64,000 nt of DNA from Planctomycetota bacterium (GTDB lineage: Bacteria; Planctomycetota; B15-G4; JADJEK01), in the NCBI GenBank assembly GCA_044225365.1, contig JBGAIQ010000005.1, positions 21,287 through 85,286 of the forward strand. The letters run 5' to 3'. Position numbers and translations under genes: made by a program. This document shows, piece after piece, positions 1 to 64,000 of the stretch. The notes beneath the pieces are model-generated. The model searched no databases and was not told the origin of the DNA. It was given only the letters and a program-made list of their open reading frames with translations. Numbering within the stretch: the stretch's first letter is position 1; every line of letters starts with the position of its first letter.

Positions 1-989
1 TGGATTGCACGTTCTGCTTCCATCACGCCTGGCGCAAGAAGGTCTATGGCATCAACAAGGTCGAGTACACCCGCAAGCGCTCCGTCCAGCACATGATCGA
101 CGAGGCGCTGGCGGTGAAGGCGAAGTATCCCCTGCGCATGGCGCACTTCGTCGACGACATCTTCAATCTGAAGATGGAATGGCTCGAAGAGTTCGCCGAG
201 CGCTGGCCGAAGGAAGTCGGTTTGCCCTTCGACTGCATCCTCATGGCGAACATGGTGCAGGAGAAGCACATCCAGCTCCTCAAGAAGGCGGGCTGCATCT
301 ACGCCCGCATCGCGATCGAGGCAGCGAACGACCACATCCGCAATCAGGTCTACAAGAAGAACACGACGCGCCAACAGTTGTTGAATGCCGCGAACTGGAT
401 CAAGCAGTACGGCATCCGCGTCGGCTCACTGAACATGATCGGCGCGCCGGGTTCGACGATCGAGGACGAGTTCGAGACGCTGCAGCTCAACATCGACTGC
501 AAGATCGACCATCCGCTCGTGTCGCTGCTCCAGCCCTATCCGATGACGGACATCAACGAAATGACGTCCGAGATGGGATACGCGACGGACGCGTGGGACA
601 AGTTCAGCACCAAATTCAATCGCACGACTCCCATCAGCTTCCAGAACCGCCATGAATTCGAGAACTTCCACAAGCTGTTCCCGATCGCGGTGCGGAACGC
701 GTGGCTCGTGCCGCACATGAAGAAGTTGATCAAGCTGAAGTGGATGCACCCGGTCTTCACCGTGATGTACATGCTGCACTCGGAGATCCTCGTCTCCGAG
801 CAGAACAAGCTCTACAACGACGCGCAGGGCTTCACCGGGTTCTCGAACTGGTTCTGGGTCGACTTCACGAAGCGCGTCGCCGTGAAGGGCGTCATCCGCG
901 TCTACGAGACGATCTTCGGCAAGATCTCGGCCCGCCTCGCTGCGGCGCAGAAGATGGGCGACGAGCGCACCGTCGCTCACATGGACTGA
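1..989 (+). CDS. B12-binding/radical SAM domain protein, 5'-truncated at the window edge (reading frame enters at nt 3)
   Basis: The frame beginning at nt 3 translates DCTFCFHHAW..., which is the tail of a CxxxCxxC radical-SAM cluster motif. This is continuous with track ORF 93..989 (298 aa) and ends at a TGA at 987-989. Codon GC3 is high even though the gene is Lys/Asn-rich. Confidence 0.6.
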   Translation, partial: DCTFCFHHAWRKKVYGINKVEYTRKRSVQHMIDEALAVKAKYPLRMAHFVDDIFNLKMEWLEEFAERWPKEVGLPFDCILMANMVQEKHIQLLKKAGCIYARIAIEAANDHIRNQVYKKNTTRQQLLNAANWIKQYGIRVGSLNMIGAPGSTIEDEFETLQLNIDCKIDHPLVSLLQPYPMTDINEMTSEMGYATDAWDKFSTKFNRTTPISFQNRHEFENFHKLFPIAVRNAWLVPHMKKLIKLKWMHPVFTVMYMLHSEILVSEQNKLYNDAQGFTGFSNWFWVDFTKRVAVKGVIRVYETIFGKISARLAAAQKMGDERTVAHMD

Positions 990-1094
990 AGTCGTAACGA
1001 GCATCTCGCACTCGAAGCGGGCGGTGACCGGATCGACCGGTCGCCGCCCGTTTCGCTCGAATGCGGGCCCGTTCCCAGCGGCAGCGGGCAAAGT

Positions 1095-1131
1095 AACTCG
1101 GGCGCCCCGGTGGAGACGCGGCGCCCGAGTT
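1095..1131. terminator. GC-rich hairpin downstream of the radical SAM gene: 12-bp perfect inverted repeat AACTCGGGCGCC/GGCGCCCGAGTT with a 13-nt loop
   Basis: The inverted repeat is read directly from the sequence. It lies about 105 nt after the stop of the radical SAM gene and has no T-tract, as is common in high-GC genomes. Confidence 0.3.
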
Positions 1132-1339
1132 CGTTCACGAAAAGGGAGTCGGCGGAGCCGGGCGAGCGAGCGACGAGAAGACCGCCGCGCGCTTCGAACC
1201 GGCGCGCCATCGAACCCGAGCGATGCATGCTCCGTGCCATGCTGAGGCCGCGAGGTTTCGTCTCCCCAGCGGAGCTTCAGGGGCGTTTGCCGGCAGATGG
1301 ACCGCCTGCGAGACGAAGTGCGAAACGATTCTCCCCGCG

Positions 1340-1360
1340 GGTGGAAAACTGTTTTCCACC
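1340..1360. promoter_or_regulatory. Perfect 21-bp palindrome GGTGGAAAAC-T-GTTTTCCACC just beyond the 3' end of the sigma-54 regulator gene
   Basis: Read directly; the two arms are exact reverse complements. It is either a minus-strand terminator-like element for the regulator gene or a binding site for a dimeric protein. Confidence 0.3.
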
Positions 1361-1368
1361 GCATTCGA

Positions 1369-2832
<1,464 letters not shown>

Positions 2833-3041
2833 GAATCCGCTCTACCCCGACGTCGCTCGCGAATCCCGCGCATCGTGGCGAGGTCGCTGCCGTTCGTCGC
2901 TCCATGGCCGTCACCGAGAGGACGACTCTATCGCTCCTTCACGCCGATTCGACCCCACGTCCGCCAGCAGAAACGAAAAAGACGAGCGGATTCGACGGCC
3001 TCGAATCCGCTCCGTACCGCTCCTTGCCAAATCGCTCCGGC

Positions 3042-4745
3042 TCAGTCCGAGCTGACGACGAGGTCGAGTTCGTTGCTGAGCGCGACTCCGTGGGCGGCGG
3101 ACGGGTCGAGGACGGCGACCTGGAGATGCAGGGTCAGATCCGGTAGGTGCCCCAGGTTCTTTCCCGGCAGCGTCGCCTTACCAGAACCCGGGATCGCGAG
3201 CGATCCATGGAGCAGAACGGGGATCTGGAACGAGGGCTGAGAGAGATCGAGATGGAAACCGGGGAGGATGCCGGGAAGTTCGGCGGACGCGACGATGAGG
3301 ATCGCGGGCGCAGCCGCGAGCCCCTGCGAGATCTGGATCGCGTAACCCGAGTCGATGCACTCTCCCGAATCCCCCGTCAGCAGCGGAGTGATTCCGGATG
3401 AACCCACGATGCCGGGCGCGCCCGATTCGAACGTGCACCACCGATTGGCGACGAGGAAGACATCACCCTTCAAATTGGTGTCGCCCGGAACGAGGTTGTT
3501 CGCGAGGCTAAAGAACCCGAAGTAGCGCCCGTCCTCCGAAACAGCGGCGAGCACGCTGCTCCCGTTGCCCTGCACCCCTGCATTGCTCTTGCTCACTCTC
3601 TTGGTGGCGCCGAGAACCAGATCACGCACGTAGATGTCCTGGATCGGTCCATTCGCGTCGGTTCCGTCGAGGGTCGTGCCCTTGCTCTCGAAGAGCACGT
3701 AGCGACCGTCGTTCGAGACGACGGGGCGGATGCTGTCGCCATTGCTCTCCGTTCCATCCGTCGCGACGCTCACGCGCACGGTCGTCTGCGCGAGCATGTC
3801 GCGCAGAAAGCAGTCGCTCTTCGCATTCGAGTCGCCGGCGACGAGGTTCGTGGCGTTGCTGGAGAACGCGACGAAACGGCCGTCGCTCGAGATGAGGTCG
3901 ACGCCGTCCGACACCGAGGCGGCATTCCCGGCGACTCCCGCGGACGAGACGCTCACGATCTCGATCGCTCCCGTCGTGAGATCGGCGCGGAACATGTCGG
4001 AGATCGGTCCGTTCGCATCGTTCGCGACGAGATTCGTGGCGTTGCTGTAGAACGCGACGTAGCGGCCGTCGCCCGAGATCGCGGGAAGGCTGCTGCTGCC
4101 GTTCGCGAGCACTCCTCCCAGGCCGACGCTCACCCGCCGCGTCGTCTTCAGTTGTCGATCCCGCACGTAGATGTCGACGACGGGATTCTGCGTGATCGGC
4201 CCCGCCGCGAGGTTGTTCGCGTTCGACTGGAACACCACGAAGCGTCCGTCCGCCGAGATCGTCGGGAACGAGCAGGCACCGTTCGCGAATCCTTCGGAAT
4301 CCGTGAGGCTCGCCAGCTCCTTCGTCCCGAGGACCCGGTCGTAGACGAACACGTCCTGCAGTGGATTCGAATCGACCGCGACGATCGCCGAATCCCACGA
4401 CGAGAAGCAGACGAATCGACCGTCCGGGGTGATCGTCGGGCACGAGCTGAAGAAATCGCCGTTCAACGGCGAACCCGAGTAGGCGTCCGACAGGCACACG
4501 ATCGTCTGCTGATTGCGATCGAAGAGGAAGACGTCGTTCGAGATGCTGCCCGCTTGCCCCGGGGTGAGGTTGCTCGAGGCGCTGTCGAACACGATGTAGC
4601 GCCCGTCCGCGGACATGCTGACGATGCCACCGGCGTCCCCGTTGCCGTTGAGATTGGTGGGCCCGCCGGAGACTTTCGTGATCCCGGCGTGAACGAGGGG
4701 AAGCGATGCGAAACCGAGGACGACGATCGCGGCGAGAGTGCGCAT
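3042..4745 (-). CDS. Secreted PD40/TolB-like beta-propeller repeat protein with a conserved C-terminal module
   Basis: Starts at an internal ATG of track ORF 3042..4853. The signal peptide is MRTLAAIVVLGFASLPLVHAG. Seven repeats of DGR[YF]xxFxSxAxNL, typical of PD40 propeller blades, are present. The last roughly 120 aa match the C-termini of three other secreted proteins in the window. Confidence 0.7.
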   Translation of the reverse strand: MRTLAAIVVLGFASLPLVHAGITKVSGGPTNLNGNGDAGGIVSMSADGRYIVFDSASSNLTPGQAGSISNDVFLFDRNQQTIVCLSDAYSGSPLNGDFFSSCPTITPDGRFVCFSSWDSAIVAVDSNPLQDVFVYDRVLGTKELASLTDSEGFANGACSFPTISADGRFVVFQSNANNLAAGPITQNPVVDIYVRDRQLKTTRRVSVGLGGVLANGSSSLPAISGDGRYVAFYSNATNLVANDANGPISDMFRADLTTGAIEIVSVSSAGVAGNAASVSDGVDLISSDGRFVAFSSNATNLVAGDSNAKSDCFLRDMLAQTTVRVSVATDGTESNGDSIRPVVSNDGRYVLFESKGTTLDGTDANGPIQDIYVRDLVLGATKRVSKSNAGVQGNGSSVLAAVSEDGRYFGFFSLANNLVPGDTNLKGDVFLVANRWCTFESGAPGIVGSSGITPLLTGDSGECIDSGYAIQISQGLAAAPAILIVASAELPGILPGFHLDLSQPSFQIPVLLHGSLAIPGSGKATLPGKNLGHLPDLTLHLQVAVLDPSAAHGVALSNELDLVVSSD

Positions 4746-4859
4746 GGCACGGCTCCTACTTCGAGTTCGGGAACGATGGTTCCATCCCGTCGCCCTTCGA
4801 TTCGATGCCGAGAAAAAGCGCTTGGACCCAGGATTGAACCACGGAATCGGCATCGCCCG

Positions 4860-6020
4860 TCATCCGCTCATGGCCTGAGCGATCGAAGCCAAGGCCGACA
4901 CGATGGCGTCGACGTCGTCCTCGGTCGACGTCATCCCGAACGACGCGCGCACGGCGCCGCCCTCGAACGTCCCGATCGCGCGATGCGCGAGCGGCGCGCA
5001 GTGCAGACCGGCGCGCACCTCGATCCCGAATGCACTGTCGAGGACGAGTGCGAGCTCGTGCGGATCGAGCCCGGGAATGCGAAGCGGGAATACGGCCTCG
5101 CGCGCGCGCATCGACGTCGGCCCGAAGACCTCGACCCTTCCGACGGCACGAATCCGCTCGAGGAAGCGCTCGCCGAGCATCGCCTTGTGCGCGGCGATGG
5201 CGTCGATCCCGCGCGCGAGCAACACGTCGAGAGCCGCGTCGAGACCGGCGATCCCAGGCGTGTTCGCCGATCCCGATTCGTGGCGATCGGGCCAGCTCGA
5301 CGGCTGACGATCGTCCTCCGAATGCGTGCCCGTTCCGCCTTCGCGCACGGGCGCGAGATCGACGTGCGGCGCGACCCACAATGCTCCCGTTCCGAGCGGT
5401 CCGAGCAGCCCTTTGTGACCCGCGAATGCGACGAGATCGGCGCCGAGTTCGGCGGGATCCACGGCGCGTGTCCCCATGGTCTGCGCCGCGTCGACGAGCA
5501 CGAGCGCACCGACTCGATGCGCGAGCGCGGCGGCTTCGGCGACCGGTTGGATCGCGCCCGTCACGTTCGATGCGTGTTGGATCGCGAGCAGTCTCGTGCC
5601 CGGCACGAGCGCCGTGCGCAACTCCGAGAGTTGCACGACGCCCTCCGCATCCGCAGCGACTCGCACGACGACGCCGCCTCGAGTTTCGTGCGAGCGCAGC
5701 GGACGAAGCACCGAGTTGTGCTCCATCACCGTCGTGACCACGCGATCCCCAGGCTTCAAGATGCCGAGGAAGGCGAGATGCAACGCGTCCGTCGCGTTGA
5801 GCGTGAAGACGATCCGGTTGGGATCCTCGACGTGCAGCAGACGCGCGAGTTTGCCGCGAGCCTCCGCAACCACTCGCCCAGCCTCCACGGCGCGAGCCGA
5901 TGCCCCGCGCCCGGCCGCAACCCCCACATCGGTCAGATACCGGGTCATCGCCCGCGTGACCTCCTCCGGCTTCGGGAAGGATGTCGCGGCATGGTCGAGA
6001 TAACGTCGTGGCACGATCAT
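4860..6020 (-). CDS. Class V aminotransferase, cysteine desulfurase family (NifS/SufS/CsdA-like)
   Basis: 386 aa with an ATG start. The PLP-lysine motif AGHKGLLGPLGTG is present, and overall length and layout fit the class V aminotransferase fold. No suf or isc partner genes are adjacent. Confidence 0.75.
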   Translation of the reverse strand: MIVPRRYLDHAATSFPKPEEVTRAMTRYLTDVGVAAGRGASARAVEAGRVVAEARGKLARLLHVEDPNRIVFTLNATDALHLAFLGILKPGDRVVTTVMEHNSVLRPLRSHETRGGVVVRVAADAEGVVQLSELRTALVPGTRLLAIQHASNVTGAIQPVAEAAALAHRVGALVLVDAAQTMGTRAVDPAELGADLVAFAGHKGLLGPLGTGALWVAPHVDLAPVREGGTGTHSEDDRQPSSWPDRHESGSANTPGIAGLDAALDVLLARGIDAIAAHKAMLGERFLERIRAVGRVEVFGPTSMRAREAVFPLRIPGLDPHELALVLDSAFGIEVRAGLHCAPLAHRAIGTFEGGAVRASFGMTSTEDDVDAIVSALASIAQAMSG

Positions 6021-6184
6021 CGCGTTCCGGACTCCTGTCGTTCCGGTGACCTTCCAGTCGCAGGCGAACCTTCGAAATCGCAGCGCGCGAACTCGATGGC
6101 CGCCCTATACTCTTGCGAATCGCGATGACACCGGCCAGTCATCGGTCCCCACATTTCGCCATCGTATCCAACAGGACCCCACCC

Positions 6185-7693
6185 ATGTTGAAGTTCGCCC
6201 TCGGCCTCGCCGCGTCCATCGCGGCGCTCGCTTCTCCCACTGCCTCGGCCGCAGATTTCACTCTCTCGAAGGTCGGCGGCGGCATGTCGCAGCTCACCAC
6301 AATGAAGCTCGCCGGGGATCCGAATCTCCACTACATCCTCCTGTTCTCGATCAACGAAGCGACGACGCCGATCAATGCGCAGGTCACGCTCGAGATCCCG
6401 CTCACGTTCCTGAACCTCGCCGTCGCGATTCCCGGGTTTGCGGGAACCTTGAACGGTGCGGGCACCGCGAGCGCGTCGTTCATCATCCCGAACGATCCCG
6501 TCATCGATCCACTCACGATCTCCTTCCAGGCGATCGGCGGCGTGACCGGGATCGGGCAGGCCACGAACCTCGTGCGCGTCACTCCCGCCGCGCCGGGCAC
6601 CTTCGAAGCCACGCTCACCGACGCCACGCTGCCGGTCGCCGGCGGCGCGGTGGTCGAGAAGAGCGATTCGAGCGTCCTCCTCGTCGGCGGATCGGGACCG
6701 GTCTTCCAGAGCTACAACGGCAATCGCGAAGAGTTCGCGCTCGGCGGACCGGCGTTCGGCGTCGGTTTCCTCGGACAGTCGACCGCGCTCGCCGACGGCC
6801 GCATCCTCTTCACGGGCGGCATCGGCGCCGATGGGCAGCCGACGGATGCCGCGGCCATCTTCGATCCTGTCGCGCTCACCACGACGAATCTCACGATGAA
6901 CGCGAAGCGCGCGGGCCACGGCGCGTCGCTGATGAATGACGGTCGAATCCTGATCACCGGCGGCTTCTCCACGTTCACGCTGACCGACCTGCTCACGTTC
7001 CTCCAGGGCGTGCAAGGCTCGACCGAGATCTTCGATCCCAACACCAACGCGTTCTCGAACGGCCCTACGCTGCTCGAACCGCGCGCGCTCCATACCTCGA
7101 CGACGCTGACCAACGGACGTGTCCTCATCGCGGGCGGCCTCACGATCCTGCCAATCGTCAACATCCCGACGGTGTCGAACACGGCCTATGCGTACAACCC
7201 GTCGAGCAACTCCTTCGGCCTTCCGGCGTTCATGAACGGCGGTCGCATGCTGCAGACGGCCGTTCCGCTCACCAATGGCAAGGTCCTCCTCGTCGGTGGG
7301 CTCAACGTCGACTTCAGCCAGGTGCTCGCGACAGGTGACCTCACGCAGCTCGTCGTCGGCACATTGTCCGACTGCCAATTGTTCACCGTCGGATTCCTCG
7401 GACTCGGCACGTTCCAGACCGTCTCCGGAATGAGTTCGCCCCGTGCGGGCGCCGGCGTCGCGCAGTTGCCGAACGGCGAAGCACTGATCTGCGGCGGCTT
7501 CACTCTCGATCTGTCGGCGGCGACGATCGGAGTCACTCCGCTCGCCACGGCGGATCGCTACGCGAGCTCCGGAATCACCACCACGGGTTCGATGCTGAAC
7601 GCGCGGTCGTTCCCCGTCCTCGAGCCGCTCAACGACGGAACGGTCCTCGTCGTCGGCGGCGGTCCGCTCGGCAGCGAGATCTATCAGCCGTGA
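6185..7693 (+). CDS. Secreted Kelch-repeat beta-propeller protein
   Basis: Starts at an internal ATG of track ORF 6113..7693, giving the signal peptide MLKFALGLAASIAALASPTASA. Six repeats of GR[IV]L[IF]xGG / GKVLLVGG are typical of Kelch blades. Confidence 0.65.
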   Translation: MLKFALGLAASIAALASPTASAADFTLSKVGGGMSQLTTMKLAGDPNLHYILLFSINEATTPINAQVTLEIPLTFLNLAVAIPGFAGTLNGAGTASASFIIPNDPVIDPLTISFQAIGGVTGIGQATNLVRVTPAAPGTFEATLTDATLPVAGGAVVEKSDSSVLLVGGSGPVFQSYNGNREEFALGGPAFGVGFLGQSTALADGRILFTGGIGADGQPTDAAAIFDPVALTTTNLTMNAKRAGHGASLMNDGRILITGGFSTFTLTDLLTFLQGVQGSTEIFDPNTNAFSNGPTLLEPRALHTSTTLTNGRVLIAGGLTILPIVNIPTVSNTAYAYNPSSNSFGLPAFMNGGRMLQTAVPLTNGKVLLVGGLNVDFSQVLATGDLTQLVVGTLSDCQLFTVGFLGLGTFQTVSGMSSPRAGAGVAQLPNGEALICGGFTLDLSAATIGVTPLATADRYASSGITTTGSMLNARSFPVLEPLNDGTVLVVGGGPLGSEIYQP

Positions 7694-7722
7694 CCCCGCC
7701 CTGATTCCAATGGTGCGCAGGG

Positions 7723-7762
7723 AAGGAGCGGAGCGACGCCATCGAGCAACGCTCCGCTCCTT
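7723..7762. terminator. Hairpin (13-bp stem AAGGAGCGGAGCG/CGCTCCGCTCCTT, about 14-nt loop) between the Kelch gene and the BMC-P gene
   Basis: Read directly. It sits about 30 nt after the Kelch stop and is followed by TTCCATT. Confidence 0.35.
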
Positions 7763-7809
7763 CCATTGACGAGTGGCCAACGGCGGTGCCCCCCTCTACG
7801 ATCGGCGCC

Positions 7810-8127
7810 ATGTTCCTCGCCACCGTCATCGGGACCGTCGTCACGCCGATCCAGCATCCGTTCTACGACGGCAAGAAACTCATGCTCGTGAGGGCCGAGC
7901 GGCCGGACGATGGCAAGCCTTCGCACGAAGGCGTCGTTCTCGCGGTCGACCGCGTGGGCGCCGGGATCGGCGAGAAGGTCCTCGTCCTGAAAGAAGGCAG
8001 CAGCGCACGCTCTCTGTTCGAGAATGACCGCGCTCCGGTGCGAACGGTGATCGTCGGAATCGTCGACGAGGTCGAGGTCGAAGGCGAGAGGACGTTCTTC
8101 GCCGGGGATGGAGGCACAGCGCGATGA
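7810..8127 (+). CDS. Bacterial microcompartment vertex protein (BMC-P; EutN/CcmL/PduN family, PF03319-like)
   Basis: From the ATG the protein reads MFLATVIGTVV...GKKLMLV...DGKP...LAVDRVGAGIGEKVLVLKEGSSAR...PVRTVIVGIVDEV. This matches the EutN/PduN/CcmL pattern along its whole length of about 105 aa. The stop overlaps the aldolase ATG (ATGA). Confidence 0.8.
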   Translation: MFLATVIGTVVTPIQHPFYDGKKLMLVRAERPDDGKPSHEGVVLAVDRVGAGIGEKVLVLKEGSSARSLFENDRAPVRTVIVGIVDEVEVEGERTFFAGDGGTAR

Positions 8128-8849
8128 CGGGTACGGACGAGCGCTCGCTCCAAACGCTGAAGCGGCAGATCACGGAGATCGCGCGGTTGTGTTGGGACCG
8201 CGGCTACATCGGCGCGATCGACGGCAACATCTCCGTGAAGCTCGACGATGGGACTCTGCTCATCACGCCGTCGGGCACGATCAAGTTCCTCATCGAACCC
8301 GACATGATCGTGAGGACCGACGCGCAGGGCACGCCGCTCTCCGGCGGACGCGCCTCGACCGAGATCAAGATGCACGTCGCGTGCTACCAAGAGCGCCCCG
8401 ACATCCGCGCCGTGGTGCATGCGCACCCGCCCACCGCCGTCGCATTCTCGCTCGCGGGCCTCGACATGATGAAGGCCCTGATCCCCGAACTCATCGTCAC
8501 GCTCGGCGCGATCCCGACCGCACCGTACGGGACCCCCGGCACCGAAGAACTGCCCGATTCCGTGCGCGAGTACGTGCGTTGCTCCGACGCGATCATCATG
8601 GAGCGGCACGGGGCGCTCTGCCTCGGCAAGGATCTCCTCGACGCCTACAAGAAGCTGGAACAGATCGAGCACAACGCGAAGATCATCTACATGGCGCATA
8701 CGCTCGGTCGCGTTCGCGAATTGCCGCAACCGGAAGTCGAGAAACTCCTCGCGACGCGTTCGCAGCTCGGCATCAAGACGACGAACGTGTACTGCAATCA
8801 GTGCGGGCACGAAGTGAACGGCGGCACGTCCGAGCCGCATCGACCGTGA
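8124..8849 (+). CDS. Class II aldolase/adducin family protein (L-fuculose-/rhamnulose-1-phosphate aldolase-like) with a C-terminal extension of about 40 aa
   Basis: 241 aa with an ATG start. The sequence IGAIDGNISVKL...ITPSG...HVACYQERPDIRAVVHAHPP has the metal-binding His pattern of FucA/AraD-type class II aldolases. Translational coupling with the BMC-P gene is indicated by the ATGA overlap. Confidence 0.85.
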   Translation: MTGTDERSLQTLKRQITEIARLCWDRGYIGAIDGNISVKLDDGTLLITPSGTIKFLIEPDMIVRTDAQGTPLSGGRASTEIKMHVACYQERPDIRAVVHAHPPTAVAFSLAGLDMMKALIPELIVTLGAIPTAPYGTPGTEELPDSVREYVRCSDAIIMERHGALCLGKDLLDAYKKLEQIEHNAKIIYMAHTLGRVRELPQPEVEKLLATRSQLGIKTTNVYCNQCGHEVNGGTSEPHRP

Positions 8850-8873
8850 GTCGGACCACTCCGAAGGGCGGCT

Positions 8874-9998
8874 GTGCGGGATCCTGACCTACCGACGGTC
8901 GCGTTCGACGCGAGCTGCACCGCGAAGCGCGAGCGCACCGGCGTCGGTCGCTATGCGGCGTGTCTACTCGACGCGCTGTTCGCCCGCACGGACGATTCGC
9001 GATACACCTTGGGCTACCGCCTCTCGCGCTGGCGACGCGCCTCGTATCGCTACCGAGCGACGAGTTCGCGAGTCCGCGAGCGCTGGTTCATCGACCATCT
9101 CGCTCAAGCGATGCTCGGACCGCACGACGTCTTCCATGGGCTCGACGCGCGGCTCCCTCGCGGTTGGACCGGCCCGATGGTGGCGACACTGCACGACGTC
9201 GGCGCCGTCGAACGCGCGGAGATCGCGAGCGCGGGGTTCCGCGACAAGAAACTCGCCGCGTACTCCGATCTCGCGCAACGCGCGACCCGGATCATCTGCG
9301 TTTCCGATGCGACCCGCGAAGGGTTTCGCGCTCTCTTCCCGATCCCGGCCGATCGCTTCGCGGTGATCCATCACGGGCTCGAGCCGCGGTTCCGTCCCCC
9401 CAAGGCCGACGAACTGGCCCGACTCATCACGAAGCACCGCCTCCCGGCGCGCTACTTGTTGTTCGTGGGATTGATCTCGTCGCGCAAGAACCTCGTGCGC
9501 GCGGTCGAGGCGTTCTCACGGATCGCGGCCGACGACGCTTCGATCCACTTCGTCCTGGCCGGCGGCAACGCCCACGGATTCGACGACGTAGGGCACGCGA
9601 TCGCGTCGAGCGAGGCCCGTGATCGGATCCGGTTGTTCGGCTACGTCGATGACGCCGACCTCCCCGCGCTGTACGGCGCCGCTCGAGCGCTCATCTTCCC
9701 GGGGCTCGCGGAGGGCTTCGGCATGCCGATGCTCGAGGCGATGGCGTGCGGCACGCCCGTCCTCGCCGCGGATCGGCCGGTCACGCACGAGGTCGTCGGC
9801 GACGCGGCGCTCCTCGCGAACGGCGAAGACGAGGACTCGCTCGCGAATGCGATGAACGCGATCCTTTGCGACGAGGGTCTGCGAACGCGCCTCGTCGAGC
9901 GGGGTCTCGCGCGCGCCTCACGATTCAGTTGGGCGAATGCTGCGGAGGCCACTCTCGCCGTGTATCGTGCCGCCGTCGGACGACCCCAATTGGCTTGA
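8874..9998 (+). CDS. Glycosyltransferase family 4 (GT-B fold)
   Basis: 374 aa with a GTG start in the track. The C-terminal half carries the GT4 signature ...LFPGLAEGFGMPMLEAMACGTPVLAA... Confidence 0.75.
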   Translation: MRDPDLPTVAFDASCTAKRERTGVGRYAACLLDALFARTDDSRYTLGYRLSRWRRASYRYRATSSRVRERWFIDHLAQAMLGPHDVFHGLDARLPRGWTGPMVATLHDVGAVERAEIASAGFRDKKLAAYSDLAQRATRIICVSDATREGFRALFPIPADRFAVIHHGLEPRFRPPKADELARLITKHRLPARYLLFVGLISSRKNLVRAVEAFSRIAADDASIHFVLAGGNAHGFDDVGHAIASSEARDRIRLFGYVDDADLPALYGAARALIFPGLAEGFGMPMLEAMACGTPVLAADRPVTHEVVGDAALLANGEDEDSLANAMNAILCDEGLRTRLVERGLARASRFSWANAAEATLAVYRAAVGRPQLA

Positions 9999-10013
9999 GG
10001 CGGGCTTGAGGCC

Positions 10014-12227
10014 ATGCGATCCACGATCATGAAACGGGTTCCGAACCCGCGCGTCCTCGTCCTTTGTCTGCCGCTCGTGACGGGCTGCAATGGACCCGAA
10101 CGATCCGGCGTCGAGGAAGTCTTCAACTTCACGCCGCTCGCCTACTACGAAACGAGTACCTCTCCGCCCGGCTACTCCGTCGACGTGCTGTGGCCGCTCA
10201 TCAACGCGTATCGCTCGGGCGATGCGCGCGGCAGCCGGTTCTTCCCGATCTACTCCGAGGATTGCGTCGACGCGGACCACTCCGCGATGCGACTGTTCCT
10301 CCTCTACGGCAGATCGCAAGACGGCGCGACGCACAGCCATCAACTCTGGCCAATGTACTCGTACACCCAATCGGCGGAGGACAAGTGGAGCTCGATGGTC
10401 CTCTTGCTCGCGGGCTTCTCGCGGGACGGCAGCGAGCACAATCGTTTCTTCTTCCCGTTCTACTTCGATCGCTCGGCGAAGGATGAGAACTGGTTCACGC
10501 TCTGGCCGTTCTACGGCACATCGAGCCGGGAACTCGCGAGCGGCGCGCAACTACGCCACGATCACGTCGCCTGGCCGCTCTTCCGCTTCGAGAGCTCGAG
10601 CGACGACCAGACCTCGGGCCAGCATCTCCTCTCGCTGCACTTCCTCGCCGGCCTCTACGACGCGTACCGACAACCGATCGAGTCGCTGGATTCCGAGGGC
10701 CGATCGAAATCCGCGGGAAGTCGTTCGAGCAGCGTCATCGGCTGGATCCTGGGACCGGTATTCAGCCTCTTCCACGCCTACGACGATTCCGTCGAGCAGG
10801 TAAGCGGCTTCACGCTGCTCTCGCTCTTCAACAAGCGAGTCTCCCGCCATTTCGACATGGGCAGCGACAACGACTCGGATGAGAAGGTCGATCTCGCGCT
10901 CGTCTCGAGTCGCACGGAGATGCACGAGAACGGCGAGTATCACCACAGCCAGCTCTTCCCGATCTACAGCAACACCTCACAGCCGGGCGGCGCGACCGAG
11001 ACCTGGGTCATCACTCCGCTCTACCGACACGCCGCCGATCCGCAGTTGAACAAGAGCGAGCACGACGTGCTCTTCGGGCTCTGGCACTACGGCGTCGAGG
11101 GCGACGGCGCTACCCGCGCCACGAGCTGGCGCCTCCTGCCGCTCCTCTGGTTCACGACCCGCCCCGACTCCGAGACGTCGCTCGTCCTGCCGTTCTACTA
11201 CCACATCCAGGACAAGGACTCCGACTACCTCCACGTCATCCCGTTCTACGGGAAGAACACGGAGGCCGGCGGCAAGAAGACGACGACGTTCGTCCTCACC
11301 CCGCTCTACATCGGCACCCACGACGAACGCACCCGCCTCGAACAAACCGACGTCCTCTTCCCGCTCATCTCCTGGCAGCACTCGAACAACGGGTCACTGA
11401 GCCGATTCACGCCGCTGTGGTACTACGAAGAAGCCGGCGCCCGCACGCACTGGAACTCCTTGCTCCTCGTCGACCGCACGACGTCGGAGATCGAGAGCTC
11501 GACGCTCGTCTACCCGCTGTGGGAGGATCGCACGGTCCGCGGCGAAGGACGCCGCCGCTCCCTGTTTCCGATCTTCGACTTCGTCCGTCACCTGCAGGAC
11601 GACGCACCGAAGGGCGACGAGTTCGCGACGCTCTTCCCACTCGCGAGCTTCCGCACCGACGGCGAATCGAGCAACCGCTGGATCTTCCCGTTCTACTTCT
11701 GGAGCGACGACGCCGCGGGCCACAGCAACAAGATGATCTGGCCGTTCTTCGGCACGAAGCGCGACTCCGACCACGTGACGCGATCGGTGATCTGGCCCTT
11801 CTTCTTCTGGGGCAGCGATTCGACCGGTGATTGGTCCGAGACCGGAATCCTCTATCCACTGTTCGCCTCGTCGCACGATCGTCGCGACGCGACGACCCGC
11901 GATCACAGCCACCTCTTCCCCCTCTACTGGTCGACCTCGGGCGAGAACGAGACCGGACCGTGGAGCTTCGACTGGGTCCTGTGGCCGCTGTGGCAACACG
12001 AGCGCAAGGCGAACGGGGAGATCTGCGCGCACTCGCTGTTCAAACTCGGCGAATACGAACTCTCACCCGACGGCACGACGGAGGAGTTCTCGATCCTCCA
12101 CGCGGTCTACCGCTACCACCGCGAAGGCGACGACGTGCTGCGGAGCGTGCCGTTCTTGTTCCGTTACGAACGGGAGAAGGGCGAGAGCACGCTGTACCTG
12201 TTCCACTTCATTCCGATCGGGCTTTGA
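10014..12227 (+). CDS. Lipoprotein of unknown function built from about 25 short aromatic repeats ([LFIV][WF]P[LFI][YFW])
   Basis: 737 aa. The signal peptide plus lipobox is ...LVLCLPLVTGC. Examples of the repeat core are LWPLI, FFPIY, LWPMY, FPFYF, LWPFY, AWPLF, LFPIY, IPFYG, LFPLI, IWPFF and LWPLW, recurring about every 20-30 aa. Confidence 0.6.
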   Translation: MRSTIMKRVPNPRVLVLCLPLVTGCNGPERSGVEEVFNFTPLAYYETSTSPPGYSVDVLWPLINAYRSGDARGSRFFPIYSEDCVDADHSAMRLFLLYGRSQDGATHSHQLWPMYSYTQSAEDKWSSMVLLLAGFSRDGSEHNRFFFPFYFDRSAKDENWFTLWPFYGTSSRELASGAQLRHDHVAWPLFRFESSSDDQTSGQHLLSLHFLAGLYDAYRQPIESLDSEGRSKSAGSRSSSVIGWILGPVFSLFHAYDDSVEQVSGFTLLSLFNKRVSRHFDMGSDNDSDEKVDLALVSSRTEMHENGEYHHSQLFPIYSNTSQPGGATETWVITPLYRHAADPQLNKSEHDVLFGLWHYGVEGDGATRATSWRLLPLLWFTTRPDSETSLVLPFYYHIQDKDSDYLHVIPFYGKNTEAGGKKTTTFVLTPLYIGTHDERTRLEQTDVLFPLISWQHSNNGSLSRFTPLWYYEEAGARTHWNSLLLVDRTTSEIESSTLVYPLWEDRTVRGEGRRRSLFPIFDFVRHLQDDAPKGDEFATLFPLASFRTDGESSNRWIFPFYFWSDDAAGHSNKMIWPFFGTKRDSDHVTRSVIWPFFFWGSDSTGDWSETGILYPLFASSHDRRDATTRDHSHLFPLYWSTSGENETGPWSFDWVLWPLWQHERKANGEICAHSLFKLGEYELSPDGTTEEFSILHAVYRYHREGDDVLRSVPFLFRYEREKGESTLYLFHFIPIGL

Positions 12228-12250
12228 GCGAGGCGAACGCGGGAGAAGAG

Positions 12251-12512
12251 CGTACGTCGGTCTCGGGCGCGGTCTCGTACATCGGGCTCGTACATCGGTC
12301 TCGGGCGCGGTCTCGGTCTCGGGCTCGGTCTCGGTCTCGGTCTCGTACGTCGTACATCGGTCTCGGTCTCGGTCTCGTACGTCGGTCTCGGTCTCGTACG
12401 TCGTACATCGGTCTCGGTCTCGCACGTCGTGCTCGTACATCGGTCTCGGTCTCGTACGTCGGGCTCGGGCGCGGACGTCGAACGTGGTTCGACGTACATC
12501 GGACTTGGGCGC
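12251..12512. repeat. Hexanucleotide tandem array of about 260 bp (units GGTCTC, GGGCTC/GGGCGC, GTACGT, GTACAT), strictly 6-nt periodic
   Basis: Read directly: ...cgtacgtcggtctcgggcgcggtctcgtacatcgggctcgtacatcggtctcgg... The array fills the convergent gap between the lipoprotein stop (12227) and the VOC gene stop (12514). Confidence 0.8.
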
Positions 12513-12513
12513 G

Positions 12514-12900
12514 TCACTGGCCCGCTGGGGGTTGCCACAATTCGAGCTTGTTGCCGTCGGGATCGGTGACCCAGCCGAATTTGCCATACTCGGATTCTTC
12601 GACCTTGTCCGCGACGTCGCAACCTTCGGCGCGGAGTGCGGCCAAGACGGCGTGGAGATCCTCGACGCGGTAGTTGATCATGAAGCTCGCTTCACTCGGC
12701 GCGAAGTACTTCGTGTCGTGCGGGAACGGGCTCCACACCGTCGTCCCCGTTCCCGTCGGGTTCTCCGGCCCGGCCCACTTGAACGCGACGCCACCCCACG
12801 CCTCGACGTTCATTCCGAGGTGAACGCGGTACCACTCCCCGAGCGCCTTCGGATCCTTGGACTTGAAGAACACGCCACCGATCCCAACGACACGCTTCAT
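12514..12900 (-). CDS. VOC family protein (glyoxalase/bleomycin-resistance/dioxygenase fold)
   Basis: 128 aa with an ATG start. The N-terminus MKRVVGIGGVFFKSKDPKALGEWY and the C-terminal ...GWVTDPDGNKLELWQP are typical of small VOC proteins. Confidence 0.7.
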   Translation of the reverse strand: MKRVVGIGGVFFKSKDPKALGEWYRVHLGMNVEAWGGVAFKWAGPENPTGTGTTVWSPFPHDTKYFAPSEASFMINYRVEDLHAVLAALRAEGCDVADKVEESEYGKFGWVTDPDGNKLELWQPPAGQ

Positions 12901-12982
12901 CTCGAATTCCTACACGAAGTGAACCTGCGCTCGAATCCTACACGACCGCCACGTCCTCGACCGTCCCAGGCGAAGCGAAGAG

Positions 12983-13390
12983 TCAGCGATCGCTCGCAGT
13001 ACGCCTCAGCAACAAACGCGTGCGGGGTGTCGCCACTTCGTCGAAGTAGAACGCGAGCGCGCCTGGCAAACAGCACACGATGGACGCGAACGAGTGACGC
13101 TCGCATTCGTCGATCGCGTCTTCGAGCGGAAGGTCGCGACCATCCAGCAAGGGCGAATCGGACATGATGTGAACCTGGGCCGGTGCTCCCGCGCTTCGTA
13201 GCACGTCCAACGCTTCGTTGGACGATCTCGCGGGATGTACGAATCGAACATCCCAATCGACGAAATGGTTGAGAACGGACCTCGCGCGATCACGTCCCCT
13301 CGCATTCCCAAACAGTGCGATCAACCGTTCGCGCTTCTTCTTCTCGACGAAGGCTCGCAGCGTCGCTGCTTCGGCTGGATGAATGGCCAT
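12983..13390 (-). CDS. Hypothetical protein
   Basis: 135 aa with an ATG start. I recognise no motif. It is in the same orientation as the VOC gene and 83 nt upstream of it. Confidence 0.45.
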   Translation of the reverse strand: MAIHPAEAATLRAFVEKKKRERLIALFGNARGRDRARSVLNHFVDWDVRFVHPARSSNEALDVLRSAGAPAQVHIMSDSPLLDGRDLPLEDAIDECERHSFASIVCCLPGALAFYFDEVATPRTRLLLRRTASDR

Positions 13391-13399
13391 CTTCTCTCA

Positions 13400-13492
13400 C
13401 ACGTCCGACGTACGACTACGAGTCCCACGTACGAGACCGATCTAATAGACCGGGACTCACGTACGAAACCGAGTCCGAGTCCGACGTACGCC
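13400..13492. repeat. Degenerate inverted copy of the hexanucleotide array (units GAGACC, GAGTCC, ACGTAC, which are reverse complements of GGTCTC, GGACTC, GTACGT)
   Basis: Read directly: acgtccgacgtacgactacgagtcccacgtacgagaccgatct...gtacgaaaccgagtccgagtccgacgtacg. It lies immediately upstream of the hypothetical gene's start. Confidence 0.6.
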
Positions 13493-13506
13493 CCTCTCCC
13501 GTCCTG

Positions 13507-14934
13507 TCAGACCCCTCGGATCCACTCCGTCACCAAATCCATCACGCTCTCCTCCATGGTGGTCTCGATGACGGCGTATTCGCTCGGTGCCCCCGTCGTC
13601 GACTTTTGGAACAGGTGATTCAGATCCGGCAGTATCCTCGCAGTGGTGTGCGTGTTGCCGCCCTTCCTCAGAGCGGCTTCGATCGCGGGGATGTTCATGG
13701 TCGCGGGGACCTGAAGATCCTTCGCGCCGTTGAGTGCCAGGACGGGGCATTTCACTTGGACGAGGTATTCTTGCGGATCGATCGCGAAGAAAGCCTTGAA
13801 CCAAGGTGAGTTGATCTCGCGGGCGGTCTGCGCGGCGTCCTCGTAGATCCACTTCTCGCCGGGCGGGCTCTTCTCGAGGCCGCGCTTCAATAGTTCGTCG
13901 AGCTTCGCGCCGAGTTCGGGACCGACGGGAACGGAAATGGCGAGGTCGATCATGGCGGCGCTGAGCTTCGCTTCGATCTCCACCTGGTCCTTCGGCTTGC
14001 CGTTCGCGAGGGAGATGAGGCGACCCTGTTCGATCGAGATCTCGCGCCCGGACACGCCGGTGCCCGCGAGCAGGACGATGAATCCGACGTCCGCGCTCTT
14101 CGTCGCACAGATCGGCGCGATGAGACCACCCTCGCTGTGACCGATGAGGCCGATGCGCTTCGTGTCGATCTCGGGCCGCGACTTCAGGAACGCGACGCCC
14201 CCGAGTGCGTCGTCCGCGAAATCGAAGCTGGTCGAGGATTCGAATCGCCCCGTCGAGCCGCCGATCCCGCGATCGTCGGCGCGCAGCACGGCGATGCCGT
14301 GACGCGCGAGATGATCCGCGAGGACGAGGAAAGGTTTGTGCCCGAGCAGGCTCTCGTCGCGGTCCTGTTGACCCGAGCCCGTGATGAGGACGACCGCCGG
14401 GAAGGGCGGCTTCATGCCTTCGCCGTTCGGAATGAAGAGCGTGCCACCGAGGGAGATCGAGTCGTTCAGACTGTCGTAGTCGACGTCCTCGCTCTGATAC
14501 GGGAACGGCGGCTTCGGAGTCTGCGGGCGCGCGAGGTCGGCCAGTCGCTCCGTTCGCTTCAGCTCAAGAGGTACGGCGGCGCCACCCTGCTTGAACTCAC
14601 CCGCGATCTTCGATCCCGCACCGTCGAGCTGACCGGAATACTCGATGCCGAACTTGCGCACGACGAAGCGCACGCTCGCGGCGTCGCACGTCGTCTCGTC
14701 GACCGGAATCGCCTTCAGTCCCTGATCGATGCTGTCCATCGTCGACTGTAACGCACCGTTCGTCCCGCGCGTGACGAGGAAGCCGATGCGAAGCGTCATC
14801 GACTGTACCGTGATGCGCCCTTCCCAGGCTCCGACGATCTCCGCGCGTCGAAGGGCAAGGCCCGATGCATCCCGTAGCAGCACCGATGCGAACAGAGCGA
14901 CCAGAAGAGCGACGTGGGAGCGAACGGTATGCAT
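13507..14934 (-). CDS. Secreted alpha/beta hydrolase (serine hydrolase; S9 / X-Pro dipeptidyl-peptidase-like)
   Basis: Starts at an internal ATG of track ORF 13507..14979, giving the signal peptide MHTVRSHVALLVALFASVLL. The nucleophile elbow GHSEGG is present, together with the usual downstream Asp and His regions. Confidence 0.7.
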   Translation of the reverse strand: MHTVRSHVALLVALFASVLLRDASGLALRRAEIVGAWEGRITVQSMTLRIGFLVTRGTNGALQSTMDSIDQGLKAIPVDETTCDAASVRFVVRKFGIEYSGQLDGAGSKIAGEFKQGGAAVPLELKRTERLADLARPQTPKPPFPYQSEDVDYDSLNDSISLGGTLFIPNGEGMKPPFPAVVLITGSGQQDRDESLLGHKPFLVLADHLARHGIAVLRADDRGIGGSTGRFESSTSFDFADDALGGVAFLKSRPEIDTKRIGLIGHSEGGLIAPICATKSADVGFIVLLAGTGVSGREISIEQGRLISLANGKPKDQVEIEAKLSAAMIDLAISVPVGPELGAKLDELLKRGLEKSPPGEKWIYEDAAQTAREINSPWFKAFFAIDPQEYLVQVKCPVLALNGAKDLQVPATMNIPAIEAALRKGGNTHTTARILPDLNHLFQKSTTGAPSEYAVIETTMEESVMDLVTEWIRGV

Positions 14935-15088
14935 GGAGAGTTCCGCTTCGATTCGTCTTTCGTTCCCCGGGGTCGTCACCGCGCCGACTGCGCAGCCTCC
15001 CGAGTGCTGGGGGGAACGCCAGCATCCTTCTCGGAGTTCCCGGATTCAACCCCTCGCAACCGCACCCTCCATCCGTTGAAATGACCCC

Positions 15089-18000
15089 ATGGCGCCAGCG
15101 ATCCATACTGCGCATCCATTCTTCGACAGCCTGATGCGTCGGCCGGTTTCGGCCTTCATGTCGCTCTGCCTCATCTTCCTGCTCGGCTTCGTCGCCTATC
15201 GGCGCATTCCGCTCACGCTGATGCCGTCGGGACTCTCCGACCCGACGATGCAGATCGAGATTCCGTACTCGAACGCCTCGCCCGAGGAGGTCTACGAGCA
15301 CGTGACGAAACCGATCGAGGACGCGGTCCGCCAGCTCTCGGGAATCGAACACGTCGAGTCGACCTCCAGCGCCGGTCGCGGACGTGTGAGCGTCTCGTTC
15401 CACGGCGACGTCGACCTCGACGCCGCGTACGCCGACTTGAAGGATCGCCTCGAACGCGTCCGCGCCACGCTGCCCGAGGGCTCCGACAAGCCCGTGATCT
15501 TTCGCTGGAACAGCGACGTTGCACTCCCGATCTTCTGGATCGGCGTCCAATTCGAACCCTCGCTCGAGGATCCATACCACCTCGTCGAGGAGGTTCTGCA
15601 GAAGCGAATCGAATCCGTCGATGGCGTCGCGCAGGTCGGTCTCGAGGGTATGGTGCAGGACACCGTGCGGGTCTTCGTCGCGCCCGACAAGCTGCGAGCG
15701 CACGGCATCACGCTCTACGAAGTCGTCGACAAACTGCGCCGCGACAACTTCGTGTTGCCTTCGGGACACATCGACGACGCCGGCCGCCAGTTCCTCCTGC
15801 GGGTCGACACCACGTACTCCGATCTCGAGGAGGTCCGCAACTACCCGCTCAAGCCCGGTCTCTACGTGAAGGACGTCGCCGACGTCCGCTTCGCCCGGGC
15901 GTACCGCGACACGGTGAGCCGCGTCAATGGCAAGCGCGCGCTCACGATGACGATCAGCAAGGAGTCCGACAAGAACACCGTCGCCGTGTGTGCGGCGGTA
16001 CGCAGCATGCTCGACGAGCTGCGGCACGACGATCGACTCAAAGGCTTCGAGTACTCGATCTACTTCGACCAATCGAAGCTGATCGTCGGAGCGCTCGACG
16101 ACCTCAAGTCGTCGCTCCTGTTCGGAGCCTTCTTCTCCGTGCTCGTGCTCTTCGTCTTCGTGCGTCGCGTCGGCATCACCGCGCTCGTCTCGCTCGCGAT
16201 CCCGATCTCGCTGCTCTCCGCGGTCATCGGGCTCTACTTCACGGGCTTCACGCTCAACATCGTGTCGCTCGCCGGCATCACGCTCGCCACCGGCATGCTG
16301 GTCGACGATTCGATCGTGGTCACGGAGAACGTGTTGCGCCTGCGCGCCGAGGGCCGCAACCCGCTCCATGCCGCGGCGGTCGGCACGGGCCAGGTCGCGA
16401 TCGCGATCATCCTGTCGACCCTGACGTCGATCGTCGTCTTCGCGCCCCTCGTCTTCATGTCGGGCGGCAAGTCGACTCGCGCGCTGCTCGCCGAACTCGG
16501 CGCCCCCATCACCTACTCGCTTCTCGCTTCGCTCTTCGTCGCGCTCTTCCTCCTGCCCATCACGATCGTGATGTTCTCGCGCTTCGAGAAGAAGACCGAG
16601 AACGTGTTCGACCTGCCGACCGACACCCGATTCCATCGGGCGTACCGGCGCGTCCTGGCGCTCGCCGTCAAGAACCGCTTCGTCACCGCCGCCGCGATCC
16701 TCGCCATGCTCCAGCTCGGGGCCGTGGCGTTCAAGCACGTCGACATGAACTTCGAGGATCGCAAGGAGGGCGGCGGGCGCCTGCGCATCACGATCGATCT
16801 CCCGGATCGCTACACGATCGAAGAAGCCTCCGACACCTTCGCCGAGTACGAGAAGTTCCTCGTCGCGCGCCGCAAGGAGGACAAGGTCCGCGACGTGAGC
16901 TCGCGATTCACGCGCCAGGAAGGGCGACTGCTGCTCTGGTTCGAGGACGGCGCTCCGAAGGGCTGGGAGAAGACTCTGTCGAAGACGCTGGCCGAGGTCA
17001 TGCCGAAGGTCCCCGGAGTTCGACTCTCCTACGGCTTCGAACAGGGCGGCGAGCAGGGCAGCATGAGGATCGAGCTGCAAGGTCGCGACAGCGTCACGCT
17101 CGGCCGTCTGTCGCGAGACGTCATCCGCGAACTCGAAAAGCTCCCTGAACTCTCGGACGTGAAGACCGACACCGCCGATGGCCTCGACGAACTCCACGTG
17201 GCGTTCGACCGCGAGGAGACGCTGCGCTACGGGGTCACCCAGGAAGTGCTGCTCGGCCTCATCTCGTGGGGTATCGGCAGCCAGCAGCTCTCGCCGTTCA
17301 AGACGGCGACCCGTGAGATCCCGATGCTCGTCGAGTACGAAGATCCCGACGTCGGAGATCTCTCGTACCTGAAATCGCTCGAGGTGCCCGTCGGCGCGGG
17401 TGGCAACGTCACGCTGGGATCCCTCGGTCATTTCGAGATCGAGAAGAACTACGGCTCGATCCGCCGCCGCGACGGGATCGTGAATCTGCCGATCAGCGCC
17501 CAGAGCTACGACTCGAACGGGTATCGCGTGAATCGACGAGTCGCCGAAGTGCTCGACGCGTTCCCGTTTCCCGAGGGCTACACCTGGACGAATCGAGGAA
17601 AGCAGCAGGATTTCGAAGAGAGCAAGTCGGAGATCTCGCTCGCGTTCCTCGTGGGCGTCGTGTTCGTGTTCCTGCTCATGGGAATGCTGTTCGAGTCGTT
17701 CATCCTGCCCTTCGCCGTGATGCTGACGATTCCGCTCGCCGTCGTCGGCGGCGCCTTCGCGCTCGTACTCACCAAGACTCCGCTCGACGTCACGGGCATG
17801 CTCGCATTCGTGCTGCTCGCCGGAATCGTCGCGAAGAACGGGATCGTGCTCGTCGATCGAATCCAGCAGCTTCGGCACGCAGGAATCGCGCGATTCGATG
17901 CCGTGCTCGACGGCTGCTGCGAGCGACTGCGCCCTGTCATCATGACCGCGCTCACGACGATCTTCGGCCTGCTTCCGATGGCGATGCCCGAGCTGTTCGC

Positions 18001-18217
18001 AGCGACATCGGGTGCGGGAGGGATCGACTACCGCGGGCTCGCGATCGTCACGCTGGGCGGGATGATCCTCTCCACCGCGCTCACCCTGCTCGTGGTTCCG
18101 ATGTTCTACACCGTGTTCGACGACTTCTGGATCCTGATCGTCTCGATGTTCAAGAAGCCGACCGCAACCGAGGATGCCGCTCTCGTCGAGCGCGAGACGA
18201 CGGAAGGCACACCATGA
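15089..18217 (+). CDS. RND efflux transporter permease (AcrB/HAE-type, 12 TM helices, about 1040 aa)
   Basis: 1042 aa with an ATG start. The N-terminus ...FFDSLMRRPVSAFMSLCLIFLLGFVAYRRIPLTLMPS aligns with the AcrB TM1 region. Two large periplasmic loops and two hydrophobic six-helix bundles are evident. No membrane-fusion-protein gene is adjacent. Confidence 0.85.
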   Translation: MAPAIHTAHPFFDSLMRRPVSAFMSLCLIFLLGFVAYRRIPLTLMPSGLSDPTMQIEIPYSNASPEEVYEHVTKPIEDAVRQLSGIEHVESTSSAGRGRVSVSFHGDVDLDAAYADLKDRLERVRATLPEGSDKPVIFRWNSDVALPIFWIGVQFEPSLEDPYHLVEEVLQKRIESVDGVAQVGLEGMVQDTVRVFVAPDKLRAHGITLYEVVDKLRRDNFVLPSGHIDDAGRQFLLRVDTTYSDLEEVRNYPLKPGLYVKDVADVRFARAYRDTVSRVNGKRALTMTISKESDKNTVAVCAAVRSMLDELRHDDRLKGFEYSIYFDQSKLIVGALDDLKSSLLFGAFFSVLVLFVFVRRVGITALVSLAIPISLLSAVIGLYFTGFTLNIVSLAGITLATGMLVDDSIVVTENVLRLRAEGRNPLHAAAVGTGQVAIAIILSTLTSIVVFAPLVFMSGGKSTRALLAELGAPITYSLLASLFVALFLLPITIVMFSRFEKKTENVFDLPTDTRFHRAYRRVLALAVKNRFVTAAAILAMLQLGAVAFKHVDMNFEDRKEGGGRLRITIDLPDRYTIEEASDTFAEYEKFLVARRKEDKVRDVSSRFTRQEGRLLLWFEDGAPKGWEKTLSKTLAEVMPKVPGVRLSYGFEQGGEQGSMRIELQGRDSVTLGRLSRDVIRELEKLPELSDVKTDTADGLDELHVAFDREETLRYGVTQEVLLGLISWGIGSQQLSPFKTATREIPMLVEYEDPDVGDLSYLKSLEVPVGAGGNVTLGSLGHFEIEKNYGSIRRRDGIVNLPISAQSYDSNGYRVNRRVAEVLDAFPFPEGYTWTNRGKQQDFEESKSEISLAFLVGVVFVFLLMGMLFESFILPFAVMLTIPLAVVGGAFALVLTKTPLDVTGMLAFVLLAGIVAKNGIVLVDRIQQLRHAGIARFDAVLDGCCERLRPVIMTALTTIFGLLPMAMPELFAATSGAGGIDYRGLAIVTLGGMILSTALTLLVVPMFYTVFDDFWILIVSMFKKPTATEDAALVERETTEGTP

Positions 18218-19266
18218 CTCGACGATTCACGAGAGCCCCTTGGATCGTCGCGCTCCTCGCGTCCGCGTTCGCCTGCTCGCGCGACGACGGACGCACGCCC
18301 CTCGTCGTCTACTCGCCGCACGGCGAGGACATCCTGCGCGAGTTCGAGAAGATGTTCGAGGCTGCGCATCCCGACGTCGACGTCCGCGCGCTGAACCAGC
18401 CCGCGCAGTCGTGCTTCACCCGGATCCGCGGCGAGCGCGAGAATCCGAGTTGCGACGTCTGGTGGGGTGCGCCCGCGACGACCTTCGCACGCGCGGCCGA
18501 CGAGGACCTCCTCGAGAGCTACGAACCGTCGTTCGCCGCCGCGATCCCGGAGGATTCGCGCGATTCGAAGTGGCGCTACAGCGGTCAATTCGTGATCCCG
18601 CAGGTGATCCTGTACAACAAGGACCGCCTGAAGCCGGAGCAGGTCCCAACGCACTGGGACGACCTCGCGGCCCCTGGATGGCACGGCCGGATCATCCTAC
18701 GCGCACCGATGGACTCGGGCGGGATGCGGACGTCCTTCTCCTGGTTCATCACCTGGAAGTCCGGTCCCGCGACGGCTTCGTTCGAGCCCGGCTTCGACTT
18801 CCTGTCGAAGATCAGCCGGAACACGAAGAAGCTGACCGCCAATCCGCAGGAACTCTTCGAAGCGGTGACCAAGGACCCCGACGACGTCGTGTCGATCTGG
18901 AACATCACCGACGCGATCTTCCAGCGCGACCACTATCACTATCCGTTCGGCTTCTCGATCCCGAGCGAGGGCGTCCCGCTCGTGATCGACGCGATCGCTC
19001 TCGTGAAGAACCCCGGCCGCGATGCGAAACGCGAGGCCGCGGCGCGAGCCTTCTACGAGTTCGTGAACACTCTCGAGAGCAGCGAGTACCTCGCGAAGAA
19101 TCACGGGCGACTGCCGGTGCGCAAGGACTTCGACGAACAGAAGCGCCCGATCGATCTACGGGGTCTGACGTTCAAGGCGCTCCCGATCGATCGCCAGGTC
19201 GCTGCTTCGCACGAAGACGAATGGATGCGCCGTTGGGACGAGCAGATCAAGTCGCTCGCGAAGTGA
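18214..19266 (+). CDS. ABC transporter periplasmic substrate-binding protein (family 1, Fe3+/thiamine/polyamine type)
   Basis: 350 aa. The ATG overlaps the RND stop (ATGA). The signal/lipoprotein-like N-terminus is WIVALLASAFAC. Size and composition fit the AfuA/FbpA/TbpA class. Confidence 0.7.
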   Translation: MTRRFTRAPWIVALLASAFACSRDDGRTPLVVYSPHGEDILREFEKMFEAAHPDVDVRALNQPAQSCFTRIRGERENPSCDVWWGAPATTFARAADEDLLESYEPSFAAAIPEDSRDSKWRYSGQFVIPQVILYNKDRLKPEQVPTHWDDLAAPGWHGRIILRAPMDSGGMRTSFSWFITWKSGPATASFEPGFDFLSKISRNTKKLTANPQELFEAVTKDPDDVVSIWNITDAIFQRDHYHYPFGFSIPSEGVPLVIDAIALVKNPGRDAKREAAARAFYEFVNTLESSEYLAKNHGRLPVRKDFDEQKRPIDLRGLTFKALPIDRQVAASHEDEWMRRWDEQIKSLAK

Positions 19267-19273
19267 TCGATCG

Positions 19274-20935
19274 ATGAATTCGCGACGCGCCGCATTCTCC
19301 GCTGCGTTCGCCGCGCTGATCCTCGGCGTCCTCGTGCTGTGGCCTTCGCTCCAGGCGGTTCTCGATTCGCTCGGCGAGCCCGGAAGGCGATCGCTCGCGG
19401 TATGGCGCGCGCTCTTCGACCCGCAACACCCCGCCGCCCTCCGGGCGTTGTGGAACTCGACCTGGACCTCGCTCGCTTCGGTCGTCCTCGCCGGGATCCT
19501 CGGGACGGCCCTCGCGATTGCGGTGGCGCGAGTCCGATTCCCACTGCGCGGCACGCTCGCGGCGCTCTCCGTCCTGCCCCTGCTCCTGCCTCCGATCGTC
19601 GGCGTCTTGACGTTCAAGCAGTTCCTGTACGGCGAGTACGGCCTCGTTCCCCTGATCCTGAAGCGAACGCTCGGTATCGAAGCGCATCTCGACGGATACC
19701 TCGGCGTCCTCGCGCTCCACACGTATTCGTTCTTCCCGTTCTTCTTCCTGTTCGTCGCCGCGGGACAGAAGCGAGTCGACCCCGCGCTCGAGCAAGCCGC
19801 GGTCAGTCTCGGCGCCTCGCGTGTCACGATCCTCCGCCGGGTCCTGCTGCCGATCCTGATGCCATCGCTCATCGGCGCCGCGGTACTCGTCCTGCTCAAT
19901 TCGATGGGCTCGTTCTCGGCTCCTCTGTTCTTCGCGCCATCCGAGGAGTTCCTGACCCTTCGCATCTACAACTCGCGCGAGGCCGATCCCGCGGGCGCCG
20001 CCGCGCTCGCCACGCTGCTCGCGATCGCGGCGTTCGTCCTCCTCGTTCCATTGCGGGCCCTCGAGAATCGCTCGCGAGCCGAATCGGCGAGCAAGGGATC
20101 GTCGATGCTGGCGGAGCCCCCATTCGGCGCTCTCGGCCGCACCGTGCTCTTCGGCGTCGCGCTCGCTCTCGTGCTGTTCCTGCTGCTGCCGCATCTCTCG
20201 ATCGTCGTCCTCTCGTTCGCGGCCGACACCAACGCCAAAGCAAGCGCCGTCCCGACCGAATTCACGCTCGACCACTGGAAGCGGATCTTCGAGGACGACG
20301 CGTTCACCCGACCGCTGCAGAATTCCACGTGGATGGCGGGGATCGCGGCGATCGTCGACGTGGCCCTCGGTCTCTTCGTCGCCGTATTGCTCGCGAACCG
20401 CCGAACGCCCGCGCGCGGACTCATCGAACTCCTCGCGCTCCTGCCGATGGCGCTCCCAGCAACCGTGCTCGCCTTCAACCTGGTACGAGCTTTCGGCGCC
20501 GCCTCGCCCCTCACGCTCGGCCATGCCCTCGCCGGAACGGTCTTCTTGCTGCCCCTCGCATATCTCGTTCGCAATCTGCCCATCGCATTGCGCGCGACGC
20601 AGTCGGCCCTCGCGACGGTCGACACCAGCCTCGTCGACGCGGCGACGTCGCTCGGCGCGTCGCGGAGCGTGGCCTTCACGAGGATCGTGCTTCCCCTCGT
20701 CGCACCGGGCGTCCTGTCCGGCGCGCTTCTCTGCTTCCTCTCCGGGCTCACGGAATTCGTGGCCTCGATCCTGCTCTATATCCCCGAGAATCTCCCGATC
20801 GCGGTCGAGATCTTCAACCGCCAATACAATCGCGCCCTCGGCGAACCCGCCGCGCTCTCGGTCCTGTTGCTCCTCACGCAAGCCCTCGTGTTGCTGTTCG
20901 CGAATCGATTCCTGAAGGTCGAGAAGGTCGCGTAG
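19274..20935 (+). CDS. ABC transporter permease with two fused transmembrane domains (FbpB/ThiP-like)
   Basis: 553 aa with two EAA loops: EQAAVSLGASRVTILRRVLLP and VDAATSLGASRSVAFTRIVLP. Confidence 0.75.
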   Translation: MNSRRAAFSAAFAALILGVLVLWPSLQAVLDSLGEPGRRSLAVWRALFDPQHPAALRALWNSTWTSLASVVLAGILGTALAIAVARVRFPLRGTLAALSVLPLLLPPIVGVLTFKQFLYGEYGLVPLILKRTLGIEAHLDGYLGVLALHTYSFFPFFFLFVAAGQKRVDPALEQAAVSLGASRVTILRRVLLPILMPSLIGAAVLVLLNSMGSFSAPLFFAPSEEFLTLRIYNSREADPAGAAALATLLAIAAFVLLVPLRALENRSRAESASKGSSMLAEPPFGALGRTVLFGVALALVLFLLLPHLSIVVLSFAADTNAKASAVPTEFTLDHWKRIFEDDAFTRPLQNSTWMAGIAAIVDVALGLFVAVLLANRRTPARGLIELLALLPMALPATVLAFNLVRAFGAASPLTLGHALAGTVFLLPLAYLVRNLPIALRATQSALATVDTSLVDAATSLGASRSVAFTRIVLPLVAPGVLSGALLCFLSGLTEFVASILLYIPENLPIAVEIFNRQYNRALGEPAALSVLLLLTQALVLLFANRFLKVEKVA

Positions 20936-20960
20936 GAATCGTCGGCGTCCCCACCATCGC

Positions 20961-21632
20961 ATGCCTACCACGCTCGACATCACATTGCTGTCCCTCCGCG
21001 TCGCGCTCGTCTCGACGCTGTGGATCGCCGTGCCCGGAGTCGCGATGGGGTATCTGCTCGCGCGCGGGCGGTTTCGCGGCAAGGCTCTGGTGCAGGCCCT
21101 CATCGCCCTGCCGATGGTCCTGCCGCCGGTCGCCATCGGCCTCCTTCTGCTGCGGCTCCTCGCGCGCGATTCGTTCGTCGGAGACTTCCTGGCAGGGATC
21201 GGGATGGGCTCGCTGCTGCTCACCTGGAAGGCCGCCGCGATCGCCTCGGCCGTGATGGCGTTCCCGCTGCTCGTGATCGGCGCGCGGCAGGGATTCGAGA
21301 GCGTGCCAAGGAGGATCGAGCAGGTCGCGGAGACGCTCGGGATCTCACGGCGAACGACCTTCTTTCGCGTGACAATGCCGCTCGCGCTCCGCGGGATCCT
21401 GTATGGACTCGTGCTCGCGTTCGCACGGGCGCTCGGCGAGTTCGGAGCAACCTCGATCGTGGCGGGCCACATCCCCGGCGAGACCGAAACCCTCTCCCTC
21501 GCGATCCATTCCCGGATCGAGAACTTCGACGATGCGGGCGCGTGGCGGCTCTCCGTCGTCGCGCTGGTGCTCGCGCTCCTGTTCACCTCGTTTGCCGAGT
21601 ACGTGCTCCGCCGCAAGGACGATCCCCGATGA
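20961..21632 (+). CDS. ABC transporter permease, ModB/CysTW-like (molybdate/sulfate family)
   Basis: 223 aa. The EAA region reads ETLGISRRTTFFRVTMPLALRGILYGLVLAFARALGEFGATSIVAG, which matches the ModB-type signature. Confidence 0.65.
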   Translation: MPTTLDITLLSLRVALVSTLWIAVPGVAMGYLLARGRFRGKALVQALIALPMVLPPVAIGLLLLRLLARDSFVGDFLAGIGMGSLLLTWKAAAIASAVMAFPLLVIGARQGFESVPRRIEQVAETLGISRRTTFFRVTMPLALRGILYGLVLAFARALGEFGATSIVAGHIPGETETLSLAIHSRIENFDDAGAWRLSVVALVLALLFTSFAEYVLRRKDDPR

Positions 21633-22717
21633 CGGCGCGACACGCGATTCATCTGCGCTGCGCGATTCCGGGTTTTGCCCTCTCCGCGCAAGCCGAATGG
21701 AGAAGCGACGCCGCGGCGCTGTTCGGACCGAGCGGGAGCGGAAAGTCGACGATCCTCGAAGCGATCGCGGGTGTGCGCCACGACGTCGAAGGCGACGTGC
21801 GGCTCTGCGGGCGCGCGCTTCACGGCCTGCCGGCGCGCGATCGTAGGATCGGCTGGGTGCCGCAGGACGGCGCGCTCTTCCCCCACCTCCGAGTGCGCGA
21901 GAACCTCGAACTCGCGAGCCGCGCCCGTGGCGATGCCGGGGCGATCGCTCGCGCGGTCGACGCTCTCGAGATCGACTCCCTGCTCGATCGTCGCGCTCGC
22001 GAGCTGTCGGGAGGCGAGCGCCAGAGGGTCGCGATCGCCCGCGCGCTCGCTTCGAGACCCGACTTCCTGCTGCTCGACGAACCACTCGCAGCGATCGATC
22101 GGCCACTACGAACCCGCATCGTCCCGTTCTTGCAGCGCCTGCGAAAGGACCTTGCGATCCCTTTCCTGCTCGTCACTCACGATCCGCTCGAAGTCATGGA
22201 ACTCGTCGACGAAGTGCTCGTGCTGTCGAGCGGCGACATCGCCGCGCAAGGCCCTCCCGCGAGCATCTTCGCTTCCGCGTCGGAGTTCGCGCCGCTCCAC
22301 GCTCTCGGCGCGGAGAACGTCTACGACATCGAATGCGTCGAGTCCGGGGTCGTCGAAGAAGCCCGAACGGATCGACCTGGATCCGCCAGCTCCCTCGTCG
22401 TTCGTACGCGCGGTGGCCTCGAACTCACGCTCGCCCACGTGCCAGGCTTTCCGATTCCCACTCGCGTCGCGCTTCGAGCCGAAGACGTCCTGCTCGCTGC
22501 AGAAGTGCCCCGCGCGATCTCGGCTCAGAACGTGATTGCCGCGCGCGTCGCTGCGGTGACCGAGGTCCGAGGAGCTCGCCTCGTCGAACTCGCTGTCGGA
22601 TCCTCCGGCGAGCGCATGCTCGCGAAGATCACAGCCGCCGCCGAACGACGCCTCGCGATCGTCCCTGGCGCCGACGTCTGCGTGGTGCTGAAGGCGCACG
22701 CGGTGCATCCGCTCTGA
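21629..22717 (+). CDS. ABC transporter ATP-binding protein with C-terminal TOBE/MOP domain (ModC/FbpC-like)
   Basis: The ATG overlaps the ModB-like stop (ATGA). Walker A GPSGSGKST, signature LSGGERQRVAIARAL, Walker B LLLDEP and the H-loop THD are present. An extra C-terminal beta-rich domain of about 130 aa fits a TOBE domain. Confidence 0.8.
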   Translation: MTARHAIHLRCAIPGFALSAQAEWRSDAAALFGPSGSGKSTILEAIAGVRHDVEGDVRLCGRALHGLPARDRRIGWVPQDGALFPHLRVRENLELASRARGDAGAIARAVDALEIDSLLDRRARELSGGERQRVAIARALASRPDFLLLDEPLAAIDRPLRTRIVPFLQRLRKDLAIPFLLVTHDPLEVMELVDEVLVLSSGDIAAQGPPASIFASASEFAPLHALGAENVYDIECVESGVVEEARTDRPGSASSLVVRTRGGLELTLAHVPGFPIPTRVALRAEDVLLAAEVPRAISAQNVIAARVAAVTEVRGARLVELAVGSSGERMLAKITAAAERRLAIVPGADVCVVLKAHAVHPL

Positions 22718-23052
22718 GTCCCGTCGCGTCGATGTTCCGTGAAAAGACGATTACATCGTCCGTTTTTCTCGGAGCCGACTCCGCTCGATTCCCCGATTCC
22801 TGACGAGATCATGCGGAGGGATTCCGCGACGCCACGATCGAGAATTGGGAATCTCGCGCGCCCCGATTCGACCCTTTCCACTCGCCTGCGTCGAGTCGAG
22901 CCCATCGCTCATGTCTTTCGGGCAGGAGTTCCCGAAAACGCTCGATCGCGAGCCACCGCCGCGAGCCTGAGGCGTTTCGCACGGGATTTGCGGCCGAAGG
23001 ACTCGACCTGTCCCGCCCTTGTCATCTTCCACCGGTCAAGGAATCGCTCGTG

Positions 23053-25464
23053 ATGCAACCCGACAACAGGCCTGATCCGATTCCGTCTCGACGCGCGCGC
23101 TGGCTCCGCGGTGCGATCGAGTCCGTTCCGATCCTCGCTGGTGCAGGCTTCCTGCTCGCTGCGATCCACTCGAGTACGGCGGCGGCCGATCCGCCGGCTC
23201 CGCCGGTCGCGGCCACCTCGACGCGGGTCATTGCGTGGAACGATCTCGGCATGCACTGCATGGATCCCGGCTACTCCGTCTTCGCGCTCCTGCCGCCCTT
23301 CAACGACTTCAAGTCGGCGCTCATCGTGAACGGCAAGCTGCAGAAGGCTGGCAATCCGTATCAGGTCTCGTATCGCGGGACTGCGTCGGCCACGGGCCAG
23401 TTGAACACGAGTTCGATCGGCAAGACCGACTTCTGGGATCACGTCCAGTCGATCTTCGGTGTGGCGCTGCCGCCCGACCACGGACTGGCGGGTCACGACA
23501 TGCCGGGTCCGTTGAACACGCCGCAGCCGATGAGCTTCGACGGGACGTGGAACTGGTTCGCCGCCGACGGCGTCCCGATCACTCCGTACGACGACACGAC
23601 GAAGGCGAACAACACGTATCCGCTGCTCGAAGCCATCGCGAAGGACGCCAACGGCACGACGATCGCCTCGACGTCGAACGTCGTTCCCGTCTCCGACGAG
23701 ATGGACTGCAGCCATTGCCACGCATCGGCCGCCAGTCCCTACGCAAAGCCGCTGAAGGGATGGGTCTTCGCGAGCAACACGATCGAGGACTATCGCCTCA
23801 ACATCCTGCGTCTGCATGACGAGAAGCAGGCGGGCAACGCGGCGTTCGCGAGTGCTCTCGCCGCGAAGGGCATGAATCCGCTCGGACTCGAGGCGACGGT
23901 GACGCAGGACGGTCATCCGATGCTGTGCGCCGCGTGTCATGCGAGCAATGCGTTGCCGGGCTCCGGCATCGCCGGGATCTCCCGCCTCACGTCGGCGCTC
24001 CACCTGAAGCACGCGAACGTCGTCGACACGACGGGCAAGACGCTCGATTCCGACACCAATCGCAGCGCCTGCTACGAGTGTCACCCTGGCTCCGTGACGC
24101 GCTGCCTGCGCGGCGCGATGGGCAGCGCCGTGGCAAAGGACGGCACCCTCGAGATGCAGTGCCAGAACTGCCACGGATCGATGAGCAAGGTTGGTGATCC
24201 GGCGCGACTCGGCTGGCTCGACGAACCGAGCTGCCAGCAGTGCCATACCGGTACCGCAACGCAGAACTCCGGGCAGATCCGATTCACCTCGGTCTACGAC
24301 GCCAACGGGAATCCGCACGTTCCGGCGAACCTCACCTTCGCGACCGACGCGAACGTGCCGGCCACGGGCTTCGATCTCTATCGCTTCTCCGACGGCCACG
24401 GCTCGCTGCAGTGCGAGGCGTGCCACGGCTCGACGCACGCGGAGTACCCGTCGTCGGAGCCGAAGGACAATCAGCAGAGCATCGCGGCGCAAGGACACAC
24501 CGGCATGCTCGTCGAGTGCCAGAGCTGTCACGGCACGGTCCCGTTCACCGTGAACGGCGGACCGCACGGCATGCACTCGATCGGACAATCCTGGGTGAAC
24601 CAGCACGGCGACATCGCCGAGACGCAGGGCACTTCGCAGTGCCGCACCTGCCATGGCACGGACTATCGCGGAACGGTCCTCTCCTATGCGCAGGACAACC
24701 GAACGTTCTCGACGGTATTCGGCACCAAGAGCTTCTTCAATGGTGCGCAGGTCGGCTGCTTCCACTGCCACAACGGCCCGGGCAGTGCAGATCCCATCAA
24801 CAATGCGGCACCTGTCGTCACCAACAAGAATGTCGCGACCCCGAACGACACGACGCTCACGGTGAACCTCGCCGGCACCGACGCCAACAACGATCCGCTC
24901 ACCTATCGCATCGTCGAGCAGCCCTCGCACGGTACGGTCGGGATCGCGGGCGCCGTGGCGACCTACTTCCCCGAGCCAGGTTTCGTGGGCACGACGACCT
25001 TCACGTTCGCCGCGTGGGACAACAAGACGAACTCCAACCTTGGAACCGTCACCGTCACGTCGAACGGTCCGAGCTGCCTCGGCGCCTCGAAGCGTTACGG
25101 CTTCGGTTGCGCGGGCACGGGCGGCGTCCTGCCGCAGCTCGACGTCACGGGCTGCCCGACACCGGGCAGCACGATCACCGTCGCGCTCACGAAGGGACTG
25201 CCAGGCGCGACTTCGATCGTCTTCGTCGGCGCAGGTCAGGGCGCGACAACGCTCCCCGCTGGATGCGTCCTGCGCGTGTTCCCGCTCCTGCCGTTCTCCT
25301 TCGCGATCCCCTTGAGCTCGGGAGTCGGCGGCGGAGCGTTCTCCCTCCCCGTGACGATTCCGCCCGCTACCACGGGCACTGCGACCCTCCAAGCGTTCGT
25401 CGTCGACCCGGGAGTGTGGCAAGGCTTCTCGGCGACGAACGGCGTCCAAGTGGACATCCACTGA
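23053..25464 (+). CDS. Secreted nonaheme c-type cytochrome with a C-terminal Ig/cadherin-like domain and conserved C-terminal module
   Basis: Nine CxxCH motifs are present (CSHCH, CAACH, CYECH, CQNCH, CQQCH, CEACH, CQSCH, CRTCH, CFHCH). The signal peptide is ...ILAGAGFLLAAIHSSTAAA. TYRIVEQPSHGTV is an Ig-like stretch. The last roughly 115 aa are shared with three other secreted proteins in the window. Confidence 0.75.
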   Translation: MQPDNRPDPIPSRRARWLRGAIESVPILAGAGFLLAAIHSSTAAADPPAPPVAATSTRVIAWNDLGMHCMDPGYSVFALLPPFNDFKSALIVNGKLQKAGNPYQVSYRGTASATGQLNTSSIGKTDFWDHVQSIFGVALPPDHGLAGHDMPGPLNTPQPMSFDGTWNWFAADGVPITPYDDTTKANNTYPLLEAIAKDANGTTIASTSNVVPVSDEMDCSHCHASAASPYAKPLKGWVFASNTIEDYRLNILRLHDEKQAGNAAFASALAAKGMNPLGLEATVTQDGHPMLCAACHASNALPGSGIAGISRLTSALHLKHANVVDTTGKTLDSDTNRSACYECHPGSVTRCLRGAMGSAVAKDGTLEMQCQNCHGSMSKVGDPARLGWLDEPSCQQCHTGTATQNSGQIRFTSVYDANGNPHVPANLTFATDANVPATGFDLYRFSDGHGSLQCEACHGSTHAEYPSSEPKDNQQSIAAQGHTGMLVECQSCHGTVPFTVNGGPHGMHSIGQSWVNQHGDIAETQGTSQCRTCHGTDYRGTVLSYAQDNRTFSTVFGTKSFFNGAQVGCFHCHNGPGSADPINNAAPVVTNKNVATPNDTTLTVNLAGTDANNDPLTYRIVEQPSHGTVGIAGAVATYFPEPGFVGTTTFTFAAWDNKTNSNLGTVTVTSNGPSCLGASKRYGFGCAGTGGVLPQLDVTGCPTPGSTITVALTKGLPGATSIVFVGAGQGATTLPAGCVLRVFPLLPFSFAIPLSSGVGGGAFSLPVTIPPATTGTATLQAFVVDPGVWQGFSATNGVQVDIH

Positions 25465-25560
25465 CCCCGTTTCTCATTTCCGGTCCGACCTCGCGCGCCG
25501 CGCTCCCTGAACGATGGGATCGCGGCGCGCGTCTTTCGTATTCCGGTCGTTCGTGTCGTG

Positions 25561-28260
25561 TCAATTCCCGTCGTTTTCCAGCTTCGTCGCGAGTTCCGGC
25601 CGCCCGGTCGCCCGATAGACCGCGGCGAGGTCCTTCATGATCGCCGCTCGCAGCTCCTTGGCGTCGGATGAGACGTCCTTCTGCGCGCGTGTCAGCTCGC
25701 GTTCCGCCGCTTCCCAATCGCGACGGCGGACGTGGATCTTCCCGAGCGCGCAATGCGCCGCGGCGTTGCCCGCGTCGTCCTGCGGTCGCGCGTCGATACT
25801 CGCCTGCAGGTCCAGGAGCGCGTGGTCGTCGTCCTTCGCATCCGCGCGGGCGAGCCCGAGCTCGTAGCGCGTGGCGGCGAGAGTGGGATGGTCCTTGGGA
25901 AGTGCGATCGTTCGGATGCGAAGCACTTCCACCCAGTCGGCGACCGCGTCCTCGTACTCTCCGCGCAGACGATGCAGTGCCGCTCGCTGCGAGATCGTGT
26001 CGGCGGTGCGCGGATGGTCCGCGTGGAATTGCTTCGTCGCGGCGACGACGGCTTCGTCGAGCGCAGCCTTTGCGCCAGCGAGATCCTTCTGCGCGAGCGC
26101 GACCTGGGCGAGTCGAGGCAGCAGGATTGCGAGCGCTTCGGCGCCGGCGCCGCGCAGCTTGCGCATCCCTTCGATCGCGCGTTCGAAGTCGGCGCGAGCC
26201 GCGGGGAGGTCGCCGTCCTTCAGCTCGATCGAGCCGCGGTTCGCGAGACATTGGAGCGTGAGGTAGGCGTCGTCGCCGAGGATGCGTCGCCGCAGGTCGT
26301 AGGCGATGTCCAGGTTCTCCCTCGCTTCCTTCGTCATCCCCAGTCGGAGGAGCGCGGCGCCGAGGTTGTTCCGACTCTCCGCGACGCTGAGCGAACCAGG
26401 GAACTCCTTCTCGCGGATCGCGAGCGCGTCGCGATGCAGCTCGTAGGCGGCCTTGAAATCCCCGCAGGCGGCGGTCGCCGCGGCGAGATCGTTCATGGCG
26501 CGGGCGATGTCCGAATGGACCTCGCGAGGATGGAGACGATGGATGCGCAGCGCTTGCGCGAGGGTGTCGCGCGCGGCGACCGCGTTCCCTTCTTCGAGTT
26601 CGAGGGCGCCGAGATTGCCGAGGCTGAGCGCGTGCTCGAGGTGATCGTCTCCGAAGAACCCCACGCGGATCTCGAGGGCTTCCTCGATGAGAGCCTTCGC
26701 CTCGTCGCGCAATCCGACGTGGCGCGCCGCGGTGCCGAGGGCGTCGATGAGGTTTGCGAGGACGTGGGGATCCGTTGCGTACTTCTTGCGAACGTCCGTC
26801 GCCTGCTGGAGCAGTCGTTCACGAACGCGATCGCGAAGCTGTGGCTCTTCGTAGAAGTCCGCCTTCAGGAAGACGTCGGTGAGCGCGTCCGTGACCTGGG
26901 CCGACGACTCGGCCTCGATCGATGCGTGGTTCGCTTGGTCGATGGCCACCTTCCGCGCCCTTTCGGCATCGTCTCGCTCGCGCGTCGCGCTTCGCGCGAA
27001 CGAGAGGCTGACGATCGTGCCGCCGAGGAGCGAGGCCATGAGTGCGATCCCGAGCGACGTCGCAACGCGATGTCGGCTGGCGAAACGCTCGATGCGATAC
27101 CACGTCGAAGGGGGCCGCGCGACCACCGGAAAGCCGTCGAGATGACGACGCACATCGGCGGCGAATTCGAGACAACTTCGATATCGCCGCGCTGGTTCCG
27201 ATTCGAGCGCCATCCCGACGATCCGATCGAGATCGCCGAGAAGCGAGCGAGCGAGCTTCTCCGGCGTCAGACCGCGCGCCGCCGCGCGAGCCACGATCTT
27301 CTCTCGCTCGGTCGCGGGCGACAGTACTCGCGCGCTCGGCGGAACGAGGAGTGTGCTCGCATCGGCGCCGTTCGCGATCGCGCGGATCTCGCCCTGGGAG
27401 AACGGACGGGTGCCGGTGAGGAGTTCGTGGAGCACGACGCCTAGCGACCAGACGTCGCTAGCGATGCCGACGGCGCCGCCGCGCATCTGTTCGGGGCTGG
27501 CGTATTCCGGTGTGTATGCCGCGGGATTCGTGCCCGTCGGCGGCTTCACCGTCTCGCCGGGTTCGCCCTCGCCCTCTCGCAACAGCGCCGCCACACCGAA
27601 GTCGACGATTCGCGGTTCACCGTCGCGAGTCACGAGGATATTGCTCGGCTTGAGATCACGGTGGAGCACGAGGCTTCGATGCGCGTGATCCGCTGCGAGG
27701 CAGATCGTCTCGAACAGACCGAGTCGCTCGCGTAACGTGAGCCGCCGCTCGTCGCAGAAGCGATCGAGATGCTCCCCGTCGACGAGTTCCATCACGATGT
27801 ACGGAACGCCGTCGGCCGTCGCACCGCCGTCGAGGAGGCGTGCGATGTTCTTGTGCTCGATCCGCCCGAGGAGGCGTGGCTCGCGCAGGAAACGCCTCCG
27901 CATCGTGTCGGAGAGCAGCCCGACGTGGAGCAGCTTCACCGCGACGGGTCGCGGGATCGACCCGTCCGCGCGCATGGCGCGGTAGACCGAGCCCATGCCG
28001 CCCTCGGCGATCTTGCTCTCGAGGCGCCAATTACCGAACGTGGCGCCGACGAATGGATCGACCTGGATGCTGGGGATCGCCGTGCCGTCGACGACTCCGT
28101 TCTCGATCCGATCGGCCTCGAGCATTCGCTCGACCTGCGCTCGCAGAGTCGAATCGTCGCCGCAGCTCGACGCCACGAATTCATCGCGTTCCGCAGCGGG
28201 ACGCGCCAGCGCCGCTTCGAAGAGCTGCTCGATCCTGCGCCAGCGTTCCGCGGTCCACAT
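25561..28260 (-). CDS. Serine/threonine protein kinase with C-terminal TPR repeats
   Basis: 899 aa with an ATG start. Kinase motifs are intact: GxGxxG-like GGMGSVYRA, VAVKLL, HRDLKPSNIL, DFGVA and SPEQ. A transmembrane segment is followed by about 500 aa of TPR-like helical repeats. Confidence 0.85.
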   Translation of the reverse strand: MWTAERWRRIEQLFEAALARPAAERDEFVASSCGDDSTLRAQVERMLEADRIENGVVDGTAIPSIQVDPFVGATFGNWRLESKIAEGGMGSVYRAMRADGSIPRPVAVKLLHVGLLSDTMRRRFLREPRLLGRIEHKNIARLLDGGATADGVPYIVMELVDGEHLDRFCDERRLTLRERLGLFETICLAADHAHRSLVLHRDLKPSNILVTRDGEPRIVDFGVAALLREGEGEPGETVKPPTGTNPAAYTPEYASPEQMRGGAVGIASDVWSLGVVLHELLTGTRPFSQGEIRAIANGADASTLLVPPSARVLSPATEREKIVARAAARGLTPEKLARSLLGDLDRIVGMALESEPARRYRSCLEFAADVRRHLDGFPVVARPPSTWYRIERFASRHRVATSLGIALMASLLGGTIVSLSFARSATRERDDAERARKVAIDQANHASIEAESSAQVTDALTDVFLKADFYEEPQLRDRVRERLLQQATDVRKKYATDPHVLANLIDALGTAARHVGLRDEAKALIEEALEIRVGFFGDDHLEHALSLGNLGALELEEGNAVAARDTLAQALRIHRLHPREVHSDIARAMNDLAAATAACGDFKAAYELHRDALAIREKEFPGSLSVAESRNNLGAALLRLGMTKEARENLDIAYDLRRRILGDDAYLTLQCLANRGSIELKDGDLPAARADFERAIEGMRKLRGAGAEALAILLPRLAQVALAQKDLAGAKAALDEAVVAATKQFHADHPRTADTISQRAALHRLRGEYEDAVADWVEVLRIRTIALPKDHPTLAATRYELGLARADAKDDDHALLDLQASIDARPQDDAGNAAAHCALGKIHVRRRDWEAAERELTRAQKDVSSDAKELRAAIMKDLAAVYRATGRPELATKLENDGN

Positions 28261-28572
28261 GTTCCGTCGTCTCTCTACAGCAGATCCCGATCGTAGCGCC
28301 GGCGCTCGCCCGTTCGAAGCGACCGCGACTCACGACGGCGGGTCCATCCTTCATGCATGCATGCGCCGAACGGCCTCCCATCCTGCCAATTTCGCCCGTT
28401 TCTCTCCCCGAAGGTCCGGATCGAAAATTCTTGGCAGCTCGTCGATCGGGAAATCGCATGCACTCGCACACGCCGTTGGAAGCGCCCCGCCCGCGATTCC
28501 ACGCACTCCCGACCGGCCCGCCGCGACGACGCTTCGATCGACCGCGGGCGAAAGCAAGTGAGGACTCACGTC

Positions 28573-31236
28573 ATGCAGACCCCGCTCATTCCATCTCTCC
28601 TATTCTTTGGCGTCATTGGCGCATCGAGCGCCGCGCTTGCCCAATTCCAGGACTTCCAGGGCTACACCGGATTCGACGTCGGACTGACCAGCCAGGTCCG
28701 ATTCCCGTCGGAGTTCCAGTTCGCCGACCTCGACGCCGACGGTCACGAGGACCTCGTCTTCGTGAGTCAGAGCGCCGCGTACCCACGACTCGGCGTGATG
28801 CTGAATCAGGGCGACGACACCTTTGCGCTTCCATCGTTCCAGGTGCTTCTCGCCGGCGCGGTCGACCTCGCGACTCTCGACATCGATGCAGATGGGGATC
28901 TCGACGTCGCCGTCGCCGAGGGCGGCGGCACGCTCGCCAACGGCCAGACGGTCGCGATCTTCAAGAACTCCGGAACCGGAGCGCTCAGCTTGAAACAGCG
29001 CGTCACGGTCGCCAAGGGCCCGGCGGGGATCGCGGCGGGTGACTTCGACGCGGACGGCGACGTCGACCTCGGTGTAGCGATCTACGGAGTCGCCGCGAGC
29101 GGAGCCTCGCTCCGCGTGCTCACCAACTCCGGCACCGGAACGTACGCGCTCGGCCCCTCGATCTCCTTGTCGAAGGCGCCCTATGGCGTTCGCTCCGGAG
29201 ATCTCAATGGCGATGGCAAGGCCGACCTCGTCGTCGTCCACGACAACGACATCCTCGATGTCCTGATCTCGACCGGCGCTTCGTTCGCGGCTCCGATCGT
29301 GTTCGACGTGAAGGCGACCACCACGCTCGGCGCCCATCTCTTCCCCTGCGTCGCGCTCGCCGACCTCGACCACGATGGCGATCTCGACATCGCGTTCTCG
29401 GACAACAATCACCAGAAGCAGAATCCCCTGCTCGTCGGGATCGTGACCGTGATCACGAATCAGGGTGGCGGCTCGTTCGCGATCGGCAACGACATCGTGT
29501 TGCGGCCCTACCAGAGCGGGTTCACCGACCTCGCGTTCGAGGACTTGAATGGAGATTCGTGGCTCGACGTTCTCGGTTGCGACCATTTCGACTGGGACTA
29601 CGTCCTTGCCGACGGCCAGGGCGGATTCCACGCCCCCACGACTCCGAGCTTCGGCTTGATCGCCGCCGATGAACCGACTGCGGTCGGCGCGCTCGACGTC
29701 GATCACGACGGGGATCTCGACGCCTTCGTCCTCGGCAGTCACTCGAACGCGATGACGATCCATCGCTTCGAGAACGGACAGCCCTTCGCGCCGCCGACCA
29801 CCGTCGGCCCCGACGGCGATCTCGACTTCGGCGATCTCGACGGCGACGGCGATCTCGACATCGTGGGCGGCGGCGGCGGGCCGATCTGGGTCACGATGAA
29901 CCAGGGCGGCGGCCACTTCGGTCCGGCGACGAACTTCCCGAGCTCGGCGTTCAACGGGCCGACGGCGGTCAAGCTCGCCGATTTGAACAACGATGGCCGG
30001 CCCGATCTCCTCATCGGCACCCTCAGCGGCTTCAACACGAAGCTCAACAACGGCAACGGCACGTTCGGCGCATTGACGCAGTGGAACATGCCGATCTGCG
30101 GCGGGAACGATCTCGATGCGGTCGATCTCGACAACGACGGCAATCTCGACATCGTCATTCCCGAATCCGCCGGTTGTCCCGGCGTCCCGTTCCCGCGCGT
30201 CTTCATCGCGAAGGGTCTCGGCAACGGAACGTTCGTCCCGCCGATCCAGTTCAACGCCACTTTCCTCGTCGAGAAGATGACCCACGCCGATCTCGACGGC
30301 GACGGCAATCAGGACCTCGTCCTCTCGGGCAACACGACGCTCGAGATCTATCGCGGCAACGGCAACCTCACCTTCCAGCCGAAGGTCCAGGTCCCCGCCG
30401 ACTTCGCGCCGCACGGGATCGTGGTGGCCGACCTGAACGGCGACTCGATCCTCGATCTCGCATCATGCAACTGGGGCAACATCGACGACGACGGGATCGA
30501 CGAGACGATGACGGTGTCGCTCGGCATCGATGGACTCACGTATGCGCCGAAGACGATCTACGCCGCGAACGGCTCGTGGGACCTCGGGTCCGTCCTCGGC
30601 ATCAGTGCCGCGGATGCCGATCGCGACGGCGACGTCGATCTCTTCGTGACCAATTTCGATTCGCACGACGTGTCGCTGTTCAAGAATCGTGGCGACGGCA
30701 CGTTCCTCGCCGCCACGCGTATCGGCGGCGTGAAGGACCTGACGGACTCGGTCGTCGCGGACTTCACGGGCGACGGCATCGTCGACATCGTGCTCACGGG
30801 AAGTTCCTGGGCGCCCTCGGTCGCGCCCGGCATCACGTTGCTCGAAGGCCTCGGAAACGACCCATGGATCGCGCTCGGCACCGGATCGAAAGGCACGCTC
30901 GGTGTGCCGCATCTCGACGGCGATGGCGCACTCGTCGCGGGCAACACGATCACGTTCCATCTCGCGAAGGCGCGACCGAACGCGACCGGGGTCTACATCG
31001 TCGGTTTCAGCACGCTGATGATGCCGTACCTCGGCAGCACATTGGTGCCGACCCCGAACCTGCTCCTCCCGCTCGGCGTCGATGCGACGGGCGCGGCGAG
31101 TCTCGAAGCGGCGCTGCCTCCGACGATCGCCGTCGGTTCGAGCTTCGACGTCGTCGCTCAGTGCTGGATCCTCGACCCGCTCGCGGCGAACGCGTACGCG
31201 GCGGCATCGAACGGCATCCTCGCCCACTCGCCCTGA
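28573..31236 (+). CDS. Secreted FG-GAP/VCBS (integrin-alpha-like beta-propeller) repeat protein with conserved C-terminal module
   Basis: Starts at an internal ATG of track ORF 28357..31236, giving the signal peptide MQTPLIPSLLFFGVIGASSAALA. About 14 repeats of DxDGDGxxD[LI]xV are present. The C-terminal roughly 110 aa form the shared module. Confidence 0.7.
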   Translation: MQTPLIPSLLFFGVIGASSAALAQFQDFQGYTGFDVGLTSQVRFPSEFQFADLDADGHEDLVFVSQSAAYPRLGVMLNQGDDTFALPSFQVLLAGAVDLATLDIDADGDLDVAVAEGGGTLANGQTVAIFKNSGTGALSLKQRVTVAKGPAGIAAGDFDADGDVDLGVAIYGVAASGASLRVLTNSGTGTYALGPSISLSKAPYGVRSGDLNGDGKADLVVVHDNDILDVLISTGASFAAPIVFDVKATTTLGAHLFPCVALADLDHDGDLDIAFSDNNHQKQNPLLVGIVTVITNQGGGSFAIGNDIVLRPYQSGFTDLAFEDLNGDSWLDVLGCDHFDWDYVLADGQGGFHAPTTPSFGLIAADEPTAVGALDVDHDGDLDAFVLGSHSNAMTIHRFENGQPFAPPTTVGPDGDLDFGDLDGDGDLDIVGGGGGPIWVTMNQGGGHFGPATNFPSSAFNGPTAVKLADLNNDGRPDLLIGTLSGFNTKLNNGNGTFGALTQWNMPICGGNDLDAVDLDNDGNLDIVIPESAGCPGVPFPRVFIAKGLGNGTFVPPIQFNATFLVEKMTHADLDGDGNQDLVLSGNTTLEIYRGNGNLTFQPKVQVPADFAPHGIVVADLNGDSILDLASCNWGNIDDDGIDETMTVSLGIDGLTYAPKTIYAANGSWDLGSVLGISAADADRDGDVDLFVTNFDSHDVSLFKNRGDGTFLAATRIGGVKDLTDSVVADFTGDGIVDIVLTGSSWAPSVAPGITLLEGLGNDPWIALGTGSKGTLGVPHLDGDGALVAGNTITFHLAKARPNATGVYIVGFSTLMMPYLGSTLVPTPNLLLPLGVDATGAASLEAALPPTIAVGSSFDVVAQCWILDPLAANAYAAASNGILAHSP

Positions 31237-31275
31237 AGATCTCCCTACGCTCCTCATGCGCCCGCGGCGGTCGGA

Positions 31276-31887
31276 TCATTCCGCCGCTGCGGGTGCGTCG
31301 CTTCCCGGCCCGCCAGGCAGCGCGCCGCCGATCTCGCTCTCCAAGTAGGCCCTCGCGATGCGCCAATCCCGCGCGACCGTCCGCTCCGAGGATTCGAGGA
31401 GCTGAGCGACCTCCGCGACCGAGAATCCACCGAAGAAGCGCAATTCGACGAGACGCGCCTTCTCGGGATCGACGACCGCGAGCTTCAAGAGCGCGGAATC
31501 GAGCGCGATCAAGCGATCGTCGGTCACCGGAACCGATTCGGCGGGATGACCGTCCCCGGTTCCGAGTTCGACCCGCTCGCGACCTCCGCCCCGCTTCTCG
31601 CTGCCGCGCGCGCGCGCATGCTCGATCAGGATGCGTCGAATCGTGCGGGCCGCGGCCGCGAAGAACTCGCCGCGCGAACCGATCGTCGGGAACGGCGCGC
31701 CGAAGAGGCGAAGATAGACCTCGTTCGCGAGCGCCGTCGGTTGCAACGTGTGATCCGCACGCTCGCCTTTGAGGAAATGGCGGGCGAGCCGACGGAAATC
31801 GGAATACACGGCCGACGCGAGTTCCCGTCCCGCGTCGGGATCCCCGTCGCGGGCGCGAGCGATCAGGCGATCGATGTCCACTTCCAT
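31276..31887 (-). CDS. ECF-type sigma-70 family RNA polymerase sigma factor (the kinase-associated ECF type)
   Basis: Starts at an internal ATG (MEVDIDRL...). Region 2, ...ALANEVYLRL..., and region 4, ...RLVELRFFGGFSVAEVAQLLESSERTVARDWRIARAYL, are both recognisable. No anti-sigma gene is adjacent. Confidence 0.75.
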   Translation of the reverse strand: MEVDIDRLIARARDGDPDAGRELASAVYSDFRRLARHFLKGERADHTLQPTALANEVYLRLFGAPFPTIGSRGEFFAAAARTIRRILIEHARARGSEKRGGGRERVELGTGDGHPAESVPVTDDRLIALDSALLKLAVVDPEKARLVELRFFGGFSVAEVAQLLESSERTVARDWRIARAYLESEIGGALPGGPGSDAPAAAE

Positions 31888-31965
31888 CCGGTAGCACTCC
31901 GTCGCGCGCGAGAATCGCTCAGCGCACGGCAACGCCCGGACAGGATAACAGGCGGACTCGATCCG

Positions 31966-33786
31966 TCAGGGTTTGAAGTCGACGCGCACCGCGTTCGAGA
32001 TCCCGACGCCATGCAGGAGGCTCGGGTCGACGTACACGTACTGCAAGTCGAGCGCGAGCGGGCCGCCGCCGCCGGGGATCGCCGGGATCTGGACCTGCCC
32101 CGCCGCGTTCGTGAACAACGAGACCTGGATCAGCACGGGCACCGTGACGAGCGTGCCGCCGAGGAAGGGAATCGGACTGACCTGGGTGCTCGCGAGCAGG
32201 ATCCCGGCCTGATTCGCCGCAGCGCCCGTGACGCTGAGCGCGGCCGTCGTGCCGGTCGACAGATCCCCTCCGCAGACGCTGAGCTTCGAGTTCCCGGGGC
32301 CGCCGAATCCGAGATCCAACTGGCAAACGTAGGCCGAGAACGACACGGGATTCGACGCGATCCCGTTGGCGACGACCTCGAGGGAGAACACACCGGGCGG
32401 CAGCGATGCCGGGAGCGTGAACTCGGTGCTCACCGGCAACGAACCCGTCATGACGCCCGTGCTGCTCCAATTGAAAGTCCGCGCGTAGTACACGCTCGTT
32501 CCGCTCGTGAGTCGCACGAGCGGGTAGTTGGAGTTCATCTGGAAGTCGTCGCCGTACGACGCGCCCTCCGAGATGCCGTTCAACTGCGTTCCGACGAGGT
32601 GGTACGAGCCGTTCGCGTTCGGCGTGATCGAGGTGATCGTCGGCTTGCCGGCCGCGAGCGGGCTGCCGGTCGGCTTGTAGACGTAGAGGTCCTTACCCAT
32701 GTGCGAGTAGAGCACGGTCCCGTCCGGCAGATCGAGCATCAAGGTCGTGAACGTGGGCGTGTTGTCCGTCGTTCCGTTCGGCGCGGGCTGCAGGCTGAAC
32801 GAGTTCGCGACCGGATCGTACTCGTAGAACGTCGTCGGCGCGGGAAAGCCATTGCCCGGCGACGGCGTCGGGCTGGTGGCGCAGAGCACGTTGCCCGTCA
32901 CGAGCATCGCCGCCGGCGCGTCCGGCGTGCCGTTGCCGTTCGGGATGTCCGGCCCTGCCGTCCACACTCCCTGCTGGAAGCCGAGCGAGGGCGTGTAGAG
33001 CGCGGTATGTCCCGTCGAGCCGAGGAAGAAGGCCTTGCCGCTCGGAAGCAGGAGCGCGCCGCCGAGCTCACCGACGTAGGGGTCGTAGAGCGAGACCGGA
33101 ACCGTCGCGTCGTTGATCCAGAGGTTGAAGAGCGAGATGAATCGCTCCGAGTGCGTACCGAACGGATCGATCGTGAGGATGCTGTTGTCTGGCAGCTTCA
33201 CCCAGCTCGCCTCGTCCTGGTATCCGCCGTATGCGAGCTGTGCCGCGTTCTGCCAAGTGTTGTTCACGGGGTCATAGATCAAACCCACGCCGTACGAATG
33301 CGGAACGACCGGCATCAAGAGCACTCGACCGTCCGAGAGCAGTTCGCTGTTGCAGTCGAAGAACAGATCGGTCGCCGTATTCCAGATCGCCGGCGGCGGA
33401 TCGACCTGCGTCCACACGTTGGTCTTCGGATCGAAGACCTCGGCATGCGGACCACCCGAGCCGTACTCCGCACCCGCCACGAACACGCGCCCGTCCTTCA
33501 GCACCTGCGACGGATAGTAGAGCCGCGTATCGTGCGCATCCGCGAATGCCGACCAGTAGCCATTCACGTAACTGCCATGGATGTCCGGATTGAGCCGATA
33601 CCACGACTTGCCGATCGTGCCTCCATCGTTCCTCGCCGCCATCACGGTGCCATCGGACAGGAGCAGCATCAGATTGACCGGACCCGGCGCAGTCTGATGG
33701 AGCTTGGTCCACGTTCCTGCGGACGCGACCTCGGGCAGCAACAAAACGGGAAGGAAGACGAGATGGCGGAAGCGGGAGGCGGACAT
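31966..33786 (-). CDS. Secreted Kelch/galactose-oxidase-like beta-propeller protein with conserved C-terminal module
   Basis: Starts at an internal ATG of track ORF 31966..33888, giving the signal peptide MSASRFRHLVFLPVLLLPEVASA. Repeated DGRV[FL]..G/DG[TS]V propeller blades are present. The C-terminal roughly 120 aa form the shared module. Confidence 0.6.
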   Translation of the reverse strand: MSASRFRHLVFLPVLLLPEVASAGTWTKLHQTAPGPVNLMLLLSDGTVMAARNDGGTIGKSWYRLNPDIHGSYVNGYWSAFADAHDTRLYYPSQVLKDGRVFVAGAEYGSGGPHAEVFDPKTNVWTQVDPPPAIWNTATDLFFDCNSELLSDGRVLLMPVVPHSYGVGLIYDPVNNTWQNAAQLAYGGYQDEASWVKLPDNSILTIDPFGTHSERFISLFNLWINDATVPVSLYDPYVGELGGALLLPSGKAFFLGSTGHTALYTPSLGFQQGVWTAGPDIPNGNGTPDAPAAMLVTGNVLCATSPTPSPGNGFPAPTTFYEYDPVANSFSLQPAPNGTTDNTPTFTTLMLDLPDGTVLYSHMGKDLYVYKPTGSPLAAGKPTITSITPNANGSYHLVGTQLNGISEGASYGDDFQMNSNYPLVRLTSGTSVYYARTFNWSSTGVMTGSLPVSTEFTLPASLPPGVFSLEVVANGIASNPVSFSAYVCQLDLGFGGPGNSKLSVCGGDLSTGTTAALSVTGAAANQAGILLASTQVSPIPFLGGTLVTVPVLIQVSLFTNAAGQVQIPAIPGGGGPLALDLQYVYVDPSLLHGVGISNAVRVDFKP

Positions 33787-33877
33787 GAGGCTCCTTGGGC
33801 AGGGCGACTTCGTGAGGAAGAGTCTACTCCAAGGAGTCGTCGAGGGTCCTGCGGCGAAGGCAGCGCCGAGACGACAG

Positions 33878-33912
33878 CATCCCCGCACTCGCTTTGCGCG
33901 AATGCGGGGATG
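33878..33912. terminator. Hairpin (10-bp stem CATCCCCGCA/TGCGGGGATG, about 15-nt loop) immediately 3' of tRNA-Arg on the minus strand
   Basis: Read directly; it begins about 10 nt after the tRNA's CCA end. Confidence 0.4.
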
Positions 33913-33921
33913 CTCGATGTT

Positions 33922-33998
33922 TGGTACGCCCGTCGCGAGTCGAACGCGAAACCTTCGCCTTCGGAGGGCGACACTCTATCCAGTTGAGCTACGGGCGC
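33922..33998 (-). tRNA. tRNA-Arg (anticodon CCG), 77 nt with encoded CCA
   Basis: The minus-strand sequence GCGCCCGTAGCTCAACTGGATAGAGTGTCGCCCTCCGAAGGCGAAGGTTTCGCGTTCGACTCGCGACGGGCGTACCA folds as a cloverleaf. It has a 7-bp acceptor stem (G1-U72 wobble), D-arm GCTC/GAGT, anticodon stem TCGCC/GGCGA with loop CTCCGAA, and a T-arm with TTCGA. It aligns closely with E. coli tRNA-Arg(CCG). Confidence 0.85.
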
Positions 33999-34035
33999 GC
34001 AGGACGCGCGATCTTAGCGGTCCCGCCCTCGGAAA

Positions 34036-35778
34036 CTACTTCTTCTCGCCGCGATGGAGGCTGTGCACGAAGATGCCGTCCGTGCTGATCCGCGTCACGA
34101 CGGCGTCGCGTCCCGAGGTGAACGAAGCGAGCTTTTCCTTGTCGAGTTGCTCGATCGACATCGCCGAGTCGCGCTTGCCGAGACCCATCATGAACAACGC
34201 GAGCAGTCCGAAGTTCGCCTTCAAGCTGTCCGCCGCGTCCGTCGCGTAGATGACCGAGAAGGGACCCTTGCCGAGGGCCGCGAGCGTGCTCGCAAAGGCC
34301 GGGTCGGTGGCGAGCGACGGCAGCTTGCTCTCGCCGCCGCGACGTAGGATGTCCTTCAACAGCTCACTCGACGCCGAGATCACCATGAGGTCGGGCTGGA
34401 TCGTGTAGTGGAGCTTCACCGGCAGGATCGACGCAGGGAGCGTCCAGAGGATCTTGCCGTCGAACTCGCTGCGCTCTCGGATGGCGGCGAGGCCGTTCTC
34501 CTGGATGTACGCGTCGAGGGCCGTTTCGATCGTCTTGCCGTCGTCGATCTTGATCGCGACCGCGACGCTGTGCGGATCCTCCTCGGTGCCGGGGAGGGCC
34601 TCGGTCTCGTCCTTCACCTTCGAATACGCGATCGCGATCTCGTTGCCGAGCGGATCGAGCACGTCGCGGCGCAGGTTGAACTTGTCCGTCGACATCGAGT
34701 CCAACTCGGACTGCATCGTCTTCGCCGTCTCCGGATCGATCTTCTCCATCTCGGAGAGCAACGCCTCGAACCCGGCGCCGATGTCGAGATGAACCGTCGA
34801 GCCTCGCTCGACATCGCTCGAGAGTCTCGAGAGCAGGTTCATTGGACCCGCGGGGAAGAACTTCGACAGGATCGTGCCGATCGGCGTCTCGCCCTCGATG
34901 CGAACCTCGATCGAGTACTCGCTGGTCTTCGAGTCGACCTTGCCGCGCATCGCGGCGCGACCGATCTTGTCGACTCCGAGCTTGCGCGCCATCTCACTGT
35001 CCGAGACGTTCTTCTCGGACTCGAGTCCCTCGCGGACGATCGTGCCGAGATCCACGTAAGCGCGAAGGCCCGAACCGCTCGGATTCGCGCCGAGGGACGC
35101 CTCGAAATCCGCCTTCTTGGAAAGCGGGTTCTCGAGCTTGCCCGACAAGCCCTGGATCAATTGTTCGATCTCGTCGCGATCGCCGTCCTTCTGCGGCTGC
35201 ACGGTGAGCACGAACGTCGAACCGACGACCGCATACGCCAGTTCGGCCGGCTTGTCGTTCTCCGACTTCGCCTTCTCCGTGACGATCGTCACCGAAACAC
35301 CCTCGATCTCGCGCGTCTCCTGCGAGCCCTTGCCCTCGTCGATCTCCTTCTTCAGGAGGTCGCTGAACTGCTGCGCGAGCTCTCCGGCATGATCGCCGCC
35401 GCCCAGCAGGAAACCGATGCGAGGAATCGAGACTCGCTGCTTGAAGAAGTCGGGATCCGAAGCCGCGGAATCGAAGAAGACCAGCGCGGCGCCGCCCTCG
35501 ATCTTCTCGAGCATGGCGAACGGATCGGCGCCGGCATCCTGCGCGATCTTGCTGCGCATCTCGCTGAAGGTCTTCCAGAAGTCCTCCCGCACCGCGTCCA
35601 TCGACGGGTCCATGAGGCAGCGTCCGAGATCGCTGGCCTTGAAATCCGCGATCGTCTGCTCGACGTCGTCGCACTCGAGGAACCCCCACACGTCGGCCGG
35701 CACGGCCTTCTCGTAGGCATCGCCCGCGATCGCCGTGGCGGAAAGTGCAAGGGTGGAAAGAAGCGTGTTGCGGATCAT
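34036..35778 (-). CDS. Secreted hypothetical protein (paralog A of a tandem pair)
   Basis: 580 aa with an ATG start and signal peptide MIRNTLLSTLALSATAIAG. It shares ADVW..CDDV, ETREI.G..V, GST.FVL and the ...GDSKLPSLA.D... block with the upstream gene. Confidence 0.6.
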   Translation of the reverse strand: MIRNTLLSTLALSATAIAGDAYEKAVPADVWGFLECDDVEQTIADFKASDLGRCLMDPSMDAVREDFWKTFSEMRSKIAQDAGADPFAMLEKIEGGAALVFFDSAASDPDFFKQRVSIPRIGFLLGGGDHAGELAQQFSDLLKKEIDEGKGSQETREIEGVSVTIVTEKAKSENDKPAELAYAVVGSTFVLTVQPQKDGDRDEIEQLIQGLSGKLENPLSKKADFEASLGANPSGSGLRAYVDLGTIVREGLESEKNVSDSEMARKLGVDKIGRAAMRGKVDSKTSEYSIEVRIEGETPIGTILSKFFPAGPMNLLSRLSSDVERGSTVHLDIGAGFEALLSEMEKIDPETAKTMQSELDSMSTDKFNLRRDVLDPLGNEIAIAYSKVKDETEALPGTEEDPHSVAVAIKIDDGKTIETALDAYIQENGLAAIRERSEFDGKILWTLPASILPVKLHYTIQPDLMVISASSELLKDILRRGGESKLPSLATDPAFASTLAALGKGPFSVIYATDAADSLKANFGLLALFMMGLGKRDSAMSIEQLDKEKLASFTSGRDAVVTRISTDGIFVHSLHRGEKK

Positions 35779-35791
35779 CGAGTTTTCCTAG

Positions 35792-37690
35792 TCACTGTTT
35801 TTCGTTGAGCCAGAGTGCGCGTACGCGGATCCCGCGGGCGTCGATGGACAAGCCGCTGACCGCGCGACCCGTGATGTACTTCTTGATGTCGTCCGCCGTG
35901 ATCGAGCCGAGCGTCGATTCGATTTCGGGTTTCCTGAGGACGAGGCCCTGGCGCATTCCAGCGAGGAAAGCGGAGGTGTAGGTCGCGGAATCGACCTCGG
36001 AGACGATCGATTGCGACGACTCACCGAGCGCGGCGAAACCGGCCTTGATCGATTCGTCGCTCGCGAGCGACGGCAGCTTCGAATCCCCACTGCGACGCAG
36101 GACGTCTTCCACGATCTCGCGCGCCGCGGAGATGACGAGCTGATCGTTGGTGAGCGAGTACGAGACCTCGATCCCGAGAGGCGTGGGGATCGTGAAGATG
36201 ACGCGACCCTCGAACTCGGTTCGACGGCGGATCGCGTCGAGGCCTTGCCCCTTCAACAGGGCCTCGAGACTCGTCTCGAGCGCCGCACCATCCTTCAGCT
36301 CGACGATGAAACCGACGTTCGAAGGATCGTCCTCACTGCCGGGCAACGCCTGGTTCTCGTCCTTCACGGCGATGCGGAAGACCGCGACCTCGCGCCCGAG
36401 CAGGGCGAGGAGTTGCGTTTGCAAGTCGAAGCCGCCGACCTTGGCCTCCTCGAGGCCCGATCGCATTTCGGAAGCCGCGTCGGGTTCCACGACGTCGAGG
36501 AACTCCCCGAGCGATTCGATCGCGGCGGGAAAGTCGACGTGGAACAGCATCGCGTTGCGCGCTTCGACGGGGATCTTCGAAGCGAGTCCGAACTTGCCGC
36601 TCGGCAGCAGGCGCTCGAGCAGCTTCGTGAGCACGCTCGAATCCTCCATCGAGAGCTCGAGCCCCGCAGAGGAACCCGTCGCGGCGGGAGTGAATTGCAG
36701 CGCGAAGTATCCGAGATGCTGCAGGCCGAGCGCTTCGAGCTTCTGTGCGCCTTCGAGCGAGATGCCATGACTCTCCGGCTCGTCGTCGGCCTCGTCCATG
36801 TCCTCGTCGTAGTCCTCGCCCTCGTCGTCGCCCGCCCCATCCGAATCCGGATCGTCGATGTACGCGTCCGTGTCTTCGTCGGCAGAGTCGCCCTCGACGA
36901 TCCCGCTCTCGTGGGCGTGCTTCAGCGCCGACGCCAGGATCGATCCGACGTTGACGAACGCATGGAGCGCTCCGCCGCCGCCGGGTCCGGCCTGCGCGGA
37001 CTTGTAGAAGGGAGAGTCGGCGAGCGACTCGTGCGGTTCTCCGGCCAGGCCGCGCACGACGGATTCGAGGCGTTCCGGCTTCGCGTGATGGAGATCGGAC
37101 CCGAGCACGAACACGGTGGAACCGACCATTCCGATCGCGAGTTCGGAGGGTTTCGCATCGTCGGGCTTGTCGTCGAAGACTTCGACCGCGATTCCCGCGA
37201 TCTCCCGCGTCTCCTTCACGACCTTCCCCTTCGCGACGTCCTCGCCCACCGAGTCCTCGATCTTCGCGAGCAACTCCGGAGCATGCCCCTCGGCCCCGAA
37301 GAGGAAGAGGAGCGGCGGGTACTCCGCTTCGCCGAAGACGTACTCGGGATCGAAGGCCGAGGGATCGAGCACCGCGAGCGCCGAAGGCCCGTCCAGAAGC
37401 TGCAAGAACTCGAGCGGGTCGGGCCCACCCTTTTCGGCGGCCTCCTTGCGCATCGTCTCGAACATCGCGACGACCGCGTCTCGCACCGGCGCGAACTTCG
37501 GATCCGCGAAGAGTCGGCCCAACTCCGTGCTCTCCACGCCGGCGACGAGTCCCTTGACGTCATCGCATCCGATGTATGCCCAGACATCGGCCGGCAGCGC
37601 GTGATCGAGCGTGAGCGGCGGAGACGGGTCACCGCCGAAGGCGATCCCGCACGACAGCAGGGAGGCAAAGCCAAGGACTCGCAGCTTCAT
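35792..37690 (-). CDS. Secreted hypothetical protein (paralog B) with a 45-aa poly-acidic insert
   Basis: Starts at the ATG at 37690 (the track ORF begins one codon earlier at a GTG). The signal peptide is MKLRVLGFASLLSCGIAFG. The insert EGDSADEDTDAYIDDPDSDGAGDDEGEDYDEDMDEADDEPE is absent from paralog A. Confidence 0.6.
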   Translation of the reverse strand: MKLRVLGFASLLSCGIAFGGDPSPPLTLDHALPADVWAYIGCDDVKGLVAGVESTELGRLFADPKFAPVRDAVVAMFETMRKEAAEKGGPDPLEFLQLLDGPSALAVLDPSAFDPEYVFGEAEYPPLLFLFGAEGHAPELLAKIEDSVGEDVAKGKVVKETREIAGIAVEVFDDKPDDAKPSELAIGMVGSTVFVLGSDLHHAKPERLESVVRGLAGEPHESLADSPFYKSAQAGPGGGGALHAFVNVGSILASALKHAHESGIVEGDSADEDTDAYIDDPDSDGAGDDEGEDYDEDMDEADDEPESHGISLEGAQKLEALGLQHLGYFALQFTPAATGSSAGLELSMEDSSVLTKLLERLLPSGKFGLASKIPVEARNAMLFHVDFPAAIESLGEFLDVVEPDAASEMRSGLEEAKVGGFDLQTQLLALLGREVAVFRIAVKDENQALPGSEDDPSNVGFIVELKDGAALETSLEALLKGQGLDAIRRRTEFEGRVIFTIPTPLGIEVSYSLTNDQLVISAAREIVEDVLRRSGDSKLPSLASDESIKAGFAALGESSQSIVSEVDSATYTSAFLAGMRQGLVLRKPEIESTLGSITADDIKKYITGRAVSGLSIDARGIRVRALWLNEKQ

Positions 37691-37737
37691 CACGCTACCT
37701 CGATTCTAGAACCGATCCCTTGCCACGAACCCACGCT

Positions 37738-40071
37738 TCATTCCTGCGGATACACGATCACTCGGTCGTGGACGATGATCGCCACGTCCGGCTTGCCGTC
37801 GCCCGTGCAGTCCGCGACGACGACCTCGCGCGGCTCGCGACCGCCGCGCTCCACCTCGAAGATCCGCGTCTCGAAGATCGTGAAACGAATCGCGTACTCG
37901 AGACTGTCCTTTCGGATCGCAGCGAACAGGAGTTGATGATCGACGGTCTCGCTGATCGCGACGTCGGCATTCTTGTCGCCATTCACGTCCCCCACCGCGA
38001 GGCGATCGGGAAACGCGTTCTTCAGCGGGAGATCGAAGTCCGCGACGACGGAGAAGCCCGCGTCGCTCGCTCCGTTCTTCACGACGGCGAGGCGATCGGC
38101 CGCGCCGACGACGATGTCCTGACGACCGTCGCCATCGAGATCGGCGCCCGCGATCATCGCGGGCGCGACGCCTGCGAGATCGACCTTGGCCTTGCGCACG
38201 GTCTGGTCGGCGTCGACCGCCCAGACCTCGAGATGCGCGCCGGTCTTGTTCGAGACCAGGAGCTCGTTCTTGCCGTCCCCATCGAGATCGAGCAATGTGA
38301 CGCGATCGACCTGCGCCGCGGGATCGTCGAGATTCAACTGCAACACCGTCTGCGGCTTGCCATCGGCGTCGAGGTAGATCGCGCGGGCGAAGTTGCCCTT
38401 CGGAACGATCAGCTCGTTCTTGCCGTCTCCGTCGGCGTCTCCGAACGTGAGTTGCGTACGCTCGAGCCCGTTCAAGATGCCGAGGCCGCGTTCCTCGAGT
38501 TTGACGTCCGCGTACTTGCCGTCCGCCGTCGCGAGCAGGAGTCGTGGAAGACTGCGCGGGAAGAACAGGAGCGCGTCGCGCTTGCCGTCGCGATTCACGT
38601 CGATGAGCCAGAGATCGGCCGGATCCTTCGGCAACTTGCCGAGATCGAACGTCGACCGCACCGCACCCTTCTCGTCGAGCGCGACGAGCGCGCCCTTCCG
38701 GTCCGAGCCCTTTCCGGACGCGGACACGATCACGATCTCGGCCTTCTTGTCGCCGTCGAGATCCGCGGCGTCGAGTGCGACGACGTCGCCGCCGTCCGGG
38801 ATCGGTAGTGCGTTGGGGAACGCGATCCCCGACTTCGGGTCGACCTTTGCGACGCCGATCACGCGTTCGGCGGCCGAGGCCACCACGAGTTCGAGTCTGC
38901 CGTCGCCGTCGACGTCTGCGAGACGCGGCTTGGCGACGCCGGAGAACGACGCCGCGATCTCGGGCGCGATGCTGCCGCCGAGGAGATCGCGATACAACAC
39001 GACCTGCGCCGCGCTCGGCTCGACGACGAGCAATTCGGACTTGTGATCGCCGTCGATGTCGCCGAAGACGAACTCGCGCTGATCCGCGTCCTTGATCGCT
39101 TGGAACGCGACCGAGCGCAGTTGCGATAGCGGCCCGTTGTCCGTCGTCTCGTCCTTCTTGTATCGCAGCAGCGCGAGGCGGCCGCTCTTGCTGCGGATCG
39201 CGACCGCTTCGGCGCCGGGCTCGTTGTCGAAATCGCCGACGACGAGCGCGCGGATCTCCGCGAAGCGCGAGGCGAGCTCGGGACCGAACGTCGCGCCGCC
39301 CTTGCCGAGCCGGAAGCGGATGGGCCACTCCGAATTGCCGACTGCGTAGGTGAGGTCGAGCTTGCCGTCGCCGTCGACGTCGAGGAGGTTCAACTGATCG
39401 GCGCCGCGAGTGGCGTTCGGCAAGCGCTTGCCCTCACCGAAACGACCGCCCTTGTCGGCACCGCTCGAGAGGAACAGATAGGTGTCATCGACACCGAGCA
39501 CGACGAGATCGAGCTTGCCGTCACCGTCGAGATCTCCCGACTTCAACGCGCTGTTGACGCCGCTCGCCTTCGTCACGTCGAGCCGCTGGACGAGCGAGTA
39601 GTCGGCGTGGTCGCCGCGCTTCTCGATCGTGACCTTCCCGGAATCACCGAGGTAGATCAACTCGGGCTTCTTGTCGCCGTCGAGATCGGCGAACGCGATC
39701 GCGGAGACCTTCTCCTCGACCGGCACGCTCTCGCGCACGAACGTGGTCTCGTCCGGGAGATCGTTCATCCGCTCGCGGCCTTCGCCCTTCTTGCCGTCGG
39801 TGGCCTTCTCGCCGGCCTTGGGCCGGCGCAGCAGTTCGATGCGTGCGCGCCCGTTGTTGACGAGAGCGAGGTCGCCCAGGCCGTCGCCGTCCACGTCGGC
39901 CGCGACGAGATCGCTGATCCCTTCACCGATCTTGGAGACGAGCAGCCCCTTCCACCCATAGTCGCCGGCGATCTTGCTGATCGTGTCCGAAGTCGTGTCG
40001 GTGTCGCCCGGCGCGACAGCCGGGGTGCAGGGAACGAACGCGAGCAGCACGGAAGCAATCGACGAAACCAT
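37738..40071 (-). CDS. Secreted FG-GAP/VCBS repeat protein
   Basis: Starts at an internal ATG (MVSSIASVLLAFVPCTPAVA). About 12 repeats of DxDGDGKxD/E[LI] (ADVDGDGLGDL, DLDGDGKLDL, DVDGDGKLDL, DLDGDGKNEL...) are present. Confidence 0.7.
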   Translation of the reverse strand: MVSSIASVLLAFVPCTPAVAPGDTDTTSDTISKIAGDYGWKGLLVSKIGEGISDLVAADVDGDGLGDLALVNNGRARIELLRRPKAGEKATDGKKGEGRERMNDLPDETTFVRESVPVEEKVSAIAFADLDGDKKPELIYLGDSGKVTIEKRGDHADYSLVQRLDVTKASGVNSALKSGDLDGDGKLDLVVLGVDDTYLFLSSGADKGGRFGEGKRLPNATRGADQLNLLDVDGDGKLDLTYAVGNSEWPIRFRLGKGGATFGPELASRFAEIRALVVGDFDNEPGAEAVAIRSKSGRLALLRYKKDETTDNGPLSQLRSVAFQAIKDADQREFVFGDIDGDHKSELLVVEPSAAQVVLYRDLLGGSIAPEIAASFSGVAKPRLADVDGDGRLELVVASAAERVIGVAKVDPKSGIAFPNALPIPDGGDVVALDAADLDGDKKAEIVIVSASGKGSDRKGALVALDEKGAVRSTFDLGKLPKDPADLWLIDVNRDGKRDALLFFPRSLPRLLLATADGKYADVKLEERGLGILNGLERTQLTFGDADGDGKNELIVPKGNFARAIYLDADGKPQTVLQLNLDDPAAQVDRVTLLDLDGDGKNELLVSNKTGAHLEVWAVDADQTVRKAKVDLAGVAPAMIAGADLDGDGRQDIVVGAADRLAVVKNGASDAGFSVVADFDLPLKNAFPDRLAVGDVNGDKNADVAISETVDHQLLFAAIRKDSLEYAIRFTIFETRIFEVERGGREPREVVVADCTGDGKPDVAIIVHDRVIVYPQE

Positions 40072-40201
40072 CCGCAAAGCCTCTCGAACGATGACGCGGG
40101 AATCGAGCGAGTCTACGGGAGGACTTCCGGGCAGGAAAGCATGGAGACTCGCCCAGATTCACACGGCGGGCGGCGACGGGATCGGCTTCGGGGGAGCCGG
40201 G

Positions 40202-41767
40202 TCAGAGGCAGCGCAGGTAGGCGGTGAGAGCTTTCTTGTCCGGCGCCGAGAGTTTCAGCGAGAGCGTCAGGTTGAAGAATTCGACCGTGTCCTCGAGCGT
40301 CAGGCAGCGGCCGTCGTGCAGGTACGGCGGGCTGTCCTTGATCCCTCGCAGGGTGAACGTCTTGATCGGACCATCGCCCGCCTCGTTGGCGACGAATCGC
40401 TCGAAGTGCAGGTTGTGCATCTGCTGATCGAGGTAGTAGGGCGCGGGATGACACGTCGCGCAACCTGCGGCGCCGAAGAACAGCTCCGATCCGCGCTTCT
40501 CCTCGGGCGTGGCTTTCGAAAGATCGAGTCGTCCGGTGATCGGATCGAGCTTCGGCGCGGGCGGGAAGTCGAGCATGTTCTGGAATTGCGCCATGTGGCT
40601 CACTTGAACGCGATCGAGGAAGTTCATGCCCTTCTTGATCGCGTGGATCTCGTCGCCGTTGAAGTACGCGGAGCGCTGCTCGAACTCCGTGAAGTCCTCG
40701 ACCGATCGCAGACTCCGCTTGCTGCCGTGGATCTGCTGCTCGCCGACGCCGCGCAGGCTCACGGTGTCGAGACGGAATCGCCGCTCCTGCGGCCGCAGAT
40801 CGGGGGAGAGATGGAACTGTCCCGTGGTGTGACCGTTCACGTGGCAGTCGAAGCAGGTCACGCCGAGGCTCGGCTCCGCCGTCTTTCGATCGTCGGTCGG
40901 GTTGAACTCCTCCTGGGAGAACGGAGTCACGAGCAGTCGCAGACCATCGAGCTGGACCGGAGTGAGAACGCTCTTGAACAGCGAGTAGTAGTTGTTGATC
41001 GACACGACCTGGCCGCGCGACACGTCGCCGAGCTCCGGGCGATTGACGAGGAAGATCGCGGGCGGGAATTCGGGGAGGAAGGCCTCGTGGAGATCGAAAT
41101 CGACGTCGAACCGCTGCAGGCGAGGGAACATCTCGAGCTGCATCTTGGGAAACACCTGCCCGCCGTTCACCTGCAGTGGATGCGGGAGCGCGGGGTACGG
41201 GAACACGCCGCTCTTACGGACGTCGTCGGCCGACATCGCGGCGAGCGCTTCCCAGGTCGTGCCCGCCGCGAGACGCGCGGTCGGCCCCACGTTCACGGGC
41301 TTGCCGCGCGACATCGTGACCGCAGGATCGGGATGCGGCGTGAGGTCGTAGCGCGCCGCCAGCAACGCCGCCTGTTCCGACATCACCCGCGGCTTCGCAT
41401 TGGATTCCTTCGCCATGATGTCCTCGAACTTCGCGCCGGGCTTGTCGGCGTTGAGGGGATCGCGCACGAAATCGAATCCGGTGATCCGGCCGCCGTTCGG
41501 TTGCTTGGTCACGGCGGCCGAGACGACCATGGGCTCCGCGCCGTCCAGCAGCGGAGACTTGTCGTGCTCGGTGAGGTTCTGTTCCGGTCGCTGCGCCGCG
41601 GGCTTCGCGGGAGTCTGGGCGGCTGCGATCGCATCGAAGGTCGTCGATCGGGTCGGGCTCGCGAGCGCGATCGCGGATCCCAGTAGAGCGAGAGATCCCG
41701 AGCGGAAGATGCGATGCGTGCCGCTTCGGGCATGGTGATGGAAGGCGTGGGCGAAGCGAACGAACAT
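40202..41767 (-). CDS. Di-heme cytochrome c peroxidase family protein (CCP/MauG-like)
   Basis: Starts at an internal ATG (MFVRFAHAFHH...), which gives a signal peptide. Two heme motifs, CFDCH and CATCH, are present, and the C-terminus carries the ...PYLHDGRCLTLEDTVEFFN signature of the CCP family. Confidence 0.8.
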   Translation of the reverse strand: MFVRFAHAFHHHARSGTHRIFRSGSLALLGSAIALASPTRSTTFDAIAAAQTPAKPAAQRPEQNLTEHDKSPLLDGAEPMVVSAAVTKQPNGGRITGFDFVRDPLNADKPGAKFEDIMAKESNAKPRVMSEQAALLAARYDLTPHPDPAVTMSRGKPVNVGPTARLAAGTTWEALAAMSADDVRKSGVFPYPALPHPLQVNGGQVFPKMQLEMFPRLQRFDVDFDLHEAFLPEFPPAIFLVNRPELGDVSRGQVVSINNYYSLFKSVLTPVQLDGLRLLVTPFSQEEFNPTDDRKTAEPSLGVTCFDCHVNGHTTGQFHLSPDLRPQERRFRLDTVSLRGVGEQQIHGSKRSLRSVEDFTEFEQRSAYFNGDEIHAIKKGMNFLDRVQVSHMAQFQNMLDFPPAPKLDPITGRLDLSKATPEEKRGSELFFGAAGCATCHPAPYYLDQQMHNLHFERFVANEAGDGPIKTFTLRGIKDSPPYLHDGRCLTLEDTVEFFNLTLSLKLSAPDKKALTAYLRCL

Positions 41768-42106
41768 GGAACTCTCCTCGAGCACCGATGGGATGGCGGA
41801 GCGAGGATTCAGCAAACGCGGAGCCGCGTGTGCGGCCACCGGCACGGCCGGCTCCCTCGCCATGCATGAACGGCGGAAGAACGGCGCGCCGCACATGCCT
41901 CGTCGAGCGCGCGACCGTGGGCGCGAGCTGCGGGCCGAGCGGGAAGATTGAAGAAAACGCATCCGACGACCAGCCCATGCCGCTCGCGGATCGACGAATC
42001 GAGAGCGGGATCGCGCTCGATTCGCCCCCTCATCGAATGGGTGGCGACTCCCATGCGCTTGTGATCGCACGTCGCGCGGCACGGCTTCTGCTGGCCTCGC
42101 CCGCTC

Positions 42107-43204
42107 GTGAGACGATTCCTCCCATCCCGGTTCGGCAAGATCGTCCTCGTGCTCGCGGTGCTCCTCGCGGCGTGCCGGGTGGCGCTACCGTTCGTGGTGC
42201 GCGGATACGTGGTGCGCACTCTCAACGCCGGCGGCGAGTACGACGCGTCGATCCGCGACCTCGACATCTCGCTATGGCGAGGCGCGTACTCGATCGAGGG
42301 GATCACGATCGACAAGCGGGACAAGCAGGGTCGAACCCCATTCCTCTACATCGAGCGGCTCGAGATCGCGCTCGACGGACGGTCGCTGCTCCATGGCCGC
42401 ATCCTGGCGGCGACCCGCCTCGAGTCTCCGGTCGTGAACTTCGAGATCGCGAAGGAGACTCGCGAGACGCAGGTGGGAACGGGCGTGGCGTGGCAGGATC
42501 GGCTCGCGGACCTCGCGCCGGTCGACATCCAGCGGTTCGTCGTCGCCGGCGGCTTCGTGCACTTCCTCGACGCCACCCGAGATCCCAAGATCGACGTGTT
42601 CGCGATGGCGATCGCCGTCGAGGCGAAGAACCTCAAGAATCGCTCGGAGTATGGCGCCTCGGATCCCGCGACCTTGCACGTCAGCGCGCGCACGGTCGGG
42701 AACGGCGAAGTGCGCGGCTCGATGCGCTGGGATCCCCTCGCGACGCCCCCGCGCTTCGATCTCGATCTCGCGATCGAGCAGCTCGATCTCACGCGGCTCA
42801 ACGATCTGTTCCGGGCGCTCGGCGACTTCGACTTCGAGAAGGGCCGCGCCGATGTCTACGTGGAACTCGCCGCCGACCGCGGGCGCATCCACGGCTACGT
42901 GAAACCGCTGCTGCACGATCTCGACGTCCTCGACTGGAAGCACGAGGAGAAGGGCGAGGGAGTGACGGGCAAGTTGTGGGAAGGCGTCGTCGGCGGACTG
43001 TCGCAGATCTTCAAGAATCAGCCGCGCGATCGCCTCGGGGCCCGCATCTTCGTCGAAGGGGACATCTCGGATCCGCGCATCGGCGTCTTCGAGATCGTCC
43101 TCAGCGTCTTGCGCAATGCATTCGTGCGCGCGCTCTCGCCCGGCATCGACGACGAGATCGGTTCCGCCTCCGACCCCGTCTCGATCGCGGAGCAACTGCG
43201 ATGA
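42107..43204 (+). CDS. Membrane-anchored hypothetical protein (AsmA/DUF748-like)
   Basis: 365 aa with a GTG start in the track. An N-terminal TM anchor, FGKIVLVLAVLLAACRVALPFVV, is followed by a soluble beta-rich region. The assignment is tentative. Confidence 0.45.
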   Translation: MRRFLPSRFGKIVLVLAVLLAACRVALPFVVRGYVVRTLNAGGEYDASIRDLDISLWRGAYSIEGITIDKRDKQGRTPFLYIERLEIALDGRSLLHGRILAATRLESPVVNFEIAKETRETQVGTGVAWQDRLADLAPVDIQRFVVAGGFVHFLDATRDPKIDVFAMAIAVEAKNLKNRSEYGASDPATLHVSARTVGNGEVRGSMRWDPLATPPRFDLDLAIEQLDLTRLNDLFRALGDFDFEKGRADVYVELAADRGRIHGYVKPLLHDLDVLDWKHEEKGEGVTGKLWEGVVGGLSQIFKNQPRDRLGARIFVEGDISDPRIGVFEIVLSVLRNAFVRALSPGIDDEIGSASDPVSIAEQLR

Positions 43205-44232
43205 GTCGGACGATCGCGCGCGTCGCGAGTTCCTCCCGAGCCGACTGGATCCTCGCGATCTCGGCGGCGTGGGCCTGCACGAGCTGCGCGGCGCTGCTCG
43301 GTGAAGACCCCGCGCCCAAGCTCGTCGATCCCGATCTCCCCGCCAAGGAGCGTCACGCGGAGGATGTCGGCGCCGAAACGGGGGCCGAGAACGCCGCTGC
43401 CACCGAGGCGCTGTCCGAAGTGCTCTCCACCTTCGTGGACGCCGACGGAAACATCTCGTACGTGGCGCTGCGCACGCATCGGCAGATGCTCGACCGCTAT
43501 CTCGATTCGCTGGTGCGGGTGCCGGCCGATCGCTTCGCGACCTGGAGCCGCAACGACCAGCTCGCGTTCTGGATCAACGCCTACAACGGATTCGTCATCG
43601 ACACGATGATCCGCCATCACCCGATCTCGCGGTCGGGCTGGCTGAAAGGGCTGGGGTATCCGAGCGACAGCATCCAGCAGATCGATGGCGTGTTCGCGAC
43701 GGAGAAGCACGCCGTCCTCGACCGTCATCTCTCGCTGGACGAGATCCGCGACGGCATCCTGCGGAAGGACTTCCGCGATCCGCGGATCCTCTTCGCACTC
43801 GTCAACGGCGCGCGCTCGAGCCCGCCCTTGCGTCAGCAGCCGTACGCCGGCTCGCGCCTCGATGCGGAGCTCGCGCGACAGATCGAGCGATTCCTCTCTG
43901 ATCCGACGCGGGGCGTCGCGGTCGACCAGTACGGGCGCGTGATCCGCATCTCCAAGATCTTCGACTGGTACGCCGGCGATTTCCGTGACGGCTACTCGAC
44001 GGAGCGCTTCGTCGCTCGCGCGGCCGAGCTGCGGCCGGCGCTCGAGTTCATGGCGACGTACGGCGACGCGAGACTCGTCGAGGCCTTCGAAGGGAAGACC
44101 TACGACGTGAAGTTCATGGACTTCGACTGGGCGCAGAATCGCTCGGTCCCGGTCGACGACGACCGATCGTTCGATCTCGACGCGATGACCGGGCGCGAAA
44201 AGGACGCAGTGAAGAAGGACGAACCCCGATGA
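43201..44232 (+). CDS. DUF547-like domain protein
   Basis: ATG within track ORF 41788..44232, overlapping the upstream stop (ATGA). The central ...AFWINAYNGFVIDTMIRHHP...RDPRILFALVNGARSSPPL... matches my recollection of DUF547. Confidence 0.5.
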   Translation: MSRTIARVASSSRADWILAISAAWACTSCAALLGEDPAPKLVDPDLPAKERHAEDVGAETGAENAAATEALSEVLSTFVDADGNISYVALRTHRQMLDRYLDSLVRVPADRFATWSRNDQLAFWINAYNGFVIDTMIRHHPISRSGWLKGLGYPSDSIQQIDGVFATEKHAVLDRHLSLDEIRDGILRKDFRDPRILFALVNGARSSPPLRQQPYAGSRLDAELARQIERFLSDPTRGVAVDQYGRVIRISKIFDWYAGDFRDGYSTERFVARAAELRPALEFMATYGDARLVEAFEGKTYDVKFMDFDWAQNRSVPVDDDRSFDLDAMTGREKDAVKKDEPR

Positions 44233-45779
44233 GGACTCCCACACATCCGCACTCGAGCATTCCGGGTCCGCGATCTCCCGCGAGATCGCGGCGCCTGCGA
44301 GCCATCGACGTCGCGCCGCCCGCCATCGTCATGATGATGGCGGGTTGCTCGGCCGGCGTCGGCGGCGGCGGTCAGACCGAATTCGAGCCGCCGCGAACCA
44401 TCACGCTCTCCGACATCGCGGTTCCCTACGGGTTCACGATCGAGCTGGTCGCGTCGGGTTTGGAATGCCCGACCGGCGTGACCTTCGACGACAAGGGATT
44501 CCCCTGTATCGTGGAGTCGGGCTATCGCGGCAAAGCTCCCCCGGCCGCACCCCGATTGCTGCGCATCGCCGACGACGGATCGAGCACCGTTCTCGCGGTG
44601 GGCTCTCCGGAGAGTGCACCGTGGAACGGCGTCGCTCACGCGGAGGAGTCGTTCTACGTCGCGGCGGGCGGCCAGGAGCGCGGGAGCATCCTGCGCATCG
44701 ATGCCGCCGGCAAGATCGAAACTCTCGTCGCGGATCTGCCGAGCGCCGGCGACCACAAGACGAACGGTCCCGTCGTCGGGAAGGACGGCTCGCTCTACTT
44801 CGGCCAGGGAACGGCCACGAATGCCGGGGTCGTCGGCGAGGATTCGGAGGCGTTCGGCTGGCTCATGCAGCACCCGGACACCTGCGACATCCCGGCGAAG
44901 GACATCGTCCTCTCGGGAGTGAACTTCCAGTGCGACGACGTCCTCTTGCGAAAAGGCACCGCGATCACGGGCGCCTTCCTGCCGTTCGGGACGCCCTCGC
45001 ACGAGGGCCAGATCATCCACGGCCAACTGCCGTGCAACGGCGCGATCTTCAGGCTGCCGAACGTCGCCGCCAGGACGGCGAACTCGGACGCCGAGAAACC
45101 CGTCGCGCTGGAGCTCGTGGCGTGGGGATTCCGCAACCCGTATGCACTCTGCATCGCACCGGATGGCGCGCTGTACGCGATCGACAACGGCTACGACATG
45201 CGCGGCAGTCGCCGGGTGTTCGGAAGCGGCGAGGCGGTCTATCACGTCGAGGCGGATCGCTGGTACGGCTGGCCGGATTTCGATTGCGGGATGCCGCTCA
45301 CGGACGATCGGTATGGCGAGTCCGAGGCCGAGAAGCCGCTCGCCTTCCTGCTGAAGGACCATCCCGAGAACCCGCCCGGACCCTTGGCCGTGCTGCCGGT
45401 ACATTCTTCCGCGGACGGCATCGACATCTCGCGCAGCGAGACCTTCGGATTCGCGGGTCAGGCCTTCATCGCGGAGTTCGGCGACCAGGCGCCCGCGATC
45501 GGAACGGTGGCGGCGCCCGTCGGCTTCAGGGTGGTGCGAGTCGATCTCGCCACGGGGAGCGCGACGGACTTCGCGGTGAATCACGGCGCGATCGGCGGCC
45601 CGGCATCGAAGTTCTCGAACCACGGGCTCGAGCGACCCATCGCACTGCGCTTCGATCCGATCGGAACGAGCCTCTACGTCGTCGACTTCGGAGTCGTCCT
45701 CGAGACGCAGGGCGGGACGAAGCCAATCGTGGGGACCGGCGCCTTGTTCCGCATCCGTCGCACGAGCACGCCGCGATGA
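44229..45779 (+). CDS. Lipoprotein, soluble quinoprotein glucose/sorbosone dehydrogenase-like (SGL, PQQ-dependent) beta-propeller
   Basis: 516 aa. The ATG overlaps the upstream stop (ATGA). A lipobox ...IVMMMAGC is present, together with the motifs WGFRNPYALCIAPDGALYAIDNG and RPIALRFDP... typical of the SGL family. Confidence 0.65.
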   Translation: MRTPTHPHSSIPGPRSPARSRRLRAIDVAPPAIVMMMAGCSAGVGGGGQTEFEPPRTITLSDIAVPYGFTIELVASGLECPTGVTFDDKGFPCIVESGYRGKAPPAAPRLLRIADDGSSTVLAVGSPESAPWNGVAHAEESFYVAAGGQERGSILRIDAAGKIETLVADLPSAGDHKTNGPVVGKDGSLYFGQGTATNAGVVGEDSEAFGWLMQHPDTCDIPAKDIVLSGVNFQCDDVLLRKGTAITGAFLPFGTPSHEGQIIHGQLPCNGAIFRLPNVAARTANSDAEKPVALELVAWGFRNPYALCIAPDGALYAIDNGYDMRGSRRVFGSGEAVYHVEADRWYGWPDFDCGMPLTDDRYGESEAEKPLAFLLKDHPENPPGPLAVLPVHSSADGIDISRSETFGFAGQAFIAEFGDQAPAIGTVAAPVGFRVVRVDLATGSATDFAVNHGAIGGPASKFSNHGLERPIALRFDPIGTSLYVVDFGVVLETQGGTKPIVGTGALFRIRRTSTPR

Positions 45780-46156
45780 AGCTCCCACCCACTCCCTTCG
45801 TCGGCGCGACCTTGCTGTGCGCTCTCGTCGCCTGCTCCGAGTCCGCGCGCTGGGCGCCTCCCCTCGGGCCTCCGCTCCGCGTCCAGCCGGGCGAAGGGGC
45901 GCAAGCGTTCGACGCCGCGCGCCGATCCTTCGAGATCCACTGCGATCGATGTCACCCGAACGGTGAGCCGGGCCTCGGCCCCTCGTTGAACGGGACCTCC
46001 CTGCCGGAGTGGCTCGTCCGCCTGCAGATCCGGCGTGGCTTCGGCCCCATGCCTGCGTTCGGCAACGAACTCGACGACGCCGAGATCGATCGCCTCGCAT
46101 GGTACGTTCGACGCATGCAGGCCCAATCGGTCCCGACGCGCGAGCGATTCAAGTGA
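45776..46156 (+). CDS. Class I c-type cytochrome (lipoprotein), likely electron acceptor of the adjacent dehydrogenase
   Basis: The ATG overlaps the upstream stop (ATGA). The N-terminus MKLPPTPFVGATLLCALVACS precedes a single CDRCH heme motif, and a conserved methionine follows downstream (GFGPMPAF). Confidence 0.7.
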   Translation: MKLPPTPFVGATLLCALVACSESARWAPPLGPPLRVQPGEGAQAFDAARRSFEIHCDRCHPNGEPGLGPSLNGTSLPEWLVRLQIRRGFGPMPAFGNELDDAEIDRLAWYVRRMQAQSVPTRERFK

Positions 46157-46278
46157 CGCGTCTTCCCTCGTTTCCAGTCGAGGGGCGAATCGCCAGCGAA
46201 TACGAGCGCGGCGATTGAGAACGGCGCGGGCCCGAATACAATCGATGCCGCCCACGTCCTCTCTCGCCGGAAATCCTC

Positions 46279-47253
46279 ATGCGCACTCGTCGACTCTGCT
46301 GCATCGCCTGCGCCGTCTTCCTCGGATTCGTCGCCGCCACTGTGCGTGCCGACGAAGTGAAGCTCAACGACGGCAAGGTCGTGAAGGGTGGAGTCCTGAA
46401 GGAGACGGACGACAAGGTCTGGATCGATCTCGGCTTCACGGTGCTCGAGGTGCCGAAGGCGAAGATCACCGAGCGCAAGAGCGACGATGCTGCCGCCGCC
46501 GCGACGGCGAGCGAAGGCAAGGAAGTGAAGAAGGACCTCTGGACCGAGTCGACCCAGCTCGAGCCCATCACGGTGGAGAAGGCGCTCCTGAAGTTCGGCG
46601 AAGGCGTGGTGATGGTGAAGGTGCCGAACGCCCTCGGTTCCGGTTTCATCATTCGCGAGGACGGTTACATCGTGACCAACTCGCACGTCGTCCAGGGCGA
46701 GATCGACGTCTCGGTGACGGTGTACAAGAAGGTCGAGGGCCGCCTCGAGCGCAAGAGCTACGACAAGGTGCAAATCGTCGCGGTGAATCCGTTCATCGAC
46801 CTCGCCTTGCTCAAGATCGACGCGAAGGAACTCGGCGACACGAAGCTGACGAAGGTCTACTTCGGGCGCACCGAGGACGTGAAGCAAGGATCGCAGGTCT
46901 TCGCCGTCGGCGCGCCGCGCGGCCTCGACTTCACGCAGACGCAGGGCTCCGTGTCGAGCACGAATCGCGCGATGGACGGCAAGGTCTACATCCAGATCGA
47001 TGCGCCGATCAATCCCGGCAACTCGGGTGGTCCTCTCTTCAACGAGAAGGGCGAAGTGATCGGCGTGAACTCGCTGAAGCTCGGCGCGTCCGAGGGGCTC
47101 AACTTCTCGATCCCGATCGACTACGTGAAGCACTTCATCGTCAACCGTGACGCCTTCGCGTTCGACCGCGACAATCCGAACACCGGCCATCGCTATCTCG
47201 CTCCGCCCACGAAGCAGAAGAAGGACGCGACGCCCGAAGGGAAATCGTCTTGA
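46279..47253 (+). CDS. Trypsin-like serine protease (S1C, HtrA/DegP-like catalytic domain without PDZ)
   Basis: A signal peptide is present. The catalytic triad is in the canonical order: ...TNSHVV (His), ...DLALLKI (Asp), ...GNSGGPL (Ser). Confidence 0.75.
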   Translation: MRTRRLCCIACAVFLGFVAATVRADEVKLNDGKVVKGGVLKETDDKVWIDLGFTVLEVPKAKITERKSDDAAAAATASEGKEVKKDLWTESTQLEPITVEKALLKFGEGVVMVKVPNALGSGFIIREDGYIVTNSHVVQGEIDVSVTVYKKVEGRLERKSYDKVQIVAVNPFIDLALLKIDAKELGDTKLTKVYFGRTEDVKQGSQVFAVGAPRGLDFTQTQGSVSSTNRAMDGKVYIQIDAPINPGNSGGPLFNEKGEVIGVNSLKLGASEGLNFSIPIDYVKHFIVNRDAFAFDRDNPNTGHRYLAPPTKQKKDATPEGKSS

Positions 47254-47717
47254 CGGCGCCTTCCGAATGGAGCGGGCAAGGACTTCGAATCGCAGTCCTC
47301 TTCTCGCGCTTCAATTCCGAGATCACCGATCGATTGCTCGAAGGCGCGAAGCGTGAGCTTTCGCGCAGCGGAGTTACTCGCGATCGCACCTTGTTCGAAT
47401 CCGTCCCGGGTGCGTTCGAGCTGCCGCTCGCCGCGAAGATCGCGGCGAAGAGCAAGCGATTCGACGCGGTCGTCGCACTCGGCTGCGTGATCCGGGGCGA
47501 GACGGATCACTATCGCCACGTCTGCGAAGGCGCGACGCGCGGCATCCTGCTCGCGAGCCTCGAGACCGAGACCCCGATCGCGTTCGGCGTTCTGACGACC
47601 GACAACGAATCCCAGGCCCTCGAGCGCTCGGGCAACGACCTCGACGACAACAAAGGTGCCGAAGCGGTTCGCGTCGCGATCGAGATGGTCCACAAGCTCC
47701 GTCGGCTCGGGAACTGA
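47250..47717 (+). CDS. ribH: 6,7-dimethyl-8-ribityllumazine synthase
   Basis: 155 aa with a TTG start in the track that overlaps the protease stop. The sequence ...GLRIAVLFSRFNSEIT...VPGAFELP...ALGCVIRGETDHY... matches RibH end to end. It is followed by nusB, the classical ribH-nusB pairing. Confidence 0.85.
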   Translation: MTAPSEWSGQGLRIAVLFSRFNSEITDRLLEGAKRELSRSGVTRDRTLFESVPGAFELPLAAKIAAKSKRFDAVVALGCVIRGETDHYRHVCEGATRGILLASLETETPIAFGVLTTDNESQALERSGNDLDDNKGAEAVRVAIEMVHKLRRLGN

Positions 47718-47720
47718 GAC

Positions 47721-48239
47721 ATGCGACGACGCACCCGCGCGCGCGAGCTCGCGCTCCAGTATTTGTTCTGCCTCGAGGGAACGAAACTCGATCCCAAGCC
47801 GGATCCCGTGCTCTTCCTCGACGATCACACGAGCGATGACGACGTGCGCAGCTTCGCGCTCGATATCGTGCGTGGATGCATCGATCAAGGACCCGCGATC
47901 GACGAGACGATCCGCGGCGTCGCGAAACGATGGGACCTCTCGCGGATGGCGGCGACCGATCGCTGCATCATCAAGATCGGCGTCTTCGAGCTGCTCTTTC
48001 GCGACGACATCCCGCCGCAGGTCACGCTCAACGAGGCGATCGAACTCGCGAAACGTTACGGTGCGGAGAAGTCCGGCCCCTTCGTGAACGGCATGCTCGA
48101 CGCGGTGCGCGAGAAGACGGGCCGCAAACCGTTCGACAGCCACACGCGCGGTCTCGGCCGCATTCCGGATCCCGAGGGTGAGACGACCGAGGAGCCCGAC
48201 GAGGGCGGCGAATTCCCGACTCCGCTGTCGGCGAATTGA
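47721..48239 (+). CDS. nusB: Transcription antitermination factor NusB
   Basis: The sequence ARELALQYLF...DRMAATDRCIIKIGVFELLFRDDIPPQVTLNEAIELAKRYGAEKSGPFVNGMLD is the canonical NusB fold sequence. Confidence 0.85.
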   Translation: MRRRTRARELALQYLFCLEGTKLDPKPDPVLFLDDHTSDDDVRSFALDIVRGCIDQGPAIDETIRGVAKRWDLSRMAATDRCIIKIGVFELLFRDDIPPQVTLNEAIELAKRYGAEKSGPFVNGMLDAVREKTGRKPFDSHTRGLGRIPDPEGETTEEPDEGGEFPTPLSAN

Positions 48240-48287
48240 CGTTGCGTCTTTGCGCATCGTCGCACGGGTGATTGGAATCGAGGAAGC

Positions 48288-49196
48288 ATGTTCGCGAAGC
48301 TCGCCGCCTCCCTGAAGAAAACGCGCGACAAGCTCGTTCTCGGCCTCAAGACCATCCTGTCCATCGGCCGCGACCTGGACGACGCTCTGCTCGACGAACT
48401 CGAGGAGACGCTCTACGGCGCCGATCTCGGCAAGGCTGCGGGTGAGATCATCGAGAAGGCGCGTAAGGCCTACAAGCTGCGCGACCTCAAGACGACCGAC
48501 GACGTGTTCGCGTTCTTGAAGAAGGAGATCCGGGCGCGACTCGGCGATCGCTCCGAGATCCGCGTCGCGGCGACGGCCCCCACCGTGATCCTCGTCGTCG
48601 GCGTCAACGGGTCGGGAAAGACGACGTCGATCGCGAAGCTCGCGCGCCACTTCGTGAAGAATGGCAAGAAGGTGGTCGTCGGCGCGGGCGACACCTTCCG
48701 CGCCGCCGCGGTCGAGCAGCTTCACATCTGGTCCGAGCGCGTCGGCTGCGGATTCATCTCCGGCAAATCGGACACCGATCCCGCCGCCGTCGCCTTCGAT
48801 GCAGCCGATGCCGCGGTGAAGCAGAAGGCCGATATCGTGATCATCGATACCGCCGGCCGCCTGCACACGCAGGAGCATCTGATGCGGGAGCTCGAGAAGA
48901 TCTCGCGCGTGCTGAGCAAGCGCATTCCCGGGTCGCCGCACGAGACCCTGCTCGTACTCGACGCCACCACCGGCCAGAACGCGATCCAGCAAGCCGCGCG
49001 CTTCAAGGCGGCCGTCCCCGTCACGGGACTCGTGCTCGCCAAGCTCGACGGTTCCGCGAAGGGAGGCGCGGTCGTCTCGATCCGCGATCAGGTGGGCGTC
49101 CCGGTGAAGTTCGTCGGCGTCGGCGAGCAGTTCGACGATCTCGAGGTTTTCGATCCCGAGAGCTTCACCGAGTCGTTGTTCGAAGCAGGACCCTGA
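48288..49196 (+). CDS. ftsY: Signal recognition particle receptor FtsY (short form, NG domain)
   Basis: An AGGAAG Shine-Dalgarno sits 8 nt upstream of the ATG. G1 VILVVGVNGSGKTTS, DTFRAAA, G3 DTAGR and the TKLDG-type AKLDGSAKGG are all present. Confidence 0.9.
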   Translation: MFAKLAASLKKTRDKLVLGLKTILSIGRDLDDALLDELEETLYGADLGKAAGEIIEKARKAYKLRDLKTTDDVFAFLKKEIRARLGDRSEIRVAATAPTVILVVGVNGSGKTTSIAKLARHFVKNGKKVVVGAGDTFRAAAVEQLHIWSERVGCGFISGKSDTDPAAVAFDAADAAVKQKADIVIIDTAGRLHTQEHLMRELEKISRVLSKRIPGSPHETLLVLDATTGQNAIQQAARFKAAVPVTGLVLAKLDGSAKGGAVVSIRDQVGVPVKFVGVGEQFDDLEVFDPESFTESLFEAGP

Positions 49197-49206
49197 TCGC
49201 GTCGCG

Positions 49207-50607
49207 TCACATCGCGCCGAGGACGATCGTCGAATGGCCCGTCTTCGGCTGTTTGGGATCGAGCAGCGCCTTCACCTTCACCGGCGAATTGCCGCTTTCG
49301 AGTCCGCCGATCGCCACGGTGTAGTCCCCAGGGAGGAACAGCGGCACGCCGAACACGTCGAGTTCTCCGTTCGGCTTCATGAGCGAGTAGTCCGCGAGGT
49401 CGAGCGTCGCGCCGTCGGGGGTGAGCAACGACACGACCGGCAGCAAGGTGCCCTTCTTCAGTTTGATCGTCGCGTCGAGGTGCGCGTCGGGAAGGACGCG
49501 GACCTTGAACTCGAATCCGGTTGCGGCAGCGGGTAGCTCGATCGTCTTCTGCACGCTGCGCGCCGCTTTGGGCAACTTGCGCGACGTCGCGATCGCAACG
49601 GGACCGAAGCCGTGCGAGAAGTTCGACACTCGCACACGGTGGCGACCCGTCGTTCCGAGCGTGACACTGAATGCGCCGCCCTTGCCGAAATCGACGTCCT
49701 TCGCCCACACCACGAGTCCATCCGGATCGACGACCTCGACTCGCGCATGAACCTCTTGACCTGCAGCATTCACGGCGAGGAAGTGCTGCGTGAACTTCAT
49801 CCCCACGACGCCGTCGAACGTCGCATCGAAGACGTCGCCGGCACTCACGGGCACGATCTTGATCTTGTCGCCCGGAGCGAACTTCGGCAGGACGCAGCCG
49901 TCGAGCACGAGATGAAGCCGCTCGTTCCATCGCGCGGCCATCTTCTTCTCGCCGCTCTCGCCGGGATGGAATCCGTCGTAGGTGTCGGTCGTCGCGTCGT
50001 AGCCGGTGAATTGATCGACGAGCAGGACGCGCGATTCGGGGCGATCGACCGCCGCGACGAGCGCGGGGATCTCCGAGTTGAACGCGAGCAGAGTAGGCGG
50101 CACTTGCCCCGACAGCTCGATCGGAACGATCTGCGCGACGAGGATCTTCAAGTTCGGCCGCGCCGCGCGCAGGTTGAGCAGGATCGACTGGAGATTGAGG
50201 AGCGCCGTCGTCACCGGCACCGCGTGGTTGATGTCGGTGTTCCCCATGTGGACGAGCGCGACATCGGGGGTGTACGCGCTCGCGAGCCCTTCGATCGCGA
50301 GACTCATCTCCGCGGTCTGCCAGCCCGAGTGGGCTTCGTGGTCCGGATCGAAGTCGGAGTAGAGCGGAGGGCCGCCGAAGACACCTTGCTGACTGCCCAC
50401 GAAGTCGAACGGGATGCCTTCGTCGTGCAGGGTGTGATCGAGCCAGTAGCGCCAGCTCGCATGACCGGTGTTGGTCTCCGTGATCGAATCGCCCACGGGC
50501 ATGATGCGAACGGGCGCGCCTGCGCCGGCATTCCCCGTTGGCGCGGGGACGAGGGCCGGACCGAGGCAGACGAGGAGGAGTGCGGCGAGCATGGAACTGC
50601 CCCTCAT
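49207..50607 (-). CDS. Secreted SGNH/GDSL hydrolase with a C-terminal beta-rich extension of about 230 aa
   Basis: Signal peptide present. Block I MPVGDSITE, block III GNTD and block V DGFHP are recognisable. The C-terminal half is of unknown function. Confidence 0.65.
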   Translation of the reverse strand: MRGSSMLAALLLVCLGPALVPAPTGNAGAGAPVRIMPVGDSITETNTGHASWRYWLDHTLHDEGIPFDFVGSQQGVFGGPPLYSDFDPDHEAHSGWQTAEMSLAIEGLASAYTPDVALVHMGNTDINHAVPVTTALLNLQSILLNLRAARPNLKILVAQIVPIELSGQVPPTLLAFNSEIPALVAAVDRPESRVLLVDQFTGYDATTDTYDGFHPGESGEKKMAARWNERLHLVLDGCVLPKFAPGDKIKIVPVSAGDVFDATFDGVVGMKFTQHFLAVNAAGQEVHARVEVVDPDGLVVWAKDVDFGKGGAFSVTLGTTGRHRVRVSNFSHGFGPVAIATSRKLPKAARSVQKTIELPAAATGFEFKVRVLPDAHLDATIKLKKGTLLPVVSLLTPDGATLDLADYSLMKPNGELDVFGVPLFLPGDYTVAIGGLESGNSPVKVKALLDPKQPKTGHSTIVLGAM

Positions 50608-50903
50608 CGTTCATCATGTTCGCAAGGAATGCAACTCGATCGTCGCTGCATCTTCGACGTGAACTGGATTCTCGCTCGAACCCGGCTCGAATCCGCGTAC
50701 GATCGACGGTGGAAACCGGGCGGCTGCCCAGCGCGTAAGACTCATCTCCCCTTCTTCCCCTTTTCCCGGAGTCACCGCCCGGATCCATTTTCCGCCCCGC
50801 CGCGCGCCGGCGTGGTCCGCGAATCGAAACGAGTCTTCGGCGAGTTCGGCTCAAGTTCGAGGCCTGAACCGTCGAAAGCGGATCCATCTTCGAGGATTCC
50901 GCA

Positions 50904-51728
50904 GTGCCCGACTCACCTCACCCTTCGACCTTCCTGCATTCGCGCAACGCACGTTCGTTGCCCGTCGGCTGGATCGTCGTGCCCGCGCTCGTCGTCCTCA
51001 TCGGCTTGCCGAAGGCGACGACACCGACTCACGTGATCGCGCTCTTCAGTCTCGGCCTCGGCGTCACCTGCGCCCTGCTCCTCGTGCGGACGATCGTGCT
51101 GCAGCTTCGCAAGCCGTACACCAGTGAGCTCGCGGCGCTCGCGAACGAGATCGAACCGCTCCTCGATCGCTCGACAAGATTGCCTCCCGCGGTGAAGTCC
51201 CCCCGCGCAACGACGCCGCCCATTCGCCGCCGCCTGCCCGCGCGCTCCACGCTCGCCGACCTCCTCGGCCTGCTGCGCGAAGAACACGCGGAGCTCGCGG
51301 CCGCTCAGCACGTCGGGCTCGATTTCCGGATGCACGGCGATCTCGACCACGCTCCACTCGAACTCGAGACGATTCGCTTCGTCCTCGCCCATCTGATCGA
51401 CAACGCGATCCGGCACGGCCACGATGCCGTGACGCCGGGACTCGTGGAACTCCGCGCGAACCCGATCGACGACGGCAAGGCCGTGCGGTTCACGGTCAGC
51501 GACGACGGTCATGGCGTCTCCCCCGCTTCGCGCGCGAGCCTGTTCGGAGAGATGCCCTCGACTCGCCGTCCAGCACCGAGCTTGAAGAAGCCGGGCCTGA
51601 TGCGGTGTCGCGAGCTCGCCGAAGCGGTTCAGGGGACGATCGCCTGCGAGCCTCGTACTCCGCGCGGCACTCGATTCGTCTTCGACATCCCGGTGAAGGT
51701 CGGGCGGCCGCAATTCCTCGTCACGTGA
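50904..51728 (+). CDS. Small membrane protein with HATPase_c-like domain (histidine-kinase-like)
   Basis: 274 aa with a GTG start in the track. Two TM segments are followed by HLIDNAIRHG (N-box-like) and TVSDDGHGV (G1-like). The H-box is not clear. Confidence 0.5.
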   Translation: MPDSPHPSTFLHSRNARSLPVGWIVVPALVVLIGLPKATTPTHVIALFSLGLGVTCALLLVRTIVLQLRKPYTSELAALANEIEPLLDRSTRLPPAVKSPRATTPPIRRRLPARSTLADLLGLLREEHAELAAAQHVGLDFRMHGDLDHAPLELETIRFVLAHLIDNAIRHGHDAVTPGLVELRANPIDDGKAVRFTVSDDGHGVSPASRASLFGEMPSTRRPAPSLKKPGLMRCRELAEAVQGTIACEPRTPRGTRFVFDIPVKVGRPQFLVT

Positions 51729-52551
51729 CGGGGGCGGCCCTCGAACTCCGCGCGGCGAACTCGATGTGACTCGCCCGACCGAGCAACTCCCGCTCGCTGC
51801 CGATCCGTTCCTCGAGTGCGAGCAAGCGACGCTTCGTTTCGCCGTCGTCGAGCAGCGATCGATTCTTGTGCATGGGGAGCACCGGCCTCCCGATCATGCT
51901 GACCACCGACAGGCCCGCATCGCTCGCCAGTCGTTCGATCTCGGCGGCCTTGAACATCTTGGTCGGGAAGCGCTCGTCCTTGTCCTTCGCGAGCCATTCG
52001 CTGCGGCCATCCTTCATGAATCGCTCCAGGGCCGCGACGTCGCCGCGCTCCAGCATGTGCTCGAGACCCGCGTACCGTTGGTCCACCGAGGCGAGGAACA
52101 CGCCGCCATCGACGAGCAGCCGCTTCACGTTGCGAAGCGCGAGCGCGACGTTCGGAACGAACGACAGCACATCGCCGAGTGCGATCACGAGGGAGTAGCG
52201 CGCTTCGCCGAGCATCGCGGGTAGATCACGATCGTCGAGGCTGGCCCGCACGAATCGACACTCCGCCGTGAGCCCGGCCTCCGCGTAATTCTTGCGCGCC
52301 TGTTCGAGCATGCCCTCGGAGAGGTCGAGGAAGTCGGTCGCGTAACCGCTCTTCGCGAGCTTCACGCCGAAGTGGCCCGGCCCGCATCCGGCATCGAGGA
52401 CGTTCGCCCGCGCTTGAATCGGCAGGAAGCGCTTGAGATGTCGCCACGTCAACTCGCGGCAGAACGCGAGGTACGAATCGCCCTCGTGCTGCTCCTCGTA
52501 ACGGGGAGCCACTCGATCGTGATAACGTTCGTTGGAACTGCGCCGGGACAT
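51721..52551 (-). CDS. Class I SAM-dependent methyltransferase
   Basis: Starts at an internal ATG of track ORF 51721..52962 (MSRRSSNERYHDRVA...). Motif I VLDAGCGPGHFG and the post-I acidic residue FLDLS are present. Confidence 0.75.
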   Translation of the reverse strand: MSRRSSNERYHDRVAPRYEEQHEGDSYLAFCRELTWRHLKRFLPIQARANVLDAGCGPGHFGVKLAKSGYATDFLDLSEGMLEQARKNYAEAGLTAECRFVRASLDDRDLPAMLGEARYSLVIALGDVLSFVPNVALALRNVKRLLVDGGVFLASVDQRYAGLEHMLERGDVAALERFMKDGRSEWLAKDKDERFPTKMFKAAEIERLASDAGLSVVSMIGRPVLPMHKNRSLLDDGETKRRLLALEERIGSERELLGRASHIEFAARSSRAAPVT

Positions 52552-52654
52552 CACCGAATCGTACGCCCGGTTCGTCGTCCGATCGTCTGTGTTTTTTCGA
52601 TGACTCGAAGCCCCAGGAGCGGGCGCGCCGTGCGGCGCTCGTAGACTGCTCGCG

Positions 52655-54841
52655 ATGATACCGTTCCTCCTCGTCCTCCTGGTCCTCGCGGTCGATCCCC
52701 ATGGGTTCGAGCCGCCCGCGTTGAAGCGAGCGTTGCTCCTCACCGCGGGGCCGCTGGCGTTGCTGATGCTCCTCCCGACGGGCGGGCTGCGACGGGTCGC
52801 CACGACGCCGCTCGGCTTCGGCCTCTCGGCCCTCGCACTGCTCTTCGCTTGGTCGTGCCTCGGGACGGTGATCGCCGGCGTGCCACTCGCGATCGGCGGA
52901 AAGGGCGTCGGCCTCTTGCTCCTCCTGCTCGCGTTCGCCGCGCTCGCCCGCGAGAACGCCACGAAGAACGCCTTCCGGCTCGGCGACAGCCTGCTCGCGC
53001 TCGGGCTCGTCTGCGCGGTCTACGCGATCCTGCAGCGAATCGGCTTCGATCCGCTCTTCCTCAATCCCGAGAAGAAGTCGGTCGCATTCTTCGGCAACAC
53101 GAATCGTGCGGCGGAATTCATCGCACCCCTCGCGCCGCTGGCGCTTGCGTTCCGTACTTCGCGCGGCGGCACACTCGCCGGGCTCGCCACGCTCGCGCTT
53201 CCGCTGCTCGTCGCGGCGACGATCCTCACGAACAGCCGCGCAGGTGCGATCGCCGCGGGAGTGGGCCTGCTCGCCGTTCTCGTGTTCACGTCCGATCCTT
53301 TGCGCCGCAAAGTCGATGTCGCGCTCATCGCGGCCGGCCTGTTGCTTCCGTTGCTGCTCGGTGGAATCGAGAACTACCGCTTCAAGAGCGTCGCCGAGAG
53401 CGAAGCGAGCATCGTCTCCCCCGACTATTCACCGAATCGTCAGCGCGAACTCCTCCTCGAGGCATCGCTGAGGATGAGCAAGGACTCGCCCCTCTTCGGA
53501 AAAGGAGCCGGGAACTTCCGATACGCGTTCCCTCGGTTTCGCGATCCCGAAGAAGCACGCATGCTCACCCTGGGCGGAGCGCTCTCGTCGGCGGAGGATC
53601 CGCACAACGAGTTCCTCCTGCTCGCGACCGAGTCCGGCATCCCGGCCGCGGCGCTCTTCGTGATCTTCCTGCTCAGCGCATTGCTCTCGGTGCGCACGTC
53701 CTCGCTGTGGCCGGCCGGCCATCCGTTGCGTGCCGCGGCGCCCGGCTACGCGGGGGCGCTGATCGCGCTGTGCGTGATGGCGGCCTTTCGATCGATCCTC
53801 GATCATGCCCCGGTCGCGCTCATGACGGCCGCGCTCGGTGGCAGCTTGCTCGCGTGTCGCGAGATCGATCCAGCATCGCGGCGCTCTGGGCCCCTGCTCG
53901 TCGTCCTTCCGATCTGGCTCGTTGCCATCGCGTTCCTCGGCGTACGTGCTCTCGCGTCCGAGATCTGCCTCGGTCTCGCCGCGCGCGACCTGAGCGCGAG
54001 CCGCCTCGTTCCTGCGATCGACGACCTCTCGAACGCGCGCATGTTCGACGGAACCAATCTCGCCGCAATGCAGCTCGAAGCCACATTGACCGAAGGCGCC
54101 GCGCGGCTCGATCCCAAACGCACCGATGCCGCGATCGCCGCGCGCCGCCGCATCCTCGCCCTCGACCCGAGCCACGTCACCTCGCACTTCCGGCTCGCAG
54201 CGCGAATGTACGAACGGGGCGATTTCGGCACGGCGCGCTCGCACCTGCGCTACGGCCTCTCCGTGCTGGGTGAGAACCGCAAGGGATGGAGCGAGAAGGG
54301 CGTCACCCGACTCCTCGAACAGAAGGAATTCCGCGCCGCCGCCATCTTCGAGAGACTGCGGCGCGTCGGCGGGGAAGGCACGCTCGGCGAATTGCGGAGC
54401 GAGGCCGATACCAACGCCAAGTCGCCGCAGCGCGATCGACAGGTCTTCGCCGCGGAACTCCTCGCGCAGTTCCTCGAGTTGCGCCCTGCCGACCCCGACG
54501 CGGCATACGATCTCGCCGAACTCTGCTCCAAACTCGAGGACAAGGCGCGAGCCGACTCGTACTACGAACGATCCCATCTCTGCCGAGCCGCGCAGGCACT
54601 GGAGCACAAGGACGTCGTCCTCGCCAAGCGCTCGCTCGCGAGCGCCCAGCACTATGGAGAGTCGTTCGACCTCTCCGTGCTGCTCTCCCTCGTCGCGCTC
54701 CTCGAGAAGGACTCGCTTCCGCTCGAGAAGCTCGAGCACGAGGCAAGAGGACAGAGGGTGTCGCGTCCGATCCACGAAGCCCTGGCACCTCTCGCCAAGA
54801 TGCCGGAGTTCGCCGACGCGCTGAAGCGCATCGGATCCTGA
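52655..54841 (+). CDS. O-antigen ligase (Wzy_C) family polytopic membrane protein with a C-terminal TPR-like helical region
   Basis: 728 aa with an ATG start. It has more than 10 TM helices, a central ...TNSRAGAIAAG... loop characteristic of O-antigen ligase/Wzy_C, and a soluble helical-repeat tail of about 300 aa. Confidence 0.7.
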   Translation: MIPFLLVLLVLAVDPHGFEPPALKRALLLTAGPLALLMLLPTGGLRRVATTPLGFGLSALALLFAWSCLGTVIAGVPLAIGGKGVGLLLLLLAFAALARENATKNAFRLGDSLLALGLVCAVYAILQRIGFDPLFLNPEKKSVAFFGNTNRAAEFIAPLAPLALAFRTSRGGTLAGLATLALPLLVAATILTNSRAGAIAAGVGLLAVLVFTSDPLRRKVDVALIAAGLLLPLLLGGIENYRFKSVAESEASIVSPDYSPNRQRELLLEASLRMSKDSPLFGKGAGNFRYAFPRFRDPEEARMLTLGGALSSAEDPHNEFLLLATESGIPAAALFVIFLLSALLSVRTSSLWPAGHPLRAAAPGYAGALIALCVMAAFRSILDHAPVALMTAALGGSLLACREIDPASRRSGPLLVVLPIWLVAIAFLGVRALASEICLGLAARDLSASRLVPAIDDLSNARMFDGTNLAAMQLEATLTEGAARLDPKRTDAAIAARRRILALDPSHVTSHFRLAARMYERGDFGTARSHLRYGLSVLGENRKGWSEKGVTRLLEQKEFRAAAIFERLRRVGGEGTLGELRSEADTNAKSPQRDRQVFAAELLAQFLELRPADPDAAYDLAELCSKLEDKARADSYYERSHLCRAAQALEHKDVVLAKRSLASAQHYGESFDLSVLLSLVALLEKDSLPLEKLEHEARGQRVSRPIHEALAPLAKMPEFADALKRIGS

Positions 54842-54851
54842 TCGCGCGCGA

Positions 54852-57800
54852 TCACTCGATGCCGTACTTCGAGATCAGAGTCTGCAGCCAGCGGCGTGTG
54901 ATGCCGAGGCGCTCCGCGGCCTTCCCGCGATTGCCCTCGCTTGCCCGAAGGGCGGCGACCACGAGCTCCTTCTCGTAGTTCGCGACGGCATCCTTCAGCG
55001 AGGTCTCGCCGGGTAGCGCCGATTCGCGCACCGGCGCGACGACCGCAGGAAGCGGCGTGCGCCGATAGTCCGGGGGAAGGTCTTGCGCGTCGATGGGATC
55101 GTGCGGCGACGTGAGCACCAGCGCGCGAACGACGGCCTCGAGCTCACGCACGTTGCCGGGGAAGGGTTGGGCCGAGAGATGTGCGAGCGCTGCGTCGGTG
55201 AATCCGCGCGGCTTGTCCCCCGAACGGCGCGCGATCTCGCTCGAGAAGTGCGCGACGAGCAACGGCACGTCGCCGCGCCGATCGCGTAGCGGCGGTACGT
55301 CGATCGGAATCACTCGCAGGCGCCAGTAGAGGTCCTCGCGGAATCGTCCTGCAGCCACCCACTCGACGAGCGGCCGATTCGTCGCCGCAACGAGTCGGAA
55401 GTTCACGCGCTGCGGTTTGTTCGAACCGAGCGGCCAAACCTCGCCGTCCTGCAACACACGCAGGAGCTTCGCTTGCATCGCGAGCGGCATGTCCGCGATC
55501 TCGTCGAGGAACAACGTGCCTTGATCGGCTGCGACGACGAGTCCCTCGTGATCGCGCGTGGCGCCCGTGAACGATCCCTTGCGGTAGCCGAACAGCTCGG
55601 CCTCGACGAGAGTCTCGGGCAGCGAAGCGCAGTTCACCGCGATGAATCGCTTGCGCCGCCGATAGGACCGATCGTGGAGCGAGCGCGCGATCAACTCCTT
55701 GCCCGTGCCGGCTTCGCCGAGCACCAGGACGGAGGCGTCGGAATCGGCGACGCGTTCAACGAGATCGAGGATGCCGAGCAACCGCGGATCCTGCGTCACC
55801 AACGGACTCGCAACACCCTTCGCCTCGAGTTCACGGCGCACTCGATCGAGATCGTCGCGAGCGGTCTCGAGTTCGCGCGTCCTCGCCTTCACGTCGGCGA
55901 GCAAGCGTGTGTTCAGCACCTCGATCTCCCCGCGGAGGCGTGCCCGATCGAGGACGATCGCGGCCTGCTCGGCGAGCGCCTGCGTCACGTTGCGGGCGGA
56001 GTCGTCGAAGCGATCGATCCGCTCCGGGTCATCGACGTAGATCGCTCCGATCACCTCGCCGCGCGCCTTGAGGGGCGCGCAGAGCACGGAGAGGAGGTCG
56101 AGGCGCGAGATGCTCTGGTACTCCTTGAATCGCTCATCGGTCCGCGCCTCCGAGGTGACGATCGTCTCTCCCGATGCGAGTGTTCGCTCGACGATCGAGC
56201 GGGAGAGTTGCATCGCGGGATCCTCGATGTCCTGTTGCCGCAGATTGCGCGCAGCCTCGAAGCGAAAGCTCGACTCGAAGCGCGTGACGACGAATCCGCG
56301 GCTCGCACCGAGCAAGTCGAGCGCGGTGTCGAGGATTCGGGTGAGGACATCGGCGACGGAGTCGGCCTCGTTGATCCACCGACTCGCTTCCAACACTTGG
56401 CGCAACTGACGATTCTCGCGCAGCAGATCGCGCTCGACGGCGGTGCCCTCGAGGGCCGCATCGAGCGCGGCGACGAGTTCGCGCGCGATCGCGATCCGGA
56501 GCCGGTGGCCGCAAGCAAGCGCATGGCGCTGCGCGGCGCGAGCCGCATCGCGCCCATCTCGGGCGAATTCGAAGGAGCCGTTCGCGAGGTCGAGCCGTAC
56601 GGCACGCGCGAAGGCGATGAGCACCGCGGCTTTCGTTGCGTCGTCGCTCGCCGTCTCGAGCGCGGAGAGGAGAGCGCAGCGTGCGGCATCGCGGCGCAGC
56701 AGCACCAACGCAGCCGCGCGGATGCCCGTGGCTTCGGCGAGCGCCTTGCGTCGACCCGCCGCTCGGGCGAGGCGACGCGCGAGGCGGGCGCGGCGGAGCG
56801 CACCGATGGGATCGGAGCGAAAGAGCTGCTGCTCGGCGACGAGTGATTCGGCCGTCGCGCGTTCACCCTGGCCGCCGGCGCGATCGGCGAGGAGGACGGC
56901 CCGCCGCGCGACACCCCACGCCGTCGCGATCTCCCCGCGATCGCGGGCCGCTTCTGCGATCGCGATCAGCACCGAGAGTCGGGCCGAGGCACGCTCCGGT
57001 CCCGCCGAGAGCTGGAGCGACTCGCGCACGGCCGCCCGGGTCCCGTCGATGTCGCCTAGGGTCGCGCGCGCCCGAATCAGTTCCGCCGCCGAGAGCGCGG
57101 CACCGGGATGAGCGTTCACGAACTTGCGATGCTCGAGGCTCTGCTCGAGACACTTCACGGCCGCTTCAGGATCGCCGAGGAAGAGGCGCGCGGCACCTTC
57201 GCCGGCGAGGGCCCACCCCAGGCCGCGACGATTCCCGGCTCGCGAGAACAGGATCGTCGCTCGTTGCAATGACTGGAACGCGCGCCGTGCATCCCCCGAC
57301 TCGAGTCGCGCGAGACCGAGTCGAGTGAGGACGTCCGGCAACAATCGTCGGTCGCTCGATCTCTCGAGCAGGTTCACCGCGCGTCGAAGCCGTCGCTCCG
57401 CGAGCGCGGCGCGCCCGGCCTCGAGATCGATCACGGCGAGCGTCGAATCGAAGTGCGCGGCACGCGCGAGGCGGCCGAGGCGACGCGACAATCGGCGCGC
57501 TTCGACGAACGCCTCGTGCGTGCGTCGCACGTCACCGGCCCGATCGGCGAGCGGACCTGCGACCGCGGCGATCTCGAGTCGCGCGGAGAGATCGTCGATT
57601 CCTTGGCGCAACGACCAGAGGGCGTTCACCTCGTTGCGCGCCTCGGCCGTCTTGCCTGCGGCATTCGCGGCCCAGGCGCGAGCCGCACGCAACCGGAACA
57701 CGTCGTTCCCGCGCGCCCGCAAGAGTGCCCGATCGAGCCGGTCGACGGCATCGGTTGCGCGCCCCATCCGCTCGAGCAGTTGCGCGTGCTCGACGGCGAG

Positions 57801-59969
57801 TTGGAATTGCGTCCCGTCGGGCGGGAGCTGCTCTGCCTGCGAGAAAGAGGTTTCCGCCTCGACGAGGCGTCCGGCCATCGCCAGCGCCCTCGCCCGTAGC
57901 GACTCGCGCACGTACGCCCGTTCGGGTCGCATGGGCTCACCGTCGAGCATCGAAAGAGCACGAAGCGCGAGCGTCGGGTTCACCTCGACGAGCGCGGCGC
58001 GCGCGCTCGCGAGAGCGTAGTGCCGTGGAGCCTTCCTGCCCGCAAACGCCAGCGACTGCGCGACCGACGCAAGCGTCGTGGCGTCACGACTCCGTCGCAA
58101 GAGAGCGCGCGCGATCGCCCGCGCGGCCTGCGCATCGTTCGGGCTCGCCACCTTGGAGGCGAGCGTCACGGCGATCGCCGAGTCGAGCACTCCCGTCTCG
58201 TGAGGCGGCTTGAAACCGCGCAACACGAGTAGACGCGTCGCGCGGGCCAACATCGCCAGGACGGCCGGCCCGAAGAGCCCGGTTGCCTCGACGAGCACCG
58301 GGATCGGCAGGGAGACCCGAACCTGGGCGAGGAGGACGAAGACGGATCGCGACTCGCTCGGCAATTCGTCGAGATAGGCCGTGAAGGAGTTGCGACCTCG
58401 CGAGTCGACGGCGGAATCCTCGATCACGGCGGCGTGCTCGGCGTCGTCGAGTCGTGCCAGATCCGCGACGATGCCGCTCTCCCGATCGAGCAATCCGCCG
58501 CGCCGCGCCAATTCGCGCACGATCGACCGCATGCGCCGTGGCGAACCGTCGGAGCGCCGCACGAGCTCCGCCGCGAGCGCCTCCGGAGCGAGGAGGCGCG
58601 GGATCGTCACCTCGAGGATCGCGAGGACGTCCGACTCGGCGATCGGCTGGATCATGAATTCATCGAACTCGACCACGAAGTCGACGGGCAATGCGAGACG
58701 CGCCGCGTCGACGTCGCCACCGAGTGCGATACCTCCCGCGACCTCGCCGCGAGCGAGCGCGGCCGCGAAGACCGCGAGCGCTTCGATCGCCGATCGACTC
58801 GCGTTCTCGACATCGTCGAGGATCGCGATCACTCCGGGCATCTTCTCGCGCGCGTTCGCGATCTCGGCGATCGCTCGAAGCGGCGAGTCGACTTCGGCGA
58901 GATCGAGCGTGAGGATCCCGCGAGCCCTCGCGAGTTCGCGCAGCCGCAACAAGTGCGTCGTTCGGCCGCTGCCAAGGCGCCCCCCGATGACCAGCGTGCG
59001 AGGACTCTCGCTCGAATCCTCGATCCCGGACGCGACGCCGCCGAGCCAACGCGCGAGGCGCTCCTCCGAAGTGCGGGCGAGGACGACTCGCCAATTCTCC
59101 TTCGTGCTCGTTGCATCGACGTCGCCCGTCCCGAGCAAGCGGCGGTGCACGGCTCGCGCGTCGAGGGTGCGGAGCGCTGGATCCGGCGCCAGGAGCCGCA
59201 AGAGGAGCTCCTCGAGGAAGGGTGCGGAACAGCGTTCGGCGACGCGTCGCGCCACGTCCGCGGGAACTCCCGCGAGGATCGCGCGGACCAAAGAAGTCGC
59301 GTCGGATCCGTCGGTCGACGGAGGGACGAAGAAGAGCGGTTCGCCGAGCACGACCTCGACCAGCAGGCTGCCGAACGCGTAGAGATCCGATGCGGCAGTC
59401 GGCGCCGCGGAGAGCAATCGTTCGGGGGCGAGGTATTGCAATGTGCCGTGACGCGCTCGCTCGGGATCGGCGAAGGCGGGGTCGATCAGCACGCCTCGTC
59501 CGCTCGGCGTGACGATCACGTTTTCCGGCTTGAGATCCCCGTGCGCGAGTTCGAGCGAGTGCATCGCGAAGAGGCCGAGAAGGACGTCGCCGAGCACCGC
59601 GAAAGCCTTCTCACGAGAGAGCGCAGGCAGTGCGGCTCGCAGGTCGCGGCCTTCGACGTAATCGCAGACGACGTACGAAACCCCCGTCGCGGGGTCGGTC
59701 TCGATCGCGAGCATCGTCGCGAGATTCTCGTGGCGGAAGCCGAGGAACGAGACGAGAGCCTCGACGTTCGCGAAGTCGGCACCGAGGCCAGCGGAATCGC
59801 TGCGATCACGGAGCAGTGCGCGATCGAAGCGTGGCGGCCGATCCGCTCGGCGCGGCAAGGGTCGCAGCACTCGTCGCGCGTTGCCGCTCGCCGTGTCCCG
59901 CACGAGCCATGGCGTTCTGGGCGCGACGACGGAGGCGAGCGCCCGCTCGACGCGGTAGCGTCCGAGCAA
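54852..59969 (-). CDS. Giant multidomain regulator: degenerate Ser/Thr kinase, P-loop NTPase (STAND/PknK-like), TPR, GAF, sigma-54 activator AAA+, Fis HTH. The start is uncertain: the track ORF extends to 60068 and overlaps fur; a TTG at 59969 is proposed.
   Basis: N-terminal kinase fold (LGRYRV..., HGDLKPENV, YLAPE). P-loop LVIGGRLGSGRTTHLL. About 600 aa of TPR-like repeats. GAF-like stretch ...GFVVTRFESSFRFEAARNL...GAIYVDD... Sigma-54 module GEAGTGKE, GSFTGA and LFLDEIAD, with an Arg finger. C-terminal HTH ...AAERLGITRRWLQTLISKYGI. Confidence 0.8.
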   Translation of the reverse strand: MLGRYRVERALASVVAPRTPWLVRDTASGNARRVLRPLPRRADRPPRFDRALLRDRSDSAGLGADFANVEALVSFLGFRHENLATMLAIETDPATGVSYVVCDYVEGRDLRAALPALSREKAFAVLGDVLLGLFAMHSLELAHGDLKPENVIVTPSGRGVLIDPAFADPERARHGTLQYLAPERLLSAAPTAASDLYAFGSLLVEVVLGEPLFFVPPSTDGSDATSLVRAILAGVPADVARRVAERCSAPFLEELLLRLLAPDPALRTLDARAVHRRLLGTGDVDATSTKENWRVVLARTSEERLARWLGGVASGIEDSSESPRTLVIGGRLGSGRTTHLLRLRELARARGILTLDLAEVDSPLRAIAEIANAREKMPGVIAILDDVENASRSAIEALAVFAAALARGEVAGGIALGGDVDAARLALPVDFVVEFDEFMIQPIAESDVLAILEVTIPRLLAPEALAAELVRRSDGSPRRMRSIVRELARRGGLLDRESGIVADLARLDDAEHAAVIEDSAVDSRGRNSFTAYLDELPSESRSVFVLLAQVRVSLPIPVLVEATGLFGPAVLAMLARATRLLVLRGFKPPHETGVLDSAIAVTLASKVASPNDAQAARAIARALLRRSRDATTLASVAQSLAFAGRKAPRHYALASARAALVEVNPTLALRALSMLDGEPMRPERAYVRESLRARALAMAGRLVEAETSFSQAEQLPPDGTQFQLAVEHAQLLERMGRATDAVDRLDRALLRARGNDVFRLRAARAWAANAAGKTAEARNEVNALWSLRQGIDDLSARLEIAAVAGPLADRAGDVRRTHEAFVEARRLSRRLGRLARAAHFDSTLAVIDLEAGRAALAERRLRRAVNLLERSSDRRLLPDVLTRLGLARLESGDARRAFQSLQRATILFSRAGNRRGLGWALAGEGAARLFLGDPEAAVKCLEQSLEHRKFVNAHPGAALSAAELIRARATLGDIDGTRAAVRESLQLSAGPERASARLSVLIAIAEAARDRGEIATAWGVARRAVLLADRAGGQGERATAESLVAEQQLFRSDPIGALRRARLARRLARAAGRRKALAEATGIRAAALVLLRRDAARCALLSALETASDDATKAAVLIAFARAVRLDLANGSFEFARDGRDAARAAQRHALACGHRLRIAIARELVAALDAALEGTAVERDLLRENRQLRQVLEASRWINEADSVADVLTRILDTALDLLGASRGFVVTRFESSFRFEAARNLRQQDIEDPAMQLSRSIVERTLASGETIVTSEARTDERFKEYQSISRLDLLSVLCAPLKARGEVIGAIYVDDPERIDRFDDSARNVTQALAEQAAIVLDRARLRGEIEVLNTRLLADVKARTRELETARDDLDRVRRELEAKGVASPLVTQDPRLLGILDLVERVADSDASVLVLGEAGTGKELIARSLHDRSYRRRKRFIAVNCASLPETLVEAELFGYRKGSFTGATRDHEGLVVAADQGTLFLDEIADMPLAMQAKLLRVLQDGEVWPLGSNKPQRVNFRLVAATNRPLVEWVAAGRFREDLYWRLRVIPIDVPPLRDRRGDVPLLVAHFSSEIARRSGDKPRGFTDAALAHLSAQPFPGNVRELEAVVRALVLTSPHDPIDAQDLPPDYRRTPLPAVVAPVRESALPGETSLKDAVANYEKELVVAALRASEGNRGKAAERLGITRRWLQTLISKYGIE

Positions 59970-59985
59970 GAGCTTCGCATCGCGA

Positions 59986-60465
59986 TCAGCCAGACTTCTC
60001 CTCCGATTTGCCGCACGCCGCGCAGAGGCCGAACAGCTTGAGCGTGTGCGAGAGCACTCGGAAGCCATGACGCTTCGCCGCCTGCTCCTGATGCGCCTCG
60101 ATCTCGGGATCCGAGAATTCCACGATGTCGCCGCATCGCAGACAGATCATGTGATCGTGGTGCTCGCGACCGTGGACCGGCTCGTAGAACTTGGCCTCGC
60201 GAGCGCCGATCTCCAACTCGTCGAGGAAGTTCGAGTCGACGAGCAACTTCAGCGTGCGATAGACCGTCGCCTTGCTGACGTACATGCGCTCGCGCTTCAG
60301 GACTTGATAGAGATCCTCGGCGGAGAAGTGCTTCGGCATCGAGAACGCGCGCTTCACGATCTTGAGCCGCTGCGCGGTGTGCTTCAGCTTGTTCTCGCGG
60401 AGGAACCGCTCCAGCAGTTCGTCGACCTTGGCGGCCTTCGCGCGTTTGGTCTCGCTCTGGATCAC
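59986..60465 (-). CDS. fur: Fur family transcriptional regulator (ferric/zinc uptake regulator-like)
   Basis: 159 aa. The GTG start overlaps the purD stop (GTGA). The DNA-binding helix ...KATVYRTLKLL and the metal sites HHDHMICLRCG and CAACG are present. Confidence 0.8.
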   Translation of the reverse strand: MIQSETKRAKAAKVDELLERFLRENKLKHTAQRLKIVKRAFSMPKHFSAEDLYQVLKRERMYVSKATVYRTLKLLVDSNFLDELEIGAREAKFYEPVHGREHHDHMICLRCGDIVEFSDPEIEAHQEQAAKRHGFRVLSHTLKLFGLCAACGKSEEKSG

Positions 60466-61742
60466 GCCGAAGCCTCGTAGTCCTTGCGCCCGATGTCGGT
60501 GCGATAGAACGCCTTCTCGAAACGAATCCGGGCAACCCTGCGGTAGGCCTTCTCACAGGCCTGGCGAAGGTCTGTCCCGAGTGCGGAGACGGTGATCACT
60601 CGCCCGCCGGCCGTTACGACGCTTCCGTGATGCAGGGCCGTACCCGCGTGGAAGACCGATACGCCCTCTTCGGCTTCGTCGCGGAGGCCTTCGATCGGGT
60701 AACCCTTCTCGAAGCTGCCGGGATAACCTCCCGAGGCGATCACGACGGCGCAGCAAGGCCGCGGGTCCCACTCGAGTCCCTTCGACTGGTCGAGCTTCCC
60801 ATCGACCGCGAGCGAGAGCAACTCGAGCAGATCGGTCCGAAGCCGGGGAAGGATCGCCTGCGCCTCGGGATCGCCGAGCCGCACGTTGAATTCGAGCACT
60901 TTCGGGCCCGCCTTCGTCAGCATCAATCCCGCGTAGAGGAAGCCGACGAAGCGGTGTCCTTCCCGAGCGAGAGCGTGAACCACCGGGACGAAGACCTGCG
61001 ACTCGACCTGCCGGAGGATCGCCGGAGTGATGTTGCTCGCGGGACAGACGGCGCCCATTCCGCCGGTGTTCGGGCCGCGGTCGAAGTCGAACGCCTGCTT
61101 GTGATCGCGCGCTGCCTCGAGGGTGGCGATCGTGCGGCCGTCGACGATCGCGATCACAGATGCCTCACTGCCCTGCAGGAACTCCTCGATGACGAGGCGC
61201 GCCCCGGCCTCTCCGAAATCTTGCGTCACCATGAAGCGATCGATCGCCGCGAGCGCCTCGTTGCGATCGGCCGCGATGATGACGCCCTTGCCCGCCGCGA
61301 GGCCGTCGGCCTTCAACACGATCGGGAAATCGACGATGGCGTCGATGTACGACCGCGCAGCGTTCGCATCCTGGAAGATGCGGAAGCCGCCGGTCGGGAC
61401 GTGGTACTTGCGGCATAGTTCCTTGGTGAAGGCCTTACTGCCTTCGAGGCGAGCCGCGCCGGCGACGGGGCCGAAGATCTTGAGGCCGCTCGCATGGAAC
61501 GAGTCGGCGATGCCGAGTACGAGGGGCGCCTCGGGTCCCACGACCGTGAGGTCGATCGCCTGCGCCTTCGCGAACGCGGTGAGGCCCGCGACGTCGTCGA
61601 TCTTGATGTCGACGGTCTCGGCGATCTCGGACATGCCGACGTTGCCCGGTGCGACGAACAACTTCGAGAGCCGAGGAGAACGCTGGATGGCTGCGCAGAG
61701 CGCGTGTTCGCGCCCGCCGCTGCCGATGACGAGTACTCGCAT
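60462..61742 (-). CDS. purD: Phosphoribosylamine--glycine ligase
   Basis: Starts at an internal ATG of track ORF 60462..61970 (MRVLVIGSGGREHAL...), giving a full-length PurD of about 427 aa with an ATP-grasp fold. Confidence 0.9.
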   Translation of the reverse strand: MRVLVIGSGGREHALCAAIQRSPRLSKLFVAPGNVGMSEIAETVDIKIDDVAGLTAFAKAQAIDLTVVGPEAPLVLGIADSFHASGLKIFGPVAGAARLEGSKAFTKELCRKYHVPTGGFRIFQDANAARSYIDAIVDFPIVLKADGLAAGKGVIIAADRNEALAAIDRFMVTQDFGEAGARLVIEEFLQGSEASVIAIVDGRTIATLEAARDHKQAFDFDRGPNTGGMGAVCPASNITPAILRQVESQVFVPVVHALAREGHRFVGFLYAGLMLTKAGPKVLEFNVRLGDPEAQAILPRLRTDLLELLSLAVDGKLDQSKGLEWDPRPCCAVVIASGGYPGSFEKGYPIEGLRDEAEEGVSVFHAGTALHHGSVVTAGGRVITVSALGTDLRQACEKAYRRVARIRFEKAFYRTDIGRKDYEASA

Positions 61743-61918
61743 CAAAACCCCGAACACTGCCATTTTGCGGCGCCGTCGCCGCTCGTGAGCCGGCAAAAAG
61801 TACCAGCATCGCGAACCCCGGCAAGGACCGCGCCGAAAAAACGGCGACAGATTCGCGCGCGCCGGAGACGACATCGTAGACTCGATCGTGTCGAGCCCAT
61901 TCTGTCCGTTCGAATCCG

Positions 61919-63187
61919 ATGATCGAAGCCTCGAGCCTCCTCTGCGCAGCCCTCGCGCTCGCGCCCGCACCCCCCGTCGAATTCGCCGGGAGTCGTCTCT
62001 ACGCTGCGAGCGTCGGAGGCGATCGAGTCGTCGGATTGGACAACGATGGCGTCACGGCGCAGACGATCCTCGATGCCGGGCTCGTGGATCCCCGCGGCAT
62101 CGCGTTCGGTCCCGACGGCAAGCTCTACGTCGCATCGGGAGACCACGTCCTGAAGTTCGGAGGCAATGGCGCACTCGAGGACACGCTCGGTGCCGCCGCG
62201 GGTCTCACGGGCGCACGCGGCATCGCGATCGGGCCGAATGGCGACCTGTTCGTCACGTCGCTCACTCAGATCCTCGAACTGCGGCGCGATGGGACCCTGG
62301 TGCGTTCGATCGGCTCGGGCGACAACCTGCACGTGCCGGTCGGCCTCTGCTTCTCCGGTGAAGGCCACCTCTTCGTCACGCTCGCCGGGGACAACGCGAT
62401 CGCGGAATACGATGCGAGCTTCGACCGCATCCACGTCTCCACGTTGACCGAACTCGCGATTCCGATGGGGATCACGATCGCTCCGAACGGAGTCCGCTAC
62501 GTCTCGTCGTTCTTCAATGCGTCCGTCCTCGCGCTCGACGCGACCGGTGCGGTCGTCGGCGTCTTCACCGACGCCGCACTGCTCTTTCCCTCCGGCATCG
62601 CAGTCGGCCCCAACGGCAATCTCTTCGTCTCGACGTTCTTCGGCAACACGATCGTCGAGCTCACGCCGGTCGGCGCGAAGGTCCGCGAGATCTCGCTCCC
62701 CACCGGAGCGACGAACCCCGAGGGCATCGCGTTCGCGCCCTACCGCTGGAAGGGCAAGCTCAAGGGCCGACTCGTCGTCGATCCATCGATCGCGAAGAAC
62801 GTCAACGAGAACGTCTACCTGGCGTACGCTCCGGGTTCGCGCACCCTGATGATCGATCTCGTCGACAAGACCTCGTCCAAGGATCTGGCGTCGACACTCG
62901 GCGTCACCGGCATGGCGTTCTACGGCTTCGAAACGTTCGAGACGCAGGACGCGAAGGCACGACGCGTCCAGGGACTCGAACTCGCACTGTTCTCCGCCGC
63001 GCCCGCGGACCCACCGGGAGCGGGTGCACTCACCCAGAGTTCGATCGTGCTCGACTTCACGGGCAAGGCAGCGCCCTTCGGTTCATCGCCCGGGTTCTTC
63101 CCGAAGAGCGCGACCGGAACGCTCACCCGCAGCAACTCGAAGAGTTCGCTTCGAGGAACGATCGTCACGTCGAGCGCGCTCCACTGA
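61919..63187 (+). CDS. Secreted NHL/SMP-30-like six-bladed beta-propeller protein
   Basis: 422 aa with an ATG start and a signal peptide. Repeated blades of the form PxGIAxGPxGxL[FY]V (DPRGIAFGPDGKLYVAS, ARGIAIGPNGDLFVTS, PSGIAVGPNGNLFVST...) are present. Confidence 0.6.
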   Translation: MIEASSLLCAALALAPAPPVEFAGSRLYAASVGGDRVVGLDNDGVTAQTILDAGLVDPRGIAFGPDGKLYVASGDHVLKFGGNGALEDTLGAAAGLTGARGIAIGPNGDLFVTSLTQILELRRDGTLVRSIGSGDNLHVPVGLCFSGEGHLFVTLAGDNAIAEYDASFDRIHVSTLTELAIPMGITIAPNGVRYVSSFFNASVLALDATGAVVGVFTDAALLFPSGIAVGPNGNLFVSTFFGNTIVELTPVGAKVREISLPTGATNPEGIAFAPYRWKGKLKGRLVVDPSIAKNVNENVYLAYAPGSRTLMIDLVDKTSSKDLASTLGVTGMAFYGFETFETQDAKARRVQGLELALFSAAPADPPGAGALTQSSIVLDFTGKAAPFGSSPGFFPKSATGTLTRSNSKSSLRGTIVTSSALH

Positions 63188-63411
63188 GCGCCACGTTTCG
63201 CGCCCGCTCGCTGGCGATCACGCGCGCGGCTTTTCCGTGGCTTTTCGATGCAGTCCCCTCGACATCGCGATATGGTGTCTCGCGTTCAGGAACGCTGCGC
63301 AACCACACACCGACGGCCGTCCAACGCTCGAGCTTCGCCCGGCGATGAACGCGGGAGCGACCCGCATCGATCCGGCTCCACTGTCGACTCGAGGGATGGT
63401 CTGGGGTAGCC

Positions 63412-64000
63412 ATGCAGAGCGAGAGTGACGCGGTGACCGACAGCGTCGCGCCGATCGATTCGATGAATCCCGTTCGTTCCGATTCACCGCCGCAGGATCT
63501 CGGGCGCGACGTCTCCAGGTCGACCGCGCTGCCGATCGCGCCGATCCTCGCGCTCCTCGCCGGGGTCTTCAGCGTCGCGTCGGTGGGCGCGTCGATCCTC
63601 GCCGTGGCGGCGACGCGCGAGCTCTCCTTCCTGCAGTCGACACAAGTCATCGGCGCACTCGCTCTGCTCGCGCTCGCACTGCTCGCACGACGGCGATCGT
63701 CGCAACCCCTGCCGATCGGCCGCCTCGGACTCTGGCTCGCTGCGACCGCCCTCACGATGGCTGGAGCCGTCGAACTGCCGAGTTGGCCGTCGATCGATAC
63801 CTTCGGGATCGGAGTCACCTTCCCGTTCCTCGTTCTGCTCGCCCTCCTCACGTACTTCGTCCTCGAACGGGACACCGACGGCGCGACATCGGGCATGATC
63901 GCGTGCGTGATCTTCGCGGCCTTCGGCGGACCGCTCTTCCTGCGCGACGGCGATGCCTTCCACGCGGTGCATCTGCTGCTCGCCATCGCCGGCGTCGGAA
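63412..64000 (+). CDS. Polytopic membrane protein, 3'-truncated at the window edge
   Basis: An ATG at about 63412 opens a frame with no stop before the window ends. Strong GC3 bias and several hydrophobic helices are present (PIAPILALLAGVFSVASVGASILAVAA...). It is not in the ORF track because it lacks a stop. Confidence 0.4.
   Translation, partial: MQSESDAVTDSVAPIDSMNPVRSDSPPQDLGRDVSRSTALPIAPILALLAGVFSVASVGASILAVAATRELSFLQSTQVIGALALLALALLARRRSSQPLPIGRLGLWLAATALTMAGAVELPSWPSIDTFGIGVTFPFLVLLALLTYFVLERDTDGATSGMIACVIFAAFGGPLFLRDGDAFHAVHLLLAIAGVG

Follow-up and report, generated by a model that had tools for sequence, protein, structure and literature searches.

A predicted pseudokinase domain at the N-terminus of a giant sigma-54 regulator, conserved within a small bacterial clade

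The window, i.e., the whole stretch of 64,000 nucleotides that was analysed, contains a gene (54852..60068, minus strand) encoding a giant sigma-54 regulator of 1738 amino acids, counted from the ATG at 60068, in which a kinase-like domain is followed by a STAND-like P-loop region, a TPR region, a GAF domain, a sigma-54 AAA+ domain and an HTH domain. The kinase-like domain (59081..59969, minus strand; aa 34-329), whose coordinates and strand were correctly given in the first-pass annotation, is predicted to be a pseudokinase, of a type that bioinformatic surveys have already listed and that is comparable, by description, to the CP1 family. Pseudokinases are defined at the sequence level by the loss of at least one of the VAIK Lys, the HRD Asp and the DFG Asp (PMC4718504; 10.1101/2025.01.12.632604) and, as judged from its sequence, the N-terminal domain belongs to them through its missing VAIK Lys. 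It probably represents a folded domain of the Hanks type that lost phosphotransfer in the ancestor of a small group of bacteria and was maintained as a non-catalytic regulatory module.

This group is represented by an orthologous clade of seven sequences, the window protein (for which P0034 is the version called by NCBI), P0035-P0039 and P0083, all from metagenome-assembled genomes (MAGs), two of which are labelled Planctomycetota; P0036 has been labelled 'PknK' by JGI. The orthologs were found with aa 1-1230 as a query, the kinase domain alone retrieving generic kinases only, among the matches listed. No further full-length clade member occurred among the best 150 matches of an exhaustive profile search covering 1.84 billion representatives, and a scan of genome contigs, with the source genome not included, returned distant relatives only, with at most 48% identity, mostly over the sigma-54 part.

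With respect to its fold, the domain scores 64.6 bits against Pfam Pkinase PF00069, compared to a gathering score of 31.7, and the match is restricted to aa 111-302 (HMM positions 55-253) because the N-lobe is too divergent for recognition. Similarly, the phmmer matches to StkP, Stk1, PknB and PKA in the PDB cover C-lobe residues. The AF2 model (pTM 0.77, mean pLDDT 74.6) is bilobal, with strands beta1-beta3, helix alphaC and the C-lobe helices arranged in the canonical order, and a Foldseek search with this model ranked Stk1, PknB and PknA at the top, with a probability of 1.00 and TM scores of 0.67-0.77 normalised to the target. As modelled, the domain thus exhibits the bilobal Hanks-type kinase fold. 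An insertion of about 26-30 residues between beta3 and alphaC (aa 72-101; 59766..59855, minus strand), predicted to be disordered with pLDDT values below 50, is specific to the window protein and absent from the six other sequences of the alignment. An origin by internal duplication of beta3, suggested by the pair ARRVLRP/DRALLRD, was rejected, no repeat being found at the DNA level.

All four substitutions listed in the first-pass annotation were recovered from the translation. The position of the glycine loop is occupied by the degenerate, Gly-free ALASVVAP (aa 43-50; 59919..59942, minus strand); GxGxxG is not present in the window protein and is partially preserved in P0038 and P0039 (LGDG/LGAG). 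Strand beta3, assigned to aa 64-70 in the AF2 model, reads ARRVLRP (A64-R65-R66-V67-L68-R69-P70; 59859..59879, minus strand), and the VAIK Lys is missing, Arg occurring at both candidate positions. The register of the Lys equivalent is ambiguous: R69, which is favoured, is supported by MAFFT, by HMMER on P0035 and by the spacing from the beta2 Asp, and R66 by hhalign and by HMMER on P0037. The R69 column is invariant in the seven sequences, the R66 column reads R/C/V/R/R/R/L, and no Lys is found in either of them across the clade. A Lys placed in another register, named beforehand as a refuting observation, was also discarded, since the only lysines of aa 1-340 are K32, K154, K180 and K323, leaving aa 33-153 Lys-free, and both beta3 columns of the orthologs are Lys-free as well. 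A WNK-style Lys in the glycine loop, present in P0035 only, is not conserved in the clade. The regulator is rich in Arg (226 residues, for 27 Lys), and a Lys to Arg change as a plain by-product of this composition is not a sufficient explanation, the Walker A K1457 of the sigma-54 domain and K180 of the catalytic loop being kept. The DFG motif is replaced by DPA (aa 196-198; 59475..59483, minus strand) through the changes Phe to Pro and Gly to Ala; all seven clade sequences keep Asp196 and have Pro instead of Phe, and six of them lack the Gly. The DFG Phe belongs to the regulatory spine. In addition, the column of the alphaC Glu, which did not appear in the earlier list of losses, is unconserved (E/S/D/E/G/G/A).

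Other catalytic residues have been preserved. The catalytic loop HGDLKPEN (aa 176-183; 59520..59543, minus strand) retains Asp178, Lys180 and Asn183, and the APE motif (aa 214-216; 59421..59429, minus strand) is retained within YLAPE, ending at E216, as previously reported. D178, N183, D196 and E216 are invariant in the seven orthologs and in the outgroups, and the catalytic-loop Lys has been lost from three of the seven clade members. Within the canonical triad of beta3-Lys, HRD-Asp and DFG-Asp, the Lys alone is missing. The initial statement that every catalytic hallmark has been lost was thus exaggerated, and its claim that the Mg-binding DFG is gone is incorrect with respect to Asp196. Likewise, HGD in place of HRD does not count as a loss, because the same-architecture relatives P0042, P0057 and L012, with GxGxxG, Lys and DFG all present, also carry HGD, a non-RD feature that is ancestral in the family at large. 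The proposal of a probable pseudokinase stands by the sequence definition, the VAIK Lys being absent in any register and from all orthologs, but not in the sense of a domain stripped of all its hallmarks.

A Lys-free beta3, HGD, Asn, DP and APE are common to all seven clade representatives, so that the pattern of substitutions goes beyond chance, although seven sequences make a small sample. Outgroups of the same architecture (P0040, with DFS, as well as P0042, P0057, L005, L006 and L012) possess GxGxxG, Lys and DFG and, because these distant proteins keep them, the losses in the clade are regarded as derived and maintained rather than as the result of decay.

Two alternative readings have to be considered against this background. 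The more improbable of them is an annotation artefact, in which the true start would be M119, the N-lobe would remain untranslated and a C-lobe fragment alone would exist. The regulator start is indeed uncertain within 59969..60068, where three candidate codons occur: the ATG at 60068, the sole upstream ATG, a start there giving an overlap of 83 nt with the fur gene located upstream; a CTG at 59993 (L26), with GGAGGAG located 4 nt upstream; and a TTG at 59969 (L34), 16 nt past the fur stop. Moreover, two of the seven orthologs have an N-lobe cut short by gene callers: P0034, which begins at M119 and leaves the N-lobe out, so that an exact look-up of the 1738-aa translation found no match, and P0035, whose database call begins inside beta3. 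However, the frame stays open upstream of M119, the CTG and the TTG offer plausible non-ATG starts just past the fur stop, and the upstream stretch LLGRYRVER...PWLV...ARRVLRPL can be aligned position by position with the N-terminal ends of P0036-P0039 and P0083, which are ATG-started calls, and also with in-frame upstream sequence at the P0035 locus. Due to such truncations, surveys of deposited proteins will under-count or mis-describe domains of this type. Slightly less improbable, and still very unlikely, is an evolutionary relic, namely a decaying and functionless kinase remnant carried along by the GAF-sigma54 part. The N-lobe that Pfam does not recognise, the disordered insertion unique to the window protein, the likewise degenerate P-loop of the adjacent STAND region and the lower identity among orthologs of the N-terminal regions (about 0.4, versus about 0.65 for GAF/AAA+) would all agree with decay, but the domain is in frame and full-length in all seven orthologs, with some 35-48% identity, many invariant positions and a confidently predicted AF2 fold. 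Its mean pairwise identity (0.39-0.43) compares with 0.33-0.40 for the STAND/TPR part in the seven orthologs, and the ratio of its identity to that of the sigma-54 domain, 0.67 in the clade, falls only slightly short of the 0.76 of the intact outgroups, which indicates continued constraint, even though the ranges overlap and the ratio is not decisive.

A more serious competitor, albeit a rather doubtful one, is an atypical active kinase in which Arg69 (or Arg66), together with Asp178, Asn183 and Asp196, would support a low-level or substrate-specific phosphotransfer; in one possible variant, autophosphorylation would switch the downstream STAND/GAF/AAA+ modules. The invariance of Asp178, Asn183 and Asp196 would also be expected from residual catalysis or from Mg-nucleotide binding, that of E216 and, within the clade, of R69 points in the same direction, and activation-loop phosphorylation is not needed by non-RD (HGD) kinases. 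Furthermore, KSR2, with an Arg at beta3 and the D/N/D residues retained, binds ATP-Mg and has been reported as weakly active (PMC4718504). Nevertheless, an intact glycine loop and the VAIK motif are the best sequence predictors of kinase activity (PMC4718504), and the window protein has no glycine loop. The Pro that replaces the regulatory-spine Phe throughout the clade, the unconserved alphaC-Glu column, the loss of the catalytic-loop Lys from three members and the variability of the Lys-equivalent column in the alternative register equally disfavour activity. A domain that has ceased to transfer phosphate is accordingly the preferred reading: the absence of phosphotransfer, as first proposed, is still predicted from the missing Lys and the degenerate glycine loop and DFG Phe/Gly, and is tempered by the retained catalytic Asp/Asn/Asp.

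Downstream of the kinase-like domain, a STAND-like P-loop NTPase and winged-helix region (aa 340-620; 58209..59051, minus strand) is recognised by sub-threshold Pfam matches only, to nSTAND_NTPase5 in five, AAA_22 in three and AAA_16 in two of the seven orthologs, PF13191 AAA_16 being carried by more distant relatives of the same architecture. Its Walker A reads GRLGSGRTT in the window protein and departs from GxxxxGK[ST] by a Lys to Arg change at R369, which is shared by P0037 and P0083; the motif is intact in P0038 and P0039 and degenerate in P0035 and P0036. The Walker B reads ILDDVE, and the ArsR/SmtB-like winged-helix matches are weak (E 0.001-0.07). A helical/TPR region follows (aa 621-1230; 56379..58208, minus strand), with TPR_12 at 33.6 bits against a cutoff of 30.1 over aa 914-981. 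No clean transmembrane segment was found in the regulator using 19-residue Kyte-Doolittle windows, the maximum of 1.93 corresponding to an Arg-containing stretch (aa 575-593) of the winged-helix region.

The C-terminal part consists of a GAF domain (aa 1236-1375; 55944..56363, minus strand; Pfam GAF 3.9e-17; mean ortholog identity of 66%), a sigma-54 interaction AAA+ domain with its lid (aa 1424-1671; 55056..55799, minus strand; Sigma54_activat 3.5e-65, 219 bits; AAA_lid_14 6.6e-20) and a Fis-type HTH_8 DNA-binding domain (aa 1696-1728; 54885..54983, minus strand; 6.9e-8, 32.5 bits versus a cutoff of 22). All orthologs possess the sigma-54 AAA+ motifs, i.e., the Walker A GEAGTGKE (K1457), GSFTGA at the GAFTGA loop and the Walker B LFLDEI. 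Sequences resembling sigma-54 promoters (TGGCAC-N5-TTGCW, with up to 2 mismatches) number 13 in the window, for 12.4 expected, and none is located at 52-64 kb, so that the output side of any mechanism is deduced from the domain content only. The rpoN gene does not occur in the 64-kb window.

A scaffold or sensor that is regulated and gates the AAA+ activator, as first proposed, is a reasonable reading of this organization and is adopted here. The pseudokinase and the STAND/TPR part would serve as a conformational or protein-binding input, the former possibly still binding a nucleotide via Arg69, Asn183 and Asp196, as does KSR2; whether the AAA+ domain can form hexamers, and hence whether sigma-54 promoters are activated, would depend on this input, relayed by way of the GAF domain and the linker. 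Synteny is conserved across the orthologous loci, and two conserved neighbours may be considered as candidate targets only. The fur-family regulator gene (59986..60465, minus strand), for which the NCBIfam Fur/PerR-type matches all fall under the curated cutoffs and Pfam FUR is annotated both here and in the orthologous loci, is immediately upstream and co-directional, and is possibly co-transcribed with the regulator. The gene for a Wzy_C O-antigen ligase/polymerase-like protein of 728 amino acids (52655..54841, plus strand), of the envelope-polysaccharide type, is convergent with the regulator and is a neighbour of it at all orthologous loci. A speculative and rather unlikely elaboration would combine the beta3 Lys to Arg change of the kinase-like domain, with its Asp/Asn/Asp retained, and the Walker A Lys to Arg change of the STAND region (present here and in P0037 and P0083) into a lineage-specific 'double pseudoenzyme' input, in which both, converted from catalysts, would act as nucleotide-occupancy or conformational switches gating a sigma-54 activator of Wzy_C envelope-polysaccharide genes, downstream of a Fur-type metal/redox regulator. 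The kinase at 25561..28260, previously put forward as a trans partner, is intact as described (GGMGSV, VAVK, HRDLKPSN, DFG), but its sole tie to the regulator is the common 64-kb window, in which the two genes are about 27 kb apart, the kinase falling outside the syntenic block conserved among the orthologs.

Several known systems share part of this architecture. PknK from Mycobacterium tuberculosis and the STAND regulators of the MalT/AfsR type combine a kinase, a P-loop NTPase and a TPR-like sensor, in this order, within one transcription-linked regulator. PknK is an active kinase that is not known to carry a sigma-54 module, whereas the clade has lost the kinase Lys and, in five of the seven orthologs, the STAND Walker A Lys. 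NifA, FhlA and NorR, which are GAF-containing sigma-54 enhancer-binding proteins, resemble the window protein by their GAF domain, coiled linker, AAA+ domain with a GAFTGA loop and HTH_8, and the best NCBIfam matches, over aa 1220-1738, are NifA and NorR, with scores that stay far under the equivalog cutoffs (336.6 bits for NifA TIGR01817, versus an equivalog cutoff of 528.85), but they lack its N-terminal pseudokinase/STAND/TPR extension of 1,230 residues. KSR1 and KSR2 similarly display a Lys to Arg change at beta3 and keep the HRD-Asp, Asn and DFG-Asp, an active-site analogy only, which holds only if R69 is the Lys equivalent. Both are eukaryotic (mammalian) proteins of unrelated domain context. 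Unlike the window protein, KSR keeps a glycine-rich loop and DFG. KSR1 and KSR2 work mainly as allosteric scaffolds (PMC4718504).

The closest parallel is provided by the CP1 family described in the 2025 bacterial STK atlas of O'Boyle, Kannan et al., in which a cytosolic kinase-like domain is linked to a predicted P-loop ATPase (COG3899) and frequently to a GAF/sigma-54/HTH module of the FhlA type (10.1101/2025.01.12.632604; PMC12599244). CP1 sequences, which include WP_248060551.1, Q8F6Y5 and Q8F1M0, come mainly from cyanobacteria and proteobacteria; 34% are without the VAIK Lys, 37% without the HRD Asp and 17% without the DFG Asp, and KILR occurs at beta3 in one member from Leptospira (10.1101/2025.01.12.632604). 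The family is known from sequence analysis alone, no member having been studied experimentally, and its function is not established (10.1101/2025.01.12.632604; PMC12599244). By its published description, it shares with the window protein the association of a kinase-like domain with an FhlA-type module and possibly with a P-loop ATPase region, as well as, in part of its members, a Lys-free beta3. In contrast, both the HRD Asp and the DFG Asp are invariant in the clade, the window protein has its beta3-alphaC insertion of 26-30 residues where the atlas reports no family-specific insertions for CP1, and the clade comes from MAGs, with a Planctomycetota label in two cases, rather than from the cyanobacteria and proteobacteria in which CP1 mainly occurs.

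Although catalogues of bacterial pseudokinases of the Hanks type exist, a function has been demonstrated for almost none of them. In this respect, the present clade offers a clean study case, as the catalytic losses are fixed across the orthologs while the nearest outgroups, which have the same architecture, look catalytically intact, and sigma-54-dependent transcription is an easily assayed output that allows the contribution of the pseudokinase to the activator to be tested directly. Should the input by a double pseudoenzyme prove true, it would be the first case of a bacterial pseudokinase of the Hanks type with a mechanistic role in the control of transcription.

The regulator is encoded by a 5.2-kb open reading frame of the minus strand (54852..60068; 1738 residues counted from the ATG), in which the kinase-like region (59081..59969) corresponds to residues 34-329. 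The Pfam Pkinase profile matches residues 111-302 (64.6 bits vs. a cutoff of 31.7) over HMM positions 55-253 of 263 only, the N-lobe being too divergent to be aligned either by Pfam or by phmmer against PDB sequences. The kinase-like domain is followed by a weak, sub-threshold Pfam match to nSTAND_NTPase5 (residues 350-428) and by Pfam matches to TPR_12 (914-981; 33.6 bits vs. a cutoff of 30.1), GAF (1240-1373; 3.9e-17), Sigma54_activat (1424-1589; 3.5e-65), AAA_lid_14 (1595-1671; 6.6e-20) and HTH_8 (1696-1728; 6.9e-8).

All of the motifs quoted in the first-pass annotation are found in the translation, namely ALASVVAP (residues 43-50), RRVLRPL (65-71), HGD (176-178, in AHGDLKPEN), DPA (196-198, in LIDPAF) and YLAPE, which ends at E216. 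The feature is real, conserved and was correctly spotted, but the heading under which it was placed, the loss of every catalytic hallmark, over-describes it. The catalytic Asp178, the catalytic-loop Lys180, Asn183, the metal-binding Asp196 and the APE-Glu216 are all retained, and the β3 Lys is the only residue of the classical triad to be missing.

No lysine occurs in another register that could replace it, since the lysines of residues 1-340 consist of K32, K154, K180 and K323 only, K32 being located N-terminal of β1. Depending on the alignment, the Lys-equivalent position is occupied by either of two arginines. R69 is designated by MAFFT L-INS-i with the motif-intact relatives and by HMMER on the ortholog P0035, with VLR aligned to AIK, and R66 by hhalign, in which a profile built from 14 canonical domains was used, and by HMMER on the ortholog P0037, with ARR-VLRP aligned to AIK-LLRP. 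In the clade, 10-12 residues separate the conserved β2 Asp from the R69 column, compared to 10-11 residues up to the Lys in the intact relatives, while R66 would give 7-9. Because this spacing fits the intact relatives and the R69 column is invariant across the clade, the sequence comparison favours R69 over R66 as the Lys-equivalent. In both registers an Arg occurs in the window protein and a Lys in none of the orthologs. The protein as a whole contains 27 Lys vs. 226 Arg, but since the Walker A of the sigma-54 domain and the catalytic loop have kept their lysines (K1457 and K180, respectively), the β3 change is not explained by composition alone.

The AlphaFold2 model of the domain, built from an alignment of six ortholog sequences (pTM 0.77, mean pLDDT 74.6), consists of the strands β1 (residues 38-43), β2 (54-58) and β3 (64-70), a disordered stretch (74-101), the helix αC (96-106) and a canonical C-lobe. 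The top Foldseek matches in the PDB are Stk1 of S. aureus, followed by PknB and PknA of M. tuberculosis, with target-normalised TM-scores of 0.67-0.77 and a probability of 1.00; as modelled, the domain adopts a true kinase fold. Between β3 and αC, an insertion of 26-30 residues rich in Arg, Asp and Pro (59766-59855, minus strand), predicted to be disordered, is present in the window protein alone among the clade. It contains a second β3-like string, RALLRDR, and no DNA repeat was found that would identify the insertion as a DNA-level duplication.

Residues 1-1230, used as a query, retrieved an identical protein (P0034) together with five orthologs (P0035-P0039). The best local BLASTP alignments of the orthologs to this region show 35-44% identity, and when 1.84 billion cluster representatives were searched exhaustively with a profile, the matches listed included one more member, P0083. 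Also among the listed matches of the clade profile are the giant proteins P0067-P0072 (1,426-6,172 residues), each with 4-10 tandem kinase-like domains, most of which are devoid of at least one catalytic residue.

In the seven-member clade, β3 reads (A/G/T)xxV(L/F)R without any Lys, HGD and the catalytic-loop Asn are invariant, the DFG position reads DP[A/S/G/I/V/R], and APE is kept except in P0038 (AHE). The catalytic-loop Lys (K/S/K/K/S/A/K) and the αC-Glu column (E/S/D/E/G/G/A) vary, and the G-loop ranges from LGDG/LGAG in P0038 and P0039 down to zero Gly in the window protein. Five more distant proteins of the full same architecture (P0042, P0057, L005, L006 and L012) possess GxGxxG, Lys and DFG, and a sixth, P0040, possesses DFS. 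Since these distant relatives are motif-intact, the loss of Lys and the change of DFG to DP are derived in a single clade and have been kept since. HGD, which had been counted as a loss from HRD, also occurs in several of the more distant, otherwise motif-intact proteins and is, by this comparison, the ancestral state. The mean pairwise identity among the seven members reaches 0.39 for the N-lobe, 0.43 for the C-lobe, 0.33 for STAND, 0.40 for TPR, 0.66 for GAF and 0.64 for the sigma-54 AAA+ domain, and the kinase/sigma-54 identity ratio is 0.67 in the clade vs. 0.76 in the intact outgroups, with overlapping ranges. Judged from these sequences, the kinase-like domain is not decaying freely, under a constraint that may be either catalytic or structural.

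The N-lobe is missing from the database copy P0034, which starts at M119 (59712-59714), and the gene call of P0035 begins within β3, at MLRPL. Automatic calls thus cut the N-lobe in two of the seven orthologs (window M119 and L085:3-380), because no ATG occurs after the fur stop, and the domain is therefore under-represented among deposited proteins. At both loci the upstream frame is open and encodes LLGRYRVER...RVLRPL, which matches the N-termini of the other orthologs, called from an ATG, so that the N-lobe belongs to the protein. The candidate starts, all on the minus strand, are an ATG at 60068, inside the upstream fur gene that ends at 59986, a CTG at 59993, preceded 4 nt before by GGAGGAG, and a TTG at 59969.

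The regulator gene is abutted at its start by the fur-family gene (59986-60465, minus strand), which shares a 4-nt overlap with purD (60462-61763, minus strand); in L084 both are called as a single fused product of 584 residues. The order NHL/Vgb_lyase, purD, fur, regulator, convergent Wzy_C and methyltransferase is the same in all orthologous loci, and Logan contig L081 corresponds to 48723..64000 with one mismatch. P0038, one of the orthologs, and P0212 of the same cluster both carry a Planctomycetota MAG label. In most orthologous loci, as in the window, the regulator lies between large Wzy_C genes, which in the window comprise a convergent O-antigen ligase/polymerase-like gene of 728 residues (52655..54841, plus strand) and a second one from about 63412 to past the window end (plus strand; extrapolated from L081 coordinates). 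They are candidate targets of the regulator, in agreement with the reported link of sigma-54 to the cell exterior (PMC3162934). The -24/-12 promoter consensus of sigma-54 was not enriched across the 64-kb window and none was found near the regulator locus.

Only two kinase-like domains occur within the 64 kb. The other one, in a Ser/Thr kinase-TPR gene (25561-28260, minus strand), was proposed as a trans partner; its motifs are indeed intact, but it lies outside the conserved block, and only co-occurrence speaks for the partnership. An ORF for a multihaem cytochrome of 804 residues with nine CxxCH haem-binding motifs (23050-25464, plus strand) converges on its 3' end at about 100 bp, and a 959-residue ORF rich in FG-GAP/VCBS-like DxDGDGxxD repeats (28357-31236, plus strand) lies just past its 5' end on the opposite strand.

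With respect to known systems, the window protein shares the Arg plus D/N/D configuration with mammalian KSR2, for which binding of ATP together with one Mg is described (PMC4718504), and its own pocket may still bind nucleotide. The CP1 family, defined in an atlas of bacterial Ser/Thr kinases and its companion review, comprises kinase domains of the cytosol that in every case are joined to a predicted ATPase of the COG3899 type and frequently to FhlA-type or PAS domains; the VAIK-Lys is lacking in 34%, the HRD-Asp in 37% and the DFG-Asp in 17%, one Leptospira member reads KILR at β3, and of the role of the family "almost nothing is known" (10.1101/2025.01.12.632604; PMC12599244). Compared by family description only, the window protein fits the CP1 architecture but differs by its taxon, by both Asp being kept and by its own insertion. 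The PknK label given by JGI to P0036 reflects only a kinase-ATPase-TPR resemblance. The window protein falls in a category already named by bioinformatic surveys.

In the STAND-like P-loop region (58209-59051), the Walker A Lys is similarly replaced by Arg (GSGRTT; R369, 58962-58964), as in P0037 and P0083; the Walker A is intact in P0038 and P0039 (GSGKS/GAGKS) and fully degenerate in P0035 and P0036. The regulator may therefore possess two pseudoenzyme modules in a row. Its kinase fold is devoid of Lys, G-loop and DFG-Phe and keeps Asp/Asn/Asp; both the absence of a G-loop and the Phe-to-Pro change at DFG speak against an efficient phosphotransfer. The output part, made of the GAF and sigma-54 AAA+ domains, is intact and highly conserved. 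Regulatory domains govern AAA+ oligomerisation in NtrC1, DctD, NorR and NifA and, on the model of such enhancer-binding proteins, the N-terminal 1,230 residues would serve as a non-catalytic input platform that controls the oligomerisation of the AAA+ domain via the GAF domain and linker.
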